Shown: one piece after another, positions 1-25,380 of the stretch
How positions within the stretch are numbered: position 1 is the first letter of the stretch
How the letters are laid out: each line of letters begins with the position of its first letter
Virus genome (UHGV): UHGV-0112510
Origin: a virus
Direction: 5' to 3' (one strand)
Length of the DNA: 25,380 nucleotides
Made by a program: the position numbers and the translations under genes
The notes under the pieces: model-generated
The model's database searches: none
Seen by the model: the letters and a program-made list of their open reading frames with translations, nothing else
Told to the model about the DNA's origin: nothing

Positions 1-168
1 GTCATCGGGCATTATCTGAACATAAAACACTATCAATAAGTTGGAGTCATTACCGCTGTTCTGGAATACGGAATCGAAGACGATGAAATGGCTGAATTGA
101 CTAAGCGGCTTGCCGATTATTTGACAAAAGAAAAAGCCCCGAAGAACGGCGAATTCTTCGAGGCCTGA
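1..168 (+). pseudogene. cII-like transcriptional activator, 3' portion; reading frame appears disrupted
   Basis: Frame 1 (40-168) translates to ...TAVLEYGIEDDEMAELTKRLADYL...EA*, resembling the lambda CII C-terminus (AVLEWGVVDDDMARLARQVA, from memory). An in-frame TAA lies at 37-39, and weaker CII-like similarity (KTLSISW) continues upstream only in frame 3. Start is off-window. Confidence 0.3.
125..163 (-). terminator. oop-like antisense RNA intrinsic terminator overlapping the cII 3' end
   Basis: On the minus strand, a ~10-bp GC-rich stem (plus coords 137-146 / 154-163, 7-nt loop) is followed by a T-tract (plus-strand A-run 126-136). Same position as t_oop in lambda. Confidence 0.5.
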
Positions 169-202
169 TGTAGAAAGACTGGATCAATCCACAGGAGTCA
201 TT

Positions 203-364
203 ATGACAAAACGTCGTAAGAAATACCAGGAAAAAGAAGAGATTCGACACCCTGATTCACCTGAGGGATTAGTGGTAGCCGCAGCAAATAACAGGGCGTT
301 CGCAGAGCGCCTTGTTGGTGTTTACAGACTAGCCAAAGCAGGAGTGAAACATGGGCGTCGTTAA
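203..364 (+). CDS. small basic hypothetical protein (53 aa) between cII and O
   Basis: ATG at 203 preceded by AGGAG (193-197); translates [53 protein letters not shown]; ends overlapping the O start. Below the ORF-track length cutoff and no recognised homolog; may be spurious. Confidence 0.25.
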   Translation: MTKRRKKYQEKEEIRHPDSPEGLVVAAANNRAFAERLVGVYRLAKAGVKHGRR

Positions 365-1181
365 GTTAGCTGATTACAGGCCTCAACTGGAGGTCGTGGA
401 GCATCGCGTGGCAGAACTCGAAGATGGCTACACTCGGACTGCAAACACACTGTTAGAAGCCGCCATGCTTTCTGGGCTTACTCTACATCAGTTACTGATT
501 GTTATGGCTGTGTGGCGCAAGACATACGGTTACAACAAAAAAATAGATTGGATCGGAAACGAACAGTTCGCTGAACTCACTGGCATGGCACCAACCAAAT
601 GTTCTACCGCCAAAAACGAGCTTATCAGAATGGGAGTTCTCATTCAGGTGGGGCGTCAAGTTGGTATGAATACAAACATTTCCGAGTGGAAAACGAAAGT
701 TAACGGATTTGGTAAAACATTTACCAATTCGGTAAAACAAACCTTCACTAAATCGGTAAAAAGCAATTTACCGAATCAGTCAAACACAAAAGACAATATA
801 CAAAAGACAATAAATACAAATACCCCCTTACCCCCTAACGGGGGCGGCGATGGGCAGGTTAAACCTGAACGTCGAAAGGCAGAACGAATCGACTACGAAT
901 CCTTCCTGAACGCCTACAACATCGAAGTCGGTGACAGACTTCCACACGCTGTTGCGGTCAACGAGAAACGCAAACGCCGCCTGAAGAAAATCATCCCGCA
1001 ACTGAAAACGCCAAACGTGGACGGTTTCAGAGCGTATGTCAGGGCGTTTGTGCATCAGGCCAAGCCGTTTTACTTCGGAGACAACGACACGGGATGGACG
1101 GCTGATTTTGATTACCTGCTGAGAGAAGACTCGTTAACGGGTGTACGGGAAGGGAAGTTTGCAGACAGGGGAATTGCATGA
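351..1181 (+). CDS. replication initiator protein, lambda O / P22 gp18-like
   Basis: N-terminal ~110 aa resembles the lambda O N-domain ([15 protein letters not shown]...KTYGYNK...NISEW). Iteron DNA lies inside the gene. Stop overlaps the helicase start (ATGA at 1178-1181). RBS GGAG at 341-344. Confidence 0.85.
706..822. repeat. replication origin: iterons with dyad symmetry plus adjacent A/T-rich tract, inside the O gene
   Basis: Three to four ~18-20 bp repeats with core GGTAAAA(C)A (about 708-778), containing inverted repeats TTTACC...GGTAAA and ATTCGGTAAA...TTTACCGAAT, followed by an A-rich stretch (781-822). This is the ori-lambda architecture. Confidence 0.6.
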
Positions 1182-2554
1182 AACAGGATATCGAAGCGAG
1201 CGTTATCGGTGGCCTGCTGATTGGTGGATTAACTCCAACCGCCAGCGACGTTCTGGCAACGCTTGAGCCGGAAGCGTTTTCAATTCCGCTCTACCGGAAA
1301 GCCTTCGAGGTTATCCGCAAGCAGGCGAGAAACAGAAACCTAATCGACGCACTGATGGTTGCTGAGGAATGCGGAGAGGAGCATTTCACGTCAATCCTGA
1401 TGACCAGCAAAAACTGCCCGAGCGCCGCAAACCTGAAGGGATATGCCGGAATGGTCGCGGATAACTATCACCGCCGTCTGGTGCTGGAAATCATGGATGA
1501 AATGCGTGAACCAATTCAGAGCGGAACCATCGACGCATCGAGTCAGGCGATGGATGAACTTGTAAAGCGTCTCTCAGCCATCAGAAAGCCCCGTGACGAG
1601 GTTAAACCGGTACGGTTAGGGGAAATCATCACTGACTACACTGACACGCTTGACAAGCGTCTGAGGAACGGAGAAGAGTCAGATACCCTGAAGACCGGAA
1701 TCGAAGAACTTGACGCCATCACCGGAGGGATGAACGCGGAAGACCTGGTGATTATCGCTGCTCGTCCGGGTATGGGGAAAACCGAACTGGCGCTGAAGAT
1801 TGCCGAAGGCGTTGCAAGCCGCGTTATTCCTGGTTCTGACGTCCGGCGCGGAGTATTGATTTTCTCAATGGAAATGAGCGCATTGCAGATTGCAGAGCGA
1901 AGCATTGCCAACGCCGGGAGGATGTCGGTTAGTGTGCTGCGAAATCCTGCAGCGATGGATGACGAAGGCTGGGCGCGCGTTGCTAACGGCATGAGTCAGC
2001 TTGCAGATTTGGATGTATGGGTAGTCGATGCCTCGCGGTTATCGGTCGAAGAAATACGCTCAATCGCAGAACGGCATAAACAGGAAAATCCAAACCTGTC
2101 ACTCATCATGGCGGATTATCTTGGCCTGATTGAGAAGCCGAAAGCAGACCGCAACGACCTCGCAATTGCTCACATCTCCGGAAGCCTTAAGGCGATGGCG
2201 AAAGACCTGAAAACGCCTGTGATCTCCCTAAGTCAGCTTTCGCGCGATGTTGAGAAGCGACCAAACAAACGCCCGACAAACGCAGATTTGCGTGATTCAG
2301 GAAGCATTGAGCAGGACGCAGACTCAATCATCATGCTCTATCGGGAAGCGGTATATGACGAGAACAGTAGCGCCGCGCCATTTGCTGAAATCATCGTGAC
2401 GAAAAACCGTTTTGGCTCACTTGGTACGGTTTACCAGCGGTTCTGTAACGGACACTTTGTTGCATGTGACCAGGATGAAGCCAGACAGATTTGCACAGCA
2501 TCAAATGCACCCGCTGCACGTGGCAGACGATATGCACAAGGGGCTGACGTATGA
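1178..2554 (+). CDS. replicative DNA helicase, DnaB family (P22 gene 12-like)
   Basis: 458 aa; Walker A-like [12 protein letters not shown], Walker B-like [10 protein letters not shown], RecA-fold motifs ([21 protein letters not shown]); translationally coupled to O. Confidence 0.9.
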
Positions 2555-2579
2555 CCATCTACATCACTGAGCTAATAAC

Positions 2580-2610
2580 AGGCCTGCTGGTAATCGCAGG
2601 CCTTTTTATT
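2580..2610 (+). terminator. rho-independent terminator downstream of helicase (tR2-like)
   Basis: GGCCTGC (2581-2587) / GCAGGCC (2596-2602), 8-nt loop, then TTTTT (2603-2607). Confidence 0.6.
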
Positions 2611-2627
2611 TGGGGAAGAGGGAAGTC

Positions 2628-3068
2628 ATGAAAAAACTAACCTTTGAAATTCGATCTCCAGCACATCAGCAAAACGCTATTCACGCAGTACAGCAAATCC
2701 TTCCAGACCCAACCAAACCAATCGTAGTAACCATTCAGGAACGCAACCGCAGCTTAGACCAAAACAGGAAGCTATGGGCCTGCTTAGGTGACGTCTCTCG
2801 TCAGGTTGAATGGCATGGTCGCTGGCTGGATGCAGAAAGCTGGAAGTGTGTGTTTACCGCAGCATTAAAGCAGCAGGATGTTGTTCCTAACCTTGCCGGG
2901 AATGGCTTTGTGGTAATAGGCCAGTCAACCAGCAGGATGCGTGTAAGCGAATTTGCGGAGCTATTAGAGCTTATACAGGCATTCGGTACAGAGCGTGGCG
3001 TTAAGTGGTCAGACGAAGCGCGACTGGCTCTGGAGTGGAAAGCGCGATGGGGAGACAGGGCTGCATGA
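2628..3068 (+). CDS. ninB: NinB (Orf) recombination mediator
   Basis: Translation MKKLTFEIRSPAHQQNAIHAVQQILPDPTKPIVVTIQERNRSLDQNRKLWACLGDV... is near-identical to lambda NinB as I recall it. True start is the ATG at 2628 (RBS GGGAAG); the ORF-track start at 2610 is a TTG upstream. Confidence 0.9.
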   Translation: MKKLTFEIRSPAHQQNAIHAVQQILPDPTKPIVVTIQERNRSLDQNRKLWACLGDVSRQVEWHGRWLDAESWKCVFTAALKQQDVVPNLAGNGFVVIGQSTSRMRVSEFAELLELIQAFGTERGVKWSDEARLALEWKARWGDRAA

Positions 3069-3937
3069 TAAATGTCGTTAGTTTCTCCGGTGGCAGGACG
3101 TCAGCATATTTGCTCTGGCTAATGGAGCAAAAGCGACGGGCAGGTGAAGACGTGCATTACGTTTTCATGGATACAGGTTGTGAACATCCAATGACATATC
3201 GGTTTGTCAGGGAAGTTGTGAAGTTCTGGGATATACCGCTCACCGTATTGCAGGTTGATATCAACCCAGAGCTTGGGCAGCCAAATGGTTATACGGTATG
3301 GGAACCAAAGGATATTCAGACGCGACTGCCTGTTCTGAAGCCATTTATCGATATGGTAAAGAAATATGGCACTCCATACGTCGGCGGCGCGTTCTGCACT
3401 GACAGATTAAAACTCGTTCCCTTCACCAAATACTGTGATGACCATTTCGGGCGAGGGAATTACACCACGTGGATTGGCATCAGAGCTGATGAACCGAAGC
3501 GGCTAAAGCCAAAGCCTGGAATCAGATATCTTGCTGAACTGTCAGACTTTGAGAAGGAAGATATCCTCGCATGGTGGAAGCAACAACCATTCGATTTGCA
3601 AATACCGGAACATCTCGGTAACTGCATATTCTGCATTAAAAAATCAACGCAAAAAATCGGACTTGCCTGCAAAGATGAGGAGGGATTGCAGCGTGTTTTT
3701 AATGAGGTCATCACGGGATCGCATGTGCGTGACGGACATCGGGAAACGCCAAAGGAGATTATGTACCGAGGAAGAATGTCGCTGGACGGTATCGCGAAAA
3801 TGTATTCAGAAAATGATTATCAAGCCCTGTATCAGGACATGGTACGAGCTAAAAGATTCGATACCGGCTCTTGTTCTGAGTCATGCGAAATATTTGGAGG
3901 GCAGCTTGATTTCGACTTCGGGAGGGAGGCTGCATGA
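3065..3937 (+). CDS. ninC: NinC, PAPS-reductase-like protein
   Basis: Starts [22 protein letters not shown]... (PP-loop-like SGGRTS) at the ATG at 3065, overlapping the ninB stop; lambda-like. Confidence 0.9.
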
Positions 3938-4107
3938 TGCGATGTTATCGGTGCGGTGAATGCAAAGAAGATAACCGCTTCCGACCAAACCAACCTTACT
4001 GGAATAGATGGTGTCTCCGGTGTGAAAGAACACCAACAGGGGTGTTACCACTACCGCAGGAAAAGGAGGACGTGTGGCGAGACAGCGACGAAGTATCACC
4101 GACATAA
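3934..4107 (+). CDS. ninD: NinD, small Cys-rich protein (57 aa)
   Basis: ATGATG at 3934 overlapping the ninC stop; [34 protein letters not shown]...; CxxC...CxxC zinc-ribbon-like; size and position match lambda ninD. Confidence 0.7.
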
Positions 4108-4250
4108 TCTGTGAAAACTGCAAATACCTTCCAACGAAACGCTCCAGAAATAAACGCAAGCCAATCCCAAAAGAATCTGACGTAAAAACCTTCAATTACA
4201 CGGCTCACCTGTGGGATATCCGGTGGCTAAGACATCGTGCGAGGAAATGA
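4074..4250 (+). CDS. ninE: NinE (58 aa), GTG start
   Basis: Frame gives (V)[57 protein letters not shown], matching lambda NinE from memory; overlaps ninD by 34 nt as in lambda. Start codon GTG, so start is uncertain. Confidence 0.6.
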
Positions 4251-4252
4251 CA

Positions 4253-4654
4253 ATGCTTTTAATTCAACCTGGATTTGGCCTTAGCATCAAAAAAGGGCAC
4301 ATGTTTGGCGAGAAAGAGTCTCAACGAAAAATGGTGTCTATCCAGTTGCCATTTATCAGTATTTTATGGCTAAACAGGGAGGCAACAAATTATTGGTATA
4401 CATGCGCCAGAGCAGCATTTAACGACCCTGACTGGTTTGTGGAAAACCACCACGCAGTTCGTCAGGCAAAGAGAAAGGCCAATACGACATACATGAAGGC
4501 GTATCAAAAAGCATGGAAAGAACACCGCGATCGATACCAACAAGACATGGAAAAACTTGAATCAGAAAACATGGAATTAAGACGAAAGCTTGGTGAAGCA
4601 AAACGAGACATTGATGCTTACAAGCGACTTTTTAATGGTGAAAGCCATGCTTAG
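4253..4654 (+). CDS. hypothetical protein at the ninX position (insertion relative to lambda between ninE and ninF); start uncertain
   Basis: Open frame 4211-4654; plausible starts ATG 4247 or 4253 (GAGG at 4241-4244). C-terminal ~60 aa is a basic/acidic coiled-coil-like segment (KAYQKAWKEHRDRYQQDMEKLESENMELRRKLGEAKRDIDAYKRL). N-terminal half has weak coding character, so the real gene may be shorter. Confidence 0.4.
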   Translation: MLLIQPGFGLSIKKGHMFGEKESQRKMVSIQLPFISILWLNREATNYWYTCARAAFNDPDWFVENHHAVRQAKRKANTTYMKAYQKAWKEHRDRYQQDMEKLESENMELRRKLGEAKRDIDAYKRLFNGESHA

Positions 4655-4823
4655 CCCATCCCAATCCCTTCAATACCAGAAAGAAAGCGTCGAGCGGGCT
4701 TTAACGTGCGCTAACTGCGGTCAGAAGCTGCATGTGCTGGAAGTTCACGTGTGCTCCGATTGCTGCGCAGAACTGATGAGCGATCCGAATAGCTCAATGT
4801 ACGAGGAAGAAGACGATGGCTAA
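4647..4823 (+). CDS. ninF: NinF (58 aa)
   Basis: [58 protein letters not shown]; C-terminal 45 aa match lambda NinF from memory; Cys-rich. Confidence 0.75.
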
Positions 4824-5427
4824 AACAGCGCGAAGACGATGTAAAAACGATGAATGTCGGGAATGGTTTCACCCTGCATTCGCTAATCAGTGGTGGTGCT
4901 CTCCAGAGTGTGGAACCAAGATAGCACTCGAACGACGAAGTAAAGAACGCGAAAAAGCGGAAAAAGCAGCAGAGAAGAAACGACGACGAGAGGATCAGAA
5001 ACAGAAAGATAAACTTAAGATTCGAAAACTCGCCTTAAAGCCCCGCAGTTACTGGATTAAACAAGCCCAACAAGCCGTAAACGCCTTCATCAGAGAAAGA
5101 GACCGCGACTTACCATGTATCTCGTGCGGAACGCTCACGTCTGCTCAGTGGGATGCCGGACATTACCGGACAACTGCTGCGGCACCTCAACTCCGATTTG
5201 ATGAACGCAATATTCACAAGCAATGCGTGGTGTGCAACCAGCACAAAAGCGGAAATCTCGTTCCGTATCGCGTCGAACTGATTAATCGCATCGGGCAGGA
5301 AGCAGTAGACGAAATCGAATCAAACCATAACCGCCATCGCTGGACTATCGAAGAGTGCAAGGCGATCAAGGCAGAGTACCAACAGAAACTCAAAGACCTG
5401 CGAAATAGCAGAAGTGAGGCCGCATGA
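4816..5427 (+). CDS. ninG: NinG (Rap) structure-specific recombination endonuclease
   Basis: 203 aa, [41 protein letters not shown]...; lambda NinG-like; overlaps the ninF end. Confidence 0.9.
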
Positions 5428-5630
5428 CGTTCTCAGTAAAAACCATTCCAGACATGCTCGTTGAAGCATACGGAAACCAGACAGAAGTAGCACGCAGACT
5501 GAAATGTAGTCGCGGCACGGTCAGAAAATACGTTGATGATAAAGACGGGAAAATGCACGCCATCGTCAACGACGTTCTCATGGTTCATCGCGGATGGAGT
5601 GAAAGAGATGCGCTATTACGAAAGAATTGA
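5424..5630 (+). CDS. ninH: NinH, small DNA-binding protein
   Basis: 68 aa, HTH-like ([19 protein letters not shown]); size and position as lambda ninH. Confidence 0.8.
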
Positions 5631-6279
5631 TGGCAGCAAATACCGAAATATTTGGGTAGTTGGCGATCTGCACGGATGCTACACGAACCTGATGAAAAAA
5701 CTGGAGACGATAGGATTCGACACCAAAAAAGACCTGCTTATCTCGGTTGGCGATTTGGTCGATCGCGGTACAGAGAACGTCGAATGTCTGGAATTAATCA
5801 CATTCCCCTGGTTCCGAGCTGTACGTGGAAACCATGAGCAAATGATGATTGATGGCTTATCAGAGCGCGGAAACGTCAATCACTGGATGCTTAATGGCGG
5901 TGGCTGGTTCTTTAATCTCGATTACGACAAAGAAATTCTGGCTAAAGCTCTTGCCCATAAAGCAGATGAACTTCCGTTAATCATCGAACTGGTGAGCAAA
6001 GATAAAAAATATGTCATCTGCCACGCCGATTATCCTTGTGACGAATACGAGTTTGGAAAGCCAGTTGATCATCAGCAGGTAATCTGGAACCGCGAACGAA
6101 TCAGCAACTCACAAGACGGGATCGTGAAAGAAATCAAAGGCGCGGACACGTTCATCTTTGGTCATACGCCAGCAGTGAAACCACTTAAATTTGCCAACCA
6201 AATGTATATCGATACCGGAGCAGTGTTCTGCGGAAACCTCACATTGATTCAGGTACAGGGAGAAGGCGCATGGGCATAA
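5608..6279 (+). CDS. ninI: NinI Ser/Thr protein phosphatase (lambda PPase-like metallophosphoesterase)
   Basis: Starts [29 protein letters not shown]... with GDLHG, GDLVDRG, GNHE metallophosphatase motifs; ATG at 5608 (the ORF-track start at 5533 is upstream and in-frame). Confidence 0.9.
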
Positions 6280-6788
6280 GAGAACTAAACCTCACCAAAG
6301 AACAGCATGAGTGGCTGAATGGCTGGCTTGAACTGTGGGGCGCATGGGTTTATTCAGGTCGTCTGGAAAAGCGCATGAGCAGCGTAATAGCGAAGTTCAT
6401 GGAGAGCGTAGAGCCGGGAAGAGTTATGACAAGGCCAATGTGCAATGATGATGATGGAATGTTGATTTCTCAGGTCGTCGATTCTGTCATGTGCATTGAC
6501 AAGAAAGCCTTTGGCATCCTCCTCAGCTACTACGCTCATGGTTCATCTAAGCGAGCAATTGCATCCTACTATCACGCGACTGCAAAGCCACGCAAGATGT
6601 GTGGACGCGGTGGCGAGGGATGGAGAAAACCTTCACTGGCAACCTGTAGAAACGAAATTGACGATATCCTGAAAGCGTCATTATTTGTTTTGTACCAACC
6701 AATGCAAAATGTTTTCAAAATGCGTAAACGTGTTGAGAAAGTTAAGCATGTTGCTGTTAAAAGCCTTGACATGCAATTAGCCATTTAG
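6270..6788 (+). CDS. late-gene antiterminator, Q-like (non-lambda Q allele)
   Basis: 172-aa ORF immediately after ninI and immediately upstream of a strong sigma70-like promoter and terminator. Called mainly by position; sequence is not lambda Q. Confidence 0.6.
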
Positions 6789-6795
6789 CCATAAT
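6766..6795 (+). promoter_or_regulatory. candidate late promoter pR' (TTGACA-N18-CATAAT) overlapping the 3' end of Q
   Basis: TTGACA at 6766-6771 and CATAAT at 6790-6795. Confidence 0.4.
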
Positions 6796-6805
6796 TAGAA
6801 GGTAA

Positions 6806-6847
6806 GCTGCCGTTAGTGACTCTTAAGTTGCAACGGTGGCTTTTTTT
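6806..6847 (+). terminator. candidate tR'-like terminator of the short pR' transcript
   Basis: GCTGCCGTT (6806-6814) pairs with AACGGTGGC (6832-6840) including two G-U pairs; 17-nt loop; followed by TTTTTTT (6841-6847). Confidence 0.4.
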
Positions 6848-6851
6848 ATTT

Positions 6852-6926
6852 GGGTCAGTCGTATAAAGGTCATTACGGAAGGCTGTTAACCTTCTTATCG
6901 TGGTTCGAGTCCACGCTGTCCCGCCA
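6852..6926 (+). tRNA. tRNA-Asn (anticodon GUU)
   Basis: Hand-folded cloverleaf: acceptor GGGTCAG/CTGTCCC (one U-U mismatch), anticodon stem GAAGG/CCTTC with loop CTGTTAA, T-arm CGTGG-TTCGAGT-CCACG, encoded CCA. Anticodon loop and T-loop resemble E. coli tRNA-Asn. D-stem is only 3 bp. Confidence 0.55.
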
Positions 6927-6931
6927 AACAT

Positions 6932-7007
6932 GCTGGTTTAGCTCCAATGGTAGAGCGGTCGCCTTGTAAGCGAATGGGTAGCGGTTCAAGTCCGTTAACC
7001 AGCACCA
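6932..7007 (+). tRNA. tRNA-Thr (anticodon UGU)
   Basis: Acceptor GCTGGTT/AACCAGC perfect; D-arm GCTC-CAATGGTA-GAGC; anticodon loop CTTGTAA; T-arm AGCGG-TTCAAGT-CCGTT; discriminator A plus CCA. Confidence 0.7.
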
Positions 7008-7094
7008 TAACTGAGCCGTAGCCACTGGCTATCCTGAATTCATCAGTGATAGTTACGCTGCGGCCTTCTACACATGATCTTCGTGAAAGCGGGT

Positions 7095-7129
7095 GGCAGG
7101 AGGTCGCGCTAACAACCTCCTGCCGTTTT
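7095..7129 (+). terminator. strong rho-independent terminator between the tRNAs and the lysis cassette
   Basis: Perfect 10-bp stem GGCAGGAGGT / ACCTCCTGCC, 10-nt loop, then GTTTTG. Confidence 0.6.
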
Positions 7130-7229
7130 GCCCGTGCATATCGGTCACGAACAAATCTGATTACTAAACACAGTAGCCTGGATTTGTTCTATCAGTAATC
7201 GACCTTATTCCTAATTAAATAGAGCAAAT

Positions 7230-7243
7230 CCCCTTATTGGGGG
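7230..7243 (+). promoter_or_regulatory. sdi-like stem-loop upstream of the holin dual start
   Basis: CCCC-TTATT-GGGGG directly upstream of ATGAAGATG (Met1/Met3), as in lambda S. Confidence 0.55.
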
Positions 7244-7249
7244 TAAGAC

Positions 7250-7573
7250 ATGAAGATGCCAGAAAAACATGACCTGTTAGCCGCCATTCTCGCGGCAAAG
7301 GAACAAGGCATCGGGGCAATCCTTGCGTTTGCAATGGCGTACCTTCGCGGCAGATATAATGGCGGTGCGTTTACAAAAACAGTAATCGACGCAACGATGT
7401 GCGCCATTATCGCCTGGTTCATTCGTGACCTTCTCGACTTCGCCGGACTAAGTAGCAATCTCGCTTATATAACGAGCGTGTTTATCGGCTACATCGGTAC
7501 TGACTCGATTGGTTCGCTTATCAAACGCTTCGCTGCTAAAAAAGCCGGAGTAGAAGATGGTGGAAATCAATAA
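7250..7573 (+). CDS. S: holin/antiholin, lambda S (class I, dual start)
   Basis: 107 aa, [34 protein letters not shown]..., essentially lambda S as remembered; Met1-Lys-Met3 dual-start motif. Confidence 0.95.
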
Positions 7574-8033
7574 TCAACGTAAGGCGTTTCTCGATATGCT
7601 GGCGTGGTCAGAAGGAACTGATAACGGACGTCAGAAAACCAGAAATCATGGTTATGACGTCATTGTAGGCGGAGAGCTATTCACTGATTACTCCGATCAC
7701 CCTCGCAAACTTGTCACGCTAAACCCCAAACTCAAATCAACAGCAGCCGGACGTTACCAGCTTCTTTCCCGTTGGTGGGATGCCTATCGTAAGCAGCTTG
7801 GCCTGAAAGACTTCTCTCCGAAAAGCCAGGACGCTGTGGCATTGCAGCAGATTAAAGAGCGTGGCGCTTTACCGATGATTGATCGCGGTGATATCCGTCA
7901 GGCAATCGACCGTTGCAGCAATATCTGGGCTTCACTGCCGGGTGCTGGTTATGGCCAGTTCGAGCATAAGGCTGACAGCCTGATTGCAAAATTCAAAGAG
8001 GCTGGCGGAGCGGTCAGAGAGATTGAGGTATGA
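7557..8033 (+). CDS. R: endolysin, lambda R lytic transglycosylase
   Basis: 158 aa, [39 protein letters not shown]..., near-identical to lambda R as remembered. Confidence 0.95.
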
Positions 8034-8497
8034 GCAGAGTAACCGCGATTATCTCTGCTCTGGTTATCTGTATCATCGTCTGCCTGTCATGGGCTGTTAA
8101 TCATTACCGTGATAACGCCATGACCTACAAAGAGCAGCGCGATAAAAAAGTCAGTGAGCTGAAGCAGGCGACTGCCACCATTACTGACATGCAGCAGCGC
8201 CAGCGTACTGCTGATGCACTTGATGCTAAATACACGAAGGAGTTAGCTGATGCGAAAGCTGAAAATGATGCTCTTCGGCGCAAGCTTGATAATGGTGGCA
8301 GGGTGCTCGTCAAAGGAAAATGCCCTGTGCCATCCTCAGCCGAAACCTCCGGCGCCTCCGGCATGGGCAATGATGCCACCGTCGAACTCTCTCCAGTTGC
8401 TGGACGAAACGTTCTCGGTGTCCGGGACGGAATTATCCGCGACCAAACAGCACTGAGAACGCTTCAGGAATACATCAGGACGCAATGCCTTCGATGA
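8030..8497 (+). CDS. Rz: i-spanin Rz
   Basis: 155 aa; N-terminal TM ([18 protein letters not shown]) and first ~90 aa lambda-Rz-like; C-terminal third divergent. Confidence 0.85.
8250..8456 (+). CDS. Rz1: o-spanin Rz1 lipoprotein, embedded in the +1 frame of Rz
   Basis: [21 protein letters not shown]... with a lipobox (VAGC) and Pro-rich mature part ([11 protein letters not shown]); entirely within Rz. Confidence 0.75.
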
Positions 8498-8670
8498 TAG
8501 CGATAATTTTACTCATCATCCTTCACATCTGGCTCTGTAGACAGGGTGGTGATCACTTCTGGAGTGAATCCAGATTAAACATCTCATTGCTGATGCTTGA
8601 TATTGAGCATCTTGCGCGCGGTAAGGGGCTGCGTTGAGATAAGAGCCAGTCATTACAAATACCAGGATTT

Positions 8671-8694
8671 AGCCTCGCATTCGCGGGGTTTTTA
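8671..8694 (+). terminator. terminator-like hairpin downstream of the lysis cassette
   Basis: CCTCGC-ATTC-GCGGGG stem-loop followed by TTTTT (8689-8693); lies just upstream of the RBS of the 8718 gene. Confidence 0.4.
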
Positions 8695-8717
8695 TTCCCA
8701 ACTCCATAGGTGATTTT

Positions 8718-9197
8718 ATGACCCAGCATATTGGCGTAAAACTGATTAACGCCTTTCCGATGACGAGACAGGCATATAACGATTTTCGTGGCTGGCAGCT
8801 TCCTGCCGGAGAAAACGGCGAGGACGAAGGCTATCTGGTTGAATATCTGGATGGCGGAAAACCTAACACCGATCGCTTTGATGGCTACGTTAGCTGGAGT
8901 CCAAAAGAAGTATTCGAAAGGGCTTATCGTCCGGTATCAGGACTAAGTTTCGGCCTTGCCATGGAAGCGTTAAAACAGGGCAAAAGTTTGCAGCGGGCAG
9001 GATGGAATGGGAAAGACCAGTTTGTTTATCTCGTGAAAGGGGAAAAATTAGCGTCTGCGTTGGGTTATGGCTTTGGCGAATATGTTGGCGAGCCAACTTT
9101 CAATGACACGCTTGTATTGAAAAACTCACAGAACCGCCTTGCTACATGGGTTCCATCCATTGGCGACCTGATGGCTGAAGACTGGCAAATCATTTAA
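8718..9197 (+). CDS. hypothetical accessory protein; C-terminal half possibly DUF2829-like (Tad2-type fold), N-terminal part possibly DUF1737-like
   Basis: 159-aa clean ORF with ATG and upstream purine-rich RBS; motif ...FGLAMEALKQGKSLQRAGWNGKDQFVYLVKGEKL... recalled as DUF2829-like. The domain assignment is from memory, not a search. Confidence 0.7.
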   Translation: MTQHIGVKLINAFPMTRQAYNDFRGWQLPAGENGEDEGYLVEYLDGGKPNTDRFDGYVSWSPKEVFERAYRPVSGLSFGLAMEALKQGKSLQRAGWNGKDQFVYLVKGEKLASALGYGFGEYVGEPTFNDTLVLKNSQNRLATWVPSIGDLMAEDWQII

Positions 9198-9499
9198 CCA
9201 TGTAGTCATTACAAAGCCCATCAACGGGTGGGCTTGATAATGAAACCGGAATTTATTCTAGGCAACCAGTTACGGCAGTACCGCGAAACAACCCAAGCCA
9301 GTAAGTGGAGAAATAACACTGGCAGCCACTGAAAGATGAACCTCCTGCCTTATGGCAAAAAAGATTCTTTGTGGTGGCGGACTGATGGAAAGACATCGGT
9401 TATTGCAGAGACCATTCAATGAGTGGTCTCGACAATGGCTTATACCCTACACGGGATAACTTAACTGATATCCCTTTTAACGGATAAACGGAGCCAACA

Positions 9500-9742
9500 A
9501 TGGCAGAGATTATTCCCATGACTGAAGAACAGAAATTCCAGTTAGAGATTTACAAACTGGTCATGAACCAGAACGCAGCCGCAGAGGAAGCGTTTCAGTT
9601 CATTGGCACTGACGAGCTGAAGCTTGAGCTATTCAAAATTCACTTCCAGTCAGGTGGCGCTAATTCAGATATCACGACCCGCACAATCGAAGCGGTGCGT
9701 AAATCGAAGGAAGCGTTAGACCTGTTCACCACCGGAGCATGA
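9500..9742 (+). CDS. small acidic hypothetical protein (80 aa)
   Basis: ATG at 9500 with RBS ACGGAG (spacing ~6); predicted helical, net acidic; no recognised homolog. Confidence 0.5.
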   Translation: MAEIIPMTEEQKFQLEIYKLVMNQNAAAEEAFQFIGTDELKLELFKIHFQSGGANSDITTRTIEAVRKSKEALDLFTTGA

Positions 9743-9743
9743 T

Positions 9744-9923
9744 GTGAGCCGCGTAATCAATTTTGGTAAGGAGAAGAAATTCCCAATTACTCAAGAGCTA
9801 TACGAGCGGCTTGAAAGCGTTATTCATGATTATGATGGTGAAATCAGTTTATGCGAGGCGATTGGCACACTCGAATTGCTGAAGCAGTCACTGATTGAAA
9901 GCGCGAAAGAGTCCTCAGCCTGA
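9744..9923 (+). CDS. small acidic hypothetical protein (59 aa), GTG start
   Basis: GTG at 9744 one base after the stop of the previous ORF, GGAG at 9734-9737; translates (V)SRVINFGKEKKFPITQELYERLESVIHDYDGEISLCEAIGTLELLKQSLIESAKESSA; fills the gap to terS. Below the ORF-track cutoff. Confidence 0.35.
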   Translation: MSRVINFGKEKKFPITQELYERLESVIHDYDGEISLCEAIGTLELLKQSLIESAKESSA

Positions 9924-9940
9924 AATAACGATTAAGTGAG

Positions 9941-10369
9941 ATGAATATGGCGACTGAACCAAAAGCTGGTCGCCCCTCTGATTATATGCCGGAGGTGGCT
10001 GACGATATCTGCTCGTTGCTTTCTTCTGGCGAAAGTTTGCTGAAAGTATGTAAGCGTCCTGGTATGCCGGATAAGTCCACTGTTTTCCGCTGGTTGGCAA
10101 AGCATGAGGATTTTCGCGACAAGTACGCGAAGGCAACTGAGGCACGAGCTGATTCTATTTTCGAAGAGATATTCGAAATTGCTGACACTGCGATTCCAGA
10201 TGCTGCTGAGGTGGCAAAGGCAAGACTTCGCGTTGATACCCGCAAATGGGCGCTGGCCCGAATGAATCCCCGTAAGTATGGCGACAAGGTAACTAACGAG
10301 CTTGTCGGTAAGGACGGCGGCGCAATTCAGATTGAAACATCACCGATGAGCACTCTGTTCGGAAAATGA
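9941..10369 (+). CDS. terminase small subunit (Sf6 gp1-like)
   Basis: MNMATEPKAGRPSDYMPEVADDICSLLSSGESLLKVCKRPGMPDKSTVFRWLAKHEDFRDKY... HTH DNA-binding N-domain, recalled as Sf6-type TerS; alternative start ATG at 9947; stop overlaps the TerL start. Confidence 0.85.
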   Translation: MNMATEPKAGRPSDYMPEVADDICSLLSSGESLLKVCKRPGMPDKSTVFRWLAKHEDFRDKYAKATEARADSIFEEIFEIADTAIPDAAEVAKARLRVDTRKWALARMNPRKYGDKVTNELVGKDGGAIQIETSPMSTLFGK

Positions 10370-11781
10370 CCTCGATTAATCCTATCTTTGAACCGTTCAT
10401 TGAGGCGCATCGCTACAAAGTCGCCAAAGGCGGTCGAGGTAGCGGTAAGTCATGGGCAATTGCGAGGCTGCTTGTTGAAGCGGCGCGTCGGCAGCCTGTG
10501 CGCATACTTTGCGCTCGTGAGCTGCAAAACAGTATCAGCGATTCGGTAATTCGGTTGCTTGAAGACACCATAGAGCGGGAAGGGTATTCGGCTGAGTTTG
10601 AAATTCAGCGTTCCATGATTCGTCATCTCGGAACGAATGCTGAATTCATGTTCTACGGCATCAAAAACAACCCGACGAAGATTAAATCGCTCGAAGGCAT
10701 TGATATCTGCTGGGTGGAAGAAGCGGAAGCGGTAACGAAGGAATCATGGGATATCCTGATACCAACCATCCGCAAGCCGTTTTCAGAAATATGGGTGAGC
10801 TTTAACCCTAAGAACATCCTCGACGATACCTATCAGCGATTCGTCGTAAATCCTCCTGATGATATTTGCCTGCTGACAGTGAACTACACCGACAACCCGC
10901 ACTTTCCTGAAGTTCTCCGTCTGGAGATGGAAGAGTGCAAACGCAGAAATCCGACACTATATCGTCACATCTGGCTTGGTGAGCCAGTAAGCGCAAGTGA
11001 TATGGCAATCATCAAACGTGAATGGCTTGAAGCCGCAACCGATGCGCACAAGAAACTCGGATGGAAAGCGAAAGGCGCTGTTGTCTCTGCGCATGACCCA
11101 TCAGATACAGGGCCAGATGCTAAAGGTTATGCATCGCGTCACGGTTCGGTAGTTAAGCGCATTGCCGAAGGTCTGCTGATGGACATCAATGAAGGTGCTG
11201 ACTGGGCAACTTCGCTGGCTATTAAAGACGGCGCTGACCACTATTTGTGGGATGGTGATGGTGTTGGTGCGGGGCTGCGCAGACAGACAACGGAAGCATT
11301 CTCCGGTAAGAAAATCACCGCCACGATGTTCAAGGGCAGCGAATCGCCATTCGATGAAGATGCACCGTATCAGGCCGGAGCATGGGCTGATGAAGTCGTA
11401 CAGGGCGACAACGTTCGCACTATTGGCGATGTGTTCCGCAATAAGCGAGCGCAATTCTATTACGCGCTGGCTGACAGGCTGTATCTGACATATCGGGCGG
11501 TTGTCCACGGTGAGTATGCAGACCCCGACGACATGCTGAGTTTCGACAAAGAAGCGATAGGCGAGAAGATGCTGGAGAAGCTGTTTGCAGAACTGACGCA
11601 GATTCAGCGCAAATTCAATAATAACGGGAAGCTGGAGCTTATGACTAAGGTCGAAATGAAGCAGAAGCTCGGTATTCCATCTCCTAACCTGGCTGATGCG
11701 CTGATGATGTGTATGCATTGCCCGGAGTCGGCTGCGCAACCCGACTATTCCAGTTACTCAATTCCTTGTGGTGTAGGTTGA
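10366..11781 (+). CDS. terminase large subunit (ATPase/nuclease), Sf6/P22-type headful
   Basis: 471 aa; Walker A KGGRGSGKSWA, Walker B-like ICWVEEAEAV; C-terminal nuclease region. Confidence 0.95.
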   Translation: MTSINPIFEPFIEAHRYKVAKGGRGSGKSWAIARLLVEAARRQPVRILCARELQNSISDSVIRLLEDTIEREGYSAEFEIQRSMIRHLGTNAEFMFYGIKNNPTKIKSLEGIDICWVEEAEAVTKESWDILIPTIRKPFSEIWVSFNPKNILDDTYQRFVVNPPDDICLLTVNYTDNPHFPEVLRLEMEECKRRNPTLYRHIWLGEPVSASDMAIIKREWLEAATDAHKKLGWKAKGAVVSAHDPSDTGPDAKGYASRHGSVVKRIAEGLLMDINEGADWATSLAIKDGADHYLWDGDGVGAGLRRQTTEAFSGKKITATMFKGSESPFDEDAPYQAGAWADEVVQGDNVRTIGDVFRNKRAQFYYALADRLYLTYRAVVHGEYADPDDMLSFDKEAIGEKMLEKLFAELTQIQRKFNNNGKLELMTKVEMKQKLGIPSPNLADALMMCMHCPESAAQPDYSSYSIPCGVG

Positions 11782-11782
11782 T

Positions 11783-13981
11783 ATGGCAGAAAAAAAGATG
11801 ACTGACTGGCATCGCAAGGTGCTGTGCAACTTTGATAATGCCTGGTCAGCAACGCAGGATATGCGTGAGCAGATTATTGAGGCTCAACGTTTCGTCCGGG
11901 TATCCGGCGCACAGTGGGAAGGCAGCACAAACGCTGGTTACTCATTTGATGAAGGCAGGTTTGAGCATTACCCGCGCTTTGAACTGAATAAGATTGCCCG
12001 TGAATGTGATCGCATCATTGGCGAGTATCGACAGAATCGCATCAGCGTTAAATTCAGGCCGAAGGATGACAAGGCATCGGAAGCGTTAGCCGAAAAAATG
12101 AACGGCAAATTCCGCGCTGACTATCAGGAAACATCCGGTGGCGAAGCGTGTGATAACGCATTTGATGATGCCGTAACGGGCGGATTCGGTTGTTTCCGCA
12201 TGTGTGCCGATTATGAAGATGAAATGGATCCGAGTAACGAGCAACGCCGTATAAGCCTTCTCCCTGTTTACGACCCAGCGACATGCGTCTTCTTTGATCA
12301 GGACAGCAAGCAATATGACCGCTCTGATGCTATGTGGGCTATGGAAATGTTCTCCATGACGCCTAAAGCGTTCGAGGCTGAATACCCTGATTCCATCGCG
12401 GCAAGCCTTTCTCGAGATGACACTGGCACTCAATATGACTGGTCAACGCCAGATGCCATCTATGTTGGACGCTACTACGAAGTTCGCATAGAGAAGGTGA
12501 AGCTCACGGCGTGGCGCAACCCTGTTAGCGGAGAAACGGCAATCTATGATGAAGAGCAAATCAAAGATGTTGTTGACGAGCTGACCGATGGCGCATTCGA
12601 ACTGATTGGTGAGCGGACAGTGAAGAAACGCCGAGTTTATTGCGGTCTTCTGTCTGGTGCTGAATGGCTGGAAGAGCCGAAGCGTATTCCGGGCGAACAT
12701 ATTCCTCTCATCCCGGTATATGGGCGTCGTTCATTTGTTGATAATCAGGAGCGAATAGAAGGCCACGCAGCAAAAGCGATGGATGCACAGCGTCTTGAGA
12801 ACCTGATGGTTTCCATGATTGCAGATAACGCTACTCAGGCTGGCGGTGATGGCATTCCTGTAGTTGATGTTGACATGATTCCTGGTCCTCTCGCCACTCA
12901 TTGGGCGGAGCGCAACAAAAAGCGCCCGGCGTTCCTGCCGATGGTCAGTCTGAAAAACAAAAACGGAGATATTACTGCGCAGGCTCAGGTCAGCAGTTAT
13001 ACACCTCCGACACAAATGCCTCCAGCTCTTGCCGGGCTATTGCAGTACACCGGAACGGCTATTCAGCAAATTACAGGTGCGTCGCAGCTTGAGAACATGC
13101 CGAGCAACGTCGCTACCGATACCGTTGATAGTATCTTTAACCGGATGGATACGCAGTCCTATATCTACATGGACAACATGGCTAAATCCATGCGTCGCGC
13201 TGGCGTTGTGTGGCTTTCTATGGCGCGTGAGGTCTATGGCAGTGATACGCCGATGCGTATCGTTAATGAGGACGGCAGCGATGACGTGGCGCTGATGACT
13301 GGTGAAGTTGTTGACCGTCAGACAGGGCAGGTTATCGCTCTTAACGACCTTTCGCAGGGTAACTATGAAGTGACTGTCGATGTTGGTCAGTCGTTCGCTA
13401 CTCGCCGTGATGCAACGGTTAAGTCGTTACTTTCCATGCTGGCACTTATCCCACCAGGAACGCCGAAGCACGACCTTGTATCGTCGATGATTCTCGACAA
13501 TATGGACGGCGAAGGGATGGACGACCTTAAAGAATACAACCGCAATCAGTTGCTTCTGTCTGGAGTTATCAAGCCGAGAACACCAGAAGAACAGCAGATG
13601 GTTGAGCAGGCGAAACAACAACAGGCCAGTCAGCCGGATCCGGCTATGGTTGCAGCGCAAGGTCAGCTTCTGGCTGGTCAGGCTGAATTGCAGAAAGCGC
13701 AGAACGAACAGGCAGCCATTCAGGTTAAAGCATTCCAGGCACAGACTGATGCTCAGGTTGCTGCGGCAAATGTTGTGAAAATCCTCGCATCTGCCGATAG
13801 CCAGCAGAAATCTGATATCCGCGAGGCTCTGAAACTGCTCGGACAGTTCCAGCAACAGCAAGGAGACAATGCCCGTGCTGATGCAGAGCTTGTCCTGAAG
13901 AGTCAGGCGCAGGGCCATGCGCAGAGCATGGACATCAACAGCATCCTGCAAAAATCAACTCAGCAACAACCACAGCAGTAA
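11783..13981 (+). CDS. portal protein (P22 gp1-like)
   Basis: 732 aa; blocks shared with the P22 portal from memory (KKRRVY, EHIPLIPVYG, DPAMVAAQGQLLAGQAELQKAQNEQ); Gln-rich C-terminal helical barrel region. Confidence 0.95.
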   Translation: MAEKKMTDWHRKVLCNFDNAWSATQDMREQIIEAQRFVRVSGAQWEGSTNAGYSFDEGRFEHYPRFELNKIARECDRIIGEYRQNRISVKFRPKDDKASEALAEKMNGKFRADYQETSGGEACDNAFDDAVTGGFGCFRMCADYEDEMDPSNEQRRISLLPVYDPATCVFFDQDSKQYDRSDAMWAMEMFSMTPKAFEAEYPDSIAASLSRDDTGTQYDWSTPDAIYVGRYYEVRIEKVKLTAWRNPVSGETAIYDEEQIKDVVDELTDGAFELIGERTVKKRRVYCGLLSGAEWLEEPKRIPGEHIPLIPVYGRRSFVDNQERIEGHAAKAMDAQRLENLMVSMIADNATQAGGDGIPVVDVDMIPGPLATHWAERNKKRPAFLPMVSLKNKNGDITAQAQVSSYTPPTQMPPALAGLLQYTGTAIQQITGASQLENMPSNVATDTVDSIFNRMDTQSYIYMDNMAKSMRRAGVVWLSMAREVYGSDTPMRIVNEDGSDDVALMTGEVVDRQTGQVIALNDLSQGNYEVTVDVGQSFATRRDATVKSLLSMLALIPPGTPKHDLVSSMILDNMDGEGMDDLKEYNRNQLLLSGVIKPRTPEEQQMVEQAKQQQASQPDPAMVAAQGQLLAGQAELQKAQNEQAAIQVKAFQAQTDAQVAAANVVKILASADSQQKSDIREALKLLGQFQQQQGDNARADAELVLKSQAQGHAQSMDINSILQKSTQQQPQQ

Positions 13982-14071
13982 TTAACCCATAACGTGCAAT
14001 GGCTGTCTTTATGAGGCCTGGCACCCTATTGCCTTCCGATGGGCTGAACATCGAGTAAACAGGGGTAACAA

Positions 14072-14968
14072 ATGGACCAGATGGCAGAAAACACACCAGA
14101 AGTTGAAATCGAAACCGACGCGTCAGAGCAGATTCCTGATGATGTCGAACTGTCTGAAGAAGTCGAAACGGAAGATGGCAGTGAGTACTCCGGCAATGAT
14201 GCAGAGGAAGCTACTGAAACTGATGACGACGAATCAGAACAGGAATTCTACTTTGGTGACGAAAAGCTGGATTCGCCAACCAGCGAAGATAGCGCAGAGC
14301 ATGGACTGGTAAAACACCTGCGCAAGACGATTAAAGAGAAAGATCGCGAGCTGAAAGAGCTGATGCGTCAGTCTCAGAAACCCGTCGAGCAGCAGCCGGT
14401 AATCACTCAACCACCGCGAATGCCAAAACTGGATGATGAGGACATCGGTTTCGATGAAGAAATCTATCAGCAACGCATGGCTAAGTGGGCAGAGGATAAC
14501 GGAAAGTACCAGCAACAGGAGATGGCTCGCAAGCAGAAGGAGCAGGAGCTTCAGGCTGCTTATCAAGAGCGATTATCCAAATATCAGCAACGTGTTAAGG
14601 CTCTCAAGGTTCCTGGCTATCAGGAAGCAGAACAGGCCGTACTCGAGGAAATCCCCATCGAGACACAAAACGCGATCCTGTTTGAGTCAGAGAAGCCGGA
14701 AATCGTTGTTCTGGCACTCGGTCGCAACGCTGAACTGCGCAAGCAACTGGCAGAAGCTACCAACCCCGTAGCAATTGGTCGTCTGCTGGAACGTATCGAA
14801 TCGAAGGCCAGAATCATGCCAAAAGCAAAAACCACGGCAGCCACAACCCCGAAAGTTAAGGGGAGCAACGGCGCAGTAATCAATAACCTCGACAAACTTC
14901 TCGAAAAAGCGCGCGAAACCGGTGATTACACCGAATACCGGGCGGCGAAGAACAAAGCTAAAAAATAA
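14072..14968 (+). CDS. scaffolding protein
   Basis: 298 aa, highly acidic N-terminus, coiled-coil middle, basic C-terminal helix-turn-helix-like tail (KNKAKK); sits between portal and coat as in P22 (gp8). Confidence 0.8.
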   Translation: MDQMAENTPEVEIETDASEQIPDDVELSEEVETEDGSEYSGNDAEEATETDDDESEQEFYFGDEKLDSPTSEDSAEHGLVKHLRKTIKEKDRELKELMRQSQKPVEQQPVITQPPRMPKLDDEDIGFDEEIYQQRMAKWAEDNGKYQQQEMARKQKEQELQAAYQERLSKYQQRVKALKVPGYQEAEQAVLEEIPIETQNAILFESEKPEIVVLALGRNAELRKQLAEATNPVAIGRLLERIESKARIMPKAKTTAATTPKVKGSNGAVINNLDKLLEKARETGDYTEYRAAKNKAKK

Positions 14969-14988
14969 TCCATCGGAGCTAAACACCT

Positions 14989-16248
14989 ATGTCTAACCAG
15001 TTAACCAAAGACCTCGAAATCCTCTTTGAGAACGTCATTGATAGTTTTGAGGCGTCTAATGTCGTTTCCAGCGAGTGCAGTAAGTTCCGACCGGGCGACA
15101 CTGAAATGCAGCGCGCTGGCGACGTTGTTTATCGCCCTCAGGGCTACCACCTGAAAACCGTGAGCGGACTTGATCTGACTTCGGCCACTGCAAACTCACT
15201 CGTTCAGCGTCAGGTGCCTGCTCGCTTCCGCGAGCCAGAGAACGTCATCTACGAACTGGACGCAAAAGAAATGCGCGATTCGTGGCACAAAGAGCAGGCT
15301 GGCAAGGCGGCGGGTCGCCAGTTGGCGGCGTGGGTTGATAACATGATCGTCGATGAGGTGGCCTCTCGCTCCACCAACGTGGTCACCATTAAATCGGCGT
15401 CCACCGGTAACACTCTCGGCGAAGAACTCTGGAACGCATCGGCTGAAGTTGATGCAATGATGCTGTCCATTGGTGTGCCTCAGGGTGGTCAGCGCAAGGC
15501 GTTCTACAACCCGTTCAACTACAAAGACCTGGCTAAGGAGCTTGGCTCTCGCGCATATGCGGTCGGTAAAACTCTGACAGCCTATGAGAAAGCTCAGATT
15601 CCACCTGTGGCATCCTTCGATAGTTTCCGCGTTGATTATGCTGGCGCAATGAAGGCTGGTTCAGCTACCGAAGTAACGCTCAACGGCGCAGTAGCACATA
15701 AAGTTACCGCGATGGATTCCAACGGCGCGCCTACCGATAACCGCCAGGGTGACATCACCGTATCCGTTGCTGACGTACTGGCTGTCGGCGATGCATTCAC
15801 TATCGCAGGCGTTAACAGTGTCCACATGATCAAGAAGGTGGATACAGGTAAGCCGCAGGTATTCCGCGTCCTGGCAGTAAATGGCACTACCGTTACCATC
15901 AGCCCGAAAATTCTGCCACCAGACAACAAGGATAATGCGTCTATTCCTTACCAGAACGTTACCGCCAATCCGGCGGAAAACGCGGCGATCACCATCCTCA
16001 ACAAGAAGGCTGCGGCTTCCAACATCTTCTTCGCTGAGGGTTCTGTTGAGCTGATGTATGGCAAGTTGGCATTCCCTACCGGCCAGGGTCCGCAGGTTAT
16101 GACCGCAACGACCGAGCAGGGTGCGACCATCATCATGGCTTACCAGTTCGACGCTAAATCTGGCAAAACGTGGACTCGCTTCACCACGCTGGCTGGCGCA
16201 AGCGTACTGGTCCCGGAATTCACCGGCCTGGTACTGGCTAACCAGTAA
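14989..16248 (+). CDS. major capsid (coat) protein, P22 gp5-like
   Basis: 419 aa; position after scaffold; followed by a very strong terminator, typical of major capsid genes. Confidence 0.9.
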   Translation: MSNQLTKDLEILFENVIDSFEASNVVSSECSKFRPGDTEMQRAGDVVYRPQGYHLKTVSGLDLTSATANSLVQRQVPARFREPENVIYELDAKEMRDSWHKEQAGKAAGRQLAAWVDNMIVDEVASRSTNVVTIKSASTGNTLGEELWNASAEVDAMMLSIGVPQGGQRKAFYNPFNYKDLAKELGSRAYAVGKTLTAYEKAQIPPVASFDSFRVDYAGAMKAGSATEVTLNGAVAHKVTAMDSNGAPTDNRQGDITVSVADVLAVGDAFTIAGVNSVHMIKKVDTGKPQVFRVLAVNGTTVTISPKILPPDNKDNASIPYQNVTANPAENAAITILNKKAAASNIFFAEGSVELMYGKLAFPTGQGPQVMTATTEQGATIIMAYQFDAKSGKTWTRFTTLAGASVLVPEFTGLVLANQ

Positions 16249-16252
16249 TCCA

Positions 16253-16278
16253 AGGGGCTTCGGCCCCTCTTTTTTTTT
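16253..16278 (+). terminator. strong rho-independent terminator after the coat gene
   Basis: AGGGGC-TTCG-GCCCCT (UUCG tetraloop) followed by a run of 8 T (16271-16278). Confidence 0.7.
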
Positions 16279-16288
16279 GGAGATCGAA

Positions 16289-16477
16289 ATGTCTCAAATC
16301 ATGCTTTATAAGCCGGGCTCGATGATCACCTGCGGGCCCCACTCGCTGGATTACATCATTGTTGATGACGAAGAAGTTAAATCTCACCTGAAAAAAGGCT
16401 GGGTAAAAACTCCTGAAGAAACCGCAACGAAGCAAAAAGTGGCTAAGGCGGAAGAAGATGGCGAAAACGAAGGGTGA
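16289..16477 (+). CDS. small hypothetical protein (62 aa) between coat and head-completion genes
   Basis: ATG at 16289 with GGAG at 16279-16282; MSQIMLYKPGSMITCGPHSLDYIIVDDEEVKSHLKKGWVKTPEETATKQKVAKAEEDGENEG; overlaps the next gene start. Confidence 0.45.
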   Translation: MSQIMLYKPGSMITCGPHSLDYIIVDDEEVKSHLKKGWVKTPEETATKQKVAKAEEDGENEG

Positions 16478-16919
16478 TCTCGTTCTAAAGGCTTTACGAA
16501 AAGCCGGGCTGTATTCCAATGCCACGTTGACGGATGCTGACCCTCAGGCAATTGAAGATGCCATTAATGACCTCGAAGACATGATGGCAGCATGGCGGGC
16601 GAAAGGTATCGAGCTTGGATATCAGTTTGCTGATACAGAAAACGGCATCATGCCGTTACCTGACGATGATTCAGGTATCCCCGCATGGGCAAATGATGGT
16701 GTCGCTTTGAAACTCGCTGTGCAGGTGTGCATGGATAACGTCATTCAGCCGTCAGACGCTCTCCTTACCGCTGCTGACAGTGCATATCAGACAATCTGCA
16801 TCGCTTTAACCAAAATACCACCACTTGAGCGGCGAAATGACATGCCTCGCGGTAGTGGTAACAAAAGCGCGTTTACGTGGAATCGGTTTTACATCGAGAA
16901 AGATGATCCGAGTACGTGA
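16458..16919 (+). CDS. head completion / tail accessory protein, P22 gp4-like
   Basis: 153 aa; gene order and size as P22 gp4. Confidence 0.7.
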   Translation: MAKTKGDLVLKALRKAGLYSNATLTDADPQAIEDAINDLEDMMAAWRAKGIELGYQFADTENGIMPLPDDDSGIPAWANDGVALKLAVQVCMDNVIQPSDALLTAADSAYQTICIALTKIPPLERRNDMPRGSGNKSAFTWNRFYIEKDDPST

Positions 16920-16928
16920 GGTGAATAA

Positions 16929-18347
16929 ATGCCGATTCAGCAACTTCCGCTTATGAAAGGTGTCGGCAAAGACTTCCGAAATGCCGACTATATCGACTAT
17001 CTGCCAGTGAATATGTTGGCTACACCCAAAGAAATCCTGAACAGCAGCGGATATCTTCGCTCATTCCCGGGCATTGCAAAACGTTCTGATGTGAACGGTG
17101 TATCTCGCGGTGTCGAGTACAACATGGCGCAGAATGCTGTTTATCGTGTGTGTGGTGGCAAGCTGTACAAAGGCGAAAGTGAAGTCGGTGATGTTGCCGG
17201 AAGTGGTCGCGTATCAATGGCGCATGGTCGGACATCACAGGCGGTAGGCGTTAATGGTCAACTGGTCGAGTATCGCTATGATGGCACGGTTAAAACCGTC
17301 TCAAACTGGCCTACGGACAGCGGATTCACGCAGTATGAGTTAGGTTCTGTTCGCGACATTACTCGCTTACGTGGGCGTTATGCGTGGTCAAAAGATGGTA
17401 CTGATTCATGGTTCATCACTGACCTTGAAGACGAATCACATCCTGACCGCTACAGTGCACAATATCGTGCCGAGTCTCAGCCGGACGGCATCATCGGAAT
17501 CGGAACATGGCGAGACTTCATCGTCTGCTTTGGTTCATCGACGATTGAATATTTCTCCCTGACTGGTGCAACCACCGTTGGTGCCGCTTTGTATGTCGCC
17601 CAGCCATCGTTGATGGTGCAAAAAGGAATCGCCGGAACCTACTGCAAAACGCCGTTTGCTGATTCTTATGCGTTCATCAGCAATCCTGCAACAGGTGCGC
17701 CGTCTGTGTACATCATCGGATCCGGTCAGGTGTCACCAATCGCCAGCGCGAGCATTGAGAAAATCCTCCGCTCCTACACTGCTGATGAACTGGCTGATGG
17801 CGTGATGGAATCGCTGCGGTTTGATGCGCATGAGTTGCTGATTATCCACCTTCCGCGCCATGTTCTCGTGTACGACGCATCTTCAAGCGCCAATGGTCCG
17901 CAATGGTGTGTGCTGAAAACAGGCCTGTATGACCATGTGTACCGCGCTATCGACTTCATTTACGAAGGCAATCAGATAACGTGCGGCGATAAGCTGGAAT
18001 CCGTGACCGGGAAATTGCAGTTCGATATCAGCAGCCAGTACGACAAGCAGCAGGAACACCTGCTGTTTACTCCGTTGTTCAAAGCGGATAACGCCAGAGT
18101 TTTCGACCTTGAAGTTGAATCTTCAACTGGAGTTGCGCAGTATGCTGACCGCCTTTTTCTCTCTGCAACCACTGACGGCATCAATTACGGGCGTGAGCAG
18201 ATGATTGAGCAGAATGAACCGTTCGTTTATGACAAACGTGTTTTGTGGAAGCGAGTCGGGCGCATCAGGAAAAATGTCGGCTTCAAATTGCGCGTTATCA
18301 CGAAGTCACCTGTCACTCTGTCTGGCGCTCAGATAAGGATTGAGTAA
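16929..18347 (+). CDS. head completion / tail hub protein, P22 gp10-like
   Basis: 472 aa, same length as P22 gp10 as recalled; conserved gene order. Confidence 0.8.
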
Positions 18348-19153
18348 TGGCGGATTCGAATCTCAATGTGCCGGTAATCATTCAGGCTACACAGCTCGAC
18401 ACATCAGTCCTTCCACGCAATATCTTCTCGCAGTCGTATCTGCTTTACGTTATCGCACAGGGCACTGATGTTGGTAACGTGGCTAACAAGGCCAACGAGG
18501 CCGGACAGGGCGCTTATGATGCACAGGTTAGGAACGATGAGCAGGATGTGATTCTCGCTGACCATGAGCAGCGAATCAGCCAGGCAGAATCAACTCTTCA
18601 GGAACATGAAACACGAATAGCTCAGAATGAAAGCGATATTGCGTCGCTTGATACCAGAGTTCAGTCGCTCGAATCGCAGGTTTCAGACCATGAAACGCGC
18701 ATCGATGCTCTGGAGTATGCCACTACTCGCAAGAAGTCAGAGGTTGTTTACTCTGGCGTATCTGTAACCATCCCGACAGCGCCGACCAACCTTGTTAGCC
18801 TGCTGAAAACGCTCACGCCGTCATCCGGCACGTTGGCACCATTCTTCGACACCGTTAACAACAAGATGGTTGTGTTCAACGAGAACAAAACCTTGTTCTT
18901 CAAGCTGTCGATCGTCGGGACGTGGCCCAGCGGAACCGCCAACAGGTCAATGCAGCTAACCTTTTCCGGCTCTGTTCCTGACACACTGGTAAGCAGTCGC
19001 AACTCGGCGACAACAACCGACAACATCCTGTTAGCTACGTTCTTCAGCGTGGATAAAGACGGCTTTCTTGCCACAAATGGCAGTACGTTAACCATTCAGT
19101 CGAATGGTGCGGCGTTTACTGCCACAACCATCAAGATAATCGCGGAGCAGTGA
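18347..19153 (+). CDS. tail needle protein, P22 gp26-like, with a C-terminal knob-type extension
   Basis: N-terminus [43 protein letters not shown]... matches the P22 gp26 N-terminus from memory; heptad coiled coil ([37 protein letters not shown]); distinct ~140-aa C-terminal domain. Confidence 0.85.
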
Positions 19154-19608
19154 TGATTACATTCAAACCAACGCGAAACATCGACCTGATAGAAGCAGTC
19201 GGAAATCACCCTGACATTATCGCCGGGAGCAACAACGGTGATGGATACTACTACAAACCTGAATGCCGTTACTTTGAGGTGAACGTGCACGGTCAGTTTG
19301 GCGGCATTGTTTACTATCAGGAGATTCAGCCGCTGACATTCGATTGCCACGCCATGTACCTGCCAGAGATTCGCGGCTTCAGCAAGGAAATTGGGCTGGC
19401 GTTCTGGCGATACATTCTGACTAACACCACCGTTCAGTGCGTAACATCGTTCGCTGCACGCAAATTCCGACACGGTCAGATGTACTGCGCAATGATTGGC
19501 CTTAAGCGTGTAGGAACCATCAAGAAATACTTCAAAGGCGTGGATGACGTGACTTTTTACAGCGCCACACGCGAAGAACTAATCGACTTCCTGAATCACG
19601 GGAGATAG
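19153..19608 (+). CDS. P22 gp14-like head assembly/ejection-associated protein
   Basis: 151 aa from the ATG at 19153 (ORF-track start 19150 is a GTG); position between needle and ejection proteins. Confidence 0.6.
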   Translation: MITFKPTRNIDLIEAVGNHPDIIAGSNNGDGYYYKPECRYFEVNVHGQFGGIVYYQEIQPLTFDCHAMYLPEIRGFSKEIGLAFWRYILTNTTVQCVTSFAARKFRHGQMYCAMIGLKRVGTIKKYFKGVDDVTFYSATREELIDFLNHGR

Positions 19609-19610
19609 CC

Positions 19611-20303
19611 ATGTTATATGCATTTAAGCTGGGCAGAAAACTGCGCGGCGAGGAACCTTATTGCCCTGAAAAAGGCGGGAAAGGTGGCAGTTCTGATAAA
19701 AGCGCAAAGTATGCAGCAGAAGCCCAGAAGTATGCAGCAGACCTGCAAAATCAGCAGTGGCAGACGATCATGAAAAACCTTGCTCCGTTCACGCCTCTTG
19801 CGGAGCAGTATGTTAACCAGCTTCAGAACCTTTCCAGTTTAGAAGGTCAGGGGCAGGCACTTAATCAGTATTACAACTCTCAGCAGTATAAAGACCTTGC
19901 AGGGCAGGCGCGTTACCAGAGTCTTGCTGCTGCGGAGGCGACGGGTGGACTTGGTTCGACAGCCACAAGCAATCAACTGGCTACGATCGCGCCGACACTC
20001 GGTCAGTCTTGGTTATCAAATCAGATGAGCAATTACAACAATCTGGCAAACGTTGGGCTTGGTGCGCTGCAAGGTCAGGCAAACGCCGGGCAGACGTACG
20101 CCAACAACATGAGCAGCATTGCACAGCAAAGCGCAGCTCTTGCCGCTGCTAATGCCAATAAACCATCAAGTCTTCAGACTGCAATTAGCGGTGGCACGTC
20201 TGGTGCGATTGCCGGTGCAGGTCTTGCCAGCCTTTTGGGAACATCAACGCCTTGGGGCGCTGGCATTGGTGCTGGTATCGGATTGCTTGGCTCGTTGTTT
20301 TAA
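19611..20303 (+). CDS. ejection (injection) protein, P22 gp7-like
   Basis: 230 aa, MLYAFKLGRKLRGEEPYCPEKGGKGGSSDKSAKYAAE...; Gln/Ala/Gly-rich; Gly-rich hydrophobic C-terminus. Confidence 0.8.
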   Translation: MLYAFKLGRKLRGEEPYCPEKGGKGGSSDKSAKYAAEAQKYAADLQNQQWQTIMKNLAPFTPLAEQYVNQLQNLSSLEGQGQALNQYYNSQQYKDLAGQARYQSLAAAEATGGLGSTATSNQLATIAPTLGQSWLSNQMSNYNNLANVGLGALQGQANAGQTYANNMSSIAQQSAALAAANANKPSSLQTAISGGTSGAIAGAGLASLLGTSTPWGAGIGAGIGLLGSLF

Positions 20304-20312
20304 GGGGTAATC

Positions 20313-21668
20313 ATGGCTACTTGGCAAGGAACAAACGGCGGATTGTTGGCTGGTATCGGCGGCGTCAACTCAAACGCTCCGAGCGTAAATGACATCGGCA
20401 ATACGCTTCAGCTTATCAGGCAGAACAATGATATTGAGCGTTCAGGCGCTAACAATGTTGGACTGACGGCCTTGCAAGGTCTTTCAGGTATTGCGGGTGT
20501 TTTTCAGCAGGAAAAGCAGGCTCAGCGGCAGAAAGAATTTCAGCAGGCATACGCTAATGCTTATGCGTCTGGTGATCGCGGTGCTTTGCGTCAGTTGGCT
20601 ACTCAATATCCAGACCAGATTGAATCCGTTCGTAAAGGCATGGGATTCATTGATGAAGACCAGCGTAATTCTATCGGTACATTAGCGGCTGGCGCTCGTC
20701 TTGCGGCATCGTCTCCAGAAGCAATGCAATCATGGCTGCAAAATAACGCCAAGGAACTGACTCGCGTCGGTGTTGACCCTAATAACGTTGCTCAGATGTA
20801 TCAGCAGAATCCTTCAGGATTTGGTGAGTTTGTTGATCACCTTGGAATGGCTGCTCTTGGTCCGATTGATTACTTCAATGTTCAGGACAAGATGGCTGGT
20901 CGTGAGATTGATCGCGGAAAACTTGCAGAGACAATCCGCAGCAATCAGGCTGGCGAGGTGCTAACAGCACGAGGTCAGAACATCACGATGCGCGGCCAGG
21001 ATTTATCGATGCAGAGAGCATCAATGAAAGGGTCGGTTGGGAATAATGAGCGTACAGTTCAGTTAGCAGATGGCAGAACTGTAACGGTAGGCGGGAAGCT
21101 TCACGGCGCTGGGGCTAATGCGTTCTACGAAGGTATCGACAACGAGGGGAATATGGTTCGCGTTCCTGCCAGTTCAATCGCTGCTCCTGCAACATCGTCT
21201 GCATCAGCACAAAACTATGCCATGAAGAAGGATATCGACGCGATCGCAAATGCAGACGCTTCTGCTCTCGATTTCATGACAGGAATGACAGGCGGTGCAG
21301 GTAATCCAGCAATTGGTGCTGATGTTCGCAGCCGATTAACGGGAAAAGAGCAGCGCCAGTTATATAACTCAGCACAACGTATTCAGGGCAGAATGCAGAA
21401 TCAGGGTGTGGCGGCAGCAAGGGACATGGGTGCCAGTGGTATTAACACCGTTGCAGAAGCGAAGATGTATTTTCAGGGGATGCCGCAGGTTGACTATTCA
21501 AGCCCGGAGGCTATGCAGCAGTCGATTCGTGAGATTCAGGAATACACCAACAATTACAACCAACAATATAACGTTAATGTTGGTAAATCTCAGCGGAAGC
21601 AATCTCAACCTGCACAGGTATCACAGCCAGCAGCCAGCAGTAACTTTTCTTCACTATGGGGTGATTAA
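20313..21668 (+). CDS. ejection protein, P22 gp20-like
   Basis: 451 aa; order and composition consistent with gp20. Confidence 0.75.
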
Positions 21669-23773
21669 TGGCTAAAGCATGGAAAGATGTTATCGCCTCT
21701 CCACAGTATCAGGCGTTAGCACCAGAACAAAAAGCGCAGGCTCAGGAGCAATACTTCAATGAAGTCGTTGCCCCGCAAGCCGGAGAAAGTGTAGAGCAGG
21801 CTAAGCAGGCTTTTTATGCTGCCTATCCACTACCATCAACGAATGAAATAGACCGATCCCAATCAGCAACTCAAAATATTCAACATACATCATCTGATAA
21901 TTCTCTTGCGTCAGGGTATGCAAAGTTAGCTACTCAGCAAAGAGAGGGGCTTGAGCGTTCAGCAGAACAGGGAGCCAGTCTTGGGGCTGCGATGCGCGAT
22001 GCTATAACAGGCGAAAGCCGAATGACTCCAGAGATGGAGAGACTGCAAAATGTCACCTCTGCCCCAGAATTGAACTCACTAAGCATGGATGCCCTAAAGG
22101 CTGGATGGTCTCAACTTTTCGGCTCTGACGCGTCTCAGGAAAAGATTCTTCAGGGAATGGGGGCGACATTAAGGCAGGATGAGAAGGGGAATACTATCGT
22201 TTCTCTGCCATCAGGTGATTATGCCCTGAACAAGCCGGGTTTATCACCGCAAGACCTGACTTCGTTTCTTGCTAATGCGTTGGCGTTTACACCAGTGGGC
22301 AGGGCTGGAACGGTGCTTGGTGCCATAGGAAAATCAGCAGCTACAGATTTAGCACTACAGGGAGCCACCAGCCTTGCTGGTGGAGAAGATATTGATCCGT
22401 TACAAACGGTAATTTCTGCTGGCATTGGTGGTATTGGTAAGGGGCTGGAAAATACAGCGAGTGCGGTTTCGAGGGCTGTTCGTGGTGATATGTCGCCTGA
22501 AGCAAAGGCTGCTGTCGACTTTGCATCGGAAAGAAATCTGCCGTTAATGACCAGTGACATGCTGAAAGATAAAACCTTTATGCAGAGTCAGGCTCAGACA
22601 TTAGGCGAAAGAGTTCCTTTTTTTGGAACCGGTAAGAATCGGCTGAATCAACAACAAGCACGAGAAAATTTAGTCAGAACATTTAGCGATGGTCTGGGTG
22701 GCATTTCTGATAAACAGCTTTATGAATCTGCGACTAAAGGGCAACAAAAATTCATTGAGGCAGCAGGAAAGCGATATAACCGCATAATTGACGCTATGGG
22801 GGATACCCCTGTCGATCTCTCAAACACGGTAAAAGCTATCGACAATCAGATTGCCGTGTTAAGCCGCCCGGGCAAATCTCAGGATAGAGCCGCGGTAAAA
22901 GTCTTGCAGCAATTTAAAGACGATATCACCAGCGGACCAAATGACCTGCGTCTGGCGAGGGAAAACAGAACCGATCTTCGAAAGCGATTTATGGCGTCAT
23001 CTGACACTGTTGATAAAGATACGCTCCAGAAAGCCAGCGATATTATCTACAAGGCATATACGGCGGATATGAAAAAAGCCGTAGCCAAAAATCTTGGAGC
23101 AGACGAAGCCATTAATATGGCAAGGGTTGATCGCTCATGGTCTAAATTCAATGACATGATGGGAAGAACGCGCGTTCAAAAGGCAATAGCCAGCGGCAAG
23201 GCCACGCCTGAGGATGTAACAAAACTCGTTTTTAGCCAAAGCCCATCAGAACGTTCTCAGCTTTACAGGCTTCTGGATGACAATGGTAGGCAAAACGCAC
23301 GAGCAGCCATAGTTCAGAATGCTGTAGATAAGGCGACTGATCCGTCTGGAAATATCAGTGTTGAGAAGTTTATTAATGCGTTACACCGGAACAGGAAGCA
23401 ATCAGCAACTTTCTTTAAAGGCGTACATGGAAAGGAACTGGACGGCGTTATTAAATACCTCAACGATACAAGACACGCGGCAAAAGCGAACGTTCAAAAC
23501 TTAAATGGTCAGCAGCTTTATGGATTGTTAGTTGGTGGTGGCATCATAAACGCAGCAGTATTAGCGGGGATGCTAAAAACGGCTGCGTTTGTTGTTCCTG
23601 CTGCTGGTGCCGTAGGCGGAGCAGCGAAGGCATACGAAAGCCCTGTTATACGAAATGCCTTGTTACGTCTGGCAAATACGCCAAAAGGTAGCACAGCATA
23701 TGACAGAGCGATCAGTACGGTCACACAATCGCTCACCAGAGTCGCACAGGCATCACAAAAAGAAGCTCAATAA
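21668..23773 (+). CDS. ejection protein, P22 gp16-like
   Basis: 701 aa; last of three consecutive ejection-protein genes; hydrophobic Gly/Ala-rich segment near the C-terminus (LLVGGGIINAAVLAGMLKTAAFVVPAAGAVGGAA). Confidence 0.75.
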   Translation: MAKAWKDVIASPQYQALAPEQKAQAQEQYFNEVVAPQAGESVEQAKQAFYAAYPLPSTNEIDRSQSATQNIQHTSSDNSLASGYAKLATQQREGLERSAEQGASLGAAMRDAITGESRMTPEMERLQNVTSAPELNSLSMDALKAGWSQLFGSDASQEKILQGMGATLRQDEKGNTIVSLPSGDYALNKPGLSPQDLTSFLANALAFTPVGRAGTVLGAIGKSAATDLALQGATSLAGGEDIDPLQTVISAGIGGIGKGLENTASAVSRAVRGDMSPEAKAAVDFASERNLPLMTSDMLKDKTFMQSQAQTLGERVPFFGTGKNRLNQQQARENLVRTFSDGLGGISDKQLYESATKGQQKFIEAAGKRYNRIIDAMGDTPVDLSNTVKAIDNQIAVLSRPGKSQDRAAVKVLQQFKDDITSGPNDLRLARENRTDLRKRFMASSDTVDKDTLQKASDIIYKAYTADMKKAVAKNLGADEAINMARVDRSWSKFNDMMGRTRVQKAIASGKATPEDVTKLVFSQSPSERSQLYRLLDDNGRQNARAAIVQNAVDKATDPSGNISVEKFINALHRNRKQSATFFKGVHGKELDGVIKYLNDTRHAAKANVQNLNGQQLYGLLVGGGIINAAVLAGMLKTAAFVVPAAGAVGGAAKAYESPVIRNALLRLANTPKGSTAYDRAISTVTQSLTRVAQASQKEAQ

Positions 23774-23777
23774 CTGG

Positions 23778-23800
23778 TTAGCCATGGATGGCTAATTTTT
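23778..23800 (+). terminator. terminator hairpin at the convergence of gp16-like and the minus-strand membrane gene
   Basis: TTAGCC-ATGGAT-GGCTAA followed by TTTTT (23796-23800). Confidence 0.5.
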
Positions 23801-24211
23801 GTTCTTTGCTCTCATCCATAGGTAAAGAAGGGAAAGAACAAGACAAAAAACAGAGAATAGATAACCTACCTCATATGGTGCGCCAAAAAAATTAGCTATT
23901 GATACGGGCAAAAAAGCTGACGCGATCAAAATTGAAAGGCAAAAAATAAGCCCAGTAATATAGTTTATTAAATTCTTAAATGAGAAACGTTTTGCTTGAT
24001 TTACGGTCTTAACGAACGATCGCTTAACGACGGATAAAAGCAAATAGATGGCGACAGTTGCTAATGCCCCTTTCCACCAGTCTGGATATAGTTTTGCGAC
24101 AATCAGACCAAGGAAAACCATGATGACAGCCTGAGCATTCACACCAACCCTCCCTTTAGCTTTGTTTAGAATGGCAATCATCATATATCCAAGACATGGC
24201 ATTTGGTACAT
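23792..24211 (-). CDS. small integral membrane protein (4 predicted TM helices), moron; possible superinfection-exclusion type function
   Basis: 139-aa minus-strand ORF, convergent with the structural operon; locally AT-rich; four hydrophobic segments; basic C-terminus; no recognised homolog. Confidence 0.7.
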   Translation of the reverse strand: MYQMPCLGYMMIAILNKAKGRVGVNAQAVIMVFLGLIVAKLYPDWWKGALATVAIYLLLSVVKRSFVKTVNQAKRFSFKNLINYITGLIFCLSILIASAFLPVSIANFFGAPYEVGYLFSVFCLVLSLLYLWMRAKNKN

Positions 24212-24335
24212 AGCTTGGGTCGGGATTTCAAATCCGATCCCCGTTGATGGGGCCGTTACAGTACGCGCATATCCGCTTTATGTGAAACAGGAAGATTTTT
24301 CTGATATCACTGCCACAGCAAAACACCAATTTCGA

Positions 24336-24351
24336 GACAAGTACGCGCGCG
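24336..24351. repeat. 16-bp direct repeat copy 1 (GACAAGTACGCGCGCG)
   Basis: Exact match to 24623-24638; a partial third copy (CAGTACGCGCA) lies near 24260-24272. Confidence 0.6.
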
Positions 24352-24361
24352 AGGGGTATCA

Positions 24362-24381
24362 GTTGCAAAAAATTTTGCAAC
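24362..24381. promoter_or_regulatory. perfect 20-bp palindrome GTTGCAAAAAATTTTGCAAC (candidate dimeric protein binding site)
   Basis: 9-bp arms GTTGCAAAA/TTTTGCAAC with a 2-bp centre; 11 bp downstream of direct repeat copy 1. Confidence 0.3.
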
Positions 24382-24622
24382 TACGTCCGACCAGTATGCA
24401 CACGATGGCGGGGGGATACCATAAAACTGTTCTCTACATGAGACAGAGTGGTGGTGATGTGTTGATTATCGGCGTATATGCGCACAGGACGCGCTATGAC
24501 GATGTTTTATGCGGGTACACCAATCACATGTATCTGGTGTGATAAATCGCGTTACATGACCTCTCATGTTGTACTGGTGGTTATCACGACGTTCTGAATC
24601 TGGCCTTTGCCTGGTATTTTGC

Positions 24623-24638
24623 GACAAGTACGCGCGCG
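24623..24638. repeat. 16-bp direct repeat copy 2 (GACAAGTACGCGCGCG)
   Basis: Exact copy of 24336-24351, 287 bp away; flanking context also similar (TTCGA / TTGC before GACAAG). Confidence 0.6.
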
Positions 24639-24984
24639 TAGCATCGAAATAATCGGATGGCGTATGCTGCTGGTAATATGAAGACCGATAGCATTAACCG
24701 TAAGGAGAAAGACTTCTCGATAACGGCAAGGGGGCTGAATTGCGAGGCGAGATTAAGCAACTGTCTTGAACGTAAAAATCATGGAGCAACATGATGGTAC
24801 GATTCATTCCATTCTTCGTTCTTTCTGAGCATTGCGTTCAGGCTTAGTCAAAATTAGTGTTGCGAGCGGACCTATTAGTAATTGTTGGTGCGATGCGTCT
24901 GTTATGGATTGTTATGGTTGTGGCAGGCCTGATTAATATCCAGTATGACCACCAGCTATGAGAGGCCACCTCAGTGGTTCGCAG

Positions 24985-25040
24985 TTGCAGGTTTGCACTC
25001 AGGTTCGCAGGGTTTTGGCTACTTTCACGTGCGAACCTGC
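24985..25040. other. long imperfect hairpin / inverted repeat in apparently non-coding DNA
   Basis: TGCAGGTTTGCAC (24985-24997) pairs with GTGCGAACCTGCA (25028-25040), 13 bp with one G-U; 30-nt loop containing a further GGTTCGCAG repeat; no adjacent T-tract on either strand. Confidence 0.35.
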
Positions 25041-25175
25041 AGAATTGCAAAGGACAACTAAGTCCTCTGGCCAACTCCCGGTTTATGAGCGACACAGTCC
25101 GCCTGGCGCATCGTTTTCGTCGAGTGCGCCCATCAGCTTGTCCATGGACTATCCACCACTCGATATTAAAGCTAA

Positions 25176-25361
25176 TCATTGGTTGCCAGCCCGCGAATCA
25201 AGTTTGTTCTGGATCCAAGCTTCAACCTCCTCAAGCGACCATCTAGCTGATCTACCAATTTTAACTGGCTGTGGAAACGTGCCCGTCTTAACCCATGAGT
25301 AGATTGCCGTTTTCTTGAAGCCCGTTCTGAGCATGACTTCGCTTAATTTGATAAGGCGCAT
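25176..25361 (-). CDS. alpA: AlpA-family transcriptional regulator / excisionase-like DNA-binding protein
   Basis: 61 aa, MRLIKLSEVMLRTGFKKTAIYSWVKTGTFPQPVKIGRSARWSLEEVEAWIQ...; canonical AlpA/Vis-type winged HTH signature; RBS AGAGGAG upstream on the minus strand (plus coords ~25366-25372). Confidence 0.85.
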   Translation of the reverse strand: MRLIKLSEVMLRTGFKKTAIYSWVKTGTFPQPVKIGRSARWSLEEVEAWIQNKLDSRAGNQ

Positions 25362-25380
25362 AGAGGCTCCTCTGCTTTAG

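Follow-up and report, generated by a model that had tools for sequence, protein, structure and literature searches.

The window analysed here, a 25,380-nucleotide stretch of viral DNA (UHGV-0112510), contains the lysis-to-packaging junction in the late operon of a P22-like (Lederbergvirus) phage. The features of the junction are listed in Table 1. A cargo gene, whose product matches Pfam PF11195 over residues 77-159 (E 6.4e-22) and also phrog_872, is followed by an untranslated spacer, two small reading frames (ORF80 and ORF59) and the gene for the small terminase subunit, which starts 17 nt beyond the ORF59 stop codon. The packaging module begins at this last gene. An earlier reading made from the sequence alone had drawn the two small frames with the same ends, lengths and start codons.

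Table 1. Features of the lysis-to-packaging junction (positions in the window)
Feature	Position	Strand	Remarks
Upstream cargo gene, 159 aa, C-terminal Tad2-like (DUF2829) domain	8718-9197	+	Context
Untranslated spacer, 302 bp	9198-9499	+	
Junction hairpin, copy 1	9205-9245	+	Hairpin 9214-9235, outer stem CAUUA/UAAUG, 2x2 internal loop
Non-coding block between hairpin copies	9246-9398	+	Not unusually structured
Junction hairpin, copy 2	9399-9441	+	4-bp outer stem, 2x2 internal loop, 10-bp upper stem, AAU loop
Small 6-bp hairpin, then UUUU	9453-9474	+	-8.3 kcal/mol, z -3.4
ORF80, 80 aa, acidic, predicted 4-helix protein	9500-9742	+	ATG start; first cistron after the last hairpin
ORF59, 59 aa	9744-9923	+	GTG start, one base past the ORF80 stop
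Small terminase subunit, Sf6 type	9941-10369	+	PF20901, E 1e-44; phrog_1482

Across 202 phage records the region shows 90-97% identity, and annotated homologues of its genes are found in BTP1, Kapi1, Sf6 and P22. The order lysis, cargo, DUF2560 (the family of ORF80), ORF59 or other genes, TerS, TerL and P22-type portal is retained in Serratia, Shimwellia, Hafnia and Citrobacter-type prophages, among which three TerS types and two TerL types occur. A scan of species-representative genomes returned just six near-identical loci, and the diversity described below was taken from individual protein look-ups. The 80 IMG/VR loci were chosen for high identity to the ORF80 protein.

ORF80 is orf80 of P22, hkbM of HK620 and gp67 of Sf6, a member of Pfam family DUF2560 (PF10834; PHROG 571). 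The Pfam match is full-length, residues 5-76 covering profile positions 1-72 of 72 (E 1.1e-43, 147.7 bits for a cut-off of 25), and amino acid identity to many phage copies reaches 96-100%. ORF59 is P22 orf59c, HK620 hkbN and Sf6 gp68: it matches phrog_3546 over residues 1-59 of 59 (E 5.3e-42), is 96.5% identical to P22 orf59c and shares family, position and GTG start with these proteins. The pair is therefore an ordinary one, catalogued for over twenty years, and the sequence-only reading was mistaken in holding that neither frame resembles a known protein.

DUF2560 is a small family (73 clusters at 50% identity among 1.84 billion representatives), and its members are all stand-alone proteins of about 80 aa from Enterobacterales phages. 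Apparent fusions to a GDSL lipase or a KDPG aldolase look like gene-calling artefacts, and the long multi-domain, cadherin-like matches returned by an exhaustive profile search are spurious repeat matches. As in the P22 Orf80 family generally, the gene lies between lysis cassette and small terminase of P22-type phages, a position unchanged in P22, BTP1, Sf6 and Kapi1 and in the Serratia, Shimwellia and Hafnia prophages. A Shine-Dalgarno motif, GGAG, stands at 9490-9493. Judged by its substitution pattern, ORF80 is a genuine gene under purifying selection: dN/dS is 0-0.06 against P22, BTP1, Sf6 and Kapi1, phages selected at the nucleotide level and hence unaffected by the IMG/VR selection, and 0.09-0.35 against divergent relatives. 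Eighty-six identical proteins are encoded by 76 different nucleotide sequences, a number of identical proteins that is inflated because the IMG/VR loci were picked by ORF80 identity, and 36 of the 40 variable sites fall at codon position 3. Relatives at 61-75% identity retain both the 80-aa length and the conserved motifs.

The AF2 model of ORF80 is all-helical, with four helices, at moderate confidence (pLDDT 69). No informative structural neighbours of the DUF2560 model and no informative sequence relatives of the family were found, and the ORF80 profile gave chance-level matches only when compared with PDB sequences. P22 carrying KmR in place of orf25-orf80 yields viable particles (PMC11016777), which makes orf80 accessory; ORF80 would thus be a non-essential accessory protein. 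HK97-like phages retain only its first 28 codons. The identity of ORF80 across phages whose neighbouring genes are mosaic points, by conservation alone, to a conserved host partner, since the DUF2560 model is of moderate confidence and has no informative neighbours. In 64 of 98 loci the next cistron begins 1-4 nt past the ORF80 stop codon, a spacing that is typical of translational coupling and suggests it here; the gap is 29-79 nt in the other 34, so that coupling would not be universal. The literature on DUF2560 holds incidental mentions only, the 'orf80' of a Listeria TerI preprint is unrelated to that of P22, and neither P22 orf80 nor orf59c was covered by the Silas accessory-gene screen.

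ORF59 has its own Shine-Dalgarno motif (GGAG, 9734-9737) inside the end of ORF80. The one-base gap between the two genes recurs in 23 loci, and 22 of 25 loci share the GTG start, the three divergent ones having ATG at the same position. Substitutions again indicate a genuine gene under purifying selection. The sequence-only reading had named two findings that would count against it, loss of coding conservation and homology to structural or packaging accessory proteins. The dN/dS values of the two genes together span 0-0.35; both are conserved as coding, so that this test fails to refute it, and no structural or packaging homology was found for either. ORF59 is optional: it is present in about one quarter of DUF2560 loci, in company with several TerS types, and absent from about 75%. 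It occupies the slot between DUF2560 and the small terminase. The Orf59c family is confined to Enterobacterales, and no Pfam or NCBIfam family covers the PHROG 3546 proteins.

The AF2 model of ORF59 (mean pLDDT 74.7) has a beta-alpha-alpha arrangement, with strands at residues 4-6 and 12-14 and helices at 17-29 and 36-58, and its best structural matches are nearly all ribbon-helix-helix (RHH) proteins. Between 43 and 49 residues of the model superpose at 1.6-2.0 A on solved RHH domains (Arc/MetJ/CopG, the TraM N-domain, and the ParD, MazE and TacA antitoxins). The likeness extends to a G-x-x-S turn ahead of helix 2 and to invariant K11, K12 and T16 on the strand. However, no sequence relationship to the RHH superfamily is detectable: no RHH Pfam family matches at E <= 1, the ORF59 profile retrieves no RHH protein and only chance-level matches among PDB sequences, and hhalign gives a probability of 1% for the comparison with P22 Arc. 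ORF59 also differs from RHH proteins in its net acidity, unusual for a DNA binder, and from RHH antitoxins in having no paired toxin. We regard the fold as a predicted ribbon-helix-helix, on the strength of the model; this prediction provides the first testable function for orf59c. The protein may be an optional dimeric RHH regulator that binds DNA or, less likely, another protein.

The two products had also been described as acidic and helical. Acidic they are, if only mildly: the pI is 4.72 for ORF80 (13 D+E, 8 K+R; net -5) and 4.81 for ORF59 (11 D+E, 7 K+R; net -4). Helical agrees with the four helices modelled for ORF80, but not with the beta-alpha-alpha fold predicted for ORF59.

The spacer ahead of this gene pair is an untranslated leader that is conserved and into which accessory genes have inserted repeatedly. 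Its predicted fold is far more stable than that of shuffled sequences (-98.4 vs -72.4 +/- 4.9 kcal/mol; z -5.3; 0 of 100 shuffles as good), and the signal is due to two hairpins, the segment between them (9250-9398) having a z of -0.8. Positions 9324-9402 are nearly invariant, diverging from the window by 0.4-1.2% where four-fold sites of ORF80 in the same loci diverge by 13.1%, and the 62-nt leader before ORF80 is 99.4% conserved. No supported ORF exists in 9198-9499: the A-run of the block between the hairpins has indels in 3 of 44 haplotypes, which disrupt all of the small ORFs (34, 35 and 28 aa; P22 orf25 equivalent), and the ATG of the orf25 equivalent lies inside a hairpin loop and is missing from the Sf6-type allele. 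A promoter and terminator scan of the + strand of 9198-9499 found no promoter-like or terminator-like site, and a weak terminator-like site on the - strand (9362-9341) has no good stem. An Rfam covariance-model scan of both strands of 8500-10500 returned nothing at E <= 1, and the text of the BTP1 transcriptome study names no ncRNA at the spacer site. Several predicted helices were discarded. Common breaking substitutions contradict the outer helices 9206-9211/9238-9243 and 9248-9249/9319-9320 as well as 9272-9274/9299-9302 and 9345-9348/9355-9358, and a pairing of GGCUU (9437-9441) with the Shine-Dalgarno region of ORF80 appears in the minimum-energy fold only, without covariation support.

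Insertions enter the spacer at several points. The stop codon of rha adjoins position 9272 in phages carrying that gene, and the entry point of other inserts, Sf6 gene 66 among them, is at about 9398. Lambdoid moron loci offer the closest parallel, the moron concept reportedly going back to Juhala and colleagues in 2000: the spacer is the exact insertion site of pid in P22 and BTP1, where positions 9459-9485 are replaced by the ~630-bp moron (BLAST joints against BTP1 at 9458 and 9486). The window itself holds no moron, and its spacer has neither a promoter nor a U-tract terminator; it represents the empty-site form. According to Cenens 2013 (PMC3573128), pid lies between orf25 and orf80, and PS34 lacks the insert.

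The sequence-only reading had noted a spacer of some 300 bp beginning with a hairpin at 9214-9235 that lacks a U-tract. The hairpin is real, has no U-tract and extends to 9206-9243; what had been missed is that a second copy is present and that the two represent a conserved, covarying motif of 43 nt. Copy 1 folds at -19.1 kcal/mol (z -5.5 vs shuffles) and copy 2, whose 3' flank is GGCUU, at -23.2 kcal/mol (z -6.6). Covariance model R1 scores the two at 59.7 and 62.2 bits on the + strand vs 19.0 and 13.4 bits on the - strand. One-sided substitutions at five stem positions of copy 1 all keep the pairing as G.U on the + strand, and copy 2 shows compensatory double changes at 9405/9433, 9408/9430, 9410/9428 and 9411/9427, each in 19-22 haplotypes.

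The same picture emerges from the whole family of 98 copies, 45 of them distinct. In this set 98.6% of cells are paired, compared with 35-49% in slid controls and with 0 of 500 shuffles as good, changes occur on both sides at 8 of 14 pairs, and 83 of 629 cells are G.U pairs, one U.G being kept in 39 of the 45 distinct sequences. Alignment A3 has 97% of cells paired and 51 compensatory cells, with 0 of 500 shuffles as good. The motif consists of an AUUACA flank, a covarying stem of 9-10 bp and a GAUAAUGGCUU flank, both flanks being invariant. Like conserved structured RNAs in general, it shows compensatory pairing above controls, on one strand. The two copies in the window are followed by GAUAAUGAAA and GACAAUGGCUU with no direct U-tract, and so do not qualify as intrinsic terminators, in which they differ from moron terminators. 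The motif belongs to no Rfam family and its sequence strings occur in the searchable literature in unrelated primers only; it is apparently undescribed so far. A folded single-stranded DNA of the sense strand would yield an identical covariation and G.T pattern.

Almost half of the copies (48 of 98) start between -1 and +12 nt from the stop codon of an upstream ORF, and these ORFs belong to at least 10 unrelated families, the Tad2-like, Rha and gp66 genes being among them. In the window, the stop codon of the Tad2-like gene lies 7 nt ahead of copy 1; this gene is the last hairpin-terminated cassette before the spacer. The hairpin also immediately precedes, on the 5' side, divergent DUF2560 genes of Serratia and Hafnia prophages, and lambdoid phages with several different morphotypes carry it (P22-like, HK97-like, Stx phages, ES18). 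There are two copies in the 25-kb window and one in the whole of P22. Three loci, that of Stx phage 2851 among them, have a fused element that joins the copy 1 stem to the copy 2 3' flank. A Serratia prophage carries a gene of the Acb2/Tad1-hairpin family in the slot that the Tad2-like gene fills in the window. The neighbourhood is an accessory, counter-defence cargo zone. To this extent the anti-defence setting proposed earlier holds, with a Tad2-like gene directly upstream and P22 viable without orf80, although the DNA mimics proposed with it are not supported.

Conserved intergenic elements flanking exchangeable genes include integron attC sites, the REP/BIME 3' stem-loops and the 'boundary sequences' of HK620 and Sf6; the T4-type PeSLs, said to have been described by Arbiol and colleagues in 2010 as 'mobile regulatory cassettes', may be compared with them. 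What the hairpin shares with these elements is a short conserved stem-loop that ends unrelated, variable genes, and recombination between copies. It further resembles REP stabilisers in its position 3' of a gene within a polycistronic message. In sequence, however, it is unrelated to any of them. The T4 PeSL has a promoter and the hairpin has none; attC has an integrase and a GTTRRRY core, both missing here; REP elements are dispersed around the genome, whereas the hairpin is confined to the lysis-packaging junction; and it is not among the boundary sequences annotated in the examined stretch of Sf6.

We consider it somewhat probable that the locus combines conserved late genes with a hairpin-marked cassette junction, accompanied by an accessory ORF80 and an RHH protein, ORF59. 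The functions that we infer for the two proteins and the hairpin are as follows. In the late mRNA the hairpin would be an RNA element marking cassette ends, most likely a processing or 3'-end-protecting stem-loop. Either activity could give the lysis and cargo messages a fate different from that of the packaging and head messages. Given the lack of a U-tract, and of any cleavage site recognisable in the sequence, a stabilising or processing role is no more than the most parsimonious guess. Its conserved sequence may also provide homology for cassette swapping. A stronger version, which we hold tentatively, makes the hairpin a functional RNA element delimiting exchangeable cassettes, at once an mRNA processing or stability signal and a crossover point. 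It would then be a late-operon analogue, in phages, of integron attC or T4 PeSL cassettes, with DUF2560 as the fixed first gene after the last hairpin.

A purely DNA-level role is quite unlikely in our view: the hairpins would be folded single-strand recombination sites of the attC or IS200/IS605 type, or mere linker homology, without any RNA function. Their location exactly at cassette ends fits such a role, as do the inserts that enter beside copy 2, the crossover within the hairpin that removed everything between the two copies in three loci, and the tolerance of folded single-stranded DNA for G.T pairs. Yet the site has no dedicated recombinase gene linked to it, plain homology has no need of a covarying stem with 98.6% pairing, and the strand that folds is in every case the sense strand of an operon that is heavily transcribed. 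Moreover, the hairpins are confined to one intergenic zone (one in P22, two in the window) instead of marking all mosaic joints.

For the proteins, it is unlikely that ORF80, ORF59 or both are late-expressed inhibitors of host defence or host enzymes, as DNA mimics or otherwise. In favour of this, the two proteins are small, acidic and non-structural, orf80 can be dispensed with under laboratory conditions, ORF59 is optional as accessory genes typically are, and an invariant ORF80 amid mosaic flanks would fit a conserved host target; the adjacent slot also carries Tad2-like and Acb2/Tad1-hairpin family sponges. However, the fold predicted for ORF59 is that of DNA-binding proteins and antitoxins and not of a mimic, a net charge of just -4 and -5 is low for one, and neither protein has the strongly negative, phosphate-like surface or related fold of Ocr and ArdA. 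Searches of NCBIfam and PADLOC yielded nothing for either, and neither matches known anti-defence or mimic families or their solved structures. The last cassette hairpin stands 5' of both genes, which belong to the packaging translation unit and not to the hairpin-delimited cargo slots, and late-operon expression would come too late against defences acting on entering DNA.

The same position, directly 5' of TerS in many genera, with start and stop spacing suggestive of coupled translation into the next cistron and an RHH fold that would imply DNA binding, could be read as the mark of DNA-packaging accessory factors, ORF59 being a DNA-binding TerS helper at pac and ORF80 a terminase chaperone or regulator. 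We find this improbable: ORF80, often identical, is found ahead of at least three TerS types that are unrelated and of two TerL types, ORF59 is missing from most DUF2560 loci and occurs with several TerS types, P22 without orf80 is still a viable phage, and HK97-like phages hold just the 28-codon remnant. That remnant, kept together with the leader and the Shine-Dalgarno motif in phages without the rest of the gene, speaks for regarding ORF80 mainly as a cis-acting leader cistron that brings ribosomes to the small terminase start, its protein being of little function; the strongly conserved 62-nt leader and the 1-4 nt spacing to the next start agree with this. Such a role is very unlikely too, because purifying selection is strong over the whole protein, including relatives at 61-75% identity, and dN/dS values below 0.1 are not expected of a mere leader.

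The hairpin is the more useful result, a strongly covarying, strand-specific mark at the 3' ends of unrelated cargo genes that include Tad2-like sponges, at the very place where lambdoid phages exchange accessory genes. Should mRNA fate be under its control, this would account for the unequal amounts of lysis, cargo and head proteins that one late transcript can yield; if it guides cassette exchange, it would offer a mechanism for mosaicism at the junction. Either way, the content between copies makes the hairpin a landmark for new accessory and counter-defence genes.

The window derives from a P22-like (Lederbergvirus) phage or prophage, whose late region it represents. The annotations of mEp235 and ES18 have a rho-independent terminator at the position of the hairpin past the Rz gene; this hairpin presumably forms the end of the lysis cassette unless a Q-type late antiterminator (the P22 gene 23 product) modifies RNA polymerase.

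Features of the lysis-packaging junction (window positions unless a phage is named)
Feature	Position	Strand	Remark
Holin	7250-7573		Leftmost of the late genes listed
Endolysin	7557-8033
Rz/Rz1	8030-8497
Terminator-like hairpin with T-run	8671-8690	+	~175 nt past Rz
Gene for 159-aa protein, Tad2-like domain	8718-9197	+
Spacer, 302 bp	9198-9499		Between Tad2-like gene and ORF80
Hairpin copy 1	9205-9245	+	z -5.5
Hairpin copy 2	9399-9441	+	z -6.6
ORF80 (DUF2560)	9500-9742
ORF59	9744-9923
Small terminase	9941-10369		Sf6-type
Large terminase	10366-11781		P22-type portal next
Truncated DUF2560, mEp235 (L099)	1795-1878		Also HK75, HK446, mEpX1, mEp506

The sequence-only reading had described two small acidic ORFs, the second with a GTG start, behind a spacer opening with a hairpin; on re-examination its coordinates, lengths, start codon, acidity and hairpin were all right. 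The observation is correct, but both ORFs are already catalogued genes. The 743-bp region matches 202 phage records at 90-97% identity. ORF80 matches Pfam DUF2560 (1e-43) and corresponds to P22 orf80, HK620 hkbM and Sf6 gp67, while ORF59 matches PHROG 3546 (5e-42) and corresponds to P22 orf59c, HK620 hkbN and Sf6 gp68. For ORF80, dN/dS is 0-0.06 against P22, BTP1, Sf6 and Kapi1, which were picked by nucleotide similarity; with relatives from Serratia, Hafnia and other sources it is 0.09-0.35. For ORF59, compared across loci chosen without selection on this ORF, it is 0.04-0.34 in 16 of 17 close relatives, the remaining one giving 0.66 with just seven differences, and 0.14-0.15 against two divergent relatives; the Sf6 and L086 rows were left out, since the loss of one codon and a frameshift at the C-terminus inflate their values. 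The ORF59 start, after GGAGCATGAT, is GTG in 22 of 25 loci and ATG at the same position in three divergent ones. Both ORFs are under purifying selection; from dN/dS and start conservation, the coding signature whose absence from related genomes had been proposed as grounds for rejecting the pair is therefore present.

ORF59 is found in only 25 of the 97 loci carrying DUF2560. Elsewhere, a small terminase or other small genes come next (among them sets of 129 + 134 aa; 43 + 56 aa; 46 + 110 aa; 128 + 114 aa; 169 + 48 + 111 aa), and in 64 of 98 loci the next cistron begins 1-4 nt past the ORF80 stop. Across L083, L010, L100, L094 and other loci, the genes that take the place of ORF59 between DUF2560 and the small terminase encode, among others, an HExxH-motif protein of 128-129 aa (LVHECAHV), a 134-aa protein, a basic 46-aa peptide and a ~160-aa protein beginning MTTIAWDGK, with a putative N-terminal-nucleophile hydrolase-like N-terminus. 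L100 is ST64T, in which the slot genes are orf-129 and orf-134.

The same, often identical, DUF2560 protein precedes at least three small-terminase and two large-terminase types, which argues against a terminase-specific role. This invariance fits a conserved partner beyond the mosaic phage genes, with the caveat that the IMG/VR loci were selected for high ORF80 identity. In Salmonella phages, on records that include ST64T, phage L, ST160, Phi75 and UAB_Phi20, there are two discrete allele classes, ~97-100% and ~44% identical to the window, the latter present in ST64T, phage L and relatives; gene callers often extend this divergent class 5' into the spacer (ST64T orf-118). Klebsiella and Proteus phages carry relatives at 36-39%. 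In HK97-like siphophages the spacer and leader are retained, but DUF2560 is cut down to its first 27-28 codons (93% identical; PHROG 23132), with HNH endonuclease and terminase genes directly 3': a mosaic joint within the DUF2560 gene.

A literature search gave no function for either protein. P22 derivatives with orf25, pid and orf80 swapped for resistance cassettes retain lytic growth and lysogeny (10.1101/2023.08.15.553423), and a P22 orf25-orf80::KmR prophage gives viable particles (PMC11016777). We suggest that the target of ORF80 would be a conserved host partner. ORF59, whose predicted ribbon-helix-helix fold is a modest new annotation, would be a DNA-binding dimer. An anti-defence role for ORF80 is possible, Tad2-like and Acb2/Tad1-like genes being present in the neighbouring cargo slot, but nothing positive was found in favor of it. 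The proposal that the two acidic proteins are DNA mimics finds no support.

A more interesting by-product is the hairpin motif of the junction. Compared with its shuffles, the spacer is far more stably folded (z -5.3) because of the two hairpins. An allele alignment identifies these as two instances of a single motif, made up of AUUACA, then a 2x2 internal loop, a stem of 9-10 bp with a loop of 3-6 nt, and finally GAUAAUGG(CUU). Compensatory changes occur among alleles at 9405/9433, 9408/9430, 9410/9428 and 9411/9427; in a 32-sequence alignment 97% of cells are paired and both sides have changed at 6 of 14 pairs. Searching with a covariance model gives exactly two copies in the window, which lie on the + strand and score 60-62 bits (13-19 bits on the opposite strand), one in the whole P22 genome (40309-40351, overlapping the orf25 start), and 98 in total from 97 sources. 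Among the 45 distinct copies, 98.6% of cells are paired, with two-sided changes at 8 of 14 pairs; none of 500 shuffles matches any of five measures, and slid controls pair at 35-49%. In divergent prophages of Serratia, Hafnia and others, the motif lies directly 5' of DUF2560 with new, fully compensated stems. Together these observations provide strong evidence for a real structure. The motif has no Rfam family, and its sequence is absent from the searchable literature.

In late mRNA, the hairpin would protect 3' ends or take part in processing, and it would also serve as a recombination linker. Alternatively, the site may fold as single-stranded DNA. Of the 629 cells, 83 hold G.U pairs, a conserved U.G among them, so that good folding is limited to the sense strand. 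Relative to the stop codon of an upstream ORF, 48 of the 98 copies start at -1 to +12 nt; these ORFs represent ten or more unrelated families (Tad2-like, two Rha types, Sf6 gp66/N4 gp49, HK97 gp61-like, trypsin-like, DUF551 and several unknowns). Three loci, Stx phage 2851 among them, have the copy-1 stem fused to the copy-2 3' flank and lack the intervening sequence, as expected if crossover had occurred between hairpin copies.

The segment between the two hairpins is not unusually structured, and coding support is absent from 9250-9398. Both also hold for 9324-9402 and the 62-nt leader at 9438-9499, where 0.4-1.2% of sites differ from the window across 79 loci; at ORF80 four-fold sites in the same loci, 13.1% differ. 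The spacer occurs, entire or in parts, in 206 phage records, including HK97-like phages (mEp235, HK446, mEpX1), ES18 and Stx phages, in every case with lysis or cargo genes on one side and packaging genes on the other. Cenens et al. placed pid between orf25 and orf80 and described PS34 as free of an insert there (PMC3573128). By BLAST, the pid moron of BTP1 and P22 is flanked by window 9272-9458 and 9486 onward; the window is the empty form of this site. Sf6 gene 66 is inserted at ~9398. P22 orf25 (NC_002371, 40329-40406; window equivalent 9420-9488) is probably no gene: its ATG lies within the hairpin loop and is missing from the Sf6-type allele, and its frame continues into the P22-specific pid insert.

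Seven nucleotides separate the end of the Tad2-like gene from hairpin copy 1. The gene product has a C-terminal Tad2-like domain (DUF2829, Thoeris anti-defence 2; E 6.4e-22) and no Pfam match in the N-terminal 76 aa; the Kapi1 version has 173 aa and diverges across about 9013-9174. In the equivalent slot, from spanin gene to DUF2560, a Serratia marcescens prophage (L092, JALPZJ010000010.1; 3371-3652) encodes a 93-aa protein with a precomputed match to Acb2/Tad1-hairpin (PF24729), a second cyclic-nucleotide sponge family at the same junction.

Follow-up and report, generated by a model that had tools for sequence, protein, structure and literature searches.

A convergent GTG-initiated gene lies behind gene 16

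The window, which is the whole stretch of 25,380 nucleotides of the virus genome UHGV-0112510 that was analysed, carries a P22-like late region with a lysis cassette, terminase, portal, scaffold, coat, gp4, gp10, gp26, gp14, gp7 and genes 20 and 16. The ORF list gave a minus-strand ORF at 23792..24211 that converges on gene 16 with a stop-to-stop gap of 18 bp. The sequence-only reading took this ORF for a 139-aa convergent gene and for the only gene opposite to the structural operon. Its strand and convergence were borne out, and no other minus-strand gene abuts the operon, but alpA_1 is also encoded on the minus strand, and the length and start codon were revised as follows. By direct reading of the sequence, a GTG at 24142 is preceded at 6 nt by the Shine-Dalgarno sequence GGGAGG, and AGGAGG or GGGAGG is kept 6 nt before the GTG in the copies from Escherichia coli, Edwardsiella tarda and Yersinia enterocolitica. 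The Yersinia copy has an in-frame stop 13 codons 5' of the GTG with no alternative start between them, and the four distant homologues (36-38% identity) all begin with MN(A/G/Y)Q, i.e. MNxQ. In addition, the same GTG is the start of four alternative genes at this locus, whose DNA diverges directly after it (BLAST break points at 24137/24139 between the window and the backbones with alternative alleles). These results collectively indicate that the product has 116 aa rather than 139 aa. Judged by these comparisons, the 23 extra N-terminal codons of the longer reading are leader sequence, which the RefSeq calls of 129/130 aa likewise include.

Table 1. Features at and around the convergent gene of the window.
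Feature	Position	Strand	Remarks
tRNA-Asn(GTT) and tRNA-Thr(TGT)	6852-7007		In the prophage part, ahead of its lysis cassette
Gene 20-type ejection protein	20313..21668	+	Pfam Inj_translocase, E 2e-77
Gene 16-type ejection protein, 701 aa	21668..23773	+	PHROG 770 'DNA transfer protein' and others; gp16 Pfam family in homologous loci
Hairpin TTAGCCA[TGGA]TGGCTAA	23776..23797		Between the convergent genes, overlaps the ORF stop; from the terminator scan
CDS, four-helix membrane protein (predicted), 116 aa	23792..24142	-	GTG 24142-24140, stop TAG 23794-23792
Conserved upstream region	24143..24647	-	96-100% identical across backbones with four different genes at the GTG; aligned with L009, L010 and L011
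Shine-Dalgarno GGGAGG	24149..24154	-	Within the leader homologous to the P22 sieA leader (AAAACTAAGGAGGTTGGTGTG); compared with P22, L003, L004 and L005
Candidate -10 TATGAT	24180..24185	-	43 nt 5' of the GTG, poor -35; consensus match only
Spacer between slot and alpA_1, ~1 kb	24143-25175		96-100% conserved among islands; non-coding by 1-nt indels
23-nt direct repeat ATTTyGmGACAAGTACGCGCGCG	24329-24351 and 24616-24638		In the spacer
9-bp inverted repeat GTTGCAAAA-AA-TTTTGCAAC	24362-24381		In the spacer
alpA_1-type gene of the AlpA family, as in EcCIMP1-like satellites	25176..25361	-	Pfam Phage_AlpA, E 2e-13; ~1 kb upstream of the ORF

Pairwise comparison with the E. coli, Edwardsiella and Yersinia copies gave dN/dS values of 0.13-0.47 at dS of up to 1.3, which argues that the ORF is protein-coding and under purifying selection. 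The AT-richness remarked on earlier was confirmed: the GC content of the ORF is 0.379 against 0.491 window-wide, the GC minimum of the whole window falls on it, and only 0.2% of 351-nt windows are as GC-poor. The sequence-only reading had proposed to look for an upstream promoter, but no convincing one came to light in the window. The promoter scan of the window called none at the ORF, and a separate scan returned weak consensus-level candidates only, such as TATGAT with its poor -35.

The conserved region upstream of the GTG is non-coding, as 1-nt indels show. The same indels, in L010 and L011, break a plus-strand ORF at 24162-24542 (126 aa, annotated as WP_001444474.1 in some RefSeq genomes), which is probably not a gene. 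A 72-nt match of 24659-24730 to cyanophage terminase genes was dismissed as chance rather than a tRNA or att remnant, and Rfam gave no match on 23600-25380. The repeats in the spacer may serve as regulator sites, as an origin or as a packaging signal.

The product is a predicted four-helix inner-membrane protein

Four helices (H3-18, H22-47, H55-85 and H90-115) come out of both the hydropathy analysis and the AlphaFold2 model, and the basic C-terminal tail MRAKNKN follows them. Six K/R residues lie in the loop between helices 2 and 3 and three in the tail, compared with one in the loop YPDWW and none in the loop SIANFFGAPYEV. By the positive-inside rule, this pattern places both termini and the central loop in the cytoplasm and the two short aromatic loops in the periplasm. 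The product is thus a predicted inner-membrane protein with four transmembrane helices and N-in/C-in topology, in agreement with the four hydrophobic helices and basic tail first read from the sequence. Among the invariant residues of the family are K17-L18-Y19-P20, where helix 1 ends, F53, Y61, G64, L65, F67, P79 and R111, and the homologues at 36-38% identity retain the AKLYP motif along with the protein length and the helices. AlphaFold2 reached a pLDDT of 57 with 7 sequences and 64 with 10; since the latter value is only 64, the model was taken for helix positions only. A Foldseek search of viral structures returned nothing with E<0.8. Holins made up its top rows, and at E>=0.8 we read these as a generic small-helical-protein signal rather than as holin identity.

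The gene belongs to a small family linked to gene 16

Searches of Pfam, PHROGs, NCBIfam, PADLOC and PDB sequences with the protein gave no meaningful match, and megablast and tblastn against 50,697 deposited phage genomes left the ORF without a match; within that collection no cultured phage is known to carry the family. The statement that the protein has no recognisable homolog therefore holds for all of these collections. Identity with SMR/EmrE, GtrA, holin, RexB, colicin-immunity or T4 Imm proteins was rejected on the same footing, there being no match in Pfam (E<=1) or NCBIfam. The plasmid search yielded one match only, a mislabelled chromosome, and a scan of GTDB species representatives found no copy of the locus. 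A word-indexed search of 5.8 billion proteins recovered 22 clusters, all labelled 'hypothetical', and an exhaustive profile search of 1.84 billion representative proteins recovered seven clusters, which make up the whole family. By these searches, the family is new and very small. A literature search on the RefSeq accession, or on satellites with ejection proteins, turned up the EcCIMP1 papers alone.

The conserved upstream piece is present in 565 of 5,426 complete E. coli genomes and is accompanied by the ORF, as a satellite-type copy, in 165 of the 5,426. Roughly 57 more E. coli genomes were estimated, from evenly spaced rows of the match list, to hold a prophage-type copy. Carriage thus comes to ~3-4% of complete E. 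coli genomes, a figure that rests partly on the estimated prophage-type count.

We compared 26 genomic contexts, ten obtained via protein look-ups (E. coli prophages, Yersinia, Edwardsiella and metagenome contigs) and sixteen from IMG/VR contigs. In every one of them the ORF stands tail-to-tail with a gene 16 of the same type, at gaps of 17 to ~24 bp; cut C-terminal gp16 fragments that Pfam missed were recognised by BLASTP at 61-63% identity to gp16 of the window. Two settings were found. One consists of full P22-like prophages with gp10 and a tailspike head-binding domain, in which the ORF is 86-88% identical to that of the window and a tailspike gene follows. The other consists of satellite-type islands with a primase, alpA_1 and PerC, in which the ORF is 95-100% identical to that of the window and stands alone, with no partner gene. 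The order primase-(SSB)-gp20-gp16-ORF also occurs in Edwardsiella tarda (L003).

The prophage-type loci L005-L008 and L029-L035 carry a same-strand set of Peptidase_S9 (333 aa), a DUF805 membrane protein and a ClpP-like protease (178 aa), with the ORF last. The set sits between gene 16 and the tailspike gene and could form a moron or defence unit of several, so far uncharacterised, genes.

The window joins a P22-like prophage to an EcCIMP1-like satellite

Positions 1 to ~21837 of the window are ~95% identical to several E. coli P22-like prophages, and positions 21606-25380, with gp16, the ORF and alpA_1, are 99.9% identical to EcCIMP1-like islands. The BLAST junction puts the switch at ~21606, 62 nt before the gene 20 stop. 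With its left 21.6 kb of P22-like prophage and its satellite-type right end, the window is therefore a hybrid. This join was found in no complete genome, and no tailspike gene follows in the window. Both element types integrate at thrW. If a helper prophage and a satellite stood in tandem, a deletion running across the gp20/gp16 junction that they share could have given the hybrid; the join could also be a mis-assembly of a draft contig. Whatever its status, the prophage-type loci (L004-L008 and L028-L035) place the family in complete P22-like prophages as well. The gene had been described as a moron of a P22-like phage. This is only part of the picture, as the DNA of the window allele itself is that of an EcCIMP1-like satellite and not of a prophage right arm.

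The P22-like phage Kapi1 mobilises EcCIMP1, a phage-inducible chromosomal island (PICI) at thrW whose genes include integrase, alpA, antirepressor, Ash, primase, 'DNA transfer' genes, alpA_1 and PerC (Pick et al., 2025, PMC11773190). The island gives added superinfection immunity against its helper Kapi1, an effect seen only in helper lysogens, and no defence system of a known kind was recognised in the island; the slot after gp16 is not discussed in that work (Pick et al., 2025, PMC11773190). The islands with the window allele have in common with EcCIMP1 the thrW site, integrase, antirepressor, Ash, TOPRIM/DUF927 primase, gp14/gp7, alpA_1, PerC and pRiA4b-ORF3, several of them as identical protein accessions, and positions 24217-25380 of the window have 98.4% DNA identity with EcCIMP1 of strain MP1. 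However, the gp16 of EcCIMP1 in strain MP1 is another one, of 906 aa, and is followed not by the ORF but by a gene for a 232-aa lipoprotein. EcCIMP1-like satellites (L001, L002, L009-L011 and L021-L027; L003; L016) carry their own gp14/gp7/gp20/gp16 genes after the primase gene, and their gp20-gp16-slot module is mosaic, with a gp16 of 701, 705 or 906 aa.

The locus corresponds to that of sieA in P22-like elements

P22 sieA (13336-13830, minus strand) lies 22 bp beyond gene 16 and converges on it, and for the ORF the gap is 18 bp; both genes thus lie directly after gene 16 and point towards it. The gp16 C-terminus YES..RN.LLRLANT is common to the window, P22 and HS1. Furthermore, the leaders are alike: that of P22 sieA reads ACAAAACTAAGGAGGTTGGTGTG, that of the L003/L005 copies of the ORF GGAAAACTAAGGAGGTTGG(T/C)GTG, and that of the window ORF AAACAAAGCTAAAGGGAGGGTTGGTGTG. 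An extended -10 (TGgTAnnnT) is found 28-29 nt 5' of the start in P22, L003 and L005.

On the other side, the hairpin between the convergent genes is followed, in the direction of gene 16, by TTTTTGTT, which makes it a probable terminator of the late operon; possibly it acts in both directions. Its core, CCA[TCCN]TGG, lies at the 3' edge of every cassette and overlaps the stop codon, in P22 sieA included, and the fourth pair of the hairpin shows a compensatory G-C to A-T change. In all cassette types this core is kept in sequence and not just in pairing, beyond what a plain terminator would need, and it may mark a recombination boundary of the cassette. The core was seen at the same spot in 11 other loci, among them P22 (near 13313-13336).

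Between these flanks the genes themselves are exchanged. Towards gene 16, two of the four backbones compared keep 93.7-99.5% identity, and the upstream side is as conserved as Table 1 states, with a different gene at the GTG in each backbone. The window allele is the four-helix protein of 116 aa. The L009 allele encodes a 132-aa secreted protein with a signal peptide (PHROG 2651, function unassigned). The L010 allele encodes another 4-TM protein, which has only the first ~33 residues in common with that of the window and is ~28% identical overall. The L011 allele encodes 204 aa with 33% identity to the functional type-B SieA of HS1 (E 2e-11) and 29% to P22 SieA, contains NRYPGEAR, and falls into PHROG 7745 'SieA-like'. 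The L011 backbone is 99.5% identical to the window downstream and 96% upstream, yet it has this SieA-like gene at the same GTG. In addition, EcCIMP1 of MP1 has its lipoprotein gene after gp16 on the gp16 strand, opposite to the orientation of the ORF. Every product found at or beside the slot is, from its sequence features, an envelope protein. We also considered that the cassette type tracks the gp16 allele; this was rejected, as the same gp16 occurs with three different cassettes.

Homology of the flanks on both sides, together with the exchange for a SieA-like gene at the same GTG, identifies the ORF by its sequence context as an unrelated gene that takes the place of sieA in P22-like elements. 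The idea that the position of the gene implies exclusion gains weight from this, as the ORF lies in the sieA slot between homologous flanks and has a SieA-like allele in backbones that are 96-99.5% identical. With four unrelated envelope proteins exchanged exactly from start to stop while the flanks are conserved, the slot would be a clean defence-cassette hotspot inside the virion gene cluster.

The product is not a SieA homologue by sequence, profile or motif

BLASTP of the protein gave E values of 0.84 against P22 SieA and 6.1 against HS1 SieA, and hhalign of the family against a SieA alignment (types A and B plus a B-like protein) gave a probability of 0.5%. The protein had no PHROG match at E<=0.1, whereas the controls from P22, HS1 and L011 do match PHROG 7745. 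The cytoplasmic SieA motif FxRYPxEAxxFNK is absent: the protein ends with ...LLYLWMRAKNKN and has RYPxEA nowhere, while the allelic L011 protein has the motif as NRYPGEARRARK. With no similarity in sequence, profile or motif, the ORF is not a SieA homologue by the tests used.

SieA of types A, B and C (PHROG 7745) is a small polytopic membrane protein, as is predicted for the ORF product. SieA proteins have 162-212 aa and 3-4 helices, compared with 116 aa and four helices here, and their block of injection has been shown experimentally, while for the ORF protein it is proposed by analogy. Three SieA types are recognised, and just 22 of 66 P22-like phages have a sieA homologue; the contents of the slot in the phages that lack sieA are not described there (Leavitt et al., 2024, PMC10883804). 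From its place in the sieA slot, the ORF protein would probably be a new kind of exclusion protein unrelated to SieA.

A candidate blocker of P22-like DNA delivery

The function that we consider most likely, and put forward tentatively, is that of an inner-membrane blocker of P22-like DNA delivery that has replaced SieA in its slot. The protein would be made from the resident prophage or satellite in the lysogen, would be placed in the inner membrane by its predicted helices and would stop the entry of DNA from incoming P22-like virions. By analogy with SieA, it may do so by interfering with the insertion or function of the gp20/gp16 ejection-protein conduit. As the ORF is strictly linked to gene 16 and uses the sieA leader again, the ejection proteins are its likely target, with gp16 as the presumed target class. 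An exclusion role is favoured by the place and orientation of sieA, the homology of the flanks, the cassette exchange, the gene 16 linkage, the topology, the purifying selection and the AT-richness, which is usual for morons, as well as by the superinfection immunity that a satellite of the EcCIMP1 type gives against its P22-like helper. Against it count the missing similarity to SieA, the weak promoter candidates, the AlphaFold2 pLDDT of 64 and the absence from the deposited phage genomes. Position alone is no proof of function, as morons of many kinds occur between genes 16 and 9 and one allele of the slot is a secreted protein.

That diversity of morons would also suit a membrane protein with no part in exclusion, such as a host-fitness or lysogenic-conversion factor, a small toxin or an accessory to the ejection proteins of the element itself, and constant company with one gp16 type is what physical linkage or a role in serving gp16 would produce as well. 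We regard this as unlikely. The same gp16 allele (93.7-99.5% DNA identity) occurs with three unrelated cassettes, which indicates that gp16 does not depend on the ORF protein and makes an accessory role unlikely, and the ORF is transcribed against the late operon, unlike an accessory of virion assembly. Additionally, a Pfam search at E<=1 linked the protein to none of the SMR, GtrA, holin, RexB and colicin-immunity families, and the phage's own lysis cassette lies elsewhere (ORFs 7250-8497).

Quite improbable, in our estimate, is an anti-phage factor of the envelope that works otherwise than by a SieA-like block, either as an abortive-infection effector of the kind of a RexB-like pore or by excluding unrelated phages. 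A small 4-TM protein in a variable slot of a prophage or satellite would fit this too, and where the ORF closes the Peptidase_S9/DUF805/ClpP-like set it could be part of a multi-gene system; the restriction of EcCIMP1 immunity to helper lysogens also hints at a more complex mechanism. However, PADLOC, Pfam and NCBIfam gave no match to defence components, the ORF has no partner gene in satellite-type loci, and the gene 16 linkage and the reused sieA leader indicate the ejection proteins. Lambda RexB is a 4-TM inner-membrane prophage protein of ~144 aa that requires RexA and acts by abortive infection. It resembles the ORF protein in its four helices and similar size, but here there is neither a RexA-like partner nor sequence similarity. 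T4 Imm and HK97 gp15 are small inner-membrane proteins, encoded by phage or prophage, that halt DNA translocation across the inner membrane and leave adsorption unaffected; Imm has ~2 helices and HK97 gp15 has one. Their sequences are unrelated to the ORF protein, they belong to different phage types, and the ORF protein has no Pfam match to Imm-type families.

A chance ORF in an AT-rich spacer would agree with the bare 'hypothetical protein' of the databases and with the differing starts of the gene callers, but the low dN/dS at high dS, the Shine-Dalgarno and GTG kept across genera and the distant homologues with the same length, helices and AKLYP refute it as far as computation reaches and leave it a very slight probability.

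Apart from SieA, no blocker of podovirus ejection-protein conduits has been characterised. If the favoured reading of an injection blocker is right, an unrelated protein evolved for the sieA slot would give an independent probe of how diverse gp16/gp20 are recognised, and the ORF protein would be a concrete candidate class for superinfection immunity of the EcCIMP1 type. A bolder version, which we hold to be doubtful, is that the sieA slot, with its leader, fixed GTG and hairpin, is a hot-swappable site for exclusion cassettes common to P22-like helpers and PICI satellites. The 4-TM protein would then be a structurally new injection blocker acting at the gp16/gp20 conduit, and the satellite copies would be weapons in a three-way conflict. 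Under this version, a satellite would exclude incoming helpers while carrying its own variable gp20/gp16, which would account for satellite-mediated superinfection immunity of the EcCIMP1 kind. In MP1 itself, the 232-aa lipoprotein (MIKNLLLILSLSLLAGC..., L021 12632-13330) is a candidate for the superinfection immunity of EcCIMP1.

What the first reader, a model, noticed from the sequence alone, without database searches (positions are those of the whole stretch)
24212..25175. About 1 kb of repeat-rich, structured, apparently non-coding DNA between the membrane moron and the AlpA gene
No convincing ORF is present, yet the region is highly organised. It has two exact 16-bp direct repeats (24336-24351 and 24623-24638) 287 bp apart, a perfect 20-bp palindrome at 24362-24381, CGCGCGCG runs, and a 13-bp-stem long hairpin at 24985-25040. 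It lies where a P22/Sf6-type genome would carry the tailspike or immI genes. It could be a structured ncRNA, an operator/recombination site for the adjacent AlpA-type regulator, or a scar left by module replacement (direct repeats flanking a small insertion).
Basis: seen in the sequence. Interest (0 to 1): 0.55.

Follow-up and report, generated by a model that had tools for sequence, protein, structure and literature searches.

The report
Terminase relics in a satellite island
This 'non-coding' kilobase is the unannotated spacer of a known kind of phage-parasite island (an EcCIMP1-type PICI), built from leftovers of small-terminase genes, an insertion-sequence stump and an excisionase-binding attachment-site remnant; its repeated 16-mer copies a stretch of the helper phage's small-terminase gene and may be the island's still unknown packaging signal.

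Summary
In detail: two exact 16-mers, a 10+2+10 inverted repeat, CG runs, a 12/13-bp hairpin and no conserved ORF. The stretch is not one structured element but a patchwork. Window 24217-25380 is 98.4% identical to the unannotated gap of EcCIMP1, a validated E. coli phage satellite whose packaging mechanism is unknown. The parts are:
1. A block (24143-24647) kept in 545 of 5426 E. coli genomes between changing cargo genes. It holds small-terminase (terS) fragments: a P22-pac-like box and three copies of an 18-22-nt box.
2. A Terminase_2-type terS pseudogene fragment.
3. The last 22 codons of an IS110 transposase.
4. A non-coding element fixed to the AlpA_1-type excisionase gene, with four GGTTYGCA boxes (TorI-type GTTCG cores) and an 80-nt core that elsewhere sits at prophage junctions.

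The box matches the window's own terS, and that of the helper phage Kapi1, at 17/18 bases.

Best reading: gene relics, with the terS-derived boxes retained as a candidate pac region and the right third as an excisionase-binding att arm. No evidence supports an ncRNA. Unexpectedly, the same about 30-nt box occurs alone, often in direct copies, in integrase/primase islands across phyla. This is unexplained.

The parts
23792..24211 (-). Context: membrane-protein ORF (139 aa; RefSeq calls 23792-24181) at the position and orientation of P22 sieA, directly after the gp16-type ejection gene
   Evidence: ORF list. Annotated as hypothetical in RefSeq. P22 has sieA(-) right after gene 16. No family hit. 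It is replaced by other genes in L087, L015 and L006, while its first codons, down to about 24143, are kept.
24143..24647 (+). 'Region A': a conserved block without a conserved ORF, flanked on both sides by variable cargo
   Evidence: Present in 545 of 5426 complete E. coli genomes at 95-100% identity, mostly unannotated. The left and right neighbours differ between genomes. Indels of 1, 2 and 53 nt break every long frame. Substitutions show no coding bias.
24243..24325 (+). Fragment resembling the pac-containing middle of P22 gene 3 (terS). It includes the pac-like box GAAGATTTTTCTGATATCACTG at 24291-24312
   Evidence: Local alignment to P22 gene 3 nt 226-302 scores 38, against shuffles with mean 24.3 and maximum 38. 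The box matches 16/22 of the annotated P22 pac and 11/12 of the 12-bp consensus AAGATTTATCTG. Relatives L091 and L092 carry 20/22 and 19/22 (29/32 with the following bases in L091).
24330..24351 (+). Box R1, TTTCGAGACAAGTACGCGCGCG.
   Evidence: 17/18 identical to the window's own terS (10112-10129) and to Kapi1 terS 18875-18892. Local alignment exceeds 499/500 shuffles. BLASTP gives AKHEDFRDKYAK vs AKHQ-FRDKYAR, 9/12. Differences from the own terS are mostly at third codon positions.
24361..24382 (.). Inverted repeat AGTTGCAAAA-AA-TTTTGCAACT, inside a 53-bp unit bounded by R1 and R1'
   Evidence: RNA z-score is -2.6 / -2.9. The whole 53-bp unit is absent in L111 and in proteins P0003/P0004, and the arms are altered in L109 and L087.
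24389..24404 (+). Box R1', a degenerate copy (GACCAGTATGCACACG) 53 bp after R1
   Evidence: Better preserved in relatives (GACCAGTACGCGCACG in L005 and L110).
24617..24638 (+). Box R2, TTTTGCGACAAGTACGCGCGCG.
   Evidence: Local alignment to the own terS exceeds 500/500 shuffles. It shares about 45 nt with the third copy downstream of the PerC gene outside the window.
24657..24753 (+). Pseudogene fragment of a Terminase_2-type small terminase (about 32 codons with one frameshift), cut off by the IS110 stump
   Evidence: BLASTN of 24659-24730 to a cyanophage terS gene: 80.8% over 73 nt, E 3e-8 in 2.3 Gb. That gene is Pfam Terminase_2, E 2e-14. The frameshift-corrected translation is 53% identical over 53 aa. 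A 36-aa ORF here is named 'phage terminase small sub...' by JGI. Relatives are cut at 24647, 24683, 24703 or 24730 instead.
24754..24850 (-). Stump of an IS110-family insertion sequence: the last 22 codons of the transposase (24782-24847), the stop codon (24779-24781) and the IS end (24754-24778)
   Evidence: 94-96% identical to the 3' ends of IS110-family transposase genes in more than 2000 E. coli genomes. The translation LNAMLRKNEEWNESYHHVAP* equals the C-terminus of the L003 transposase.
24851..25175 (-). 'C-element': a conserved non-coding element joined to the 3' end of the excisionase-like gene. Interpreted as an att-type arm remnant
   Evidence: Found only together with alpA in 153 E. 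coli genomes. Copies at 68-86% identity occur in other Enterobacteriaceae contigs, both downstream of alpA and between a DUF1233 excisionase gene and an integrase gene. It is conserved in all six frames with stops in each.
24871..24949 (-). 80-nt core of the C-element with TAACA(A/G) repeats
   Evidence: 86% identical in L094, L095, L098 and L099, where similarity stops at the same base next to unrelated flanks at a prophage edge. Substitutions are spread evenly over codon positions, 6/10/9. It is not structured (z +0.87).
24976..25037 (.). Four GGTTYGCA boxes: three direct at 24976, 24990 and 25002, and one inverted at 25030.
   Evidence: These are the only four occurrences in the 25,380-nt window. 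The GTTCG core is the mutated core of TorI binding sites in KplE1 attL (PMC2951348). Kapi1 attP has GGTTCG twice plus GTTCGC once. The inverted arms are kept in 4 relatives without covariation above shuffles.
25176..25361 (-). Context: the AlpA-family gene, the same protein as EcCIMP1 alpA_1
   Evidence: Pfam Phage_AlpA, E 1.9e-13. RefSeq protein WP_049066248.1 is annotated both in O111 11128 (100% identical DNA) and in the MP1 EcCIMP1 locus. [quoted passage not shown]

Best explanation
The stretch is the unannotated spacer in the right arm of an EcCIMP1-type phage-inducible chromosomal island (PICI). Here that arm is fused, probably through the shared P22-type ejection-protein genes, to a Kapi1-like P22-like prophage that has lost its sieA/immI/tailspike end.

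It is not one structured element. It is a patchwork of relics.
- Left half: fragments of small-terminase genes. These are a P22-gene-3-like piece with a pac-like box, three copies of an 18-22-nt box that equals the ...FRDKYA... segment of the Sf6-type terS carried by the window's own prophage and by the helper Kapi1, and about 32 codons of a Terminase_2-type terS.
- Middle: the 3' stump of an IS110 element that cut the terS relic.
- Right third: a non-coding att-type arm that travels with the excisionase-like gene alpA_1.

How it most likely works (inferred, not shown):
- The terS-derived boxes, all on the strand of the island's main operon, are kept because they are the site where the helper's Sf6-type small terminase starts headful packaging of the island. 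The island has no terminase gene of its own.
- The GGTTYGCA boxes are binding sites of the TorI/AlpA_1-type excisionase on a remnant of a phage xis-attP module.

Sub-confidences:
- Composition and origin of the pieces: about 0.85.
- Right third as an excisionase-binding att arm: about 0.5.
- Boxes as a functional pac region: about 0.35-0.4.

The overall confidence given (0.6) is for the statement taken as a whole, weighted towards the composition.
For: Identity of the locus
- Window 24217-25380 is 98.4% identical to the gap between a hypothetical gene and alpA_1 in the MP1 EcCIMP1 locus.
- The window is 92-97% identical to Kapi1 over 804-19155, and 98.7% identical to the E. coli 042 island arm from 21606 onward.

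terS origin of the boxes
- The boxes match the own terS and Kapi1 terS at 17/18. They are the three best hits of the Kapi1 terS region against the whole 29.5-kb EcCIMP1 locus, all to the same 18 bases.
- Each box region exceeds 499-500 of 500 shuffles, while control segments do not.
- The peptide match is 9/12, and differences are at third codon positions.
- The P22 pac-like box matches 16/22 here and 20/22 in relatives.
- The Terminase_2 fragment is supported.

Selection on the block
- It is kept at 95-100% identity in 545 genomes while the cargo on both sides is exchanged. It is also kept between islands whose ejection genes have diverged beyond megablast detection.

Need for a packaging site
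- EcCIMP1 is specifically transduced by Kapi1, Kapi1 does not transduce a chromosomal marker, and no terminase or packaging signal was identified (PMC11773190).

Precedent
- TerS-less PICIs share the helper's cos region (PMC10111431).
- P22 pac lies inside its terS gene.

Right third
- GGTTYGCA occurs four times in the window, all within 62 bp.
- TorI sites have a GTTCG core, and Kapi1 Xis is identical to TorI.
- AlpA_1 can substitute for Kapi1 Xis.
- The xis-then-att-then-int order is seen in Kapi1 and in L091.
- Junction behaviour of the core is seen in L094-L099.

IS110 stump.
Against: Against the pac reading
- No experiment places packaging initiation here.
- The nucleotide position of the Sf6-type pac site is not available to me. 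I recall only that Leavitt et al. 2013 place it within the part of gene 1 that encodes the DNA-binding domain, and I could not read that paper.
- The boxes differ from the helper terS after TACGCG (CGCGCG vs AAGGCA).
- The P22-type box has only 16/22 matches and breaks one position of the published pseudo-pac pattern.
- TerS-pac binding is weak and hard to show even for P22.
- High conservation of region A could reflect recent spread by recombination rather than selection.
- About 210 bp of region A (24405-24615) remain unassigned.

Against the att-arm reading
- No integrase gene and no host junction lie next to the C-element in the window.
- Only four to eight diverged copies exist.
- The AlpA_1 binding motif has not been determined.

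Other
- Whether the boxes derive from an Sf6-type or a Terminase_2-type terS N-terminal region is not settled. A Haemophilus Terminase_2-like protein starts ...QFAKAYARMGN.
Confidence: 0.6

Rival explanations
1. Pure debris. All pieces are decaying leftovers of past recombination, IS insertion and deletion in a defective prophage/island composite. They have no present function, and the repeats are several unrelated scars of terS genes.
For: - Frameshifts, stops and truncations occur in every piece.
- Breakpoints to the right of R2 differ between genomes: 24647, 24683, 24703, 24730, 24753.
- The window prophage lacks tailspike and immI.
- The 53-bp unit with the palindrome is dispensable in L111.
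Against: - Region A is retained nearly intact in 524 of 546 records while its neighbours are replaced.
- The relics cover the same about 30-nt terS segment again and again, rather than random parts of the gene.
- The same box occurs alone in many unrelated islands.
- EcCIMP1, which carries this stretch, is a working satellite.
Confidence: 0.3
2. The boxes are recombination sites: the cores of att sites, or anchors for cassette exchange, where cargo modules are swapped. They are not packaging signals.
For: - R2 lies 10-115 bp left of every cargo breakpoint, and a further copy lies beyond the PerC gene.
- Copies are direct repeats.
- In Haemophilus L155 two exact copies lie 7.1 kb apart around a primase island.
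- Many loci with the box encode P4-type integrases.
Against: - Breakpoints are not at a fixed base relative to the box.
- The right-hand cargo boundary is at the equivalent of 25878, not at the third copy.
- The proven EcCIMP1 att core is TCCTATTATC in tRNA-Thr.
- No terS 3' part follows any copy, as an integration into terS would leave.
Confidence: 0.1
3. The stretch encodes one or more structured regulatory RNAs.
For: - Two local inverted repeats fold better than shuffles, with z from -2.6 to -3.7.
- The C-element is conserved without coding potential.
Against: - There is no Rfam match at E<=1.
- No promoter-like or terminator-like site lies inside 24212-25175.
- The conserved 80-nt core (z +0.87) and the R2 region (z +2.3) are not structured.
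- Hairpin pairs show no covariation above shuffles, 441/500.
- The hairpin arms are copies of an 8-mer that also occurs as direct repeats.
Confidence: 0.05
4. The boxes are iterons of the island's replication origin, bound by the DUF927/D5-type primase-helicase.
For: - Direct repeats occur in islands that encode DUF927 or D5/DUF5906 primases.
- In Haemophilus L150 a degenerate copy lies about 550 bp downstream of the primase gene.
Against: - In EcCIMP1 the boxes lie about 7 kb downstream of the primase gene, beyond the ejection-protein genes. PICI origins are found directly downstream of pri.
- An origin iteron would not be expected to equal a coding segment of phage terS genes in several phyla.
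Confidence: 0.05
5. A small protein is encoded after all: the 126-aa ORF 24162-24542, the 33/39-aa ORF ending at 24597, or the 34-aa hydrophobic ORF 24857-24961.
For: - The ORFs exist.
- Some pipelines call them.
- ATG 24496 has an AGGA 6 nt upstream (read from the sequence).
- 5 of 11 substitutions in the 39-aa ORF are synonymous.
- The 34-aa ORF is hydrophobic.
Against: - There are no family hits in Pfam, NCBIfam, PHROGs or PDB.
- Homologues of the 126-aa ORF change frame.
- The 39-aa ORF suffers a nonsense and a stop-loss change among 19 sequences.
- The hydrophobic ORF lacks a start codon or has stops in relatives, and its substitutions are even over codon positions.
Confidence: 0.05

Closest known systems
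EcCIMP1, a PICI of E. coli MP1 mobilised by the P22-like phage vB_EcoP_Kapi1 (Pick, Stadel & Raivio 2025, PMC11773190)
   Same: - The stretch is 98.4% identical to the gap upstream of alpA_1 in EcCIMP1.
- The downstream proteins are the same: AlpA_1, PerC-family, pRiA4b ORF-3.
- P22-type ejection-protein genes lie upstream.
- The window's terS is 98% identical to that of the helper Kapi1.
   Different: - The window has no island integrase, alpA master regulator or DUF927 primase. A Kapi1-like prophage body takes their place.
- The ejection genes are of the E. coli 042 type, not the MP1 type.
- The paper leaves this gap unannotated and names no packaging signal.
P22 pac site and pseudo-pac sites (22-bp site inside gene 3; 12-bp consensus AAGATTTATCTG; PMC11226127, PMC9611059)
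   Same: - It is a short asymmetric site that lies inside the terS coding sequence.
- The window box 24291-24312 shares 16/22 bases (11/12 of the consensus), and relatives share 20/22.
   Different: - The box is not inside a working terS gene.
- The window's own TerS and Kapi1's TerS are of the Sf6 type, not the P22 type. The P22-type box would therefore serve other helpers, if any.
- No packaging data exist.
TerS-less PICIs that carry the helper's cos region (EcCICFT073; 11capE with a 258-bp segment shared with its helper, PMC10111431)
   Same: It is a satellite without a terminase gene that carries a copy of the helper's packaging-recognition DNA at the end of its packaging module.
   Different: - The helper here is a headful (pac) phage.
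- The shared DNA is only 18-22 nt, it is repeated, and it derives from the terS coding sequence.
- Function is not shown.
KplE1/HK620-type attL with TorI (RDF) boxes (Panis et al. 2010, PMC2951348)
   Same: - Clusters of boxes with a GTTCG core lie next to the recombination module.
- TorI is identical to Kapi1 Xis, and AlpA_1 can replace it.
- The order is the same: excisionase gene followed by the att arm.
   Different: - The boxes here are GGTTYGCA, three direct plus one inverted, with 12-14-bp spacing.
- The IntS arm motif (TAAA) is absent, and TAACA(A/G) repeats are present instead.
- There is no argW core and no integrase in the window.
- Binding has not been tested.
IS110-family insertion sequences of E. 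coli
   Same: The last 20 residues of the transposase and the IS end are identical or 94-96% identical.
   Different: Only 97 bp remain. There is no catalytic domain and no upstream non-coding end, so nothing functional is left.

Membership tests
EcCIMP1-type PICI | Nucleotide identity to the reference island over the stretch and its neighbours | tested here: met
   98.4% over 1175 bp. The same RefSeq proteins are found for AlpA_1, PerC-family, the small hypothetical and pRiA4b ORF-3 in genomes identical to the window.
EcCIMP1-type PICI | Island integrase, alpA master regulator and DUF927 primase in the same element | tested here: not met
   The 25-kb window upstream holds Kapi1-like replication, lysis, terminase and head genes instead. 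Only the island's right arm is present, so the window is a prophage-island hybrid, not a complete PICI.
EcCIMP1-type PICI | Helper-dependent excision, circularisation and transfer | not testable with these tools
   Shown for EcCIMP1 itself in PMC11773190, not for this hybrid.
pac site of P22-like headful phages | Match to an experimentally defined pac sequence | tested here: inconclusive
   16/22 to P22 pac and 11/12 to the 12-bp consensus, with one position outside the published pseudo-pac pattern. The window-wide chance of such a match is 0.07. Relatives have 20/22.
pac site of P22-like headful phages | Identity to the cognate helper's terS segment that holds its pac site | tested here: inconclusive
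   The boxes equal Kapi1 terS 18875-18892 at 17/18 and are the top hits in the island. However, the exact Sf6-type pac position is not known to me.
pac site of P22-like headful phages | Packaging series start near the site; the site is needed and sufficient for transduction | not testable with these tools
   No packaging data are available.
Small terminase gene (Terminase_2, PF03592) | Profile match of the encoded protein | tested here: not met
   The corrected 51-aa translation gives no Terminase_2 hit.
Small terminase gene (Terminase_2, PF03592) | Significant similarity to a verified family member | tested here: met
   BLASTN E 3e-8 to a cyanophage terS that is Terminase_2 at E 2e-14. The corrected translation is 53% identical at the amino-acid level.
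Small terminase gene (Terminase_2, PF03592) | Intact full-length ORF | tested here: not met
   The reading frame has a stop and a frameshift and is cut at 24753 by the IS110 stump. It is therefore a pseudogene fragment.
att-type recombination arm with RDF boxes | Cluster of RDF-type boxes next to an excisionase gene | tested here: met
   Four GGTTYGCA boxes (GTTCG core) lie 140-200 bp downstream of alpA_1, and nowhere else in the window.
att-type recombination arm with RDF boxes | Sequence ends at a fixed base at element/host junctions | tested here: inconclusive
   In L094/95/98 and L099 the core begins at the same base next to two unrelated flanks. Only two flank types were seen, and no matching empty site was found. 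The scan of species representatives was empty.
att-type recombination arm with RDF boxes | Adjacent integrase gene | tested here: not met
   There is none in the window. One is present in relative L091, in the order DUF1233 excisionase - element - DUF6979 - integrase.
att-type recombination arm with RDF boxes | Binding by the excisionase or integrase | not testable with these tools
   This needs EMSA or footprinting.
IS110-family insertion sequence | Transposase sequence | tested here: met
   The C-terminal 20 aa are identical to an annotated IS110-family transposase.
IS110-family insertion sequence | Complete transposase and both ends | tested here: not met
   Only 97 bp are similar. It is a remnant.
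Structured non-coding RNA | Match to a curated RNA family | tested here: not met
   There are no Rfam matches at E<=1 on either strand of 23700-25380.
Structured non-coding RNA | Covariation that keeps base pairs | tested here: not met
   The covariation score is 0.100 against a shuffle mean of 0.128, with 441/500 shuffles as high. Only 4 sequences were available, so power is low.

The most novel reading that the evidence does not exclude
The about 30-nt box (GAG TTT YGN GAC MAG TAC GCG CGC GCG AGG, the DNA that encodes ...EFRDQYARAR... in Sf6-family small terminases) is a free-standing cis-acting packaging signal. Satellites and islands across bacterial phyla carry it, often in two to four direct copies, to be recognised by the small terminase of resident headful phages. 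If so, the pac site of a large TerS family would be the piece of the terS gene that encodes part of TerS itself. TerS-less pac-type satellites such as EcCIMP1 would then spread by carrying only that piece.
Probability: 0.25. Interest if true: 0.8.

Novelty: new variant of a known kind. Interest (0 to 1): 0.55.

Why it matters
EcCIMP1-type islands are common in E. coli. The conserved block is in 10% of complete genomes. These islands carry defence and virulence-regulating cargo and are moved by P22-like phages, yet how their DNA is chosen for packaging is unknown.

If the terS-derived boxes are the signal, three things follow:
- A concrete, testable site becomes available.
- An unannotated block that stays constant while its neighbours change would be explained.
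- A sequence handle would exist for finding terminase-less satellites of headful phages in other bacteria.

The right third offers candidate binding sites for an excisionase that acts across elements.

If the stretch is only debris, the value is smaller but still real. It warns that 'structured non-coding DNA' next to prophage ends can be a pile of gene and IS fragments.

Tried and rejected
- RelE/ParE-like toxin remnant in 24405-24542 (my first impression from ...VLIIGVYAHRTRYD). There is no support in Pfam, NCBIfam, PHROGs or PDB sequences.
- Type I toxin peptide in the 80-nt core (the hydrophobic 34-aa ORF). Relatives lack starts or carry stops, and substitutions are even over codon positions.
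- Region A as a diverged inverted copy of the C-element (suggested by short inverted matches I9/I10). Local alignments do not exceed shuffles.
- tRNA-Thr (thrW) att remnants in the window or related loci. None were found with up to 4 mismatches.
- IS110 bridge-RNA region. Only the 3' end of the IS is present.
- Homology of the stretch to P22 immI/sieA/tailspike or to any deposited phage. There are no matches beyond the cyanophage terS hit.
- 'R box followed by a terS gene' as a general rule. This is true in the window (as a relic) and in Haemophilus L155, but not in the other loci.
- Search for the C-element core in one genome per species. Zero hits.
- The conceptual terS peptide against 5.8 billion proteins. 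It returned only one 36-aa E. coli ORF.
- The Leavitt et al. 2013 paper on the Sf6 pac site could not be read.
Full report

Yes.
- The 16-mer GACAAGTACGCGCGCG is exact at 24336-24351 and 24623-24638. Even with two mismatches allowed, only 0.01 matches are expected in the window, and no shuffle gave two. The repeat extends to 23 nt.
- The 'perfect 20-bp palindrome' is really two 10-nt arms (24361-24370 / 24373-24382) around a non-symmetric AA.
- The long hairpin has 13-nt arms with 12 complementary positions and a 30-nt loop.
- ORFs of 111-126 aa exist on both strands, but none has a family match in Pfam, NCBIfam or PHROGs. The predicted homologues of the longest one are a set of frameshifted, truncated and indel variants.
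- 'Repeat-rich and without a convincing gene' therefore stands.

**2. Where the stretch comes from**

- The window is E. coli chromosome. 24100-25380 is 100% identical to O111:H- 11128 and many other strains.
- The decisive identification came from the literature. Pick et al. 2025 (PMC11773190) describe EcCIMP1, a 20-kb phage-inducible chromosomal island at tRNA-Thr in E. coli MP1.
  - It has an integrase, an alpA master regulator, a DUF927 primase, P22-like 'DNA transfer' genes, a second oppositely oriented alpA_1 and a PerC-family gene.
  - It is excised and specifically transduced only with the P22-like helper phage Kapi1.
- The MP1 locus shows the same gene order as the window's right end, with a 1.07-kb unannotated gap before alpA_1. 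Window 24217-25380 is 98.4% identical to that gap plus alpA_1.
- The rest of the window is 92-97% identical to Kapi1 from the replication genes through the tail needle (804-19155). The ejection-protein genes and everything to the right are 98.7% identical to an island arm in E. coli 042, which sits behind a TOPRIM/DUF927 primase.
- The window is therefore a hybrid: a Kapi1-like prophage body joined to the right arm of an EcCIMP1-family island.

**3. Anatomy**

*(a) Region A, 24143-24647*
- This block is present in 545 of 5426 complete E. coli genomes at 95-100% identity and is almost never annotated.
- The genes on both sides change.
  - The membrane-protein gene on the left is replaced in several loci, with only its first codons kept.
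  - On the right come an Abi gene, an ImmA/IrrE pair, a Doc toxin, other small genes, or the alpA_1 module.
- Within the block, 1-, 2- and 53-nt indels break each long frame. Substitutions show no coding bias in any frame.

*(b) What the repeats are*
- The extended box TTTYGNGACAAGTACGCG occurs once in the window's own small-terminase gene (10112) and once in Kapi1 terS (18875). The two genes are 422/429 identical and of the Sf6 gp1 type.
- R1 and R2 match that site at 17/18.
- Against the whole 29.5-kb EcCIMP1 locus, the three best hits of the Kapi1 terS region are the three boxes, all to the same 18 bases.
- Each box region beats 499-500 of 500 shuffles in local alignment to terS, and control segments do not.
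- In its frame R1 reads AKHQ-FRDKYAR against AKHEDFRDKYAK of TerS. The DNA differences are mostly at third codon positions.
- Just upstream, 24243-24325 aligns with the pac-containing middle of P22 gene 3.
  - It contains GAAGATTTTTCTGATATCACTG, which is 16/22 of the annotated P22 pac and 11/12 of the 12-bp consensus.
  - Diverged relatives from other Enterobacteriaceae (L091, L092) carry 20/22 and 19/22 next to their own copies of the R box.
- A degenerate copy, R1', follows R1 by 53 bp. The palindrome lies in between, and the whole 53-bp unit is missing in some islands.

*(c) 24657-24753*
- This follows R2 and is a fragment of a Terminase_2-type terS.
- It gave the only phage-database hit of the stretch (E 3e-8), to a gene that is Pfam Terminase_2 at E 2e-14.
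- After correcting one frameshift it is 53% identical over 53 residues.
- JGI names a 36-aa ORF here 'phage terminase small sub...'.

*(d) 24754-24850*
- This is the 3' stump of an IS110-family element on the minus strand: 20/20 C-terminal residues, the stop codon and the IS end.
- It begins exactly where the terS fragment ends.

*(e) 24851-25175, the 'C-element'*
- It is found only with this alpA gene in E. coli (153 genomes).
- It has 68-86% identical copies in metagenomic Enterobacteriaceae contigs, once downstream of alpA and once between a DUF1233 excisionase gene and an integrase gene.
- It is conserved in all six frames with stops in each. Its 80-nt core shows substitutions evenly over codon positions.
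- In four other contigs the core begins at the same base next to two unrelated flanks at a prophage edge.
These are the only four in the whole window.

**4. Function**

*The right third*
- TorI, the excisionase of KplE1, binds boxes with a GTTCG core in attL (PMC2951348).
- Kapi1 Xis is identical to TorI, and AlpA_1 of EcCIMP1 can partly replace it.
- Kapi1's own attP arm has GGTTCG/GTTCGC boxes, and its gene order is xis, attP, int. The same order is seen in L091.
- The C-element is therefore best read as the arm of a phage xis-attP module that travelled with alpA_1, with the boxes as excisionase sites. Binding is inferred, not shown.

*The left half*
- EcCIMP1 has no terminase gene and no identified packaging signal, yet it is transferred specifically by a phage that does not transduce a chromosomal marker.
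- P22's pac lies inside its terS gene.
- TerS-less cos-type PICIs carry their helper's cos region.
- The relics here cover the same short terS segment repeatedly, all on the strand of the island operon, inside a block that is kept while its surroundings change.
- I therefore propose that the boxes are the island's pac region for Sf6-type TerS helpers, and perhaps the P22-type box serves P22-type helpers.
- This is an inference. I could not read the paper that maps the Sf6 pac site, and the boxes differ from terS after TACGCG.

**5. What it is not**

- There is no Rfam match.
- There are no promoter- or terminator-like sites inside the stretch.
- Only the two inverted repeats fold better than shuffles. 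The conserved core and the box region do not.
- The hairpin shows no covariation.
- Ideas tested and dropped: a RelE/ParE remnant, a type I toxin, a link between region A and the C-element, thrW att remnants and an IS110 bridge-RNA region.

**6. An unexpected extension**

- A scan of one genome per species with the 22-nt box (about one chance hit expected) returned 54 loci. They come from Proteobacteria, Acidobacteriota, Saccharibacteria, Nitrospinaceae and others.
- Only three hits lie in intact Sf6-family terS genes (...EFRDQYARAREAQ...). Two are coincidences inside a mutase-like gene. Thirty are outside any long open frame.
- The flanks are unrelated, and only about 30 nt are shared.
- Sixteen loci hold two or three copies, mostly direct. 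Recurrent spacings are about 60 nt or about 820 nt, against one match in all shuffled loci.
- Neighbouring genes include P4-type integrases, DUF927 or D5/DUF5906 primases, a DUF1233 excisionase, toxin-antitoxin pairs and tail genes.
- In Haemophilus one copy lies 50 nt upstream of a 125-aa Terminase_2-like gene, as R2 does here. This is not general.
- No paper in the library contains the motif.
- This pattern argues that the box itself is under selection in mobile islands. Its role is open: packaging signal, recombination site, or something else.

**7. Verdict**

- The stretch is largely explained as relics in a known island family, so it is not a new kind of element.
- Two points are new and testable: the terS-derived box array as a candidate packaging signal of a terminase-less, pac-type satellite, and the wide standalone distribution of the same box.

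Noticed in passing
window 804-19155 vs 19757-25380: The prophage is 92-97% identical to phage Kapi1 up to the tail-needle gene. It then switches to ejection-protein genes and a right arm that are 98.7% identical to an island in E. coli 042. No tailspike, immI or integrase gene lies in the window. This looks like a recombinant between a Kapi1-like prophage and an EcCIMP1-family island.
   Followed up: partly
window 23776-23797 and 23783: A terminator-like hairpin lies directly after the gp16-type gene stop. It coincides with the left end of homology to O111:H- 11128, where the core gene ykgL, not a prophage, lies to the left.
   Followed up: no
window 24143-24211 (minus strand): Different leftward cargo genes (in L015, L087, L100, L104, L111, L077) keep the same first codons and upstream DNA as the membrane-protein gene. 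It looks as if new gene bodies were spliced behind one start region.
   Followed up: no
L001 9775-9902 (about 400-520 bp beyond the window end): Direct and inverted GTTGGTTCA iterons lie upstream of the PerC-family gene. The same iterons follow a standalone R box in Serratia L123 and L144. They lie next to the host junction in L091.
   Followed up: no
L001 9514-9691 and 10516-10701: Two paralogous copies (about 70-77% DNA identity) of a 61-aa gene lie 1002 bp apart, one on each side of the PerC gene. Only the second is annotated.
   Followed up: no
slot between window 24647-24753 and the PerC gene, in L005, L007, L015, L109, L110, L111, L113: The cargo here differs from genome to genome: Abi, ImmA/IrrE plus a partner, Doc toxin, an XhlA-like gene plus a ribbon-helix-helix-like gene, or alpA_1 with relics. 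It behaves like a defence or accessory hotspot of the island family.
   Followed up: partly
window 24496-24597 (+): A 33-aa ORF (MTMFYAGTPITCIWCDKSRYMTSHVVLVVITTF) has an AGGA 6 nt upstream. Across 19 sequences it shows 5 synonymous, 4 non-synonymous, 1 nonsense and 1 stop-loss change, which is too few to decide.
   Followed up: partly
L117-L170 (GTDB species representatives): The 22-nt R box occurs in 54 loci across many phyla, mostly outside genes. The flanks are unrelated, and the loci often carry integrase, primase or excisionase genes.
   Followed up: partly
L121 3507/3568, L135 239/298/360, L137 5180/5243, L143 2591/2653: In four unrelated bacteria, copies of the R box are spaced 59-63 nt apart. 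This is close to the 53-nt R1-R1' spacing in the window. The reason for this period is unknown.
   Followed up: no
L155 643-7765 (Haemophilus haemolyticus): Two exact R boxes 7.1 kb apart, in direct orientation, bracket a small island. It encodes a Terminase_2-like gene, AntA and Ash family proteins, a D5/DUF5906 primase and a RelE/MqsA pair.
   Followed up: partly
L091 5990-7560: Two copies of the C-element in the same orientation flank a divergent DUF1233-excisionase / alpA gene pair. They lie next to an integrase at a yeaE-mipA insertion site, beside P22-type ejection genes.
   Followed up: partly
window 24659-24730: The only similarity of the stretch to any deposited phage is 81% over 73 nt to the terS gene of two Leptolyngbya cyanophages. 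That is an unusually distant host range for a nucleotide-level match.
   Followed up: partly

Follow-up and report, generated by a model that had tools for sequence, protein, structure and literature searches.

An AlpA gene at the tailspike position of a P22-like phage contig is alpA_1 of an EcCIMP1-type satellite island

Results

An intact AlpA-family gene ends the contig

The window, that is, the whole 25,380-nt stretch of DNA analysed here, is an entire SPAdes contig from a metagenome (ena:ERZ1303574, NODE_1365_length_25380_cov_3.36; our locus L015) with a coverage of 3.4. It contains the following features:

1-21614, plus strand: P22-like (Lederbergvirus-type) phage part, from Pfam matches, gene calls and identity to the contigs L013, L014 and L016
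21615-21768, plus strand: 154-bp stretch identical in phage and island, from mismatch maps; comprises the gp20 3' end (54 nt) and the gp16 5' end (101 nt)
21668-23773, plus strand: island-type gp16 ejection protein, 701 aa (PF26808, PHROG 770); 100% identical to the island L001 from 21615 on
23776-23797, plus strand: terminator-like hairpin with T-run, beginning 3 nt past the gp16 stop; found once, no more than chance would give in this region
23792-24211, minus strand: hydrophobic membrane ORF of 139 aa (129 aa in RefSeq) at the P22 sieA position; 'hypothetical protein' in the island copies
24171-24542, plus strand: 123-aa ORF overlapping the 5' end of the divergent membrane ORF; protein-like, with no Pfam or PHROG match and no RefSeq annotation
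24329-24351 and 24616-24638, no strand assigned: 23-nt direct repeat in two copies, 91% identical, within a segment conserved among island variants (about 24217-24700)
24754-24850, no strand assigned: relic of an IS110-family 3' end, about 95 nt, matched at about 95% in more than 2000 complete E. coli genomes
25176-25361, minus strand: alpA_1, an intact 61-aa ORF (MRLIKLSEVMLRTGFKKTAIYSWVKTGTFPQPVKIGRSARWSLEEVEAWIQNKLDSRAGNQ) for an AlpA/excisionase-type winged-helix DNA-binding protein
25362-25380, minus strand: alpA_1 5' leader with a GAGGAG ribosome-binding site, up to the contig end; the promoter and the divergent perC-like gene fall outside

The alpA_1 product is a small single-domain protein within the size class of its family (about 50-75 aa), and its reading frame is intact. 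In a profile search it matched Pfam PF05930 (Phage_AlpA) with E=1.9e-13 and a score of 50.5 bits (cutoff 21); residues 1-50 aligned to positions 1-51 of the 51-position model, which is the whole model. Further matches were to HTH_17 in Pfam and to PHROG 66, 'excisionase and transcriptional regulator' (E=1.3e-12). The annotated start differs among RefSeq records: the gene is 159 bp long (52 aa) in CFSAN061761 and in MP1 but 186 bp long (61 aa) in SBF22. We preferred the 61-aa start because it gives the full-length Pfam alignment and has a GAGGAG Shine-Dalgarno sequence 5 nt before its ATG. A 111-aa ORF that overlaps the alpA_1 stop was taken as non-coding; it has an odd, Arg-rich composition, no RefSeq annotation and no Pfam or PHROG match.

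By sequence, AlpA_1 is related to the proven recombination directionality factor TorI (PDB 1Z4H), to which phmmer aligned it with E=1.1e-5 and about 40% identity over 57 aa (residues 3-59). It is 44% identical to the canonical AlpA of the same island type, and sequence comparison found no similarity to P22 Xis. There is no integrase gene adjacent to alpA_1, either in the window or in the island loci described below.

The stretch between gp16 and alpA_1

The initial annotation had placed an AlpA-family gene on the minus strand after gp16, where a P22-like genome would be expected to continue with the tailspike. The ORF, its family, its strand and the missing tailspike all hold, but the gene does not follow gp16 directly: the membrane ORF intervenes, as do about 960 bp (24212-25175) without an intact conserved gene. 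In reference P22 the order after gene 16 is sieA, orf59a, mnt, arc, ant and gene 9 (tailspike). The window resembles it in the upstream order 14-7-20-16 and in the small hydrophobic ORF on the minus strand that comes next after gene 16, but neither the ORF list nor Pfam yielded mnt, arc, ant or a tailspike at 23774-25380, the membrane ORF is unlike SieA and AlpA_1 is unlike P22 Xis. The membrane ORF gave no Pfam or PHROG match and, against P22 SieA, a BLASTP E-value of 0.95, that is, no detectable similarity.

A scan for promoters and terminators found nothing above chance, and the hairpin after gp16 was the one site it picked out. The 123-aa ORF is probably a decaying gene: islands that have the 701-aa gp16 carry it whole, whereas 1-nt indels break it in the MP1-type and other variants. 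The palindrome at 24362-24381, which had been suggested as a binding site for AlpA, lies inside this ORF, about 800 bp downstream of alpA_1, and we found nothing that links the two. The IS110 relic matches the last ~70 nt of the transposase gene together with the downstream end of the element, and it appears to be a solo IS end in the island spacer.

The phage part

From O/DnaB replication genes, two tRNA genes, lysis genes, a Sf6-type small terminase, the large terminase, portal and scaffold, the phage part of the window continues through coat, gp4, gp10, needle, gp14 (DUF2824), gp7 and gp20; the closest phages are Kapi1 and CUS-3. The two tRNA genes (Asn-GTT and Thr-TGT, 6852-7007) are neighbours between the nin-type region and the holin gene. 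They were the only hits of Rfam at the gathering threshold in the whole window, with no RNA family in 23700-25380.

Three contigs with an identical gp20, L013, L014 and L016, share 99.92% identity with the window over 10313-21837. After gp20, all three carry a 665-aa gp16 and a gene for a Mnt/Arc-type repressor. L013 and L014 continue into the tailspike region, with an acyltransferase in both and a 605-aa head-binding tailspike in L014. In L013, which comes from an E. coli isolate, there follows a 46-bp 3' fragment of thrW (tRNA-Thr), the prophage attR, and then int, AlpA, antA, DUF4222 and ash. The mnt/tailspike region that is missing from the window is present in P22, L013 and L014.

The contig changes source within 154 bp at the gp20/gp16 border

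In base-by-base maps, the window matched the phage type (L013 type) without a mismatch over 14666-21768 and the island type, represented by the island of CFSAN061761 (L001), without one over 21615-25380; between the two types themselves, complete identity is confined to 21615-21768. Positions 21606-25380 are 99.9-100% identical to the right arm of a thrW-adjacent island in many E. coli. The contig therefore changes source, from a P22-like phage to the island, within 21615-21768, at the border of gp20 and gp16. The boundary does not lie after gp16, as had been proposed; gp16, the membrane ORF and the spacer already belong to the island. We assign the 701-aa gp16 to the island and not to the phage, whose gp16 has 665 aa, because the sequence is of the island type from 21615 on and the two proteins share 33% aa identity.

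The genes on either side of the 154-bp stretch are strongly diverged: the ejection proteins of phage and island share 24% aa identity for gp14, 54% for gp7, 46% for gp20 and 33% for gp16. Identity over 154 bp amid such flanks points to a recent exchange between satellite and phage at this border. A search for further likeness between phage and island DNA, such as a copied pac site, found only 65 bp at 85% identity inside gp20. In other island variants (L023), the junction of gp20' and gp16' (primes denote the island genes) is about 93% identical to both sides of the window junction. Judged from these alignments, the gp20/gp16 border is clearly a natural mosaic joint.

The gene is alpA_1 of the satellite EcCIMP1

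EcCIMP1 is a phage-inducible chromosomal island (PICI) of E. coli MP1 (Pick, Stadel & Raivio, ISME J 2025, PMC11773190). It sits between proA/thrW and yagU, has a mapped size of 19,963 bp and a core att of TCCTATTATC, and is mobilised by the P22-like phage Kapi1 (PMC11773190). The island has two AlpA genes. One, alpA, lies beside int; it is induced by the helper, activates itself and is required for excision, circularisation and transduction. The other, alpA_1, is found at the other end of the island in the reverse orientation, and none of the three processes needs it (PMC11773190).

The ORF in the window is identical to alpA_1 (EcCIMP1_023) in 61 of 61 aa. A single RefSeq accession, WP_049066248.1 (UniProt D7XGK5), covers alpA_1 of MP1 and CFSAN061761, and the CFSAN061761 locus is 100% identical to the island part of the window. 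When the coordinates were compared with the publication, alpA_1 of MP1 fell inside the experimentally mapped boundaries of EcCIMP1 (3,565,708-3,585,670; PMC11773190). The AlpA gene of the window is thus an already known and experimentally studied gene in its usual genetic neighbourhood. Over 24217-25380, the DNA of the window is 98.4% identical to EcCIMP1 of MP1. In MP1 and all related loci, alpA_1 closes the island on the side of the ejection genes, is encoded on the other strand from them and diverges from a perC-like gene. There are two differences. MP1 has a gp16' of 906 aa with an SLT domain and a 232-aa ORF, whereas the window has the 701-aa gp16' and the 129/139-aa ORF, as CFSAN061761 does; and the left part of the island, from int to gp20', is replaced in the window by the P22-like phage.

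PerC stood on one side in all ten non-redundant contexts of the identical protein, and P22-type ejection genes with a TOPRIM/DUF927 primase stood on the other side in nine. The exception (L005) has no ejection or primase genes, and chromosomal genes abut alpA_1 instead. At an identity of at least 99% at the nucleotide level, alpA_1 was present in 153 of 5,426 complete E. coli genomes, and 76 of these 153 had the whole stretch 23700-25380. No record in a collection of 50,697 phage records matched 23700-25380, and none encoded a protein more than 60% identical in aa to AlpA_1. Because alpA_1 is absent from the phage records, it is not a component of ordinary P22-like phages. The suspicion that the gene belongs to a second integrative element of the satellite type was therefore well founded, both in the identity with the EcCIMP1 gene and in the lack of a close copy among these records.

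Architecture and variants of the island

In CFSAN061761 (L001), the island begins at thrW with int, alpA, a hypothetical gene, antA, DUF4222, ash and several small genes. It continues with the TOPRIM/DUF927 primase, a 53-aa ORF, DUF2824, gp7', gp20' (473 aa) and gp16' (701 aa). Its right end holds the 129-aa ORF and AlpA, both on the minus strand, then the perC-like gene, a hypothetical gene, pRiA4b-ORF3 and another hypothetical gene, after which come the chromosomal yagP remnant and paoD. The MP1 locus has the same architecture. Of this gene order, the window shows alpA_1 linked with the gp16 of the island type and with the membrane ORF, and it lacks the part from int to gp20': int, the canonical alpA and the primase are present in the related island loci and absent from the window. 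The initial annotation had suggested a search for an integrase, a primase or satellite-type genes beyond the window. In the related loci, a primase and the perC-like gene accompany alpA_1, and the integrase lies about 14 kb away, with the canonical alpA.

The EcCIMP1-type satellite has its own full P22-type ejection set of DUF2824/gp14, gp7, gp20 and gp16 (15416-20074 in L001; 21668-23773 in the window). Its ejection-protein homologues were handled as packaging candidates in the published study (PMC11773190). These proteins, or the membrane ORF at the sieA position, could be candidates for the superinfection-immunity phenotype of the island. In another island (L011, 13694-15793), the gene calls merge gp7' and gp20' into one fusion protein of 699 aa with P22_gp7 and Inj_translocase domains.

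The contents of the alpA_1 slot vary among islands. In L012 (10316-11763) it holds an Abi-family protein and a hypothetical gene; in L023 two hypothetical genes occupy it (12020-12764), and a Panacea-domain pair lies beyond them (14122-15014). Lying between the conserved spacer and the perC-like gene, the slot looks like a site for accessory or defence cargo.

A search for thrW-derived att repeats in the island locus found no recurring 14-mer. Near both island ends there is a 22-nt motif, ATGGGGGTACTTATGGGGGTAT, whose general form is ATGGGGGTACTT(A/T)TGGGGGTAT, with two ATGGGGGTA half-sites. It lies just inside both ends in every locus checked (5558-5579 and 24235-24256 in L001; also L017, L021, L012, L023 and L013). 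Because the motif falls inside the published boundaries of EcCIMP1, its two copies are probably arm-type binding sites of the integrase rather than the core.

Discussion

Origin of the join between phage and island

Only through the change of source in the contig does alpA_1 come to stand at the place of a tailspike. The parental arrangement is a tandem array, in which a P22-like thrW prophage with its normal gp16-mnt-tailspike-acyltransferase-attR is followed by an EcCIMP1-type island. A skip from the phage copy to the island copy of the 154-bp patch would drop about 18 kb from such an array and give exactly the window. We favour, with moderate confidence, the reading that this skip occurred in the assembly, through the collapse of a tandem phage-island array. 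We favour it because the coverage is 3.4x and because the exact repeat is longer than typical SPAdes k-mers and about as long as one short read, a comparison that uses typical values and not the settings of this sample. Two general considerations count against an assembly origin: SPAdes usually breaks at unresolved repeats instead of joining across them, and 154 bp of identity suffices for a RecA-mediated deletion in a tandem array.

Arrays of the required kind exist. A P22-like prophage stands in tandem with an island in L013 and in the complete genome of SBF22, where the island ends gp16'-hypothetical gene-alpA_1-PerC. The phage of SBF22 is without the 154-bp patch, which makes this a related array only, and we found no complete E. 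coli genome with exactly the phage of the window in tandem with the island.

It is possible, though we think it rather unlikely, that the contig is real and that recombination between the two 154-bp copies deleted about 18 kb at thrW, comprising the phage sequence from gp16 to attR and the island sequence from int to gp20'. The product would be a hybrid prophage that lacks a tailspike and is fused to the right arm of the island, and alpA_1 would still be an island gene. Such an event is consistent with several observations: an exact 154-bp identity flanked by proteins that are 24-54% identical implies an earlier exchange between phage and island at this place, tandem arrays occur (L013, SBF22), the junctions of island variants match both sides at about 93%, as at a natural mosaic joint, and the assembler did produce a contiguous path. 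However, the hybrid junction was absent from the 5,426 complete E. coli genomes (no full-length match above 92.9%), as well as from JGI metagenome contigs and from IMG/VR, the search pattern having been validated on the window itself. The other contigs with the exact gp20 have the normal phage gp16, with L013 and L014 running into the tailspike region, and the coverage and repeat length named above weigh against a true deletion as well. The adjacency of phage gp20 to island gp16 and alpA_1 may thus be absent from any cell.

The initial annotation had also considered a moron or a module swap. In such a case, a functional P22-like phage would carry gp16'-hypothetical gene-alpA_1 in place of sieA-immI, with its tailspike beyond the contig end. 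Although the contig stops 19 nt upstream of alpA_1, leaving the sequence beyond unseen, and although a 701-aa-type gp16 followed by a small minus-strand ORF does occur in a true P22-like prophage (L022), we consider this very improbable: all contexts examined have the island's perC-like gene on the far side of alpA_1, the phage records gave neither a match to 23700-25380 nor a close AlpA_1 protein, and in L022 the likeness to the window stops at about 24164, where TA, Clp, arc, ant and tailspike genes follow and alpA_1 is missing.

A proposed role for alpA_1 outside its own island

Membership of the Phage_AlpA family, 44% identity to the canonical alpA of the island type and the general expectation for AlpA genes would fit a canonical AlpA master regulator, controlling int/xis and lytic genes, of a further P4-like or PICI element beyond the window, yet this has very little probability: the canonical alpA adjoins int in the island loci, at a distance of about 14 kb from alpA_1, which is encoded on the other strand and has no integrase beside it, the nearest integrase fragment in the MP1 locus is part of the next island and co-oriented with the int of the first, and deletion of alpA_1 leaves island excision, circularisation and transduction intact where deletion of alpA abolishes them (PMC11773190). 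For EcCIMP1 these deletions already refute the master-regulator reading. The control of integrase or excision genes that the initial annotation named as usual for AlpA proteins is exercised in the island by the separate alpA next to int, and alpA_1 is dispensable (PMC11773190). Compared with the canonical AlpA proteins of PICIs and P4-like elements (EcCIMP1_003, EcCICFT073 alpA, CP4-57 AlpA), alpA_1 shares the family PF05930 but differs in position and strand and in being dispensable for induction of the island (PMC11773190).

The published data connect alpA_1 with the helper phage instead. The protein resembles Kapi1 Xis, which is identical to TorI (PDB 1Z4H), and deletion of alpA_1 lowers the Kapi1 titre only in a delta-xis background, that is, alpA_1 partially substitutes for Kapi1 Xis; the authors proposed a cross-acting excisionase (PMC11773190). 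Because excision of its own island is unaffected and Kapi1 Xis is partially replaced (PMC11773190), we suggest that alpA_1 acts as a cross-acting recombination directionality factor, one that would bind and bend DNA at the attachment sites of the helper prophage and so bias the integrase towards excision. The DNA-bending mechanism is the most likely one by analogy with the family. Like TorI/Kapi1 Xis, a KplE1-type directionality factor, alpA_1 encodes a small winged-helix protein of the excisionase family; unlike it, alpA_1 is not beside an integrase or att site, and its own element does not require it. The excisionase role is partly supported, by one study and by a partial, synthetic phenotype, for the argW phage Kapi1 and not for the thrW phage of the window.

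What the contig says about satellites and their helpers

The contig is a caution for the use of low-coverage metagenome assemblies: where a satellite beside its helper phage has diverged versions of that phage's genes, the two can end up joined in one contig. Were it a genuine in vivo recombinant after all, it would be direct evidence that helper and satellite exchange ejection modules at a fixed mosaic joint, and that tandem thrW arrays decay to phage-satellite hybrids which retain alpA_1. The biological interest is otherwise modest and lies in a satellite family that has a full P22-type ejection set of its own, with a 154-bp patch identical to that of a phage.
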